A stretch of DNA of 64,000 bases, taken from positions 186,001-250,000 of the forward strand of contig JBLDXI010000003.1 of the NCBI GenBank assembly GCA_047495785.1, in the 5' to 3' direction. The translations under genes were made by a program, and so were the position numbers. Origin of the DNA: Lepidodermella squamata (taxonomy: Eukaryota; Animalia; Gastrotricha). How positions within the stretch are numbered: the first letter of the stretch is position 1; each line of letters begins with the position of its first letter. Below the pieces are notes generated by a model, which saw only the letters and a list, made by a program, of their open reading frames with translations, did no database searches and had not been told where the DNA came from. Below, piece after piece: positions 1 through 64,000 of the stretch.

Positions 1-2942
1 TCCATCAAAAAGGTAAACTCGCATGTTTGCGAATCGAATGGGAATTTTGTCAAATCCATGCTGCAAGACGATGTGAAAGTTCCGATTCGGTCCCAGTGGA
101 AGAACAGCGTTCTATTGGGCCTCGAAGCGTAGTAGATGATCTGAGTCTTTTCGCCATAATCTTGGCTGTTGAGATACACGCTTCTTGAAGAATTGGGCAG
201 GGCTATTTTCGGCTTCCAGAAATACATGTTATCAGCCGGGATGATTCGTTCGTTCAAGTCAACGCCAGGCGCTGTGTAGGTTTCGCTGCAAGATTCGACC
301 ACCCATTGAGTCAATAGAGAGCCCCATAGCGAAATTTCTCTATGAGCCTGGTCTATCTCGATTAGTTTCTCGATCGAGAAGGTCAAATACAGCGATGAGT
401 TCATTTCGGGCGATCGGCGACTAGCTGCTATATAAGGACATTTTTCAATATCTTGAAAGGTTACAGCTGGTTCGTAATTCCCGTCTATTGCATCGGGAAT
501 TGGTGATTTATCCAGAAACAGTAGCGTTTGGTCGGTAGGAGCCACTTCCGTTGTTTTGCTACCCGACTTCCTTGTCGTCCTCCGTGAAGATGTGGACGAT
601 ATTGATGATGTTGACAATGGAGCTGCTGTCGGGGCAATGCCGTCACTTAGCAGCCAGAATAATCTGTAAAAAAGATATTTTCTCACGCGGCTACAGAAAT
701 TCAGGAAATTATTCTCACGCTTTTCGGACAGAAATGCTAGCATCTTGGGTGCCAAGTGCTAGCATTCCTAGACAAGCTTTCGAGAACGCTTTTGATCCAA
801 AGCCAGGTACAGGAAGATTTTGAAAACAGGTGTAAGATGGCGTAAGGCCTTGGCCGGGCATTTTTGAAATCGAGATCTATTCAGAAAAAACTTTACTCTC
901 CAGGGATGCGTAAGCCACAGTTAAAAAAACATAAAGAATTATGGGAGCTTATTGTGGCTGTTAAATGCTGCTTGAACCACAATATTAATGAAATATGGCT
1001 GAAATGCTGTAATAGCCAGAAACTAACGTTTATTTCATCGTTGACATGTTGAACAGTAATTCGATAACTCGTGTTGACATTTGAAGAGAAAAATCCGGCA
1101 TCACCACATCCAGGCAACGAAGAACTGCCTGTTGTTGGAGGTAACGGGAGGTTTGCTGTTCGATTTGCATAATAAGCAGCGTAAATTTCTCCTCGATTAG
1201 CGGCTATTACTTGCCAAATGCTAAAGCCGTACAACTCTGCTATGCCAGTTACATCGTTAGTTGTATCTGACCTTGCTGAAAAACATTTGTTTCAATTAAG
1301 ATGGGAAAAATCATGATTTTATCAGCCTTACTCCAGTTAGGACTGGGGCCGCTTAAGCTGAATATAACACCAAGCCACGTCGCAGATCCGTCAGAACTCG
1401 GCTTCACATCCAATTCAATCTCGAACCTCCAGTCTTTGAAGTAATTGTTGATCGGCTGATACAAATATAAGATCATCTATATTTTTTGGAAATATAGCTA
1501 GTAATCTCACGCTCAGGAAATAAGTTGCGGTTTGAGATCCTGGCTTGATGAGCGAGTAGGAATTTCCATCATTGTTAGATTCTGTGAACCTAGTAATTGA
1601 TGCAAACTCGCCGGTGTAGTCAGCGCTGACGTAGCCACCGTATCGCAAACTGCCGTAATTGCTAGGAAGAGGCATCGCGTATAAATCAGGCTGCGGGGGA
1701 GAGTCCTCCGTCAATGTCCAGAAATACCTTAAGAAACGATTAATAAAATAAATCAAACCGCCAACTTGCCTTTTTTCTAAAAATGTCCCTTGAAAAAGAC
1801 AGTTGACACTCTGCTTTCAAAGCGATAATAATAGAACATTTCTTGCAAAAGCATTGGTTTTGTAGGTTTCGAATCCCAGACGACCCTTGAGTTTTATTGC
1901 ACGCTTTAAATCCGCAGAAATTTCCCGAAATTTGATCAACTGTAGGAAAAGATGTTGACTTACACTCGCTTGAGAAGTGCATCTCCATCAGCTCCATTAA
2001 TCGCGTAGAACCTCAGCCGCTGAGCTGCTTGTGCTATCTGAAAGCCGATATAGTAGTAAAAACCCGTGAATGTTGTTCTCATCGAGCAGGATCGCCCGCC
2101 AGTAATCGGAACCGATGCAACCTATGTATTGGGAAAATATTCCGGCTGCTGCGTCAAACCAATAAGTTCATACCGTTAATACGTCGATTGCGCTTTGAAG
2201 GATGAATCGCATTTTCGCCACGCCTGAAACGTCGAGAGCGTTCGATGCATTGCAGTTCGGGTCTAAGGAACGAGAATTCCAGTCGGTAAAAGGTAACGAC
2301 TCTGGATCGGTGGCTATGGTGTCTCGCCAAGAAATCGCCAATTTCCCCTGCGGCTCCAGCTTCAACCAGGCCCCTAAGCCAAAGCCATACCATCCGAACA
2401 AATTGTAAGAAGTTGCGCCGCTCGACAGATCTATTAGAGGCGTAACAAATAACCTTACTACACAATTTTGCAATAGCAAACTCGGGACGAGTCTTTCGCT
2501 GCTCATGTGAAATCCAAACCAAGCATTTGAGCCGTTAGTTTTGTAATTCAGTTCAACTTCCATCTCGATTCGCCAGTTGGTTGATCGAGGTGCGATATTT
2601 CTGTCCAAATTCTTCGAAAAACTTGGAAAATATTGTTTCTAACAAGTTATGAAATCCTACCGGTCCTTCGAGGGCAGCGAAAGAATCGTTGGGGTTGACA
2701 TTCGACCCTGTCATAGAGTTAAGCTGGTAGCCATTTATAACTTTTCGCGTCGAATAGAAACCATTGAACGAGCCATTTGCGTTAACGTTTGAGTTTTCAG
2801 CATCCATAGACATTTGGGGGTAGTAAAAAACAGGCCCTTGGAAACCCATCGGCAGCGGTAGATTTGCAACATCTGGTGTTGGATCGTAACCAGCCTGGGC
2901 TGGGATCAGAACTAATAGAAATGTGATAGCGTGTCTCAGCAT
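1..2942 (-). CDS. Lectin-like-domain Cys-loop channel paralog A (multi-exon; 3' end runs off the window)
   Basis: ATG at 2942 gives MLRHAITFLLVLIPAQAGYDP (signal peptide). GT-AG exons join in frame through two repeats (NWRIEMEVEL..., DWRFEIELDV...). The last exon starts at 663 and closely matches copy B's channel exon, including the Cys-loop. Confidence 0.85.
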
Positions 2943-3549
2943 GTTTCAAACATATTTCCAACTCTGTCTTACATTCGGTTCAGAATGCTGATATTTTTCT
3001 CGCCAGTATAAAAAAGCAGACAACTTGTTGACATTGAGTTCACCCATTAATAAGTTATGATTTTGGCTGAGCAGCTTGAAAGCATTCGGAGGCGGATTCA
3101 ATGTTTATTTCCTCGCTGTTTTGTATTAGCTACAATTCTAAAAGCTCTTTGATTTAAACTGAATTCATGCCTTTGCCATTGAGTGTCAATAAACTTAAGT
3201 CTGTAAACCCAAGTTTTCAAGCCAGGCTCGGAGTCAGAAAAATGACTCCTGTTTCTCGCTATGTATTATTTATTTGTTTTGAGTCTCGAGAGCTTGAGCT
3301 AAAATGTATATCTCGCCCACTGAAAGTTCGCAGTGTCATGTGAAAAAGACAAATGCTAACACGCATCAAAAAAACTATAACCATGGACATCACGTGTCCG
3401 CGAAGTCTGGTGATTTCGAAATGAGCTTGTGAACACTGCCAAAGCGAGTTATGTAACATAAACATTGCGATATCAGCCCAGGCCCACGGAATCGCGGAGC
3501 TAAATTTTCATTTACCAACTGATTCCGCACTGAATAACAATTAGCAATG

Positions 3550-4010
3550 ACAGGTTCGTCTCAGACGATTCACGAAAAACGGTTCATCGGCGAGCAAATT
3601 AGTAAAAAAAAAGCAATTCGCGCCAATATTTTGAAACGCCGAAATTATGGCAATAATAAAAACTAGACGTACAGCAATTACCAGATTCCAGACTCTCTGT
3701 TTTTTCTCTGTTCCATGAAGGGCTTTCAAATGATATCGCAGGCTTGGGCGAAAGAACGACTTGACTAGAATAGAAAGAAATGGCATAGAATTGTCTGTGT
3801 GGCGTAACGCATTCGATGCACACAAAAAACGTTGTGTTCTATTCTAGTCAAGTCGTTCTGTCGCCCACCCCGCGAGGCCGCATCTCGGCGCCGGTCTCAT
3901 CCCAGGGAATTATCATGGAATGGGAAGGGAATATAATAAAATTCGCCCCGGTGTGCCCAGCCCGCCTAGCGCAGTCATTATTTTTATCCACGCTAGACGA
4001 ACCGAGAGAC
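3550..4010. repeat. Foldback/MITE-like inverted repeat
   Basis: ~3742-3775 is the reverse complement of ~3837-3870; weaker outer inverted matches at ~3553 and ~4000. Confidence 0.4.
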
Positions 4011-4046
4011 GGGAAGAACCAGTAGCAAGCTTGAAGCATGCATGAA

Positions 4047-4357
4047 GCTAAACTGCAGTGCCAATGTATAGATTGATAGCCGAAATAGCTTCAAGGGCCG
4101 CCATGAAAGCTAAAGTATCGACAACTCGAACGAATGAAATGCTGACCTTCCAATGCTTACAGTTCTCGATAAGAGCGCCTGTTTATCACGCTTAGAAGCT
4201 AGATTCGTCAGAATGATCTCATAGACCGTGATGGCCGTGCTACCACGACAGAAGATAACATGAGAATGTAATTCGTGTATAGCAGCTGTTTTGAGGTCTC
4301 TGAAACGCTGTTCCGAACATCGGACTGTGCCACAACCAGTGCTAGCATAACAGTTGA
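4047..4357 (-). pseudogene. Orphan fragment of channel M2-M4 (copy C-like)
   Basis: Highly similar to 13785-14092 but with small indels; cut off by the adjacent transposase remnant. Confidence 0.8.
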
Positions 4358-5770
4358 ATAAAAATGAAATGTTTTCGTATTTTAATTTACTTCTTACCTT
4401 ATAGTATTACCCTAAAACTGACATGGGCAGGCTCCAATTCCTCTGCGCTAACGATGGCACGCCACTTGGCTATGTTTGGGCTAAATCAGCGGGTATTTTC
4501 GGATTTGATGGTGAAAGTCCCAAAATTGATGGCAGAAAGCATTTTCCCCATTTTTGATTAGGCCAAGGCCAGCTATTAGATCAAGACCAGCCTCGCCGCA
4601 TGAATATTTCACTCGAGAAGGATCAATCTGGCCAAAGTTAGGCTCAGAATTGCGAGATAGTAACACCCAAAAATGTAGACATAAAATTGATCGGCTGGTT
4701 TTCGTGTTTTTCGTGTTTGATCGCTGATTGTTCGACATCAATCGATGTGGCGTTGCGAGGCTATCGTTTTCAAGGCAGTCCAAACAACCTTTGCAACTCA
4801 ATTTCTGGAGCCGAAGCTTTTTGATAACGAAGCCGGCAATATACGACAGTACTTCATCCGTGATAGATGAGAAACAATCTTGACTTTCAATCGCCTTTTG
4901 TAGCATTGCGTCTAGCTCCTCTATTTCTTCCCAGCTTTTGAAGTCCATTTCACCGGCTGAATTCACCCTATTTTCGTCCGATCCGTTATTTTCAGCGAAA
5001 TCGAATATGTTGAGCTCATTAAGGCGGATCATTTTCTGCACATTCCCACCTTTGGCGAAGACGAATCTTTGCAACACATAGCCTCTCAAAGCCGCCAATA
5101 GCTGTGCAGGGCTTGGATTAGCAGCAAACCCGTTGAACTGCCTCACAAATGCGAATGTCAATTCGAGGGTATCTTGTAGAAGAAAGAAAGTGGGAACATT
5201 TTCGAAATTGCAGTTGAACAGCAAATGTTCCATGCCAACAACACCACATTTCAAACTGCTAACCACTGCCATGTTATCAGCAAAACGTCTATGGCTTCAT
5301 TTACCTTCGATTTCCAGGAATCAAATGTTTTTTTAGTCACGGGGTGACGATTCGCATTTCGGTCATTAAATGACCGCTGGTTAAGACAGTCCCATACGTT
5401 ATTTATTATACGACAGTAAATCTCAGTTCCTTCCGAATCCTGGAATTTCGCCTTAGTAAGATTCAGCTGCTTCTGAAGACTTAGTATGCGAATTTCTTTT
5501 CTATCAACAGTTGAACGCTCATCTTTGCGCTCTTAAGCTCTTTAAGCTCTTTACGCAAACTCGCTGCTGATTTTTTGCGCCGACCCGGCTTTTCCCGACG
5601 TTTTCGCCGGCTGACTGTTCGGGAATCGTTCGGCGATGACGACGAGGACGATGATTGAGCAAGAAAAGAGTCGTCGAATGAAGGCAATTTTTCTTTATAG
5701 AACGAACGAACAAAGCCCATGAGATAAATGGAGCATTTTTGTGTAAATTACTTCGGAATGTTTTCAAAAC
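4358..5770 (-). mobile_element. Degenerate P-element/THAP9-like transposase remnant
   Basis: ORF 4481-5272 has QDTLELTFAFVRQFNG..NPSPAQLLAALR and YIAGFVIKKL..CxxC, recalled as C-terminal motifs of P-superfamily transposases; frameshifted and incomplete. Confidence 0.65.
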
Positions 5771-6499
5771 CGATTTTTAAGTTAATGCTAATTACTTTAA
5801 GGGTTACACTTATTTTAAAATTATTTAATTCATTTTCATATACAAGTAAATAACGAAACAAATTCTGCAAATTTGGTGAGCGGATTTCTCCGCGGAAAAT
5901 AGAGAAAAACTCCGCGGAGAAACGCCCGCAGCGAAAGTGTCACCTGTAAAAATAACCCATTAGCAGCGATCGTTATTTTCCTGCTTCGACCAGCAAAAAT
6001 CTCATTCATGAAAATCGCTCGTCATCTCCCCGGTCGCGCTGTGTGTGGGTTACGTTGGCGCGTGTCGTCGCGTGGGCGGTTGCGATCGCGAAACTCGTAG
6101 CGATCTGGCTGGTGGCTGGCGCGGTTGATGGGTGGCTTCCTTAACAGCAGCGACGAGCTGCGACTGCGACTGACTCACGCATGACAGCTTCAATCTTGCT
6201 GACCGCGCTATTCTACACCTCTGGGTCGTTCTCCTTGGCCGGCGGACATGGCCCACGGTATAGATGGTTTGGCTATCTGCCTGGATGGTTTGCAGTTAGG
6301 ATCATAGTCTGATCCATAAGACCGGGTGGTTAGAGCGCTCGCAGTCCACTCCAAGTGGAACGGCAATATCTCGTGGCAACGTGTCGAGGGAAGAATCGAT
6401 GGCGTAAAACTCGACCTGGTGGATGTCGGCCAGTCGGTGATGTGCACGCGCGTGGCGGCTGGTATTTCCGCTAATTCTAGATCCGCAATTTTGTGAATT

Positions 6500-7490
6500 T
6501 CCCCCATTGCTCGCCGCTGCTGGTCCACCGCTGCTCTCCCGTGTGCTACCTTTCAGGCGGGGGAAGTGATGATGGGGGACTGCACACGTTTAACCTACGC
6601 CCGCCCCATCGCGAGCCTCAAGAAAGTGTTTCAACTTGTACCCACCGAGTACCGGAATTTTATTTCATCCTGCGACTTCGGTCGGCCGCTGTCGTGAGCA
6701 ATAATTCTTGTGCAGACGCGGGCGTTGAACCCGTGCCTCACTAGAACGACACCAGCATACCCTATGCTAGTTGCCTAACCCAGTGCTCCGCAAACGTTTT
6801 TCACCGCCGGCCATTTTGGCGGCCTTAAGGCCTTGGCTTCGGCCGCAGAAACAATCAGACCCTTCCCCGGCCGCCCCAACATAGGGAATTCTCTTTCATC
6901 GGCCGCAATTTTAGCTTCAAGCACATTTTTCTTTCGCGACAATGCTATTGCTTATAGACGATGAGGTTAACAAACAGAGGCCGTTATTAGCAGGTTAATT
7001 CAACTGGCCTGAAAAACGAACTTCAACTACCTTAGCCGACTGCTTCCCCTTAACTTGAGTCAAATTGAGAGCCGGAGAAGCGATTCCTTAAGCGGTACTT
7101 CGTAAGCGAGTCTATGCGCAGAGAGAACGAAGTGATCATAGGCATACTGCAAACAACCAGACAGGGCTGGGGGTCATCAACTTCCATTCGCGTAAATTGT
7201 TCTGCCCTACCTGATTCCCACTCGAACTAAGATGAGGGAAAATGCTCCAGATTGCCGCATTTGAACCACAAAACCAGAGGTCTATAATATATGCGAGCGA
7301 AGCGAGCTTTAGCAAACGGTATTTCGCAGAAATGTTGGCTGAAAATGGTCTAAAATAGGCTGATTTTCGCGTCATGATAGAAGGAAAAGGGGAGCCGGCC
7401 GCAATCCAGCCATTAATGGAGAAAAGCTCCGGCCGCGAAGAACTCCTCCGAGAACTTAGAACTGGCCTAACCACTAGGCCACTGTGTCAC
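6500..7490 (-). mobile_element. tRNA-derived SINE copy split by an insertion
   Basis: 6500-6780 is a reverse-complement match to the SINE at ~17950-18230; its missing head (GTGACACAGTGGCCTAGTGGTTAGG) lies at 7466-7490. Confidence 0.75.
6781..7464. mobile_element. Non-autonomous DNA element (hAT-like) with 8-bp TSD
   Basis: Direct repeat GCCTAACC at 6773-6780 and 7465-7472; termini CAGTGCT.../...AGAACTG; interrupts a SINE. Confidence 0.7.
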
Positions 7491-8265
7491 AATATTTTAG
7501 CGCTCAATTCCGGACCCCGCTTAGTTGCGTGCGCGACGCCAACAATGATTGTGCAATCAGAGGGGAAAAGATTGCGAAAAGATTGGAAAAGATTGATCAA
7601 TGATTGTGCAAACGCCGAAAATTCAGACAATGACGTTTCGATGGCGTTAAATATAGATGTGGCAAGTGAAAAGTTCATTTATGTTCATGTTATTGTTCAT
7701 GGGCGCCAATTTTTGTGGTTGCGACTTGTTGCATTCATGGACGACGTTGACAGAAATGAATTGTTGGTCTTCGACTCACACGCTATAGGATCAGTGCCGA
7801 AAATCTGAAATCTGCAGGGCCACGCGATCAATCCTACCGGCGAGGTGAAACGACTTGACATCGCATATCGCGTTGAACTTACCACATCCGCCGGATAAGA
7901 GTTAAAACGAAAACTAAATCGACTGCTTTATTCCTCCTCAAAAAACAAAAAATAATGAAACTTCACACTTAACTAATCAAAATAAAAATTGGGCCTAATT
8001 TCTTTTTCATATGAAACAATTTTCGTGTACTATCGAAAAACGAACGAAAAGCTTTTTATCATGTACCGTATAGATGATATTCCGTGCGAGCTGATTTTTC
8101 GGGGGAAATAAAAAATTGAAGGTTTGAATAATTCCTGAAAAATAATTCCTCAAGAACTAAGACGTTAGATAATAAACAACGGGGTAGTAAATTAAAGTCC
8201 AAGTACGCTCAAGCTTCGGTCGAATCTGTCAAACTATTATTGATTTGCAATTTCAAAGCGAATAT

Positions 8266-11200
8266 TTACATGACAGTAATCACAAGATGGAGATTGACGC
8301 CGACGATGGCTCCTAAAGCAACTAGAAAAGCCATGACATCGATGAGCCGCAGCAATGTGACTTCATATCTCCGTGCTACCATCGTTTTCGCCCCATACAA
8401 AAATCGTCGATAGCTTGCAGTATTACAAATGGCTGTTACAAGAATTTCGTAGATGGTGATAGCTGCTACAACCGCTGACAGCATTAGAACGTAATTCGTG
8501 TAAAGCAGCTGTTTCGAGGACTCAGAAACGCTGCTGAGAACATCAGATTGCGCTACGACCAGCGCTAGCATAACGGTCGAGCATAGGACAGGCCGATCCT
8601 CAACACCAGGCTCCATGAGTATCGATCCAAGGGCCAAAGCGATTAGCAAATAGCACGGTATAATCAAATTGACGACGTAGTACGTTGGATCGCGTTGGTA
8701 AGCAAGGATGATCTTGCCATAGGAAACAGGCGCCCCAGTTCGAGAGGGCGATGGACAAGTTCCCCGATACGTCTTTGAGTTAACCATGGTCCAAATTCCA
8801 TTGGAAAGGGATGCATAGGCTCGAACATAGACCCTAGCTATAGAAACATATGCAGCCGGCTCGTCCATCAAAAAGGTAAACTCGCATGTTTGCGAATCGA
8901 ATGGGAATTTTGTTAGATCCATACTGCAAGAAGATGCGAAAGTTCCGATCCGGTCCCAGTGGAAGAACAGCGTTCTATTGGGCCTCGAAGCGTAGTAGAT
9001 GATCTGAGTCTTTTCGCCATAATCTTGGCTGTTGAGATACACGCTTCTTGAAGAATTGGGCAGGGCTATTTTCGGCTTCCAGAAATACATGTTATCAGCC
9101 GGGATGATTCGTTCGTTCAAGTCAACGCCAGGCGCTGTGTAGGTTTCGCTGCAAGATTCGACCACCCATTGAGTTAGCAGAGAACCCCATAATGATATCT
9201 CCCTGGCAGCCTGGTCTATCTCGACTAGCTTTTCAATGGAGAAGGTCAAAAACAGGGATGTATTCATTTCGGGCGATCGGCGACTAGCTGCTATGTACGG
9301 GCATTTTTCAATGTCTTGAAATGTTACAGCTGGTTCGTAATTCCCGTCTATTGCATCGGGAATCGGAGACTTATCCAGAAACAGTAGCGTTTGGTCGGTA
9401 GGAGCCACTTCCGTTGTTTTGCTGCCCGATTTCCTTGTTGTCCTCCGCGAAGTTGAGGACGATATCGATGATGTCGACAATGGAGCTGCTGTCGGGGCAA
9501 TGCCATCACTTAGGAGCCAGAACAATCTGTAAATAGGATATTTATCTCACAGGGCTACAGAAATTATAAATCGGTTCTCACGCTTTTCGGATAGAAATGC
9601 TAGCATCTTGGGTGCCGAGGGCTAGCATTCCTAAGCACATGGCTCTCGAGAACGCGTTTGATCCAAAGCCGGGTACTGAAAGATTTTGAAAGCAGGCGTA
9701 AGATGGCGTAAGGCCTTGACCGGGCATCTTTGAAATTGAGATCTATATTAAAAAAAGAGGAAAATAATATTAAAACCCCGGGGATGCGAAATCCATAAAG
9801 GCTGTTCGATGTTCGACCATCAAATTAGTAACGACATATGGCTGAAAGACTGAAACAGCCAGCAACTAACGTTTATCTGGTCGTTCACATGTTGAACCGT
9901 GATTCGATAACTCGTGTTGCCATTTGAAGCGAAAAATCCTGCATCGCCACATCCAGGCAACGAAGGACTGCCTGTTGTTGGAGGTAATGAGATATTTGCT
10001 GTTCGATTTTCGTAATAAGCGGCGTAAATTTCTCCCCGATTAGCGGCTAGAACTTGCCAAATGCTAAAGCCGTACAACTCTGCTACGCCAGTTACTTCGT
10101 TAGTAGCATTGGACCTCGCTGAAACAAAACAAATAATTTCAATTAAGCATGGGATATCATGTATCTGTCGTATATAATCCAAGCCTCACCCCAGCTAGGA
10201 CTTGAGCCGCTTAAGCTGAAAGTCATGCCAAACCATGTCACAGATCCGTCTGAACTAGGTTTTACATCCAATTCAATCTCGAACCTCCAGTCTTTGAAGT
10301 AATTGTAGATCGGCTGATAAAAACATTATTTGCTTTTTTGCTTGGGAAAATAGCAAGCAAGCTCACATGCAGGTAGTAATTTGCAGATTGATATCCTGGC
10401 TTGATGAGCGAGTATGAATTTCCACCATTGTTAGATCCTATAAACCTAGTCGTTGATGATAACTCGCCGGTGTAGTCAGCGCTGACATAGCCTGCGTATC
10501 TCAAACTGCCGTAGTTGCTAGGAAGAGGCATCGCGTACAAATCAGGCTGCGGGGGCGAGTCCTCCGTCAATGCCCAGAAATACCTTAACATGAAAAAGTC
10601 AAACATGAATAAGCTAAACATGAATAAGCTAAAAGCTAAATAGCACTTAACTCATATGCAAAAACTTCTTGATTCGAATCCTAAAAATCAGATAATTACG
10701 AATATCGGCCTTCGACCTTAGACAGTTGACGGGGAACTCCCCGTTTTATAAGCGGGCATATCCTCATTGATGTACGCTCCGATTACCGAACGAACGAACG
10801 GACGAACGACGGAACACGGCCGACGACAACGGTGAGTTCCCGTCATAGCTTTTTGTGTACAATTCATGTAAATTCGCATTAGATGAAGGTAACTGGTAGG
10901 TAAATCATGAAAGGATCTGAAATTTATCCCAATATCACCCAATAGATTGTTACGCACATTTTCTTGAGAAGAGCATCTCCATTAGCTCCATTGACTCCGT
11001 AGAATCGCGGCCGCATAAGCCCCTGTGTCAATTGGTAGCCAATATAGTAGGTAAAACCTGAAAATGTAATTCTCGTTGAACAGGTTGGTCCACCAGAAAT
11101 CGGAACCGATGCAACCTGTGTATGCGGAAAATATTCCGGCTACTACGTCAAACCAAGAAGTTTATACCGTTAATACGTCAAGGGCGGTCTGAAAAATGAG

Positions 11201-11968
11201 TCGCATTTTCGCCACGCCTGACGAGTCGAGAGCGTTCGATGCATTGCAGTTCGGGTCAAAAGAACGTGAATTGGAGTCGAGGAAAGGTAGCGGAATCGGA
11301 CCTGATGTATCTAAGCTGTTCCGCCACAAAATGGCAAAATTACTCTGCGGCTTGAGCTTCAACCAGGCTCCTATGCCGAAGCCGTAACTAGAGAACAAAT
11401 CGTAGGAAGTTGCTTTGCTCGACATGTCTATAAGGGACGTAACGGAATCAGTTCTATAACATGCGAATCATTTTACTTGGAACAAGTCTCTGCGAGCTGA
11501 GCTGGAATCCAAACCAAGCAGTTGAAGACCCGCTTGTTTTGTAGCTCAGTTCAACTTCCATCTCGACTCGCCAGTTGACTGATCGCGCTGCGATATATTT
11601 GTCCACGCTCTATGAACAAAAAATACATCCGTCGAATATAACCGAATATCAAATCATACCGGTCCTTCGAGCGCAGCAAAAGAATCATTTGGGTTGAAAT
11701 TCGAGCCCGTCATAGAGTTAAGCTGGTAGCCATTTACAACTTTTCGCGTTGAGTAGAAACCACTGAATGAACCATTTGCGTTAACGTTCGAATTCTCAGC
11801 ATCCATAGATATTTGCGGGTAGTATAAAACAGGTCCTTGGAAACCGATCGGCAACGGTAGATTAGCAACGTTGGGTGTAGGATCGTAAACAGCCTGTGCT
11901 GGGATCAGAACTGATAGAAATGTGATTGCTTCTGTGAATTTTAGCAAGTTGAAATACATTTTCAACAT
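8266..11968 (-). CDS. Lectin-like-domain Cys-loop channel paralog B (9 exons)
   Basis: Signal peptide, two repeats and a channel exon (ORF 8266-9525) with CSMDLTKFPFDSQTC (C-x13-C), pre-M1 Arg and four hydrophobic segments. Confidence 0.9.
10727..10845. mobile_element. Small TIR element in an intron of paralog B
   Basis: TGACGGGGAACTCCCCGTT ... AACGGTGAGTTCCCGTCA inverted ends with internal (CGAA)n; absent from the equivalent intron of A. Confidence 0.5.
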
Positions 11969-12599
11969 ATTTAAGTCTTCATTAGGTTCGAAATGCTGAT
12001 GAATACTTATCTTGCGATAGCAAGCAGAAAACTTGCTGACATTGCATGAGTTTAACCATTAATTAGTCATGATTGAAATCATCTACAATCTGCAGCGTTT
12101 TGGAGTTCAAATTGATGTTTTCCTCGCCGTTTTGTATTTGCTTCTATCATGAGAGCTCTCCGATTTGAACTGAATTCGTCCATTTGCATTTCAAGTTCGG
12201 TGCTCGCTGTCACGTGGAATAAGAAATGTAGCTAAAAAAGCATTTTATAAAATTTATAAACTGAATGTTTTATCAGCATTATGTATTTCTTGAACTAATC
12301 CCCCTCCCATCGCTCCTCACGTCACGTGGGAAATGACACATGCTAACGCCGAACAAAACAACTAAAACCCTGGACACAACGTGTCTGTGAAGGCAAGTAA
12401 TTTCGAAATAGGCTTGCCAACTCACTAAATAGCGTGGTAATGTAAAAATTGCGATGTCAGCCCAGGCTCTCCGAAATCGCGGAGATTAAATTTTGAATTT
12501 TGAAGATTGAACATTAAATTTATTCCGAATTCCGAATTTCAACAGATAAGATATTTTGCCTGGCATTTTGTAATAATAGAATACAATACAGAAGTCAAA

Positions 12600-12915
12600 T
12601 AGAATGTCATTACCATTCGAATGGCAACTACATTTGGACTGACCATACCCGCTAAAAAGTACACCATTTGCATGTAAGCAGCATCGCGGAATCCCTGAAC
12701 TGGGAAATTCGTGAAGCAATCGTATGCAGACGTCAATCCGTTGGCCGGCAATTTCGCTACGGAAACATTACCGGAATCGCTAACAGCCTGGACAAAAACT
12801 CGCATACCCGGGTGCATCGAAAAACGACGAGTCTCCGCATCCCGGGGATGAAGAAGATATTATCCTAGGTGGTGGCAGCCGGTGCCTGGAAGAAGGTTTT
12901 GCCAAATGCCAAATT
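12600..12915 (-). pseudogene. Orphan fragment of the second lectin-like repeat exon
   Basis: Encodes VSVAKLPANGLTSAYDCFTNFPVQGFRD, matching copy C at 15230-15560, with deletions and frameshifts. Confidence 0.8.
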
Positions 12916-13786
12916 TCAAAAACACATCGTTAGCGACGTTGAATAACTCGGATTTAGGCTTGTTTACATCCGTTTCAAGGTGGCAGGTGACAAGATTAAA
13001 AGGCGGCGTTTTTAACGTGAAAACACGCTTTCACGTTATTAATTAAACTTTTAGCGCAGTTTAAAAATTCAAATTCGACCCACCTGTTTTTTCTTATAAC
13101 GTCTGTCGTAGCGCCATTTCGGAACCCTATATAGTGAGCGGTCAATCCGAAGCAAGAAAAAATGAATGAACAGTTATGATGATCGATAAAATGATACTTT
13201 CATATTTGCGGGCGGAAGGATTCAGCGGAGTGGCCGACTGTCTTTTTTTTCTTACTTTATCTTTGTAATTTCAACGCCAGAAATAACATTCTTTCTGAGA
13301 AACAAAAGATACGTCCTCTGTTTAGGGAAAGTCAACCTACATTGGATTCGCTACTTACATTGGTAAGTGCTTAATTATTACCTGCAGTTCACTTTACGAC
13401 GATGATTTATTAAAAAATAAAGTGTAGCTAAACGTCAAGCGTCAAGAGATAATTGAGAAGATTTAATCATTTGAATGCACAAAAAGAGAAACAGGGCCGA
13501 GAGGTATAGCAGATAGGTACACATTTTATATCGGTTATTGACATTGGACATTTGATATATGGTGATTTTTTACATAGATTCGATTTTATCTAAACATGCG
13601 TTGCTACTTTTTTGGCGAAAAAGATCATCGTACATATTTTGAAATGTATAAAATAATATTTCGAAACACCAAACGGACACCTGATTTCACGTGTGATTTC
13701 AATTCATGCCCAGGCAATACAATAATGGCTTACATTAGTCAACAGAATTTAATACAGTTTACTGTTTTAGCCAATTTTACATGTGG

Positions 13787-16700
13787 CTAAACTGCCACGC
13801 CAATGTATAGATTGATACCCAACATAGCTTCAAGAGCCGCCATAAATGCAATTGTATCCACTAATCGAACGAATGAAATCCTGAACCTTCCAATGCTAAC
13901 AATTCTCGATAATAGCGCCTGTTGATCACGCTTTGAAGCTAGATTCGTCAGAATGATCTCATAGACCGTGATGGCTGCTACGACAGAAGATAACATGAGA
14001 ACGTAATTCGTGTATAGCAGCTGTTTAGAGGTCTCTGAAACGCTGTTCAGAACATCGGACTGTGCCACAACCAGCGCTAGCATAACAGTTGAACAGAGAA
14101 CAGGCCGATCAGGTACATCTGGTTCCATCAAAAACGAACCGAAGGCTACGATGATGAGGAGATAGCAAGGGATCAACAAGTTGACGATGAAAAAAGAAGG
14201 ATCTCGTTTGTATGTCAAAGCAATCTTCCCAAACGAAACAGGGTCTCCAGTTCGAGAGGGCGACGCGCAAGTTCCTCGACTCGATCGAGCATTCGTTAAG
14301 GTCCATATGCCGTTGGAAAGTGAATCGTAAGACTTGACGTAGACACCGCCGATGGCAACGTAACTAGCCGGCTCGTCCATTAGAAAAGTGAACTCACAAG
14401 TCTGAGAATCGAACGGAAATTTTGTCAGATCCAGTTTGCAAGCCGATGAGAAAGTTCCAATGCGGTCCCAGTGGAAAAACAACGTTCTGTTAGGCCGTGT
14501 TCCGTAGTACATGATTTGAGCCTTTTCCCCGTAGTGGTCATTACTCAAGTAAACATCAGTCGTTGAGTTTGGAAGGGCAATTTTCGGCTTCCAAAAATCT
14601 ATGCTAGCCACAGGAATAACCCGTTCTATCACCTCGGCATGAGGAGCTGTGTATTCAGCTGTACACGAGAGAACAGGCCATTGAACGAGAAATGAGCCCC
14701 AAAGCGATATTTCACTGTCAGCTTGGTCGATTGATACCAGTCTTTCTACGGAAAAGGTTAGATATATCGTGGAATTGACCTCAGGCGATCGGCGTCTAGG
14801 ATCGAGGTAAGGACAAGGTTGTAGGTCCTCATAGCGGACTAACGGCTCGTAGTGTCCATCGATTGGATTTGGTATTGGAGCTCTGTCATCTCCGTTCATT
14901 GTGAGATCAGATGAGAAAGTTACTCTTGTAGCTGGTTGCTCGGTCTCAGGAATCGAGTTAAGCATGTGACTGAGCGTTGTAGTAGTCTCACTAGCAACTG
15001 AAGTGGTCCCTGAACTAGTAAATTGCGAGATCATGCCTGACGAGGTAGTAGTTGCTGAGAAGGATAGGCTAGCGGATGATGTAGAACTGGTGGAGCTCGA
15101 CGATGTCGACGTCGGGGTCGGTGCTTCCCCTGCACTCAACTGCCACGCCATTCTAAAAATAAGTGAATAATATATGGCTAAGATCACTTTAGTATTGTTT
15201 TAAGCGTATACACTCTTCGAATCGCTACTAAATCTGGGCTGCCCAATCCCGTCAACGAGTATAGCATCTTTTTGTAAGAAGCTTCGCGGAACCCCGGAAC
15301 TGGGAAATTCTTGAAGCAATCGTATGTAGCCGTCAGTCCGTTGGCTGGCAGTTTCGCAACGGAAACATTGACGAAATCGTTAACAGCCTGGACAACAACG
15401 CGAAAACTCGCATTCCCGGATGTATCGAAAAAGGCCGAGTCACCGCATCCCGGGGATGAAGATATTGTTCCAGGTGGTGGCATCGTGACGTTGTCAGTTT
15501 TGTTTGGGTAATAGCCAATGTAAAACTCGCCTGTGTTTGGGAGAAGATTCTGCCAGATACCAAAGCCATAAAGGCTATTGACGCCATTAAAATCAGAAGA
15601 GTTCCCGATTTTAACTGAACATTTCAACGATATTAATATCAGGTGGCATAAGACTCGGGCTAACTTACTCCTCGAGGGGGAAATAAAGTCTTCATTAAAA
15701 ATCATGCTGAGCCATCCATGCGATCCTGTACCGCTGTATGAGACGTCAAAGTCGAATTCGATGCGCCAGTCATTGAAAACTTCGAAGTAGTACTGAAATC
15801 TTTCATTTTTCATTTTAGTTCTAATAAAAGCATATTGAATTACAGATGCTCCATAAGATTTCGAAGTTCCAGCTTTGTTAATGAGCGTGAGGCTTTTCGC
15901 AGCAGACACGGTAACTGGAAACGTAGTCCAGTTGTATTCTCCAGAGAAGTCGCAGCTGGCATAGCCGAAGAAGTTGGTCTTCCCAACGTTTTCTGGGAGC
16001 GCGAGTGTGTACAGATCTGCAATAGCCGGACTGTCTTCTGTGAGGCCCCACAAGTACCTGTAAAAAAAGAAGAATAGGTATGAGCCATTACTCACTTATC
16101 TAGGATCTCAATGGCTTCATTGAACAACGACGGAAAATATCGCGTTACTATTCTATTACAACGATTGAGACAAGATGCCAAGCGTTCAACTTACATTCGT
16201 TTCACGAGAGCTTCTCCAGCAACTCCGTTAACAGCGTAGAATATGGGTGCCGGGACGCCAAAGGTTAACTGTAACCCGATGGAGGCAAGGGTACCTATCC
16301 TTATTACAGTTGCACAACTTGCGCCAGAAGTAGGAACGGCCATCAACTTCGATTTGGGACAGAATATAATTAAGAATGATAACATATAGAAACCCGCTAA
16401 CTGTGATAACGTCAAACACGCTTTGATAGATCATGCGAAATTTTGCGACGCCTGACGATGACATGGCGCAACCGGAGTCAAATGAATACGTGGTCAATGA
16501 GACGTTGAAAGGCGGCGCTGTCGGAGTGCCATCATCCATGTAAGCCCTCCAGGTAATCACCATTTTGCCGCCGGATTCCAACTTGAGGAAAGTTATTAAA
16601 CCATAGCCGAAATATGCGAAAACGTCGTAGTAAGGCTTTCCCGGGGATGAAACATCTATAGAGCGAAATAGCTAGGAATTGTGTTTCATCCCCAATTAGA

Positions 16701-17456
16701 AGCTTACTAGGGAGCATTCGAGATGATGTGAGAGCAAATCCGAACCAGGAATCAGATGAGCCATTGGTTTTGTAGCGCAGCTCAACGTCGTATTCAAGTC
16801 GCCAATTTACCAAAAAGCGACCGGAGGAGCCAATCTTCTGTTAACAGTTGGGTCAAAGGTCAAAGTTAAGTTATCTGTTTCGTCATTTTTTAATAAAGAA
16901 TTGCCCTTAATAAAGAATTGAACAAAAAGATGGGTTTCGTAGATGCCAATCGCCAATTCGATTTTTAAAGATGGGTTTCGTAGATGCCAATCGCCAATTC
17001 GATTTTTAAAGATTCAACCCTGGAAAATATTTTTTATAGAACTTTTTACTCATGATATTTCCTACAATTAACAAAAATTAACTACTTCCTTTCATATTTC
17101 TTTATCCCATTGTTTGGACCGCATTGGAACTTTCTCATCGGTTTGCCATTATAAATTTAGTAAATTACTTGACCCTGGAGAACTGCGAAAGATTCATTTG
17201 GCGATGAGTTAGCCGCCGCCATGGAGTTGAGTTGGTAGCCGTTCGCAACCTTTGCAGCTGCGTAATGCGTCGTGAAAGTACCATTGCTGTTCACCAGTGC
17301 ATTTTCGACGTCAAACGAACTCTGCGGCACGAATAAGGTTGGTCCTTTGAATCCAATTGGTAAAGGCAGCGAGCTAATATCCGGCGCGGGGTCGTAACCA
17401 GCGGAGACTGCCGCAACCAAGGCAGTTCCGAAGAGATAAAATCTTCCTCGAAGCAT
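13787..17456 (-). CDS. Lectin-like-domain Cys-loop channel paralog C (8 exons, long Ser/Thr stalk)
   Basis: MLRGRFYLFGTALVAAVSA signal peptide; splice phases as in copy D; channel exon with CKLDLTKFPFDSQTC and M1-M4. Confidence 0.9.
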
Positions 17457-17931
17457 GGTATCAACGAGTGAAATTTATTCAGAGCAAGAGCGCATTTGAA
17501 ACTGCTCGACGTGGCATGGCGTGGTGGCGTGTTATGTTTCATTAGCTTTTGAATAGGCGTTGGAAACTAGAAGCCTATTGGTGAATTTTTACGCCTCCTC
17601 GTTCAATAGTTTGCTCGTGTTTACAGCTATGACCAATTATGCTGATGTCTACCTGGAATTGCTGGCAATGCTGAAGGCGTAGGACTCATGAATATCAAAC
17701 GCGACAAAAATATTGTATAAGGCGTGGTGGCTAGCTCCAACTACGCAGTGATAATTCGCTGATCTTCACGTGGCGACTCTTATTTCTGAAGTTTAAATAA
17801 TTAATCTGGTAATATGCTGTAATGGCTTTCAGCTGTGCGTGATGCGTGCGATTGTAAATTGAGGTAACGCTGAATATCGTCCCTGGACTAATGGTGAATG
17901 CTATCTCCAGATATTATGTACTGAATTACTT

Positions 17932-18320
17932 GGTGACACAGTGGCCTAGTGGTTAGGCGACTAGCATAGGGTATGCTAGTGTGGTTCTAGTGAGGCACGG
18001 GTTCAACGCCCGAGTCTGCACAAGAATTTGTGCTCACGACAGCGGCCGACCGAAGTCGCTGGATAAAATAAAATTCCGTTACTCGAGTACAAGTTGAAAC
18101 ACTTGCTTGAGGCTCGCGATGGGGCGGGCGTAGGTTACACGTGTGCAGTGACCCATCATCACTTCCCCCGCCTCAAAGGTAGCACACGGGAGAGCTGCGG
18201 TGAAAAACCAGCGGCGAGCAATGGGGGGACAGCTGGCAACTGTCTAGGAGGAAGTGCCCCACCATCAGAAGCGCCTCCGAATAACCGGGGCCACGGCCCC
18301 GCCGTAAATAAAAAAAAAAC
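17932..18320 (+). mobile_element. tRNA-derived SINE
   Basis: A-box TGGCCTAGTGG, B-box-like GGTTCAACGCC, A-rich tail at ~18306-18319; second copy at 6500-7490. Confidence 0.75.
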
Positions 18321-19017
18321 TTGAACTCGTATTTGATGTGAAACAATTTCCTTTCGAAATTTGGTAGCATTTTTTACATGTAAGGGTCAGTCCACAAAGA
18401 AATCCATTGATGTATGTTCATGTGTAAGGGCAACAGTACGTCATTCGTCATTAGCAAATTGAATTAGTTATTTGCTAAAAGCCACATTGGGAAAGTTCAT
18501 TGAAATTCTGGCCACAACATGGGAGGAGTGTAGAAGGGCCAGTGTGACCCTGATAAGCCAGGGAGGCAAGAAATGGGCAAAGAAGAAAATGCCTTTCGGG
18601 CATGCTTTTTCGAGGCACGCGGTTTTAGTTTCATGCCTACTCGAATACAAGCCAGATAAAAATGTCAATTTGCGATATTAGCAATAATACATTTTCTAAA
18701 ATATACACGCGGGTGTAGAATGATAATTAATTGCCTTGAACAAACACCAACAAACGAGCGCTCAGGATTGATAGTGTAGCCTGAAATCGTTGCAGGCGAT
18801 CGGAGATAAATTGATCAGGGATCCGGGATGGGTTAGCGGTTTCAAATTATTTCCCTTCATCTAACCATGAGACGCCGCGGTTTCGAAGCCACCATTCGCT
18901 ATTTTCTCAACTTTTCTAGACGTTTTTCTGCAAAACCAATGAATAATTTTTTTCCATAATTTCAAAAATTAAATTTCAAAATTATTACTACCTACCTATG
19001 AATTAAAATATTCATAA

Positions 19018-19175
19018 GCAAGGTCATCTGTTTGGCGGTAACAAGCGATTTCTTTCCAAAGCTTTCCATGCGTTAATAAAACTCCTTATTTCGTGTTCCC
19101 GCGTGACCCTGCTATAGCTGCCTCTTTCCGGCTTTGGAAAGATTTTCCGTGTTACCGCCAAATGACGACCTCGCG
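19018..19175. mobile_element. MITE-like element
   Basis: AGGTCATCTGTTTGGCGGTAACA ... TGTTACCGCCAAATGACGACCT imperfect inverted ends. Confidence 0.5.
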
Positions 19176-19428
19176 CCGCGCTGTGTTTTCTTGAGTGCGA
19201 GTATCATCAAATAATATATTTTTAAAATAATTATTTAAAGAATTCAATTATTTACAAATATATTTTTTTAGCCGCAGGCAGGAAACTGACGAATTACATG
19301 ACCCCTCGGTTGCCAACCGCCGTGATTTATTTTATTGTCCTGTATTTTAGCATGTCGTAGTTTTATTTATATAGGCCCTCCGCCGGCCGGCGCTATAGGC
19401 ACAGAATGGTTGTCATCAGAGCATGAAC

Positions 19429-19624
19429 ATATCGTTAACGTCGTTGAATAACTCGGATTTAGGCTTGTTTACATCTATTTCACAGATAATAGATGACAAA
19501 TAAAAAGTGTTTTGTTTTTGCTTCTTCATTCATACTCAAAAAGCCCATTTTTACTTGTCACCCGTGACCTTGAAATGAATGAAAACAAGCCTAAATCCGA
19601 GTTATTCAACGACGCTAACGATAT
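19429..19624. mobile_element. MITE with ~42-bp TIRs
   Basis: ATATCGTTAACGTCGTTGAATAACTCGGATTTAGGCTTGTTT and its near-perfect reverse complement; partial second copy at ~12925-13000. Confidence 0.75.
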
Positions 19625-19879
19625 ATTGCCCCCATGTTATCTAGGGCTCGAAGCATTAATAAATTGAACATTATCACAGGCAGTTCATATTTTCGAGTTT
19701 TATGTTGTTGTTTTTTATTTTTGTCGATTTTTGTTGGCTTTTTGTGCGTTTTTGTAGAAAGGTAGAAAAGTCGATCGAGGGTTCGGGCTCGTTGCGCAAA
19801 TTGAGTAGGGCTGAAAATTATCGAAGGTTGTTAACGGCAATAATAAAGGGCTTACAGGCAGGGCTATTCCAGCTCATCA

Positions 19880-21631
19880 GACAAGGGTCAGGCTCAGAAA
19901 GGCTCAAGGCTCAAGGGTCAGGCTCATAACGGCTCAGGCTCAGGCTCAGGCTCAGGGCTCTGTAAGGCAAGGAGGAGATCAATTCATTAAGCGGTAAGCT
20001 TACATATTATTTCGGGATGGCTCGAGAGGGGCACAGAAGGGCGAGGATCGCAAGGGCACCTAGAGGAATACAGGAAGCCACAGGCTCACATTAGTTTTTA
20101 GGGAAAATGTCGGTGATGAGGCGGCAGGGCTTAGCCGGGGCACCAATGCAGTCACGCAAGTGCCATGCTGGACAGTGCTTCTCCAGCATTCGGAGGCCGA
20201 AGGCGTCGGGCTGGAAGCTCGCAACGTAGGATATGTAATCCTTCATTCCGTTATTTGCGTTGAGGCACCTGGTGGCGTACCACATCAGTTGACGACTCGT
20301 TACAGTTCGCGCAGAATCGAGTGCTTTCGTCTGTCTTGGTCTCGCAGTCTTCGTAGTCATGTTTGCCGGCACAGTGTGCGCAAATTAGAACATTGGCCCT
20401 GCAGTCGCGGTCCAAATGGTCGAATGACTGGCATTTGCCACATCGCGGCACAGGAGGATCTGGACGCATCAAGCGGCCTCTTAGAGCACGTGATTGCAGT
20501 TCGAGTTTTTCATCTGCGAAATCTCTGGCTAATTGGACTTCTTCGAAAATAAAAATGACTTTTAGCCTCGGGTCCTTTAGGACTTTTAGCGCGAGTAGGA
20601 ATGGCGTCTTCAAGCTTGTCGCTCCAGTCGCGCTTCAAATCAGTGATTGGGTACCATGCAGGGTAGTTGGTGCACAGCGCAGCTCTGCCTTCACGTTCCG
20701 CGATTTCTTGGCTTGAGATCTTGCGGCCAGTGTGGTCGGGTGCTTGATCCACCTTCTTGTTCGGAAAAAGCTCGTAGTAGCGGCGAGATCGATGAACCCT
20801 GAGTTTGCCTCCCAGGGCACCAGCCGGCCAGGTTTCAGGCTTGAGCGGCATACAATTCGCACGCCGCCGCGGCCCAGACCCTGAGCTAGCTCGATTTTGA
20901 TTTGGGGGAAGATTCGCGAGAATTCTTTCTCGGCAGCCTCGGTGCATAGGTCGCGCGGTAAGTTGTCCAGATGGATCACCCGAGATTCGCGCGATTTTTG
21001 GATGTTGATCTCGCGCTCGGATATCTCGTTGACTTGCTTTTGCTCTGCCGGTTGCCTCGACCACTTCGATGGGGTTGACTGAGATGTCATTTGGCGATAG
21101 TGGACCTGCTGGCGGCTGGGCTGTTGACCAGTGGTGGCTGAGAACGCCACTTTTAGGCCTTTGGTAGACGGCCGGCCGGTGGTTGAGGGTGACATATTAT
21201 TAAAAATAGACACTAGGTTACTTTCTAGCTCAGGCATGACATGCAAGACGCATAGTCTACGCTAAGACGCTAAGTCCAACCGCGCCGCCTAATTTAGCTC
21301 GGTGGCCATCACTTATTAATACCAGGTAGAAGTACTGTTGAGATTGGGTCAACGCATACCATTTGCTCCTCAGAGTCGCACCGTCTGGGGTGGAGTCAAT
21401 GATGTATTGAGCATGAGCTTGTAGCGCTTCCTCGAGATTCGGACTCGAGGTCGTAATGTTGGCGAACTGCTTTCTTAGAGGTTGATATTCCTCAGGAATC
21501 GAAGCTAGAGAACCAACGGAAATAATGCATCGGATGAAATCAATCATTTCATCCTCATCCTGAAAAAGGATAGAGCCAGAGTCGGATGACTCGCCGTCGC
21601 CATCCATCATGTTGGTAATAAGTAGGGGCAA
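19880..21631 (-). mobile_element. Decayed non-LTR retrotransposon ORF1 (gag-like zinc knuckles), no RT visible
   Basis: CGKCQSFDHLDRDC (CX2CX4HX4C), CAHCAGKHDYEDC (CX2CX3HX4C) and CANC..H; split across several frames; (GGCTCA)n at the 3' end. Confidence 0.7.
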
Positions 21632-21827
21632 GCTAGGTTAGGCCCGGCTTGGTTAATTAGGAAAGAAGGCGTATAAGTTAGTGAATTGGGGGAAAATGGC
21701 TCAGTGCCAGTATGTTATTTTTCCGGCGGTGCTGTGAAAATAAAAGTTAAGGTTGGGAAAAAATAACGAACAAAACAATTTGAAATAAGAAAATTTTTAA
21801 TTTTTTAAGCGTCAAAAATTAAACTTA

Positions 21828-22181
21828 GGGGGACAAATAAGACGAGGACAAATACGACGGGACAATTAAGACGAGGACAAATAAGACGGGACAAATAAGA
21901 CAAATAAAAAATAACGATGTTATTGGGCTTTTGGTTTGGATTTTGGTTAGGGTTAGGATTAGGATTAGTTTAGGTCAGGCTTAGGGTTAGGGTTAGGGTC
22001 AGTGTTAGGGTTAGGGTTAGGGTTAGGGTTAGGATCAGGATTTGGCTTATTTGTCCCGTCTTATTTGTCCTCGTCTTAATTGTCCCGTTGTAAAATTAAT
22101 AATTAATTATCTTGATCGTCCTCGTCTTTTTTGTCCCGTCTTAATTGTCCATATCTAAATTGTCCTGTCTTATTTGTACCC
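21828..22181. mobile_element. MITE with repeated GGACAAATAAGAC arms and internal (TTAGGG)n
   Basis: Arms 21828-21905 and ~22046-22181 are inverted; degenerate TTAGGG array ~21945-22035; TTA on both flanks (possible Harbinger-type TSD). Confidence 0.65.
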
Positions 22182-23149
22182 TTACCAAATTAAAAACTGC
22201 TGAGAATTCATTTACAGCAAATAATCGGCGAGATTTTGTGTTAAGATGTGTTGATCTTGTTGATCTTAAGCAAAAAAAGGAGACTTGAAGATGATTGCAA
22301 AAAATGTAATGAGATGATTCATTGGTCGACTTGGACTTTGGAACTCACCCGCACCCACCGCGCCCATTGTTTACACAGTGAACCGCAGATCGTTTTAAAT
22401 ATTAGTGGAGATATTAGTATTTCTCCTAGGAAAAACCGATCGGGGCCTTGGCAGTCAATGAGTTAACGATGGCGTTCGCAAGTTCGGCTCGCTGGGCTGG
22501 TATTGCCTTGTCAATTGAACGGAACGGCGCCTCTTTCGTTTTCAAACAAACACATGGCGATGGACCTGCCACCTGTCGAGATCCTGTCACTAAATGTTTC
22601 ACAATTGAAGCCTGTTTCGTGCTATTCGGTTAAATCCATTAAAATCGCAAATCGCAAATCTCGTGAATTGTTCTTTTGAGCCTGGAGCTAAAACAGGTGA
22701 AAATTCGGATTTCGATAAGTATGGAGTCTTGGGAGCTCCCAGAGGTTCAGAAGCATCTGAAGATCATCTGAAACGATGTTTTAGCTCACAAATGTTTTTC
22801 GATACATGTCCTGAAAAATCTGAAATCCGTTAAACTTTAAACCAAGCGCTGAATTATTTTATTTTCGCCAGTGCAGCACAACAATTTTGACTTTCGAGCG
22901 AGGTAACTACGCAGAGGCAAAACCTTCACAAATCGCTGGGTTTTCATTGTACGTTCATTAGTACAAAGTAGTCAGTCTGTGTGCTTTTATTGTTGAGAAA
23001 AATATCAGACAACTCTTCGCGGCTTCTCCTCCCCAAGCCAAACAATTATCGTCTAAGTAATGAGGTGCCTAGCAGCACTGCCTTCCTTGCGAACCTCACG
23101 TTCCGAGTGAGATTTCAAACTCTGTGTGTCACATGATCCATTATGGTCC

Positions 23150-23200
23150 ATAAATAATAAATAGATAGATAAATAGATAAATAATAATAAATAAATCAGA
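23150..23200. repeat. (TAAA/TAGA)n microsatellite
   Basis: Seen directly. Confidence 0.7.
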
Positions 23201-23473
23201 TAGAAGAGTTGCGTTCAGAAGTCAATAATAGGTTTGAAGACCGTCTTCCACACGAGTCTTCAAAATTGATTATTACAGACATCAATTACAGCTCATTGTT
23301 TGAGGTGCAATAAGAATATTATTTGTCATGCAGCGAAAAATCGCTGAAATTCTCTCAATTATAGCCTTTTACTAATGTTTTTTTTGCTAGGGAGGAGCTG
23401 ACAATTCATAATTTATCAGCATGATGAATAAAACGTGCGCAGCTTTTCGAGCTTCATTCGAAAATTTCGCACC

Positions 23474-26400
23474 ATGCTCCGAGCAAGCTCTCTAATCTTG
23501 CTAGCAGTTACTACAGTTTATGCGGGTTACGATCCCACGCTGGATACTAACTCTTTGCAGCTTCCGATCGGCTACAAAGGGCCGCCGGTGTACCAGGCGT
23601 ATTGTTCATTCGACGGCGAAAATGCTCAGGTCAACAGCAATGCCTCGTTCATACCGTTGTACTCTGGTCGAAAAGTTGCGAATGGCTACCAACTAAATTC
23701 GATGGCAGCGGCAAACTCCTCGCCGAATGAATCTCTCGCTATTTTGCAGGGCCCCGTGAGTTATCTGGATACTACCTTTCCCTTATCGGTGTAAACGTCC
23801 AACTATTTTTTGATGCAAAGGTAGTGGGATTACGCTTAGAAAACTGGCGTTTGGAGTACGAAGTTGAGCTGCGATACAAAACTAATGGATCATCAAATGC
23901 CTGGTTCGGATTTGCATTAACGCTTAATGTCATGAGACCAAGTAAGTTCCTATACATCTCAAACTCATTCGCAAGCTCATTTCCCTGATCACAGATGTCT
24001 CATCTGCTTCTTCAACGTACTACGACGTTTTCACAAATTATGGATTCGGTACCGTGGCTTTTCTCAAGTTGGAACCGAATGGTAAAGTAGTGATCACCTG
24101 GAGGAGTGCTATGGACACTGGACCGCCTATTGCACCGCCCTTCAATGACACAACAAATCGGTTTACGTTTGACACAAGTTGTGTCATTTCCTCTACAGGC
24201 CTCGCTAAATTTCGTATGATCTACCAAAACGTCTTAGATTCTTTAACAGTTTGTGTTGAATTGATTGTCATATTGCGATGATTTTCTCAAATCTATTTCA
24301 AGGTGGCAGTGGTTCCTAGCTCTGGGGGAGCAGCATGTTCTACTGCTGTGATTTATGTCATGGGCTTGACTTACCAGATACTATACAACGTGATCATGCC
24401 TCGTTTCTACGCTATTAATGGAGCCGATGGAGACGCTCTCGTGAAACGCATGTAAGTAGACATTTTCTATAACTTCTGGGATATTAACCAATCAACGATT
24501 TGTGAAGTGTAAAAAGGTTCTTTTCAAATCCGTTAGCTTTGTAGCTATATTCTCTTTTCGTTAAGGTACTGGTGGGGTCTCACTGAAGACTCTCCGGCCA
24601 CTCCAGATCAGTACACCTTAGCCCTACCAGCTAACACTGGAACCACGACTTTCAGTGGTTATACAAGCTACGACTACACGGGTGAATACAATTTCACAAC
24701 CAAGCCTGTGGTGTTAACCGCTTCGAAAAACTATGAGCTAATCAGCAGCACTATCTCACCGAGACTGTTTGCAGATCAGGTAAGTGTATCTGTCCTCCTA
24801 TCAAGACGTTATATCACTGAGTGTATAATTGCAGTTTATTTTTAATTTCTTCGCCGACTGGCGCGTCGAATTCGACATCGAAGTGTCATGCAGCCTCAAT
24901 GGATCTCAAGGTTGGCTTGGCTTGATTTTTGGCCTGTCTGGGACTTACCCGAAAATAAGTGAGAATTTATTGAGACAAGTTCTGTTTTATCATCTGATTT
25001 TAGTAAAAATGGGCAATTCGTCTGATTTCAATGGCAACACTGACATTATTGGGCTCGGAATCTGGCAGAATCTTCTCCCAAACACAGGCGAGTTTTACAT
25101 CGGCTATTACCCTACCAAAACTGGCAATGTCACAATTCCGCCCCCTGGAACGATATCTTCATCCCCGGGCTGTGGGGATACCGCATTTTTTGATGCATCT
25201 GGTAGTGCAAGTTTCCGCATCGCTGTGCAGCATGTCAACGATTCGGTGAATGTTTCCTTGGCTAAACTACCAGCGAATGGAGCCATGGCTTCTTACGACT
25301 GCTTCAAAAACTTCCACGTTCCAGGATTCAGAGACTATGTCTACCGTAACTCGATGCTATATTCCATTTTCGGATTGGGTAGACCTAATTACGTCGCCTT
25401 TCGAAGAGCGTATTATTGGGCCCGTGAAGAATTATTTATAATTTCATTAATTTCATACTTTCAGAATGGTTTGGCGGTTGACTGAAGGACCGGCGCCCCC
25501 CTATTCAAGGTCAACAACACCTCTTACATCTACAAAATCCCCCGATCTTCAAACTTCTACCTGGCCTGAAATATCTAACTCAAGCTCAGAGTTATTTCTA
25601 GACGATCTTGGTGTAACTGATGCAAGTAAGGCTCCGATTCCTGACCCTTTGGATGGAAATTATGAACCAGCTGTCACTTACAAGGACCTAGAGACGTGTC
25701 CTTACCTTAATAGTGAACGGAGATCCCCTCAGGTGAACACGTCCATATACCTAACTTTCTCTGCTGAGAGGTTGGTGGCGATCGACCAGGTTGAGAGTGA
25801 GATTTCTCTATGGGGCTCTTTGCTAGTTCAATGGCCTATTCTTTCATGCTCCGCTGAATACACAGCTCCCAGTGCCGAAGTCACTGAGCGAGTGATTCCA
25901 GTGAGCAGCGCCACCTTTTGGCGGCCGAAAATTACACTGCCAAATTCTACGACCGATGTTTACCTGAGCAACTTCGGGGAAAAAGCTCAAATCATGTACT
26001 ATCCAACAACACCGAATCGAACAATTTTTTTCCACTGGGACCGAGTCGGAACCTTCTCGTCAGCTTGCAAGATGGATCTATCGAAATTCCCGTTTGATTC
26101 TCAGACCTGCGAGTTTACTTTCATGCTGGACGAACCAGCTACATTTGAAGCCATCGCGGGCGTCTATGTCAGATCCTATGATACACTTTCAAATGGCATG
26201 TGGACCCTGATGCATGCTCGAACGATGCGTGGAACTTGCGCATCTCCGAGTCGAATAGGAGCCCCTGTTTCCTACGGCAAAATCGCCCTGACATACAAAC
26301 GCGATCCAACTTATTTCATCGTCAACTTGATGATTCCTTGTTATCTTCTCATTTTCGTTGCTTTCGGTTCTTTCCTTATGGAGCCTAATGTTCCAGACCG

Positions 26401-26719
26401 GCCTGTTCTCTCATCAACTGCCATGCTAGCACTGGTCGTAGCTCAGTCTGATGTCCTGAGCAGTGTCTCTCAGAATTATAAACAGCTCTTGTACACGAAC
26501 TACGTTCTGATGTTATCCGCCCTTGTATCGGCCATCACCGTCTACGAGATTATAATGACGAATCTAACTGCTAATGAGCAAAATAAGCTCGTCTTATCAA
26601 AGCTGATAATAGTGAAAGGCCGAAAGATCTCTTTAATCCGACTTCTTGACATATTCGCGTTTTTGCTGGCTTTTGAAGCTCTGCTTGGGATTAACATATA
26701 TCTGTTCATGGCGATTTGA
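23474..26719 (+). CDS. Lectin-like-domain Cys-loop channel paralog D, 934 aa
   Basis: Exons 23474-23755, 23821-23941, 23995-24248, 24303-24451, 24566-24779, 24835-24958, 25004-25409, 25465-26719. All introns are GT-AG and the exons total 2805 nt in one open frame. Cys-loop CKMDLSKFPFDSQTC. Confidence 0.92.
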
Positions 26720-26799
26720 TGGCAGCTTGAGTTCCAGATATCTCATACTGTGATTATCATTTCATTAATGTGAATTATTCATTGCGTGACCACTTAAAA

Positions 26800-27090
26800 G
26801 TCAAATCAAATGCGCACGCTGATTGGTCAATCGATCGTTGCTATGACTCCCGGATGAAACTTGTTGGTCGTGCGATCCGTAAGATTTTTTGCAACAAGTG
26901 TTTTTTACCGCAGCAATTTACTACCATTAATATGGAGTTTACGCTCGCGGTCAATGGAAACGACGCAGAAACGGGTGTGGCAAGGTCATTTTTTGCATAA
27001 ATATAAAATAATTTATTAGTGGATGGCACGACTAAATTGTTTCATTCCGGAGTCATTAGCAACGACAAATCAGCGTGCGCAAGTTCAACT
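26800..27090. mobile_element. MITE-like inverted repeat
   Basis: TGCGCACGCTGATT..TCGTTGCTATGACTCCCGGATGAAAC versus its imperfect reverse complement at ~27020-27082; absent downstream of paralog F. Confidence 0.55.
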
Positions 27091-28099
27091 TACCAGCGGT
27101 TCCACAATGTTAGTGTGAAGGGATGTGAAGACGCTTTTAGATGCATCTCTTTTCTGATATCTGATACTTTGAATTGACTGTTGTTGATGTGAGTATCTTT
27201 CATTTTGGAATACTTATTGGTAACCTACCACGGGGTGACAGTCTGTCACCTGGGTGTTGCAAACCGCTAGTTGACCACTTTTATTTGATTTAGCCCCCTT
27301 GATTTACTGCTGAGAGCATTCAAAACTCGCGAATTCCCCCTGTAACTAAACATGAAAACCCCCATTTGCCTCGACATCATCTGTTGTTCAAAGTCTGTAT
27401 CATTTCAACCACTCTTTCTCACAACACAAACCTTAAAATGTGACAGAATCCTCAAAAATGGTTCCGGTTTGATTCGATTTCGATCGTTCTGATGATTTGA
27501 TTTGATTGATTAACCATGGACTGTTGGGATTTGAAATGACTGATATACAAAGAGCTGTGATTTACTAAAGAAATCTAATCTAATCTCATCAAAGTCACTC
27601 ATTACGGTGCCGGTACGGCCGGTCATCTACGGGGCCGTAGGGAATCTCTATAGCATGTAAAATCGCTCTGACTCTAAATTTACGATATCTAATAAAATCA
27701 GGGAGTCGCAGTTGCGTTGATTTCAGTGGGTGGCAAGAGGTGATGATGTGAACAATGATAAAAAGTAGGTAATTGTCGCAGATAGCAGTCTCGCTATCAT
27801 AAATGCTTTAAAGTCTGTCAAATCAGGAAAAAATGTATTCAAACCACACGAAGGTCCAAATTAATCAGGCGGAGCCGAGATTAACGAATTCTCCAATCTA
27901 TACATACTGCCCCGTCTGAAGGTTTGTGAAAATCCTATGACGGTTTCGAAGTTTTGAAAATCTTGTTTCTGCGTCAGTTCACAATATATTAAACAGAAAT
28001 TAGGAATTAATTATATTTGAAATGCAATGGTTAAAACTGATGCCTTTGTTACCTGGTAATTTCATATAACCGCATTCATAATTTTTGGAGCCAATTTAA

Positions 28100-30004
28100 A
28101 TTGTTACACGACCAAGCACAGGTAGACATTGATACCCAGCAAAGCTTCGAATGCCACCAAAAAGGCGAAAATATCGTCTAGTCGAATGAAGGAGATCCCG
28201 TGACCAACAACAATAATTATTATCGAAAATAGCGAATCGTAGTCGGAGATAGCAGCTAGAGTGTATTTCGGCGCACTGCGACGGCCGCGACATTTTGTGA
28301 CTCTCTATATTCCACGAGCGCACTGTCACGCGCGACAGTCGCACCCAAATGTGCCACGGTCACAGCCTCGCGCCCGTGTCGCACTTTTCGCTGTGACTGC
28401 GCATTTTAGGCGAGCGTCGCAGGTGTGCGCGCAGCAGGCCATCCGTGGCCAAGTGCCCGATTTCCGCGACAGAACTGGAAAAACGCTGCCCAGCGTGGCA
28501 TATCAGACAGCTGCCAAAGCCCGACTACCGGAACTTCGAAGTAGTACTGAAATCATTCATTTTTCATTTTAGTTTTAATAAAAGCATGTGGAATTACAGA
28601 TGCTCCATAAGATTTCGAAGTTCCAGCTTTGTTAATGAGCGTGAGACTTTTCGCAGCAGAAACGGTAACTGGAAACGTAGTCCAGTTGTATTCCAACCAT
28701 CACTGAACAATGGTTTCACTGAAAAACGACGGAAAATATCGTCTTCAATTCGCTCTCATAATCTATGGCCGCGATTGACTTGAGACGGTCCGTCTTATTT
28801 GCCCATCAAAACTTCTACTTACATTCTTTACACGAGAGCTTCTCCAGCAGCTCCGTTGAGACCGTGGAATATGGGTGCCCGAACGCCAAACGTTAAAACT
28901 GTAACCCAATAGAGGCAAGGGTACCTATCCTTATTACTGTTGCACAGCTTGCACCAGAACTAGGAGCAGCCGCCATCAACTTCGATTTCGGAAAGAATAG
29001 GATTAAAAATGATAACATATAGAAAGCCACTAACTGCGATGACGTCGAACACGCTTTGGTAGATCATTCGAAATTTGGCGATTCCTGACGATGGCATGGC
29101 GCAACCGGAGTCAAATGAATACGTGGTCAATGAGACGTTGAAAGGCGGCGCTGTCGGAGTGCCATCACCCATGTAAGCCCTTCAGGTAATCACCATTTTG
29201 CCGCCAGATTCCAACTAGAGGAAAGTTATTAAACCATATCCGAAATAGGCGAAAACGTCGTAGTAAGGCTTTCCCGGGGATGAAACATCTATAGAGCGAA
29301 ATAGCTAAGAATAGTTTTCTATCATCAATGGGAAGCTTACTTGGGAGCATTCGAGATGATGTAAGAGCAAATCCGAACCACGAATCAGACGAGCCATTAG
29401 TGTTGTAGCGGAGCTCAACGTCGTACTCAAGTCGCCAATTCACCAAAATGCGACCGGAGGAACCAACTTTCTGTTAACAGTTTGGTCAAAGGTCAAACTT
29501 AAGTTATCTTCTGTTTCTCTTTTGATTTCCCCATTTCGAACAGGCAAACTGCCTTTGATAAAGAATTAGACTAACAAAATGGGTTCCATAGATGCCAATT
29601 CGATTCTTAAATATCCTTTATCCTTTTTACTCATGCTATTTCCAACAATCAACAGAAAAGAACTACTCCCTTTCCTATTTCTTTATCTCGGCGCCATTAT
29701 GAATTTAGTAAATTACCTGACCCTGAAGAACTGCGAAAGATTCATTTGACGATGAGTTAGCCGCTGCCATGGAGTTGAGCTGGTAGCCGTTCGCAACCTT
29801 TGCAGCTGCGTAATGCGTCGTGAAAGTACCATTGCTGTTCACCAGTGCATTTTCGCCGTCAAACGAACTCTGCGGCACGAATACGGTTGGTCCTTTGAAA
29901 CCAATCGGTAAAGGCAGCGAGCTTATATCCGGCTATGGATCGTAACCCGCTGAGACTGCCACAACCAAGGCAGTTCCGAATAGATAAAGTCTTCCTTGGA
30001 GCAA
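28100..30004 (-). pseudogene. Paralog E: disrupted chimeric pseudogene
   Basis: 5' exons resemble copy C, but ATG is changed to TTG, there is a frameshift/stop (CAG TTT TAA, ~28895) and a deletion in exon 5. The middle is replaced by ~280 bp of unrelated DNA. An M4/3' flank remnant at ~27990-28260 resembles copy G. Confidence 0.85.
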
Positions 30005-31328
30005 AATGATTTATTCAGAATTTTCGGTGCGGAACGGCCTTAAAAATCAGACGATATCCGCATTTTCACTCGAAAATTTCGAAATTTGAACGTTTTGTGA
30101 ATAGTTTTCTTGGTAAGCTGAAAATTCATTTCTAGTGCAAAATTTCACGGCCTTTCCGGCGGTGAAAGCCGCGAGTCTCTATCTATCACCGTTTGTTGCT
30201 TATAAGCCGCGCGGTATAATGTGAGATAAAAATTAACCCGATAAATTGTGAAAAGTTTTTACGAAATTAATACCGCGCGCGATGATGTTAGAGGCTTACT
30301 TTCGAATATCGTGTCGGTTTTAATACCAAAAAATAATTCAGGCAATTTTCTATCGTTTGGATATTGTGTTCTCGCGTGAAGAAATTGAGGGAAAATTTTT
30401 TACGCGCACCCTAAATATTCCACACCGATTGAAAGAAAGTGCGCGCACTTGCTTCTCGAAATCGAAGATACATGTAAAACATTTTTCCTTCAATTTTGTT
30501 CACGCGAGAAACTATATCTATTCGATAGAGAATCATCTGTATTATTTTTGGGTATAAAAACCGCCGGAATTATAACAAGTAGTCCTTTGACATTCGTGCG
30601 CGCGGCCTTGAATTTTATAAAAATTTCGACTTAGCGCTCGCGCACAAGTCCACTTTGCCCTCTGATTGGGCAGCCGACGCTTGGGGCCTGCTCGAATATT
30701 TAAGGGGTCAAATATTAACTAGGTCGTTATTATTATTTGCTTATCATCCAGGTGCGCAAATTATCGCGTGCGCGGGTGAGATTTACGTGCAACCACGAGC
30801 GGCTGGTTGATCGCGTAGCTCCCTTCAACCGCAACTCCGACCGCAGCAACAAGGGCGTTGCGGCGTGACAGCTATTATCTTGGCGTGTCATCGGAGCACT
30901 TGGGACACGCTGAGGGATAGCTCATTGTCAATTATAATGGCCAGAAATATGTTTATAAACACAGTTGTCGCAGGTAAATTTATCATTTGCTCTCGATTCA
31001 GTACTCCTCAATATCAACTTGTTGTACACTATAGTGAAAACTACCGCCACTCATCGCCCGTCGTCGCCTCTGCCTATTTCCGACTATCAACACGCCATCG
31101 TCGGCTGGTTATTGTTGGCTTTTAAAATTATTAATTATTATTAAATTTATTTTTATTAAATTTATTAAAATTATTAAAATTAAATTAAATTAATAAATTA
31201 AAATTAATTTAATTAATTTAATTAAATTATTATTATAATTCTCAAATTTGTTTCGATTTTCCAATTATTATCGACATTGAACAACGCTTTTATTCGCCGG
31301 TTATAATTAAATCTTTCTTGCTTTCTAG

Positions 31329-31808
31329 ATAATATGCTAACATCAACCGGCCGTCGTCAACCGGCAATTTTTAGCGGCGTTGACTACGCCAACTGCCGGG
31401 CTCGCACCCTAGGATCGAATAAATGGGCCATCTTCACTTGTCGCGGAGTCTTTGGCGACGACCGCTTGGCGAACAGCCTTGTCGAGCCAACCAGGCCTGA
31501 GAAATCAAACCGCACGGCAATAGACGACTCAAATGCTCACGAAGAGCTCGAATTTTTTCGAAGTACGTTTTGTTGCACATTTTTGTCGTCTTTTACTGAG
31601 CTCATCTTTTTTAACAGATACTTTTCGTTTGCTTTTCGGCGACGAAATTCAGCGATTTGACCGCGCCCGTGCTGCGGTGAACCAGTGGGGCAACGACCAG
31701 CGCCGCCGCCGTGCAAAGCGCGCTGATGCAGCAGCTGTTATCGACGCCGCTGAACCGGCTGCTGGCTTTGTTGCGGCCGCTTTTCGAGACAACCAGAATT
31801 TTTTATGA
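31329..31808 (+). CDS. Partial gene, possible BEN-domain protein
   Basis: Exons ~31329-31562 and 31618-31808 join by a phase-1 GT-AG intron: KWAIFTCRGVFGDDRLANSLV...IDD...FFRNTFRLLF...ARAAVNQWGNDQRRR. The pattern recalls BEN domains; 5' end unresolved. Confidence 0.4.
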
Positions 31809-32029
31809 AAATATTAATGTCGTGCTTGGCGGAACGCGTGTTTTATATCGTGCTTTTTATACCGAAAAGCAATTTTTTCCTGAATAAAATTGACAACTCT
31901 GACATTCTCGTCGTGTTTTATACCTGTGGGTGCGTACATTCGGGTGCGGTTTCCGTGGGCGCCAGTAAAAATTTCGGGCCAAGATTTGGAAAGATGAGAA
32001 CAAGAATGATTCAACAATATGAAAGATTC

Positions 32030-32180
32030 TTCAAATCATCTTTGGAAGATCTTTCAATAACAATATAAAGATCTTGAATAATTATCTGCTAAGATCTTTG
32101 AACCCAAATCTTTGCAAATCTGTGCAAGATCGTGCACGGATCTTTGATGGATCTTGGCAAGTTCAGCTAAGATCTTCGTC
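32030..32180. repeat. Degenerate AAGATCTT repeats
   Basis: About a dozen GATCTT-like units; possibly subterminal repeats of a transposon. Confidence 0.5.
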
Positions 32181-32252
32181 CGAGCAACTGGTGACGTGAT
32201 TGAAATCGGCCGATAATTATTAGTGGTTTCAAATGATTTACCTTAACCTAAC

Positions 32253-32604
32253 CATGAGACGTACTATAGGACGCCGCGGTTTCGAAGTTCCTATTACATG
32301 ACTCCACGGCTGCCATCCGCGGTGATTTGTTTTTTTTTCCGGCAATTTCGAAATCAGAAAAAAATTGCCAAGTGTCAATAATTAAAAACTGCTGAGAATT
32401 CATTTACAGCAAAAGATCGGCGATATGTTTTGATTGTAAAGATGTGTTGATCTCGTTTATCTTAAGCAAAAAAAGAGGCTTGAAGATGATTGCAAATAAT
32501 GTAATGTGATGATTCATCGGTCGACTTGGACTTCGGACCTCATTGAAAATATCACGCTTTTTCTGATTTTCTGGAAGCCGCGGCGTCCTATAGTACTTCT
32601 CACG
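32253..32604. mobile_element. MITE with ~34-bp TIRs
   Basis: CATGAGACGTACTATAGGACGCCGCGGTTTC ... GAAGCCGCGGCGTCCTATAGTACTTCTCACG; pieces of the same family at ~18860, ~19290 and 22190-22345. Confidence 0.7.
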
Positions 32605-33005
32605 CATCTAACGTGTCATTCTTCCTCTCATTTCCGTGAAATTCCGTTTAATTGCGAGCGGATGACGGCTTTTTTAAAAATTGGCGAACGAATGTTGCCA
32701 CGATTGACGAGAAACGCCTCAACCCGTCCTAGAAACGTATTCAAAAAGTAGAAAAATACGTGACGATGACAGAGAAACTAGCTGTAAATCGTAAAAGCTG
32801 TGAGCGACGGTTTACATCTATTTTTTTCTGTCATCGTCACGTATTTTTCTTAAATTGGCGAGCCCTATCGGCCCCGTAGTTTTTATAGCAAATTTTCGTG
32901 TATCTGATTCAGCGGGTAGCCGTTGCTGTTTATTATAAAAAGCTCGCGGCTTAACGGCAGCAAGTTTACCTCTTTTATTCTCATTAAATATTTCCTAGCA
33001 TTGAA

Positions 33006-34143
33006 ATGCAACTGAACAAGATTACTTCACCAACACTCTTGCTCGTGCTGAGTGTTGGCTGGACTCTGACAATTCCGAAAGGTGAGTTCTTCTCGTTGTC
33101 CTCCTTTCCCGAGAAAAATGAAAACTTTGCTCGCAGTGCAATGCAGTTGTGATTACGACGATTACGGCTGTGTACCAGCGCAACCTCCAAGGCCTCCCGC
33201 TCCGGCGGCAACACCTCCTCCTAGCCCTTGCGCGGCACAGCTATTCGGCGCAGATGGTCAACAAATCCTTCGCACAGTTTTCATCAACGAAAAGGCGGAG
33301 ATGCCGCAATTAATTGCCAAGTGCCTGGACAGCAGAAACAACCTGGTGAGTACAAACTGGCAACTCACTGTGTCGCCGACTCGGGATTGCAACACCATCG
33401 TCTGGACAGGAGAGTGGACTGGACCGGCTGGACACAGACAGAAGGTGTACAGGGAGGGATGCCCGACCTTGACCAAGACGTCGTCGGGCGGCATTTGGTT
33501 CATCCACACAGCTCTGTCGGGAGCTGACATTCGAGGCGGCGATGCAGTTCTGTCCTACTCGTCCGGCGGCACCATGACGCGAGTTGTTTCCTTCACGATC
33601 CTGGCCGTCAATCCACCGACCGCCGATGTCAGAGCGGAAATCGTTCGCCTCGCTGGTCCTAGGCTGTGGTACGCTCAATACCTTGCCGAGCACGAAAGCG
33701 GCCTGCAGCAGGTGAGAATTAACTACTGCCCAAAAGTGTCGTATGACAAGGGCTTCGGTGTTGGCCAATTGACGAACCCACCGCCAACGTGCGCCCAGAT
33801 ATGGAGCTGGAAAGAGAATGTTGCCCAGCTAGTCGTGATGTTGCGAGGATACGCGTCTTCGGCTGCTTCTTTCATGCGAACTGAACGAGGAAAAGCTGGC
33901 GGGATAGCTGTTCCGAGCCAGATGTCCGGCGGTTGTTATTTCGCAGACGGGACAGACAGAACCATTGAGGACGCTGTGGCTATGAAAATGTACAACGGCA
34001 GGTCGTGCAACAACAACACAGATCCTTTCCGGAAAATTTGCAACTACGTTGATTGGAGCGAGTCGAAGCAAAAGTGGGATTTTCATCCGACTAATATTCT
34101 TAAATTCGACTACGTCGGCAGAGTCTGCGCCTTGGTTGGCTAA
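33006..34143 (+). CDS. Secreted lysozyme-like/lytic transglycosylase-like protein, 360 aa, 2 exons
   Basis: Exon 33006-33081 (signal peptide MQLNKITSPTLLLVLSVGWTL) plus exon 33137-34143, phase-1 GT-AG. Pro-rich linker; motifs AEHES, GFGVGQLT, W..KEN, MYNG. Confidence 0.7.
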
Positions 34144-35382
34144 GGAAACGAATTTGAACATTCGCTCGTAATAATAATTTTTATTATAACTCAAGCAACT
34201 CATCTTCCTAAAAACTTCCTTATAACTCAAACCATTGAATTGGAATATTGGCATTTTCATTTATTTCATCTATAATATTGGGAAAACGTGGATAGGACGT
34301 GTTGAATGACTGTTTTTTTCAAAACCTGAGATCTATTGCTATGGGCCCGCAATCTCTGTTGCTCCCTGGAATGGGCTGAGATTTAGTGCATCAAAACAAT
34401 AAATTTGCAATTTTTATTGATCATACAATCGTCAGCTTTTTATTAATTCATATAAAGTGATGCCTCGCTGGGTGCCGCACCTCCACAGCTTGCAAGGTAG
34501 TCTCAAACGATTTTACATTCGGTTCAGTTAAGTAGTGATTACTCCTTCGTTCAACGATGGCGTTCTCAAGTTCGGCTCGATAGGCTGGTATTGCCTTGTC
34601 AAGTCAACGGAACCGCCCCTGTTTCGCTTTCAAACCCATGACGTAAGAGCTACGATGGACCTGCCATGCAAACGTCGCCGTTGAGATCTTCTCCACCAAA
34701 TTTTTCAAAATTGAAACCTGTTTCGTGCTATCAGCGATTACGGTCGCCAAATTCGGAGGCAGGTGAAAATTCGGATTTCAATAGCTATCGCGTCTATGGA
34801 GATTTCAGAGGTTCAGAGACATCCGAAGATCATCTGAAACGATGTTTTAGCTCACAAATATGTCTCGATACGTCCTAAAAATCTAAAATCCTTGAGTTGT
34901 TATATTTTTCCGGTTTGGAGAGTGCCCAGAATTCGAAATTCCATGATTTAGCGTCGTTAGGCAGCATTTTTTGCCAATCCAGCATTTCACAGTAGACAGT
35001 CTGTATGCTTTTATTTTTGAGAAAAATATCAGAGAACTCCACGCGACTTCTCATCCCCAAGCCAAACAATTCTGGTCTGGGTAGTGAGGTACCTAGCAGC
35101 ATTGCCATTCTTGCGAACGTCACGTACCGAGTGAGTGCGAGTTCAATTTCAGTGCGCCATAAATATTAAACAGACGAACTCATACGATGAAGTCATACAA
35201 AACCAGCACAGAAGGAGCTTTAGAACTGCAAAAATGTATGCCGAACTCAGATTGTTCCTGTCTGAGACGCCATGAGTTCGAAACGACTACCCTTAAAGTT
35301 ACCTGACAATTTATAATTTATCAGCATGATGAATAAAACCGACCGCCGCAGCTTTTTGAGCTGCAGTCAGAAATTTCGCAAC

Positions 35383-38300
35383 ATGCTTCGAGCAAACTCT
35401 CTAATCTTGCTAGCAGCTATGTCCGCATTAGTTTGCGCAGGTTATGATCCCACCCCGGATACTGACCCGTTGCAGCTTCCGATCGGCTTCAAAGGGCCGC
35501 CAGCCTACCGTCCGTATTGTTCATTCGACGGCGAAGATGCTCAGGTCAACAGCAATGCCTCGTTCATAACACACTACTCTGGTCGGAAAGTTGCGAATGG
35601 CTACCAACTCAATTCCATGTCAGCGGCAAACTCCTCACCGAATGAATCTCTCGCGATTCTGGAGGGTCCCGTGAGTTATATGAATTCTAACTTCCCTTTT
35701 ATTCGCGAGAATAATATATGAGCGAAATAACCAAGGTGAATTGTCAACTTTCCTTTTATTAATAGGAAGTTGGATATTACTTGGAAAACTGGCGTTTAGA
35801 GTACGAAGTTGAGCTGCGATACAAAAATAATGGATCATCAAATGCCTGGTTTGGATTTTCATTAACGTCTGAACGCATGAAGCCAAGTAAGCTTCCTAAA
35901 GATTAAAGACCACACACCAAGCCCCTGCTCACAGATTTCTCATCTGTTTCTTCAACGTACTACGACGTTTTCTCAAAATATGGATTCGGTATCGTGGCTT
36001 TCCTCAAGCTGGAACCGAATGGTAAAGCAGTGATCACCTGGAGGAATTCTATGGACACTGGTCCGCCTGTTGCGCCGCCCTTCAATGACACAACAAATCC
36101 GTTTACGTTTGACACAAGCTGTGTCATTTTCTCTACAGGCGTCGCTCAATTTCGCATGATCTACCAAAACGTCTTAGATGCCTTAACAGTTGGTGTTGCC
36201 TTAATAGAATTGATTGTCAAATTGCGATGATTTTCTCAAATCTATTTCAAGGTAGCAGTGGTTCCTAGCTCCGGTGGAGCGGCATGTTCAACTGCTGTGG
36301 TCAAGTTCGCAGGCTTTGGATACCAGATGCTATACGGCGTGATCATGCCTTGTTTCTACGCTATAAATGGTGCCGATGGAGATGCTCTCGTGAAACGCAT
36401 GTAAGTAGTCATTTTTTATAATCTGGGATACTAACCAATCAAAGGTTTGTAAAGGGTAAAAAAGGCTCTTTTCAAATCAGCAAGCTTTGTAGCTATATTC
36501 TCTTTTCGTTAAGGTACCTATGGGGTCTCACTGAAGACTCTCCGGCTCCTCCAGATCATTACACATTAGCCCTACCAGCTAACACTGGAACAACGACTTT
36601 CAGCGGTTCTACAAGCTACGACTACACGGGTGAATACAATTTTACAACCAAGCCTGTGACGTTAACCGCTTCGAAAAACTATGAACTGATCAGCAGCACT
36701 CGCTCACCAAGACAGTTTGATATATCGGTAAGTGTATTCATTCTATCAAGACGTTACATCTCTGAGCTCTGAGTGTATAATTGCAGTATTATTATCATTT
36801 CTTCGCCGACTGGCGCATCGAATTCGATATCGATGTGTCATGTAGCATCAATGGATCTCAAGGTTGGCTTGGCTTGGTTTTCGGCCTGACTAAGATTTAC
36901 CCGAAAAGAAGTGAGAATTTATCGTGACAAGTTCTGTCTTAGCATCTAATTTTAGTAAAAATCGGCAATTCATCTGATTTCAATGGCATCAGTGACCTTA
37001 TTGGGCTGGGAATCTGGCAGAATTTGATGCCGAACAGAGGCGAATTTTACATCGGCTATTACCCGAACAAAACTGACAATGTCACAATGCCGCCCCCTGG
37101 GACGGTATCTTCATCCCTGGGCTGTGGTGATACCGCATTTTTCGATGCATCTGGGAATGCACGTTTCCGCATCGTAGTGCAGCATGTCAACGATTCTGTG
37201 AACGTTTCCTTGGCTAAACTACCAGCGAATGGAGCCATGGCTTCTTACGACTGCTTCAAGAACTTCCCCGTGCCAGGATTTAAAGACTATGTCTATCAAA
37301 AGTCCATGCTATACTCGATTTTCGGATTGGGTAGTCCTAATTATGTCGCCTATCGAAAAGCGTATTATTGTCCCAGTAGAAAATTACTTATAATTTAATC
37401 AACTTCTTCCAGAATGGTTTGGCGGTTGACTGAAGGGCCGGCGCCCCCCTATTATTCAAGGTCAACAACACCTCTTACATCTACAAAACCCCCCGATCTT
37501 CAAACTTCTACGTTGTCTAACTCAGAGTTATTTCAAGATGATCTCGGGGTAACTGGCACAAGTAAAGCTCCGATTCCTGACCCTATGGATGGAAATTACG
37601 AACCAGCTGTCAATTATAAAGACCTAGAGGCGTGTCCGTACCTTAACAGTGAACGGAGATCCCCTCAGGTGAACACGTCAATATATCTAACATTCTCCGC
37701 AGAGAGGTTGGTATCACTTGACCAAGTTGAGAGTGAGATTTCTCTATGGGGATCATTGCTAGTTCAATGGCCCATTATGTCATGCTCCGCTGAATACACC
37801 GCTCCAAGTGCTGATGTCACTGAGCGAGTGATTCCGGTTAGCAGCTCGAACTTTTGGCGGCCGAAAATTACATTGCCGAATTCTACGACCGATGTTTACC
37901 TGAGCAACTTCGGGGAAAAAGCTCAAATCATGTACTATCCAACAACACCGAACCGAACTCTGTTTTTCCACTGGGATCGCGTTGGAACCTTCTCCTCAGC
38001 CTGCAAGATGGATCTATCGAAATTCCCGTTTGACTCTCAAACTTGCGAGTTCACTTTCTTGCTTGACGAGCCGGCAACATTTGAAGCTATAGCTGGCGTC
38101 TATGTCAGGTCATACGATTCACTTTCAAATGGCATGTGGACCCTGATGCATTCTCGGACGATGCGTGGAACTTGCGCATCTCCGAGTCGAATAGGAGCAC
38201 CCGTTTCCTATGGCAAAATCGCCCTGACATACAAACGCGATCCAACTTATTTCATCGTCAACTTGATGATTCCTTGTTATCTTCTCATTTTCGTTGCTTT

Positions 38301-38655
38301 CGGTTCTTTCCTTATGGAGCCTAATGTTCCAGACCGGCCTGTTCTCTCATCAACTGCCATGCTAGCACTGGTCGTAGCTCAGTCTGATGTCCTGAGCAGT
38401 GTCTCTCAGAATTATAAACAGCTCTTGTACACGAACTACGTTCTGATGTTATCCGCCCTTGTATCGGCCATCACCGTCTACGAGATTATAATGACGAATC
38501 TAACTGCTGATGAGCAAAATAAGCTCATCTCGTCGAAGCTGACAATAGTGAAAGGGCGGAGGATCTCTTTCATCCGACTTGTTGACATGATCGCGTTTTT
38601 GCTGGCTTTCGCAGCCCTGCTTGGAATTAATATCTACCTGTTCATGGCGATATGA
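35383..38655 (+). CDS. Lectin-like-domain Cys-loop channel paralog F (recent duplicate of D)
   Basis: Same 8-exon structure as D, open throughout; upstream 34550-35135 matches 22460-23110. Confidence 0.92.
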
Positions 38656-39462
38656 TGGCAGCTCGTTTTCAAGATAGCCGTTATTATTGCTGTTTTAATG
38701 TGAAGTATTCGTTTGAAGTAATGTGATCACGCTTTCAGATTATTTCGTTTTTCTGATATCTTATTATGTTTATTGACTGTTGTTTTCATGAGACGTGACC
38801 TTAGTAAACATGTTCGTAATGTCTGCTGCGGCTCTTAACACACCAGTGTGGGTGCGAGTCAAAATGCGTAATATACACTTAACTATGAAGTTGAGAGTGT
38901 AATACTGAAGTTGAGAATCAGTCAATTTTTTTGGCTGATTTTCTCAACTTCAGTGTTACAATTCTCAAATACAGGGGTATATTACTATGTGGTGAGTTTA
39001 TAAGCTCAGGGCTATTCAACAAACTCGGACGATGCTATTTTGCAGCCCGGATCGCTGTATCAGCTGAATCAGCTGAAAAGTTACCGATTTTACCATGGCT
39101 GGAAAATTTTGGGCTTCCCCAAAAAAATAGGCAGTTCCTAAATATCTTAATTTCGCAGCATTTTCCTGCGAGCTCTCAAAACAATGAATTTAATTATTTC
39201 TCGTTGATTCGCTTGAAATGCCATTTCGACATTATAAGATCATATGACAACGATTTATTATGGAAAATACATTTGCGTGGGTAGTAAATTCAAATTTATC
39301 CGTTAGCTCAAGATATATCACTGTGAATATCACTAAACAAAATTAAGGAATTAATTATAGTTCAAAACGCGACTGTTGTGATCGATACCTTTGTTATCTT
39401 TCAATGCTTGCTCGGTCATTGCATGTAACCGCATCCATAATTGTTTAAGCCAATTTAAATTA

Positions 39463-42400
39463 TTAGACAGCCATGCACAAATAGATATTGATTCCCAGCA
39501 AAGCTTCGAGCGACACCAGAAAGGCGAAAATATCGACTAATCGAATGAAGGAGATCCTGCGGCCAACCACATTCACGATTCTTGAGAATAGCGACTCGTA
39601 GTCAGAGATAGCAGCTAGATTCGTCATAACGATTTCGTAAACCGTAATAGCTGCTACGACAGAGGAAAGCATGAGAACATAATTCGTGTATAGCAGCAGT
39701 TTCGAGGTCTGCGACACGCTGCTCAGAACATCAGACTGAGCTACGACTAATGCCAACATGATCGTTGAACACAACACTGGCCTATCAGCGACATCAGGTT
39801 GCATGATGAGAGAACCAAAAGCGAGGGCAATAAGAAGGTAGCAAGGAATCAACAGGTTTACAATGAAAAAAGCCGGATCTCGTTTGTAGGTCAGGGCGAT
39901 CTTGCCATATGATACAGGAGCTCCTGTGCGAGAGGGCGATGCGCAAGTTCCTCGAATAGTCCTCGCATTAACCAGTGTCCACATGCCATTTGAGAGAGAA
40001 TCGTAAGACTTTACATAGACACCGCCAATGGCAACGTAGCTAGCGGGTTCATCCATCAGAAAAGTGAACTCACAAGTTTGAGAATCGAACGGGAATTTCG
40101 ATAGATCCATCTTGCATGCTGACGAGAAGGTTCCGACCCGGTCCCAGTGGAAAAACAAAGTTCGATTCGGCGTTGTTGGATAGTACATGATTTGAGCCTT
40201 TTCGCCATAGTTGTCGTCCCTTAAATAGACGTCAGAAGTTGAGTTTGGTAGCGCAATTTTCGGCTTCCAATAATCATCGCTGACGACAGGAATGACCCGT
40301 TCTGTCACTTCAGCATCAGGAGCTGTGTATTCAGCGGCGCACGAGAGAACAGGCCATTGAACAAGCAAGGAGCCCCAAAGGGATATTTCACTCTCAGCAG
40401 GATCGATTGACACCAGTCTATCAACTGAAAAGGTTAGATACAGGATAGTGTTTAGTTCAGGAGATCGACGCTTTGCTCTCAGGTATGGACAAGGTTTCAG
40501 GTCCTCGTACTCGACCAATGGCTCGTAATTCCCATCCAGTGGATCAGGAATCGGGGGTTTGCCATCATCTGTCTGCGTGAAATAGGATGGAAAGGTTGAA
40601 CTGGTAACTGGTTGCTCGGTCTCAGTGTTCAAGTTTGGCTTTGAAAAAGCTGAAGTGGCAGATGCAGTGGCCGAAACTAGCGGTGTCGTGATAGATGGGG
40701 TCGTGCTTTTTGAAATCAAACTTGTTGATAAGGAAGTCGTGGTCGACGTAGAGATCGCTGCTTCCCCTGCGCTCAACCTCCACGCCATTCTAAACATAAA
40801 TTAGCCTTGTCTACAAGATGGTGATTTCTTTGTTGTAGTAAGCATACATTCTTCGAATAGCAACCAAATTCGGGCTTCCCAATCCTGCTAACGCGTAATA
40901 CAGTGCTTGCGTGTAGGTAGAGTCACGCATCCCGGGAACTGGGAAGTTTTTGAAACAATCATAAGCAGCTGCTAGTCCGTTGGCTGGCAGTTTCGCAACG
41001 GAGACATTGACGAAGTTGTTAACAGACTGCACAACGATGCGAAAACTCGCGTTTCCGGATGCATCGAAAAACGCCGAGTCGCCGCATCCCGGTGCTGAAG
41101 AAATTGTCCCAGGTGGCGGCATCGATACGTTGTCAGTTCTATTTGGGTAATAGCCGATGTAAAACTCGCCTGTTCCCGGGAGAAGATTCTGCCAGACGCC
41201 GAAGCCATACAGGTTGTTGAAGCCGTTAAAAACCGTGGAGTTGCCGATTTTTACTGAAAATTATTTCGTAATAATGAATGTGAACAACACTCTGCAAAAC
41301 CTACTCCTCGAAGGCGCACCGGTGCCAATATTGAAAATCAAGCTGAGCCATCCCTGCGTTCCAGCGCCACAGGATACGTCAAAATCGAACTCGATGCGCC
41401 AGTCATCGAAAACATAAAAGTAGGACTGAACTTCCATTATTAAATGTCAGTCATATTTAAAAAATATACCGTGGGTAAATACGATTTCGCAATTCCTGAT
41501 GTGTCGGTGAGCGTATAGCTCTTTGTCGCATACGAGGTAACAGGAAATGTAGTCCAGTTGAACTGCTCGGTGAAGTCGCGGCTTCCATAGCCGAAGAAAT
41601 ATGTCTTTCTAAAATTGTCTGGTGGTGCGAGTGTGGACGAATCCACGGTGGCTGGACTATCTTCTGTGAGACCCCACATATACCTGGAAGACATAATAAA
41701 TGTAAATAATATGCTACAGAACCTAAATGACATTTACGGTCAATGGATTTGACAATATTTCACACCTAACAATACCGAGGGCTTTGCGTGTATTCGAAAT
41801 GGGCTTCAAGAATTAAGAATTAACTCTAATTCCTATTTTCAAGAGGGGTTTCTTGGCGTATTCTGTGAAAAAGCCTAAAAATGCTGCTAACTTCTCTTGT
41901 TTAACTGTTTAACCCTTTCATGGCGGAATTATTTATCTGTGGGAGAAAAATATTCGATGGCAATTCTATGAATTTTTAAAGGCCCTGATCACGATTTTGA
42001 AATCCGTTTGTCTTTATCTATCACCGTTAAGGGTGTACAAATACTGGCCGAAATCGTCCTATCCGCCCAGCTGATTTTTCGAGTATATACCCTAATTTTT
42101 GTGTAAGGTTCCTTCACTTATGGAATCTTAGATTCTAAATTACTCCCATCAATGTCCCTAAGATTCTCCCTCACTTATATCACCAAAAAGATTCATTTAA
42201 AAAAGTTCACATCTGAATTCAGCTTTTCGAGATTTTTCAGATTTCAAGATAACAGTTTGCTGATCTCGAAACCTTGTAGCCAACATCGAAAAGCAACGTT
42301 CTTCAAAGGGGCGATCGAGAATTCCCCAAATTCAATTTTGTGCACATTTTCAAAGTCGAAATTCCGAAATGGACCTTCCCGCCGTGAAAAGGTTCAATTG

Positions 42401-43643
42401 TTCCGAATTTCACTACACTAACGTTCAAAAATTATGGAAAAGTTTTCACTTCTATGAGCTTGCTAACCGTGCAAATCAATTTCAATAACTTAATCAAAAG
42501 CACGACCCATTTTCAATTTTCAAAGCGCAGGAGGAACACGCTTTTCATGGCATATGCTGAAAAATTTGCGGGACCCTTGGCCAGTGGCGTTCGTTGGTGT
42601 TCCCCGTACAACATTCATAGCTTACATTCGTTTCACTAGAGCTTCGCCGTCAGCTCCATTAACAGCGTAGAACATTGGTGTAGGGATGCCAATCATTAAC
42701 TGGAACCCCAAAGTTACGAGGGTACCCAACCTTATCACAGTTGAGCAGCAAGCGGCGGCAGAACTAGGAACGGCCACAACCTTTAAATTGAACACAAAAA
42801 TTTTATAACTATAAGATCCCATAGTAATTTTCTAACAGTGATGACGTCCATAACACTTTGGTAGATCATTCGAAATTTGGCGAAGCCAGACGATGGCATG
42901 ACGCAGCTAGTGTCGAAGGGGAATGTATTCAATGAGTTGATGAATGGCGGCGGCGTCAGTGTGCCATTATCCATATTAGTTCTATATGTAATCACCGATT
43001 TGCCGCCGGATTCCAGCTTGAGAAACGCCACTAAGCCTGAGCCAAATTTGGTGAATACGTCATAGTAAGACTTTCCGGGCGATGAAACATCTGTCAAGTG
43101 AATTGCATTAACAAATTGATCAGCCACGTATTTCGAGCTCACATGGCATCATGCGATTAGGCGTCAATGAAAATCCAAACCAGGCATCCGATGTCCCGTT
43201 GGTTTTGTAACGCAGCTCAACGTCATACTCAACTCGCCAACTTGTCAATAAGGGCCCAGATGAACCAACTCTCTATAAAGAAATTAAGAAAGAATTGCCA
43301 ATTTTCTTTAAGCGAATTCTTCAGTTCCCCGCATAGGCTTCGTTCTTCAACTTCTGAAACTTACAAGACCTTGAATAACTGCGTAAGATTCATTTGGCGA
43401 AGAGTTAGCCGCCGCCATCGAGTTCAGTTGGTAGCCGCTCGAAACTTTTTTCGCTGCATAGTGCGTTGTAATCGTACCGTTGCTGTTGACCTGCGGATCT
43501 TCGCCGTCGAACGAGCAATGCGGCACGAATATGGTTGGCCCTATGAATCCAACAGGCAGTGGCAGCGAGATGACATCCGGCGACGGATCATAACCAGCTA
43601 AAACTGCCGCAATGAAAACTGTTGAAATTACTACCCGAAACAT
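39463..43643 (-). CDS. Lectin-like-domain Cys-loop channel paralog G (8 exons)
   Basis: MFRVVISTVFIAAVLAGYDP signal peptide; conserved splice phases; ~0.9-kb fourth intron; channel ORF 39463-40797. Confidence 0.9.
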
Positions 43644-44324
43644 TTTGTGAGAATGAGAGTCGAAGAGTTCTCACAGCACCATCTGCTTTTGAGCATTAAT
43701 AATGCATTAACCAAACCGTAGCCCAATTAAATTCAAAAGTATGAACTTCGAACTCGAGAACTTTGAATGAAAAGTTCGGAAAGTTCGATAGGTTCTAATC
43801 CGCTTTTACGCCAATGGTGGCGTTTGAAAAAGAGCTCATGTCGTTTGTTGATAAAAACATTCCTCGTTTCAGCCGTGAATTGCCTTATACATAATTTATG
43901 TGTTATCTCTTGTTTTCCATCCTGCTTCGAATTCGCTTGGGCAAGTCATAAATAAATACATATATAAGTATCTGATTATGCGGAATAAGTGGAGGATGAG
44001 CGCAGAATGAGTGCGGCATGAGTGCGGGTTAAGCTACAAAAGGATGCGGAGGAGTTTCCCGACATCTAAGCATCAGGTACCATCTGGCCTTCATTTAGAA
44101 AAGGGCGAAAGGTTCAGAGTTCAGAACCATTAGAAAATATTTTATTTCTTAATGTTAACTTACAATATTTTTCAATTACAATTTCACATGAAATGCATTC
44201 AAAACGCCAAGATACAAAATTTTCCAAGGGTGCTTCATAGTCCAGTCAACGAATTTGCTTATCAACGCGTGTTTGTTTCCGGAAAATTGCACAATATGTT
44301 GACAAACGGCTGTCAGTCATCAGA

Positions 44325-44600
44325 CATTATGTGACCACTTTTTAGGCGGGAAACAACGCCGTCTCCTATTGGTTCATTCAAATACTACGCGGGTGATTCA
44401 AACAGTTGTTTTTTGCCCAAAATAATCGTTTTTACAACAATTGGCACGCGTTTTCGATAAAATAGCGCCATATAGCGCTAAAACGTTGCAAAAACTATTG
44501 TTTTTAATAAAAAAAATGGTCATTTGAATCGCCCGCGTAGTATTTGAATGAACCAATAGGAGACGGCGTTGTTTCCCGCCTAAAAAGTGGTCACATAATG
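44325..44600. mobile_element. MITE with ~78-bp TIRs just downstream of the peroxiredoxin stop
   Basis: CATTATGTGACCACTTTTTAGGCGGGAAAC... matches its reverse complement almost perfectly; AGA on both flanks. Confidence 0.85.
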
Positions 44601-44620
44601 AGAGTTGTTAACTTTGCATG

Positions 44621-46622
44621 TCACTCTGCTTTCTCAAAGTACTCCTTGCTGCCTTTAACGTCAGCCTTCATCGCCTCCTGGCCAGGTTTCCAGTTAGCCG
44701 GGCAGACTGTTGGCGGTTCAAGAACGAAATAGTTTGAATTTCAGAAACGCTATCAACTGACCTTCACCGTGCTTGTCTGTGAATTGGAACGCCTGCACAA
44801 GGCGCAGAACCTCGTCGACGGAACGCCCAACCGGCATGTCGTTGATGGTTATCTGCCGGATGATGCCTTCTTCGTTGATGATGAACAGGCCCCTGAGAGG
44901 GCAAAACCACAATACGTTAATTCATCCATCAAATGAAAGCTATAGAATAATGACATAAGGAAAGCCCCGGTGGATTTAGTTTATCAAGTTTTTACAAAGT
45001 ATTTGCCCTTATCCCTTATAGGGGCGTCATCATTCAGGGGATGAGAGTTTCTTTTAGGGTATGGCCCGAGCTAGTTGTGGGCGATTGGTCATAGGTTGAC
45101 GGCGCGAAAAAGGTTAAACAATCGACATGGAATTCTAGCAAACACTTCAAAGGGGAAAAAGCTAACAGGGAAGGCGGAGGGGGTACCACAGGGGGATCCT
45201 CGGTCCGAAATTACTCGGAAGTAACCCCTAGCTCGGGGATCCCACTTCGCACCCTGTTAACCACCTGGACCCCTGAACTTTGGACCCTGAAGCCTGAAGT
45301 GAGGAAACACGGCTGAAATCGAAGATATAAAATTCTCAAAATTTCAACAGTTACCGTAAATTCCCAAATACAAGGTTTTGTCCTAAATAAGAGCTTTTAC
45401 GATATCTACCATATGGATTAGCTGTGCTTCATAACGACCAGAAAATACACTAGAAAATTCATTGATCGAATGCTTATCAATTATTTAGTCTCGAATAATA
45501 TTGCCTAGTTGACAATTCAGGTAAAATTGGAAATGGCTCATAAATTTTTCGAATAACATAATTTCCTTATTTTACTTCAAAATTTGCAATAATGTGCGAA
45601 AATACGGGGTATGATTTCTATTTACCGGAATGCACAGCCGGTGGGTTCGTGCAGGACGCCGTAAGACCTGGCGATCGAGTAGGTCTTATCGGCGACAAGG
45701 GGTATGTTCATGTCGCCGAGGCCGCCGGCTTTCTTCGGCGTGTTGACCCACGCGAAGTGGCAGAACTCCGAGTCGCACGAGCACGCGATCAGTTCGCAGT
45801 TGACGGCGCGAAATTCTTCCGCCCGTTTGCTGAACGCGATGATCTCCGTCGGGCACACGAAGGTACTGCAATAAAGAAATTACCGCAATTTTAAAATCAA
45901 GCGAAGCAGATGAATCAACAATTGAACTCGAACAATTTTTGAGAAATGTTCAAAAATCGATAAAAATCGAAGAAAATGATTTTCTGAAAATGTTATGGAA
46001 AAATAATTGTCTGGCAAAATTTCGAATTTGATCGAATTTGAAAAATCGATTTTTCACAGTGCATAGTGCTTTGAATCCTCTCTTCTCCTAAAATATGTTA
46101 TGTATTTTCGGAAAAATTCAGAAAAAAACCCGATTGAAACTCCTTAAAAATCATTTTGAAATTTACAAATATTATTTATTTATGAATTTGTTGCAGTAAT
46201 TAATAATTGATTAAAATTTTCGTCTTCAATTAAAAAAATCATTGCAGTCATCATTTTATCGGTCAATTGTTCGCACAATCTTTGGCCCAATTTTTCAAAA
46301 TCATCGATAAATTTGTCAAAAATCGATCAGATAGTTCCTATCGATATATTATGGCGAAAACATTCGATTTTCTCTGTTCAAAACTTTCGTGTCACAAATT
46401 CGGAATCGAACGGAATCTAATTTAATTCAAATATTTAGAATTTAATTCGATAACTTACAAATCGAGTGGGTAGAAAAACAGCACGACGTATTTGCCGCGA
46501 TAGTCCGCCAGGCTGATCTTGCGGATGTCCATGTCGACAACGGCCTGGGCCGTCCACTCGGGCGCCTTGTCGCCCGGCTGCAGCCAACCCGCCGGTGGCC
46601 TGCTCGATCTATCGTCACTCAT
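44621..46622 (-). CDS. Typical 2-Cys peroxiredoxin (Prx1/PRDX1-2 type), 4 exons
   Basis: [14 protein letters not shown] (peroxidatic Cys), [28 protein letters not shown] (resolving Cys) and C-terminal YF; GT-AG joins in frame. Confidence 0.95.
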
Positions 46623-47136
46623 AATGAATGCGTGTTTCCTCAAATCAAAATTCAAACTGTCCAGAAAAAATTAGTAGATAAAAAACGGCTGCGATTGAAG
46701 AACAGAACAGAAGTCGAACGGATGTAGATGTGGCTGCTCCTGAGGGTGAAAACTGATATGAGCAGCGGATGATTAAAATTCAAGAGCCGCAGCAGCGCCT
46801 ATGCACTCGCATTGATTAGTGAAATTATGGCACTTGAGAGACCTCATCGCTCAATGGCGTATCAGCTGCATCGATTTCCGCCGTCGGCCTAGCTGTATAT
46901 GCGGAAATTCACGAAAAGTGCGATTTTTTACACAGCTATTATGCAATCACTCATCTCGTGTGTCTTGAGGGTCATCATCAGACACTCATTAGCGGTGTAA
47001 GGCGGTGCAATAAAAATCACGTTTCGATAGTTTGACCTCGTACTGATTTAATTTACATGGATGTTCAGCGAATTATATTTTTACTGGAATTGAAATGAAA
47101 AGAAAAATGAAATAAAAAAGAGGAAAAAAACTCAGC

Positions 47137-47197
47137 TGATTCGGGCCGGGATTGAACCGGCGACCTTCTGTGTGTTAGGCAGATGTAATAACCACTA
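47137..47197 (-). pseudogene. 5'-truncated tRNA-Val(AAC) pseudogene
   Basis: TAGTGGTTATTACATCTGCCTAACACACAGAAGGTCGCCGGTTCAATCCCGGCCCGAATCA followed by a T run; 5' acceptor strand missing; one anticodon-stem mismatch. Confidence 0.7.
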
Positions 47198-47718
47198 AAT
47201 AGATGAAATTTATTTCTCCAATAATTTGTTTTCAGCCAAAGCCTAATACCTAGTAGTAGAGTGATTGCTGAGGAAAATCTGACACCATCATCATCAGAGG
47301 AAGATTCGGTTCTACGACATTTCAGCCAACTCAGCTCAGTAATGTCGCGGCTGAGTTGTCGTTGGCTGAAATGTCGCACTACGGAAAATTCGAGCGGAAA
47401 AAATTTAAAATGTAAAATTCAAGCTGAAAAATTCGAGTGGAGCCTGCGGTAGGAAAATTGGCCCGCCGGGATATCCCATTCAGATGTTTCCAAAACTCAA
47501 AAAATCCGGATAGATTTCGAAAATTTGTTTCCTTATTTATTTTCTTGGTCCTGTTCAGCTCACAGAATTCAGCATTCGATATTGCATTATAATGTTTTAT
47601 TTTCTTCTCATCAAAAAATCGACCATATTGAATTTTCCGATTTTATTCGCAATTTTTTACGAAATTGTCATGAATTATTTGTTTCAAATGTGAGTTTTAT
47701 CGTTTCAGATTCCTTTCG

Positions 47719-48499
47719 CTATTGGCAGTATTCGTTGAGTTCTTGCAGCGTGCAGTAGTTGTAGCAGCACTCGCAGATGATGTTGCGCGGCGTCCACGAC
47801 CCGGCCATCACGCCCTTCGTCCACGAGACGGGCGTTCGTTTGCGCACCCCGCTCGAGCGCGCCACGGATCGAGCCTCGCGGCTTGACAGAACAGGCAACC
47901 GACCAGCGGCGCCGTCACGCTTCAGCGATTCCCACATCTCAGCCGCTGCATCGTACTCTTCTTCGACAGCTATTCAAAACAAAATCAGAATATTTTGAAA
48001 TTCTACAAAATGATTAAAAAAATTGAAAACAGATGAGAGATCGGAAATTGAATAATTAAAAATATTCAAAAAATTCAAGTTATTTTAAATTTCCTGATTT
48101 TCAGGCTGTTTGAAGATATTTTCATCCAGTCCTGAATTTTGAAATTTTTTAATTAAAATCTAAGCTGAATTTACCGTCGAATCTGCGTGAGTTGATGTGC
48201 GCTAATTGCAGCGCCTTGTTAATTGCCTCAGCGTCCATAGGCGAAAGCGATGACCTGGAGCCGCCGTTATTCGACTGGTGGTGGCACAGTTCCTTCAATT
48301 TACCGAGCAGACGAAGCCCGCACAGGCCGTTCGGGTGGTACTGCCGGCTTTTCGAGTAGCACACCTTGTCTAGGCCGGCGTCAACGCGCACAGGCGCCGT
48401 CATGAAGGCGATCACGGTGGCGATGGCTAAAATCGAGGCGATGAAGCATGACGAGCGGTAAATGCAGTTGATGAAAACGCTCAAATTTAGAGAAACCAT
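47719..48499 (-). CDS. Insulin-like peptide precursor, 8-Cys (MIP/octinsulin type), 2 exons
   Basis: Hydrophobic leader; B chain VCYSKSRQYHPNGLCGLRLLGKLKELC; phase-1 intron in the C-peptide; KR sites; A chain NIICECCYNYCTLQELNEYCQ. Confidence 0.9.
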
Positions 48500-49439
48500 A
48501 TTTAAATAATAGAACAGTGTTTGATTTCACGTGATTATTGCGGCGGGAGAGGGTGAGAAAGAGGCGCGCAGTTGCGCAATATATTATAGGTCACGCACTA
48601 ATGAGCGCGTTTTATTACGCGCGCGAGATGGCTCGCACCTGATACAGCGCGGTGAATAATGAGCGAGATCGCACCTGGAAATGGCCATTCATATACACAC
48701 AATTAAATTGAGAAATTCAATTTCAAAGATTTCAGTGAGAAACTAATATTATGATTAATAATCTGAAGCCTTATCTCTGGTAATAATTCATGTAGCCTTT
48801 TATAGCAAAGCCGAACAGAAAATCTGTCTTCAGTTTTCATGAGTTCTGAGAATTACTAGTCATTCGATTGACAGAGTGCCTACAACTCCGATTATAGGGC
48901 GCCCATTTCTTGCAACCAAAAAGGTTAGCTTTGCCTTTTCCATTTACGTTACGAATTCCTCTCCCTTATAGCGCACGCGCTATGAAAATGAATGGAATCG
49001 AAAATTCAAACCCCGAGTTTTTTATAGCTGTGGAAAAAAGCCAGACACTTCAACTGAGCTGATTTAGTGATGAAAAGTGATACCAAGAATGCCGCTCCCT
49101 CAAGTTTAAGGTTTAACAGCGAGATGGGATTCTATCTTCTATCTATTTTCCGCTATATTTATGCTATACGCGATACTACTTTGGATACTACTCTTGGCGA
49201 AAGACCCCAAAAATATAGTGAAAATTTTAATAAATATTATTTTTTTGGAGTCCGAATATTCTATGAATTTAGCTAATCGTTTTTCAGCCGCAGATGGAAA
49301 TTGAAGAATTTCTAATCCTGAGGAATTTTTGCTATGTTTTCACCATCACTTTGGTATAACATATAAATTCGAATTCGGATCCTCAGAAAATCGGTGGTAA
49401 ATAGTTTAACCAACTCACAAAAATAACCAGAATATCTTT

Positions 49440-49713
49440 TTGCGGAACCAAATTTGACTGTAGCGGAACCAAATCGGCATGTTGCGGAGCCTAATTTGCT
49501 TCTTGCTTCTTTTTGAATATTTCTACGAAATTAAGGCAATGCATGATTCTATAGTAAAGAATACGCCATATTCAGAATCTTACGCTGAATTTAATGATGA
49601 CTTATTTCAAATTATGCTGATAAATCATGACAAGTTTGAAAGATTCGAAAAGTGGCCTTATTAGGCCCATTGAAAATTCCAAAATTTGGTTCCGCTACAG
49701 TCAAATCCGCTAA
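49440..49713. repeat. MITE-like inverted repeat
   Basis: ATTTGACTGTAGCGGAACCAAAT near 49452 and its reverse complement near 49684-49706. Confidence 0.5.
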
Positions 49714-49868
49714 AAGCAAGACCCAAAAATAATCTATTCACACCTATCAAAGTTTATTTTATTCAAAAAATTCGCAAAAAAACGCAACGGAGAATTTAGT
49801 TAGCACAAAAATAATTTCTAATAAAATATCTATTATAGCCTATTTTGATATTTAAACTAATCAGTTAA

Positions 49869-51574
49869 TCAGGTGAGTGAAAATGTGAGTTTAGCGTAGT
49901 AGTACTCGCCATACGCATCCGGAGCCTCGCGATTCGACCCCGGTACCGAGTTGGCACCCATCGACCCATCACTCGGGTTCATTGGACCGGAACCGAGCCC
50001 TAGCATGGGCCCAGTCGCCCCTGAGGCGCCCGTGTTGAGGGGTGGTGGGGTGGCTGGGAGTGGCGCCCGGGTGCCCCTGTCCGAGTAGGGCCGGCACGGG
50101 CGCGCCATGAGCTTGCACTGGCGGCGGACGTTGTTGTAGGAGAAGCCGACGCAGGTGGCCTCCATCTCGAACATGCACGTGTTGCGGCACGTGTAGAAGG
50201 CGACGTCCTCGTCGCGGCGGCGAATGTCGACGTCGGCGCAAATAGCGCGGATTGGCTGGAAGAAACTCGTTATGTTACTCACGTCAGGCTTCGTCACGGT
50301 GGCTGCAATCTTCAGAAATTAAAAATTAAAATTAGAAAAATTAACGAGCGACAGTTTTTCAAATTTTAGAAATTGAATTTTCAAACAGGTTTAAATGCTT
50401 AGACGAAAAATAAAAAAGATGAGAATTATAGAAATCCTATAATTGATCACAAAAAATCCCATAAATTACCATGGAATTCTGAAAGGTCCCATTATATCAC
50501 TTATATGGACACGAAGTACCTGATTCATGATACAAAAAATGACTAAAAATGAACGTATTTGTAAAATCGGACAGGATTAAGGAGAAATCAGGAGAATATT
50601 TAATTGTTTCAATTTAATTGATTAATTTTTCAAAAAACTTCCAATTACCGTAATTTTTCGTAGAACTGTAGAGTAAAAATTTGGATTGAACATTTTGGAC
50701 AATTTTGATAAAAGAAAGGCCTCATCTAATTGTTTACCGTTTTATTATTTTGCCGGCCGAATCCAATAGCTGATAAGTAGCGAAGCGGCCTGTCGTTGTC
50801 GGGTTCACAAGCCAGCCGGCACGCGATGAGAGTCTGGAAAATGCCGCACTCACGAGGCGAAACGGCGAGGCGACACACGCCGAGTCGCGAGTCGAGGTAA
50901 TAGCCGCGTTTCACGCACTGCGAACTGCCAACAGCCACTTGTTGCGGGCATCGAGCGTCCACTTTCAGCTGCTTTCGAGTTGAAGGCTCGTCCCAGCCAG
51001 TTTCTTGAAGCTACAATAAACCAATCATTTTTAGAATTTATTTAAATTTCAACTCGAAAAATTCAAAAAACTTGAGTTATGAAATTCAAAAAAATTTAAT
51101 TGCATTGTTAAATTTTTTTAAATATTGAGGTTTGAAATTGTGAATTTTTGTCTCGAAATTCTTCATTTAACAAGCCATCAATTATCTATTTATTACCGAA
51201 TATTTAGCCAGTGTTGTTAGATTGCAAACCAATCGGCACGTCAACTCATCCGGGAAATTGTTCGCATTGCCTGTGAAAATTCAATTAAAATTATGAAAAA
51301 AATCACTCGGCCGTTGCAATTTGTTCGTACCTCGACAACCGCCGTAGTCGAAGGTTAGGCATCGTCTACGAACCGCGTCGAAAAAGTAGCGAGGAAAGGC
51401 GCCTTGACACGGCCCAGGCTCGGGCGATTGGAAGCAAACTGTATCTGGGTCAAGCTCATCATCCTCAAAGGCATCGCTCCAATTATTGAGGCAATTGACC
51501 CCGCCGAGAAACCAGGTCAAAGTAATAACCAAAGCCGCAAAGAGGCCGAATTGTTTAATTATTGCGCCAGGCAT
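49869..51574 (-). CDS. Secreted Kunitz + degenerate Kunitz + PAN/Apple-like protein, 4 exons
   Basis: Signal peptide; CFQSPEPGPCQGAFPRYFFD..CLTFDYGGCRG|NANNFPDELTCRLVC; second Kunitz-like exon; CRNTC..TCVGFSYN..QCKL (PAN-like). Confidence 0.85.
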
Positions 51575-52382
51575 TTAAAAGATGGAGATGAATTTACGAA
51601 AATTATCCACCAGGGATGAGGATGGTAGTTCTGGCCAAGAAACCGTCGTCAGATTTTTTGTAGAATTAAGCTCGTTTTAATGCGCTTTATTCGTGTAAAA
51701 GGTGTCAGGTGTGATAGGCATAGGCAGTACTCATGAGTAGGATGTTCATTTCTCTCATGCCGCGTGCGTGCCTGAACGGGTGAGTTTTTTACGCTTGATA
51801 GTTTTACCTACTGTGTGCTGTTATCACGCCGGCATCTTCTTGAGGATGGCGCCTGGTTTATCACGCGCCCGCTGTCACGCTCCGTACTCGGCTTACAAGG
51901 AGCGTGCCAACAATAAATTACCTTTTCCACAAGGTATTATTAGATCCTAGATTAACGGTGAATTTGAAGAGAAACCATTTTAAAGAATTCACAAAATCCG
52001 AGTAATAAATTTTTACGCAATTTCGGCTCTTTTTTGCGGTTCGGCTCAATCGGTAGTTGTGTTTTCAAGTGTAAAGAGAGTTTTACATTTTGTTTTCTCT
52101 GGCTCCTTGTTATGTATTCAAGCTGTTTTTATAGATTTGCCAGGTGGGTGGAAATTTATTACCTGAATATATCGACTACCATGTATTACGGGGTAAAACT
52201 TGGTCCCATCAACTCGTATCAATTTTATTGAAAGCTTCAACGAGGGTTAAGAACAATGAGTATCGTTGAAAATGAGTCAAAAGAATTGTGGTAAAAATAT
52301 GGAGGAACAGTATAACATGACCAGATAAGGAGTTTCCATTCCTCCATGGGTGAAAATGTACAGCATTGGTGATAGGTGCCGA

Positions 52383-53654
52383 TCAGCACGACTTTTGTCT
52401 GCATCTTCCACCGCGCTCTTTGAGCAACGCAAGAACGTCATTGCGATTTTTCCAGACCGCGTAGTCCGACGCTGTCCATCCTTCGTTGGTTGCTGCGTCG
52501 ACATCAGCACCACGTTCAACAAACAGCTTGACGAGGTCGAGGTGGCCCAGTTCAGCCGCCATCGTCAGCGGTGTGGCTCCCGTGTCTCGCCTGCTGTCGA
52601 CCGCTGCTCCTCGATCGAGCAGAAGTCTCGCGACAGCCAACCGGTCAAATTGGGCCGCATAGTACAACGCCGTGAGACCTTGCTTAGTCTTGCTATTGAT
52701 ATATGCGCCGTGATCCAGCAGCAGCTTGACAACGTCGAGGTGCCCTGTCTCTGTCGCAACGATCAACGGTGTGGCTCCCGTGTCTTGTCTGCTGTCAATG
52801 GCTGCTTCTCGATCGAGCAGCAGTCTCGCAACAGCCAATCGGTCATTCTGGGCCGCACAATACAAAGCTGTGGCCCCTTGCTTAGTCTTGCTGTTGATAT
52901 CTGCGCCGTGATCCAGCAGCAGTTTGACGACGTCGACGTTCCCGTTCTCTGCCGCGATAATCAATGGCGTGTATCCGATGTCGCGCCTACTGTCGACGGC
53001 TGCTCCTCGGTCAAGCAACAGCTTCGCAACAGTCAATCGGTTAGTTTGGGCAGCAAAGTACAACGCTGTGCAGCCGTGGTTAGTCTTGCTGTTGACGTCC
53101 GCACCGCGATCGACAAGCAGCTTGACTGAGTCTAGGTGTCCATAGAAAGCTGCTGTTATCAACGGCGTACCCCCCTCGATGTCTCTGCTATCCACGGTTG
53201 CTCCTCGGTCAAGCAAGAGCATCGCAACGGCCAATCTGTTGTTAACGGCTGTTCTACACAAAGCCGTGATGCCATTTTTATCTTTATTGTCAACATTTGC
53301 GCCGTGATCGAGAAGCAGCTCAACCACAGCTGAGTGGCCTTGGCTCGCTGCTAGATGCAACGCTGTGAATCCCGATTCGCCCTCGTGGCTATTGACATCT
53401 GTCCCCAGATCAAGCAATAGGCAGGCAATTTCAGCCCGCTCATCAGACTTGTACCAGCAATTAGCCACGCGATGCAACACATTGAAATTGCTAATATTGT
53501 AAACGCACATGGTGTCCCTGGTCGGATCACGCCAGTTCGGGTTGAACTTGCCGCCCGTCGCCTCTTTGATCTCACCGACAATTCGTCGCACCCTCGCAAC
53601 GTCAGCGTCAGCACCTGCTTGGCTCAACTTCTTGTACAGCTCAAGCACAGCAGG
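52383..53654 (-). CDS. Ankyrin-repeat exon (~11 repeats); 5' end unresolved
   Basis: Canonical GxTALHxAA / GxTPL..AA..GH..VVKLLLDxGA repeats. The ORF has no ATG start and a strong acceptor at 53655. Confidence 0.85.
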   Translation of the reverse strand, partial: PAVLELYKKLSQAGADADVARVRRIVGEIKEATGGKFNPNWRDPTRDTMCVYNISNFNVLHRVANCWYKSDERAEIACLLLDLGTDVNSHEGESGFTALHLAASQGHSAVVELLLDHGANVDNKDKNGITALCRTAVNNRLAVAMLLLDRGATVDSRDIEGGTPLITAAFYGHLDSVKLLVDRGADVNSKTNHGCTALYFAAQTNRLTVAKLLLDRGAAVDSRRDIGYTPLIIAAENGNVDVVKLLLDHGADINSKTKQGATALYCAAQNDRLAVARLLLDREAAIDSRQDTGATPLIVATETGHLDVVKLLLDHGAYINSKTKQGLTALYYAAQFDRLAVARLLLDRGAAVDSRRDTGATPLTMAAELGHLDLVKLFVERGADVDAATNEGWTASDYAVWKNRNDVLALLKERGGRCRQKSC

Positions 53655-54138
53655 CTGTGAAAGTAGTGAAGTGAGAAAAGAAATTGTGAATAGTGACTCA
53701 CTGGTTTCACGGTACAAATCTAATGTTGGGGATTGATAGTTACAAATTATTGACGTTCATTCTTAAGTATGGGCCTGAAGGCCACGTAATACAGGAATCA
53801 CTGGTCGATGCCGCATCTCGCTCAGCGTATCAATGAATTTCGACCGTTTTACCCCACATTTTTAACAAACCTCATAATATGCAGTGAACAGGAAGCAAAG
53901 ACGATGGAAATAAGCGGATCAATGGTTATCGGTTAATCAGCGCCCGCAATTAATCTTGTCAACGAGCAGAAATTGTCAATGGGTCTCAAATTAGGTTCAA
54001 TTTAGGTCAGGTTGATAGGTATAATTATAACCACCCGTAAATGCGTTTCGGGCACCTTTCGAATCGGCTGCGCTGGTGCCAGTGTCCGATTGCGACGTCT
54101 TCAGACTTAATATATCAGGGCCATGAGAAGAAACTCAC

Positions 54139-57100
54139 TGCGTAAGTGCGCGGATTTGGCGTAGTTGTTGTAGTGATTCCTGGTGAGAATAACCATGTTG
54201 CAGCCTTTTCGCTTCAAGTATCAGAGCTTACGTATATCACAACTTGCACCCGTCCAGCTGTTCGTACAAGTGCATGAGTTCGGAGCCGAGCAGTAGCCAT
54301 CATTTGAGCATCGCGGTTCGCATATTGCTGAGAATTAGAGCGAACTTTGGAATTTTCGCAGAGTAATAGTTGTATCATATTAACTCACGAGTATCGCAGC
54401 TAATACCTGTCCAGCCTGATTGGCAAGCACATCGGTTGGGACCAGAACAATGGCCACCATTTAGGCATCGCTGGATGCAAGAGGCTGCAAATCGTCGATA
54501 AGACGAAACAGGAAATTGATAGTTTGTGGTTGAAAATTGAAGATGTTGCTTACGCGTGCTACAGTCGGAGCCAATCCATCCATAAGAGCAACTACACGAA
54601 TTCGGCGCCAAACAGTAGCCGCCATTTTGGCATTGTGGCTGACATGAAGCTGCAACATGACAAATAATGCCATATTAAGCCTGACATCAACTTTCTCCTC
54701 ACGTGTGTCACAGGTTTGACCAGTCCATCCACCTGTGCAGGAACAAGTATTAGGCCCGGAGCAGTGGCCACCGCTGCGGCATGGCAGATCGCAAACCGCT
54801 TGATAAACAAACATCACCGCAATGCATGGCATAATAAGTTTTTTAATTCTGCTTATTCCTATACCAAGCACCAAGCACTTAACCCTGAAACCCCCTTTAA
54901 AACATTCTTTCGGATCAAATCATAGACAATGGAACTATTACTCACATAAATCAAAACCTACGTGTGCCACAATCAAAACCACCCCACCCTCTGGGGCAAC
55001 TGCATGTATTCGGAGCCTCACAGGAGCCACCATTTGAGCATTGCTGGTTACATGTAGCTGCGAGGATGCAAAACGTGTCCCATTGGGCGCGATTACAATC
55101 TTTGTTGCTACTCACGTGTGTCGCAATCAGAGCCACTCCAACCTCGCCTGCAGGCACACGTGTTGCGTGAAGCGCAAGTTCCGCCGTTTTTACAGCTTTG
55201 GATGCACGAAGGAGGCTAAAATATGCCAAATTCAGCGATTGTTTTATATCAGTTATAAATCACCTCGGAGATGCACCGACCGAGCTCGGGCTTCCAACCA
55301 TTTTGCCGATCGCACACTGATTTCGCAGAGCCATTTGCAACGACAAACCCTTCGTCACAACGAACTGATACAGATTTGCCGGGTTTTAACGAATCGTCCC
55401 CACGCATAGTTTTGCTTTCCTCATCGACTATCGCTCCATTAGCCATAGCAGGTATCTTACAGTAGTCTGAAAACAGAAAGTGGCGACGCCGATGTATCTA
55501 AAAAGATTGGAATTGAAAGTACATTTCAGTTCATTTTCCACACATTGCCCTGTTTCCGACCATTCATCATCTTCGAGACACGTTATCTTGTTGGTTCCAA
55601 CGAGTTCATACGGCGGAACGCAGTCGAAAGTAACACTTCTGCCAACTAATATTGGAAACTTCGATTCCACCCGCAGCTTCGCATTGGATGGTACCGGAGC
55701 GTCAGAGCAATCTGCAAAATAAGTAGGAAGCATAAAAGTCAATTGAGATATCCCATGAGTGCTACTCCACTTATGTAGTCTGGCTAGACTGTCCTGTCAC
55801 GGCGTTACTACAGTATAGAGGATTTTAACAATTTTGTTGTGAACATAGAAAATAGCATGCTGACCGATTGTATTGCCGAGAATAGCGAAGCTGACGATAT
55901 ATAGAATAACACATTTTTTGAACCTTGAATAAGAAAGTGTTAATAGAGCTGGAATGGAATGCTTAAGGTCGTAGAAAATTAGAATATAATCATAAAACCA
56001 ACAGTTCGGAAGGCAGTTGCCTTTCTGCAGCCAAGTTCCATTCTCAAGACATTTCATTGCGGCGACGCCATCGATTCGGAATCCGGGTAAGCAATCGAAA
56101 AATACTGTCGATCCGATAACTAATGGTCCCCCATTATCGTCAGATTCCGCAATGCCTCCATTTGCAGGCACAGGAATAGGCATCTCGCAGGCTGTGAAGG
56201 TTGAGATTTAGTTCGAACCCTAGTAAAGTTGAAAAACTCACCTTTAGCGCAAACGCCTTTGGTTAGCCATGCTTTTGTCTTTGAGTCGAACCGCACTTCC
56301 CCAGCTCCAAAAATTGCATACCCGTCGTCGCAGACAAACTTTCCGACGCATGCATCGTCCGAGTAGCTAATTCTGCCGTTTTCGATGAAGTTAGGCTGTC
56401 CCCTTGATGCTAAAATATTATTTGAACACGTAATAGTTTGCCAAACAACATTAGACTTTCATAATTGGGCGGACAGAAATTAATACCTAGCAACGAATCA
56501 GGTACGGATCGCTCGGGGATGCAAGGGTTAGATTGCTCTGAGGCGTGGTTTTTGCATTTTTCGAAATTGGATAGCACATCAACGACCGCGTTGAAGCCGA
56601 GGGCCGTCGCAAACATCAACGGCGATTCTCCTTTCTCATCCGGTTTGCAGGTTGCATTGTATTTACTCAACAGCAAATCAACCAAAGGTGCGCAGTTCTG
56701 ATTCACGGCGATCCACAGCAAGTTCTTACCCAGCGGGTTTTTCATCGCAAGAGCCCATTGCAGATCCTCTGCTTTCAGACGAGCGAGCGTGGAATCGATC
56801 GATTTGATTCCACTGTCCAAACAATTGACAGATTGGTGCAGCCAGGACCGGCCATGAGAATCAGGCTTTAGGAGGACACTAGGGTCGGCAGCCATCAATG
56901 CTTGGGCAAGTTCAGATTTTCCAGGCTGCATAGCTAACGACAGCGGTGTTTCACCTTTTTTGTTCTGCACCCCTGACAGCTTCTCGGCATATTCAATCGA
57001 TAGAACTCTTTGCAGCAGGTCAAGATTGCCGCTTTGAACAACAAGATGAAGTGCTGTATCGCCAGTTAGCTCATTTACGGCTTTGATCAATTCGCCGTTT

Positions 57101-60051
57101 GTCTCGAGGAGAAAATCGGCAATATCAGTCCGGTTGAGTGCGATGGCTTGCAACAGCGGGGTGTTTCCTTTCGAGTCAGCTGCGTCGAAGTCCAGGTAGT
57201 TTTCGAACTGACGCAGGAAATCTAGGTAGTTAGCTTCGACGGCAATGTGCACTGCAGTATGATTCAAACTGTTCGCAACCTTCGTATTAGCGCCGCGCTT
57301 CCGGATCAAATGTTGGATTAATTCGATGCTTTTTTTCTCCGCAACAGCTGCTAGCAGTGGTGTCATGCCACTCGGGCCGTTGTAGGCTGCAGGTAGCTTA
57401 GAAGGCAGGTTTATGCTGGATGCTAGCTTTTTGGATTTCAGCAGAAATTCGAGCATCTCCTTGCTCGTTGCGAGATGCAGCGCCGTGTAACCTCGATAGT
57501 CGACAGCGTCCAGGAAAATGTTCTCAGCAGCTAAAGCTTTGGCCATCTCCAATGCGGAATTCGCAACTGCGACGAGGAACGGCGTTCGTCCCAGGGAGTC
57601 TTTTTCTCCGAAATATTCAGGATGCAAACGATGCACCTGATGAATCATGCCTGATATCAAGAAATACATAACAAATTATGTGAAAATGTAAAATTCCCAA
57701 TCTGCTTTCTGAGCTGGAAATCATTTCTTCTCCGATTTGTTAATTGAAATGAGAAACGGCGATCGAACGAGTATTTTTTGTAGAATTCAACCTAGGTACT
57801 AGGTATTTCATGGTAATTTCTCCTCGTGTGCGAATCCCTCAGCACTTAATACTGATAGAATTTAGCGATATTTTTCGTAGTCTGGAGATGAGCCCATCGT
57901 CGTTATCCGTTTGAAAGGCGTTTAATTCGAAATGCGCCGTGGAATTCAGGATTCGGGATGCTCACACTAGTCACTCGCGTTCTAGATTTTGAATTAATCT
58001 CTAGCTAACAGCGACGCCTTTGATTAGAGCATCGAGGATTTACGCGTGTTGCCGAAGCCGAAGAAGAGTTTAGCTGTGCCGCTACACGCAGTTGTTACTC
58101 TCTTATTTACTGATTTACTGTTCGATCTGTATTGAGATTGAGGATTGACTATTGAAATGCTCATGAGAAGCGCAGCGGCTTCGAAGCCGCTATCCGCACC
58201 AGAAAAGAAATCATCCTAATTGGGGTGATGAAAAATCGAACTTTTAGCTTGTGAAATCCCCTCAATTAGGGCCTGTGAGTATCTAATTCCCCCATTTTCA
58301 AAATTTATCTGAATTCATGCTCGAAAAAGAGAGTTATTCCATGGTCATGAATTCATTGTGTATTAATTACGAAATTACACAATTTCTCATTGAAAATCTA
58401 GACATGGGTACTATTTTAAATGTTGCCACGTAACACATGGCGCTTACGCACCTGTAACATAGCCCATATTCACTTGATAACTGAGAGATTAATTTTAGTT
58501 TATTTTGCCTAGGGCCAAATCGATAAAATCGTATTGCTATCGATTCAATGGGAAAACAGTGGGATTTTAGAGTTAGACCTAATACAGTAACTAAATTCAT
58601 CCTTCTGGTATTAGGGTGATATTTTTTCTGGTGCAGAGTTGCGTACAACAAATCACGCATGTCACATCTAAAGTCACACCTATCTATTCGACAGAGAATT
58701 GTCTCAACTTCCAATTGCATGGTATAAAAAATCCGCCTAATTAATCTATAGGCCCTGATTAATTACAAAAAGTTTGATTTAGCGTTCGCTAAGGTCTTCG
58801 TAGTCTAGAAGCCTCGTCTGCTTTTCCCATTTTTCGAGGTAAAATGCTTGCATAAGCCGGGAATAGTGTTACCGTATTCCGGTATTTGAAAGGTTTACAT
58901 CATCAAGATCAAATCGTTGCTCATACTGCGTAAAAGCGAAGTGATTCCACAATAATAAATAGCTTACGCTGGATGGAGTCGCCATCAAAATTATTATTAT
59001 CGGCTGCTTCTTCATCTGACAGCATAGCCATTGCGTGGATGACGTTGCCACCTAACGAATCCTTGACCTGCCAGCTCATCCTCGATCGTATGCCCCAGCC
59101 GAAAATTTGTCCATCACGCAAAAATGCCGATAAATGAAGCAGGGATCCGAGGCCTTTTGATTTGGCCCTCGACTCCCGATTCTTCACAGTGTACAAACAT
59201 TTGATCGAGCTCGCCTTTGCTTTAGCCGACTCGTTGCTGAAAAATTCTTCCACAAATCCAGCGTGACCGTTTCTAACTGCGTAACAGAGTGGGGTGTCGC
59301 CATGTTCATCTTCTGCTATCGCATCGAACTTGGCAGACAATTTAGGATAGTTGAAAATTTTCAAATAATTTTTCTCCGCAATCAAATGAGAAGATGTAAC
59401 AGCTGCTCCTCCTCTTGACGTAATCACCTCGAATTCTGTGAGAGTTTTTGCAGCCTCGCTATTTCGGCTAGCTAAAGCGTATTTCAAAGCAAAGTCGCCA
59501 TTTGCATCTTCATGAAACAGGTAAGCATTGTTTTTCAACAAATGCTCAATGATCCTGCCCGCCGAATGCGATTTCGACTTTGCAGCGTAGAAAAGAGGCG
59601 TTTGCCCATCAGCCTGTGGCGCATCGATCATTTTACTAGGCCCCAACTTGAGGTCGATTGCTCTTCGAACCAGCTGTTCGACCACGCCCAGGTTACCTTT
59701 GAGGCAAGCCAAGTGAATCGGCAGCTCAGCATCCTCGTTGGCAGCTGTGATGCTATTGTTGACCTGGTTCAGTAGAAAAGCCGTGATCTTGTGAGCGCCG
59801 TGAATGGCAGCGAGATGGAGGGCGGTGTTGTTTTTATTGAAATAGCGACTTTTCAGGCCCGAAACGTCGCCAAGTTCCAACTTCGCCTTCCTCTCTAACA
59901 GATTCACGTTGTCCTCGCGAATCAGAGAGTCGAATGAAGTTGTAATAGGCTGATCGTTATTGTTTGTAAACAAATTTGAATAGTCATCAGTGTAGTCAAG
60001 TGCCCATGATTTCGAGAAAACAAGGATAACGCTGAGTAGCGTTTTTATCAT
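54139..60051 (-). CDS. Signal peptide + ankyrin repeats + ~4 CCP/sushi + ~6 EGF-like repeats (multi-exon)
   Basis: ATG at 60051 gives MIKTLLSVILVFSKSWA. Exon 60051-58968 joins the exon starting at 57650 in phase 1 (DSIQR|MIHQ). Phase-1 CCP exons follow (FDCLPGFRIDG..C..GTW), then EGF exons (C.NGG.C..PN.C.C..GW.G..C). Confidence 0.8.
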
Positions 60052-61045
60052 ACTCGGTATAATGCAGATTTCGTTAATAGTTTTCAATGTTCAACAACAA
60101 TAATGAAACAAGATGTAAGGGTGTTCTAGTCAAAGAGCAAGGCATCACATCGTCATATATCAAATACTTATCAGATTAAGAATTGTTTTAGATTAATAAT
60201 CTGAAGCGAGCGTACCTAATGAAATCCGTCTGCTAGATGTGTACCAGCGATTAGAGCACTGCTTCTAATTTTACAATGCAAATCGCACGATTTCTAATTT
60301 AGCGTTTTTTCACTTAGAACGCGTGCGTTTTTCTAATTCGCATTTCTAATTCACTTAGAACACGTGCGTTGTTCTAATTAGCGAATTAGAACACGCACGG
60401 TTTTTTATTGCGCGTAATTACTCATTCATAAAACAGCAACGCATTTTTACGCACAGCAATAATTTCACATTTTTATTGCACACACAAAACGCTGTTAATA
60501 ACCGAGGCGATAGCCGAGGTTACCAAAGGCGAGCGCAGCGATGCCTTTAAAATAAAACGAGGCGAAGCCGAGTCTAGTAGTGAAAGGCGAGTGAAGCGAG
60601 CCTGGAGGAGACGTTGAAACGAGTCGAAGCAAGAGTGGAACGAGGCGCAGCCGAATGTAACGAGTGCGCAGACGAGTTTCACCGTTTTCCATTCTTTTAA
60701 GCCACTTTTCTGCCTGCTGTTTATTGAACGTAGTATCGTCAAGCGAGTGACTCATTCTTCGCGTGGCCAGTGCAAAATTATTACCCTCAATAAAACACGC
60801 ACACACCAGTGTTAGCAATAATGCAATAATGCGAGCGTGGCACAACTTGCACGAATTTCGCATTGCTAGTTGCTAGGCGCAGCGATTTCAGTAAATTGGC
60901 TTCGCTCTCAAAGGTGGTCATAATTTCGATGAGCTGGGCATGGTCGGCGAGGTACTAGTTGATGCCTCACTTCAAGCAGAAATTTGATTGAAATGAAGTG
61001 AAAAAACTCGCGTAACTCAGTCCCTGAAAATTAGAAGCCGTGCTC

Positions 61046-61218
61046 TAATAATGTTAGATCACTCGTTTTGATCCTAATCTCGAAAACGCTGCCTCTCGTA
61101 AACTTCGACTCGTGAAAAACTCGCGCTCCACTCGGCTGCGCCTCGTTCCGCTTGCTCGTTTTTCACTCGTCTTCGTTTTCTCGATTAGAATCAAAACTCG
61201 GTGTTCTAACATGTATTA
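61046..61218. mobile_element. MITE-like inverted repeat
   Basis: TAATAATGTTAGATCACTCGTTTTGATCCTAATC ... GATTAGAATCAAAACTCGGTGTTCTAACATGTATTA. Confidence 0.55.
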
Positions 61219-61502
61219 GAAGTACCAGCCGAAAGAATCAGCCCGGTTTAGTTCTATATACACAAAATCATTGATTAACAGTACAGTCGAAACTAGATAT
61301 GGTAAACTCTCGCTGTTTCAACGAATAGAATCAATTAGTCCTCGGAGGCTGTTATAAAAAGTAGGCTCTTGAAATTGAATTAAAATGAAAAATTAACTCG
61401 AGTAATGAATGAACAGCAGCTGACGCACTTACGTCTTGCATCAGTCGCGTGCCGTTGATTCAAGTCGCCACGCAATTCTTTAATTTGAATTAAACAGTTT
61501 AC

Positions 61503-62340
61503 TATAGATATAGTTCAGTATAGATCGCCCACTAGCGTGAAAAAGGGTGTACGCCATGGGCGCCAGATGGTCAGATGATTCATCAGAGGCTTGGAGGCCA
61601 AGTAAACAAAACATTCGATTTTTTATTTGTTGGTTCCGATCAAAGTTTAAAAATTTCCCTATGTTTGTTGATGGTTCCAGATAGGTGACATCACAACGAA
61701 CACGCTGGTTATTTTTTCATGATTTTTAACTCAATCTGGACCTGAATTCTGGATCTGAAAATCTAACGTTGATTCATCCATTATAAAAATCTGGACTTGG
61801 TGGAGGATTCAATTCAGAACTTTTGTTGTCAGCACGTGCGCCATAATATGCACATGGTGTGGTTGGAAAGAGTTCAAACCTTAATCGCAAAAGAACAGTA
61901 ATGTAAATTATGCTCTCCATTCCTTTGGAAAATTGCAGAAAATCGATAAAAATTCCTCCAAGTCCGCTCCAAGTATCAAATTGTAGAGCTCGATCTGGGC
62001 TACACGGAACGCTAAATACCTGCTTCAATTTCGATTCCGCAAGTGGCGTTAATTCATTTTATTTCCAATCGCAAAATCATTTTTCTTTGATTTTAGTGGT
62101 CCAGATTGAGTTAAAGATCATGAAAAAATAACCAGCGTGTTCGTTGTGATGTCACCTATCTGGAACCATCAACAAACATAGGGAAATTTTTAAACTTTGA
62201 TCGGAACCAACAAATAAAAAATCGAATGTTTTGTTTACTTGGCCTCCAAGCCTCTGATGAATCATCTGACCATCTGGCGCCCATGGCGTACACCCTTTTT
62301 CACGCTAGTGGGCGATCTATACTGAACTAATATATCTATG
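61503..62340. mobile_element. Non-autonomous foldback DNA transposon, ~230-bp TIRs, 8-bp TSD
   Basis: 61511-61742 is the near-perfect reverse complement of 62098-62329; CAGTTTAC at 61495-61502 and 62341-62348; termini (C/T)ATAGATAT. Confidence 0.85.
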
Positions 62341-64000
62341 CAGTTTACGCTAACAGGAGGTGATAAATAACTATTTGCCATGATGCCATTATCGATGGCT
62401 GAAAGAATTTTCTCAATGTAAACCGGAAAAGTGTGAATTAAATTGAAAGATGGCATAAACGGAATCACTGAACAGACTCCTTGAAATAGGCTGATGAGTC
62501 ATAAGCTGAAATGATTTCGCGCCTTGATCAACCAATTTTATTCTCAATGCCCTAGTATTCATTCCAAAGCCCTGATCAGTATTGAATGAATTGCCTATAG
62601 CTGCTTTATTGATAAGAAGGTGCGGAGTGGCGGACTGGTTTGATAGCGAATTCTTCCGTACGTCAGCGGCGCCATCCGAACCACGAATGCGAAACACAGG
62701 GCGCACACAATGCGCGAAGACATTGAAATCCGGTGCCTGGTTCTCGGTGACGAAATCCTCGTCATCAACGATTCCGGAGTCTTCATAAGCGGGTTAAAAA
62801 AATAGACCGGCTTCTACTTCTGCCTCATCTTCTGAGGCGTAATATCGCAAAAATTCCATTATGTTATCAATAAAGCAATCTTGAAACATGACCACTAAAC
62901 CTATAGAACCCCTTTTCCGATTATTCAACCGCGTGTTCCGATGTAATAGCGCATGTTTACGATTCCGACATAGTGACGCCGAAATTGCGTCGCAAGATAA
63001 AATCTAACAATAGAGCAGCCTGCAGGAATAGGTCTTACAAGCTGATTTTTCGTATTCGAGGTTGGTTTGTTAAATGAGGACAGTAGGCGAAAAAGGAGCC
63101 GGTTTCGCTGGAGAAACGAGAAGTTCTGATTTTCAGATGTTTCTTGTAACTTCGGCGTCACCATGGATGATTTAATGCGAAATTTTCTGAAAAATTGGTT
63201 TAATGAAAAGTTTAGTTACCTTATTTCTTATAATCCATGCTAACGAAATTTCCCTTTGCAGTAGGCTCTGCATAAATGACAGCGATAAGGATGGCTAATG
63301 GACTGGTCTTCAGCCATTTGAACAACGGCGACATCACCTTGGGCCAGGCAGCACCGAAAAATCTGGCTAAGTTTTAGTCCACACAAGATTTAGCTGTTCG
63401 GATAATCTGTGGTGCCTACTCTCTCGCAGATGCAGAGCCTCTTCGTCATCGCCTCGGATGGGTCGATTCTCACCAGAAACACGCCATTCACTTGGCTACA
63501 TTCGTCTGGAATTTTCTTCACGAAAAAGCGCCCGTCACAAGTCAATCGCTCTTTAGGCTGAACGATGAACGACATCCACAGCTACTCAACCACGCGCAAC
63601 ACCGAACCGATGTTCAAACATACTTATATGCCTCAGTTCGCGGCACACTGAGTCTGCGCTGCCGCGCGGTCCCGATCTTTGGAACAGCCTACCTGTCAAT
63701 GCCCGACTAGCTGAATCGGCTGAGGCTTGCCGTTCTTGTTTCGCTTAGTTTTACGAAAAAATGGCTCTGTTCTATTTCTCAGAAAAATAAAACAAATACT
63801 ATTCTTATACTGCTGTGATGATGTTTACTGTTTAACTTTTGCGATTTTTGTTGTTCGATTGACCGAGTCTGAGCTATAACTTTGTTTACTCCTAACTACA
63901 CCTTTCCGCGCTAAATCTGAACTTTTCCTGCAATTATATGTCTTACCATTAACATGTCTTAACATTGTCAAGCTGCCCTCTGCTGGGCGTATGAGCTTTC

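Follow-up and report, generated by a model that had tools for sequence, protein, structure and literature searches.

The g-type lysozymes, among them those of cod (3gxk) and salmon (4g9s) and GEWL (153l), are secreted animal proteins with a lysozyme-like fold. They are characterized by a catalytic Glu and by a GFGLMQ motif with a preceding Asp; in GEWL, the hydrolytic water is held in place by two further acidic residues, Asp86 and Asp97. The family-1 lytic transglycosylases of bacteria (Slt70, MltC, MltE and MltF; PF01464) follow a logic of E-S, G-x-x-Q and Y-N-x-G motifs. Bacterial cell-wall hydrolases have also been adopted by eukaryotes. The Dae amidases of ticks and mites are derived from bacterial Tae effectors, and GH25 muramidases have been transferred across domains. 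Ladybirds possess horizontally acquired antibacterial cell-wall hydrolases (PMC7807722), and NlpC/P60 cell-wall hydrolases were horizontally acquired by Trichomonas (PMC6299479). These acquired enzymes share one concept, in which a bacterial peptidoglycan-degrading domain is combined with a signal peptide, introns and gene duplication.

The gene described here, from the gastrotrich Lepidodermella squamata, follows the same concept. It lies at positions 33006-34143 on the + strand of the window, the name used below for the whole 64,000-nucleotide stretch of DNA that was analyzed. Its predicted product resembles the g-type lysozymes in its lysozyme-like fold and its secreted character, but in the family to which it belongs an Ig-like module is an obligatory part of the N-terminus, and the beta-hairpin region at the C-terminus is longer than theirs. 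From the acquired eukaryotic hydrolases it differs in its enzyme class, which appears to be GH23-like and not amidase, GH25 or NlpC/P60, and in that the family is common to several animal phyla, with an animal-specific membrane-anchored architecture. The GH23 fold and the adoption of bacterial cell-wall hydrolases by animals are thus known; new is an unmodeled and uncharacterized family that extends across meiofaunal phyla. No description of this family was found in the literature. A 'lytic transglycosylase' of Adineta vaga is listed among HGT genes (PMC12220480) and may belong to the present family.

Results and Discussion

Gene structure

The sequence-only reading of the window had described a two-exon gene with a signal-peptide exon, an intronless body, a linker and a set of lysozyme-like motifs at 33006-34143 (+), and all of these were found to be present. 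Exon 1 (33006-33081, +) contains the start codon and 25 codons with a signal-peptide-like N-terminus (MQLNKITSPTLLLVLSVGWTLTIPK) and ends in codon phase 1. Between the stop codon at 32985-32987 and the ATG at 33006, the sequence contains no other ATG in this frame. A TATA-like element (TTATTATAAAAAGC) can be read at 32932-32945 (+), ∼65 nt 5' of the start codon, and may be the core promoter. The intron (33082-33136, +) is predicted from sequence and frame; it is 55 nt long and has a GTGAGT donor and a pyrimidine-rich CAG acceptor, with the splice sites AAAG/GTGAGT at 33082 and CTCGCAG/TG to 33136. The longest open reading frame of the region (33082-34143, + strand, 353 codons) is in a different frame from exon 1, and a local frame check showed that removal of the 55 nt joins the two exactly. 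Exon 2 (33137-34143, +) is a body of 1007 nt without interruption that ends in TAA. Together, these features support a secreted-type protein with a signal-peptide exon that is predicted to be spliced to the body.

According to its translation, exon 2 begins with a low-complexity linker (33137-33276, +; QCSCDYDDYGC...PPRPPAPAATPPPSPC) that contains the Cys/Pro-rich stretch QCSCDYDDYGCVPAQPPRPPAPAATPPPSPC. Apart from a spurious match to a Pro-rich repeat protein (P0003), no homologues of the linker were recovered. The linker is followed by an N-terminal all-beta module at 33277-33606 (+), an Ig/FN3-like beta-sandwich according to the AF2 model and to homology, and by a putative GH23-like catalytic domain of the lysozyme / lytic transglycosylase fold at 33607-34140 (+), assigned from structural matches and motifs. 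The motifs AEHESG, GFGVGQLT and MYNG are located in the C-terminal half of the exon 2 product, and the codon for the Glu of HES lies at 33694-33696 (+) within the GH23-like domain. Exon 2 or parts of it served as the query in all searches and folds, and the joined exons were used for the frame check and the N-terminus only.

Transcription and integration in the animal genome

Two read sets cover the gene. The contigs of the first (X1), which was classed as cDNA by a guess of the tool, match the window at 100% identity from 33232 to 34358 only, that is, part of exon 2 and ∼215 nt past the stop codon; the flanks were uncovered, and the contigs begin inside exon 2, 3' of the splice junction. The stop codon and a 3' UTR of at least 215 nt were placed at 34141-34358 (+) from this coverage. 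The loose end of one X1 contig (AGATGAAGCAGTGGTATCAAC) contains what we take to be the start of the SMART cDNA oligo. Because X1 coverage is confined to 33232-34358 and one of its contigs carries the oligo, the gene is likely transcribed, with coverage from 33232 on.

The second read set (X2), labeled with another study and another organism, spans the stretch in full, as expected of genomic DNA. Compared with the window it has three coding differences, all of them non-synonymous and confined to variable loops or the final residue, and in the 260 nt downstream there are seven substitutions and one 1-nt deletion. The three coding differences gave no positive sign of purifying selection. Between the paralogues, with protein identity at 43%, synonymous sites are saturated.

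The gene is physically integrated in the animal genome. Its contig is 4.56 Mb long, it is flanked by Cys-loop and ankyrin genes of animal type, and its GC content (54.8%) and GC3 (60%) are inside the range of host genes (53.9% GC for the ankyrin gene; 56.9% GC and 74% GC3 for HSP70). Contamination was considered and is ruled out by the length of the contig, the animal neighbor genes, the host-like GC, the predicted spliceosomal-type intron and the occurrence of the gene in the two independent read sets.

Sequence family and motif conservation

A word-indexed homologue search with exon 2 returned no match. An exhaustive search of 1.84 billion representatives recovered 313 relatives at E ≤ 1e-3, 69 of them at E ≤ 1e-10, and with 313 database matches at the former threshold the resemblance is far beyond chance. 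The match region covers residues ∼108-333 of exon 2 and frequently forms the C-terminus of much longer proteins. In an alignment of 72 domain sequences of the family, the Glu of HES and both Gly residues of Gly-x-Gly were invariant; for the Gln and for the YNG Asn, conservation was at least 90%.

The family was not recognized by curated models. Pfam, NCBIfam and PHROGs assigned no family to the window protein or to its bacterial or animal relatives; for the window protein this holds for Pfam at E ≤ 1, and the Pfam SLT model matched none of the 72 family members at E ≤ 0.1. A search of the whole genome with PF01464, which takes in the animal g-type lysozymes, likewise returned nothing at E ≤ 1. 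Four bacterial genomes with a family member were searched with the same model, and in three of them it did find a canonical SLT gene, separate from the divergent one.

Comparison of the family profile with PDB sequences gave four matches at E ≤ 10: three g-type lysozymes in the leading positions (E 0.046-0.13) and, more weakly, DSCAM, which matched on the beta module. In the profile alignment, the catalytic Glu of the RES motif of cod lysozyme 3gxk was aligned with the Glu of the family's HES, and GFGLMQ of all three g-type lysozymes with the family's GfGifQ. The Asp of SYDKGFG was aligned with the Asp of the cod 'GDNYNGFG'; it is the majority residue of the alignment and not invariant. The Asp of the g-type 'QVD', the second acidic residue, is replaced by Thr ('QLT') in the present protein. 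Alignment by hhalign with three canonical bacterial SLT domains placed the motifs in the same register, including the Glu of 'RES', at a probability of only 20%. The sequence likeness to characterized GH23 enzymes, at E about 0.05 and an hhalign probability of 20%, is therefore marginal. Two automatic labels were also noted: the UniRef name of the Panagrolaimus homologue is 'Transglycosylase SLT domain-containing protein', and the first named cluster among the ESM features (ESM Atlas) is 'lysozyme G-like'.

It had been claimed from the sequence that the protein does not look like an animal c-, g- or i-type lysozyme. This stands insofar as PF01464, the model that covers the g-type enzymes, is blind to the family; it is weakened by the observation that the closest solved sequences are g-type lysozymes, at a marginal E of about 0.05. 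As far as sequence can show, the family has no relation by descent to the g-type lysozymes of vertebrates and mollusks, and its non-animal relatives are bacterial.

Predicted fold

The structure of the last 250 residues was predicted by AF2. The single sequence gave an unusable model (pLDDT 35.7), and the alignment of 72 sequences gave a model with a pLDDT of 90.5 and a pTM of 0.88. In this model, residues 1-72 form a beta-sandwich that is followed by a helix-rich domain, with the Glu at the end of the helix formed by residues 95-103. The beta module (model residues 1-72) matched FN3/Ig domains with Z about 5. Homology to a tardigrade protein (P0001) begins at about residue 47 of exon 2. In animals and bacteria alike, the beta module is retained alongside the putative catalytic domain.

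The helix-rich part (model residues 75-250) was compared by VIA-align with 48,161 chains. The top five matches are all GH23 enzymes, with Z scores of 9.0-10.1 and 119-134 aligned residues: MltC (Z 10.1, rmsd 3.0, 128 aligned), MltF (Z 9.9), Slt (Z 9.9), the salmon g-type lysozyme 4g9s (Z 9.4, rmsd 3.1, 130 aligned) and MltE (Z 9.0). These Z scores of about 10 are only moderately higher than the background of Z 7-8 quoted by the tool. Lower matches comprise further transglycosylases, phage lysins, the GH23 chitinase 3w6b (Z 7.2) and a GH124 cellulase (Z 8.6). Foldseek alone gave no significant match to the PDB. When the two-domain unit was compared with bacterial models of the ESM Atlas, a TM score of 0.76 over 223 residues was obtained.

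From the model we conclude that the predicted C-terminal domain is a divergent GH23-like domain with an intact putative catalytic Glu, fused to an Ig-like module. The lysozyme-superfamily or SLT-style domain that had been proposed from the motifs is thus borne out by the GH23 structural matches, the invariant Glu and the aligned motif register. The family-1 lytic transglycosylases are its best structural matches (Z 8-10) and share its E-S, G-x-x-Q and Y-N-x-G logic, whereas no HMM match to them was obtained. Since the Pfam SLT model does not recognize it, the domain is labeled GH23-like at the fold level and not as a member of PF01464.

Distribution in animals and bacteria

Three paralogues of the window gene were found in the same genome, with identities of 43, 41 and 36% to it. 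One of them (L002) lies on the same contig, 3.6 Mb off, and encodes an intronless secreted form with an unspliced signal peptide; another (L003) encodes a longer protein that carries a membrane anchor at its N-terminus, and the third is L004. Most homologues in the database are unnamed metagenomic proteins. Names were looked up for 30 homologues, and the named animal members among them belong to tardigrades (Paramacrobiotus metropolitanus and Hypsibius exemplaris), Panagrolaimus sp. PS1159 and Adineta vaga only. One homologue on an NCBI assembly contig is encoded by a gene split by two introns and is eukaryotic. Further homologues are located on AT-rich contigs with intron-split neighbor genes; in the tree, they cluster with Adineta. 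A long architecture composed of an anchor, an 'FPNGS' region, a Cys-rich domain and the two-domain unit is common to L003 and to the proteins from tardigrade, nematode and rotifer, and among ∼180 homologues this membrane-anchored architecture is confined to the animal clade. The sequence-only reading had set broad metazoan orthologs against its proposal. Metazoan orthologs do exist, in two tardigrades, a nematode and a rotifer, but their distribution is patchy and not broad.

The non-animal relatives that could be placed taxonomically are all bacterial and represent accessory extracellular proteins. Acidobacteria bacterium Mor1 is a named bacterial homologue, and a scan of bacterial genomes with an 18-row alignment found members in Victivallaceae, Zixibacteria, Verrucomicrobiota (including the isolate Haloferula chungangensis) and Hydrogenedentota, with identities of at most 36%. 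Downstream of the Victivallaceae homologues lies a gene for a conserved partner protein of 345 residues. The long bacterial proteins carry PKD, BACON, TSP3, Big_5, InlB-repeat and laminin-G modules. In the phylum to which Haloferula and the Victivallaceae belong, 7 of 201 sampled genomes had a match, which makes the family an accessory gene there, too. The ESM Atlas clusters closest to the query are 96-100% bacterial and have the whole two-domain shape in common with it.

Proposed function

The reading that we favor, and that we consider probable when taken as a package, is that of a secreted two-module GH23-type enzyme that would act on peptidoglycan, with the Glu of HES as the acid, in defense or digestion, and with an old and shared bacterial ancestry. 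The encoded protein would consist of the signal peptide and the Cys/Pro-rich linker, then the Ig-like beta-sandwich and then the GH23-type catalytic domain. Most likely, it would cleave bacterial peptidoglycan in the beta-1,4-linked glycan backbone, either by hydrolysis, as a lysozyme, or as a transglycosylase that forms 1,6-anhydro products. The invariant Glu of HES would serve as the general acid, as it does in goose-type lysozymes and lytic transglycosylases, and extracellular antibacterial defense or the digestion of bacterial food is the likely role.

The substrate is not fixed by these features, since GH23 includes a chitinase and the fold of the GH124 cellulase is similar. The same fold and the same secretion could serve to cleave chitin or another beta-1,4-linked GlcNAc polymer, in the remodeling of cuticle, eggshell or jaws or in fungal feeding. 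This alternative draws on the match between the model and a characterized GH23 chitinase, that of Ralstonia (3w6b, Z 7.2), on the further matches to MltE with chitopentaose (4hjy) and to the GH124 cellulase, and on the membrane-anchored long form within the family, which would be odd for a purely bactericidal enzyme. All animals in which the family was found are known to make chitinous structures, which also counts in its favor. Peptidoglycan-acting enzymes are nevertheless the best structural matches (Z 9-10), the g-type lysozymes are the closest PDB sequences, and the Pfam search of the window protein found no chitin-binding module, which counts against chitin as the substrate. On this balance we regard a role in chitin cleavage as unlikely, and peptidoglycan as the probable substrate.

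Phylogeny and origin

The relationships within the family were investigated with two trees. In a FastTree phylogeny of 169 rows, the animal and animal-type sequences form a group of 38 rows with a support of 96; the sister group of the animals contains every named bacterial genome, and further unnamed clades lie outside. In an unrooted IQ-TREE phylogeny of 78 rows (LG+C20 PMSF), the animals are separated from the named bacteria by one branch (bootstrap 51, SH-aLRT 99), and the named bacteria stay together in all 200 bootstrap trees. L002 is placed as the sister of the window gene (100/98), and this pair joins the two tardigrade proteins, the intron-bearing L027 and the unnamed P0004 (95/82). 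The rotifer-type sequences form a clade of their own. The nearest relatives of the window gene are accordingly its same-genome paralogue and tardigrade proteins, and by its sequence relationships the gene is a lineage-specific, young duplicate of a family member.

An ancient entry from bacteria is the most probable origin of the family in animals. Although the tree is unrooted, the breadth of bacterial phyla and architectures, the mostly bacterial and phage occurrence of the fold and the patchy animal distribution make transfer from bacteria to animals the most economical direction. Because the paralogues and the homologues of other animals are found on one side of the tree, any transfer must be old and shared; it is older than the split of the four paralogues and common to other phyla. 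Of the horizontal acquisition that had been proposed from the sequence, the bacterial connection is therefore retained, in that the placeable non-animal relatives are bacterial, and the notion of a private or recent event is given up.

More tentatively, a bacterial protein that combined an Ig-like module with a divergent GH23-like hydrolase may have entered animals once and then gained its membrane-anchored architecture. Its survival would be confined to micro-animals of limno-terrestrial habitats, most of which tolerate desiccation (tardigrades, bdelloid rotifers, panagrolaimid nematodes and the present animal), a pattern that could stem from repeated losses in other lineages or from transfer between animals. 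The family would then be a private lysozyme class, and the secreted copy in the window a recent derivative. We regard this full scenario as less likely than not.

The reverse history, in which the family is ancestrally eukaryotic or anciently vertical and bacteria took it from eukaryotes, or in which loss alone accounts for the patchiness, is very improbable. It would be compatible with the unrooted tree, where the animals form one side of a branch and their nesting is not demonstrable, and with the sparse occurrence of the family in bacteria as well (7 of 201 genomes). The bacterial members, though, come from at least five phyla and have many architectures, with the two-domain unit always at the C-terminus, and several FastTree clades, themselves taxonomically unplaced, lie outside the group of animals and named bacteria. 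Against a eukaryotic origin also stand the 96-100% bacterial composition of the ESM Atlas clusters nearest the query, the overwhelmingly bacterial or phage occurrence of the wider GH23 fold, and the restriction of the named animal members, among the 30 names looked up, to four meiofaunal lineages.

Less credible still is a recent bacterial transfer private to this genome, with an intron and a signal peptide gained during later domestication. The intronless gene body, the exclusively bacterial nature of the placeable non-animal relatives and the missing match in Pfam or the animal lysozyme families would agree with such an event, but the genome contains four paralogues at 36-43% identity, the family is also present in tardigrades, a nematode and a rotifer, and both trees place animal and not bacterial sequences nearest to the window gene. 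In addition, the best identity to any bacterial genome is 36%, and GC and GC3 are host-like. An old entry from bacteria that is shared with other animals thus agrees better with these observations.

Genomic neighborhood

The neighbors of the gene in the window are Cys-loop channel-like genes, which gave only weak matches to Neur_chan_LBD and in which no lectin-like domain was detected. A profile made from five channel copies of the window yielded 2003 first-look candidates in the 121 Mb genome, and the general Pfam channel model yielded 2530 candidates genome-wide. All 99 channel matches that were scored are full-length, single-ORF copies at E ≤ 1e-80, about 20 of them on this contig at 138-584 kb. 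Channel-like ORFs flank L002 on either side at distances of up to 10 kb, and no channel ORF was found within 20 kb upstream and 10 kb downstream of L003 or of L004. With about one channel copy per 60 kb, channel neighbors are expected by chance and the adjacency is uninformative; the co-location of enzyme and channels is therefore ascribed to chance or to a side effect of local duplication. The idea put forward in the sequence-only reading, that enzyme and channel genes form a functional unit in which the enzyme releases cell-wall glycans and the receptors sense them, has next to no probability in our view: the position of the gene inside an array of channel-like genes and the channel-like flanks of its sister L002 are outweighed by the ∼2003 candidates in 121 Mb, the channel-free surroundings of L003 and L004, the lack of a detected lectin domain in the channels and the rarity with which eukaryotic gene order implies function.

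Implications

For the window itself, the suggestion of a glycan-sensing locus is removed. Where genes of this genome are flagged as 'alien' by automatic calls, an old and shared acquisition should be assumed. The family probably represents another adoption of a bacterial cell-wall-degrading domain by animals, and one that extends across several phyla of microscopic animals and is not limited to one lineage; because it is common to several phyla, the age and the route of such transfers become testable. If the protein is active, the family would add a fourth class to the c-, g- and i-type lysozyme-like enzymes of animals, one that is missed by current family libraries.

GH23-like genes and a membrane-anchored paralogue

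The Pfam SLT model (PF01464), the scope of which takes in animal g-type lysozymes, had zero matches at E ≤ 1 across the whole L. squamata genome. Because this model matches nothing there, the four members of the family may be the sole GH23-like genes of the genome. One of the three paralogues of the window gene, L003 (L003:1489-3598, minus strand, on G000:C43), was a long, membrane-anchored form, in which an N-terminal anchor is followed by a Cys-rich domain and then by the two-domain unit of an Ig/FN3-like beta-sandwich and a GH23-like catalytic domain. The same architecture was also present in Paramacrobiotus, Hypsibius, Panagrolaimus and Adineta, as well as in many metagenomic proteins, and it was seen in none of the bacterial family members.

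Sequence differences and genomic surroundings

The window gene (33006-34143) was compared with X2, a second read set from another study. Only three coding differences were present, Gly>Arg at 33901, Asn>Asp at 34015 and Gly>Asp at 34139 (the last residue); all three were non-synonymous and affected either variable loops or the C-terminus. Three differences are too few for testing, but this pattern matches that of fast-evolving immune effectors. Roughly 155 nt 5' of the start codon, an inverted repeat was located with 28-nt arms (32750-32777 and 32823-32850) that were 96% complementary and separated by a 45-nt spacer. One X2 contig showed a fold-back at this site. The repeat may represent a short element of the foldback or MITE-like type; alternatively, it may be an artefact of the X2 assembly.

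The window contained five intronless, divergent Cys-loop channel-like genes (8266-9525, 13787-15187, 25466-26719, 37414-38655 and 39463-40797), which belong to a very large genome-wide expansion; further copies are found, for example, in the stretch G000:C3:137911-583824. When the 121-Mb genome was searched with a profile built from the five window copies, 2003 first-look candidates were obtained; each of the 99 matches that were scored was full-length, lay in a single ORF and had E ≤ 1e-80. With the Pfam Neur_chan_LBD model, 2530 candidates were obtained in the genome. On the minus strand, the window also carried three large ankyrin-repeat ORFs (52383-60087) and an ORF of 263 codons (4481-5272) with a TNP-like RNase H C-terminal domain (PF21789, E 2.5e-5), which is probably a transposase remnant.

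A conserved partner gene in bacteria

In two bacterial, Victivallaceae-type loci, the homologue of the window gene was directly followed on its 3' side by a partner gene (L012:6690-7730 and L006:1489-2517) with overlapping stop and start codons. The partner gene was conserved, its product comprising ∼345 residues with a signal-peptide-like start, and the two proteins shared 36% identity (E 1e-66); neither was assigned to a Pfam family. The partner is a candidate immunity or inhibitor protein of the bacterial homologue, and if it acts as such, an antagonistic role of the bacterial enzyme would be indicated.
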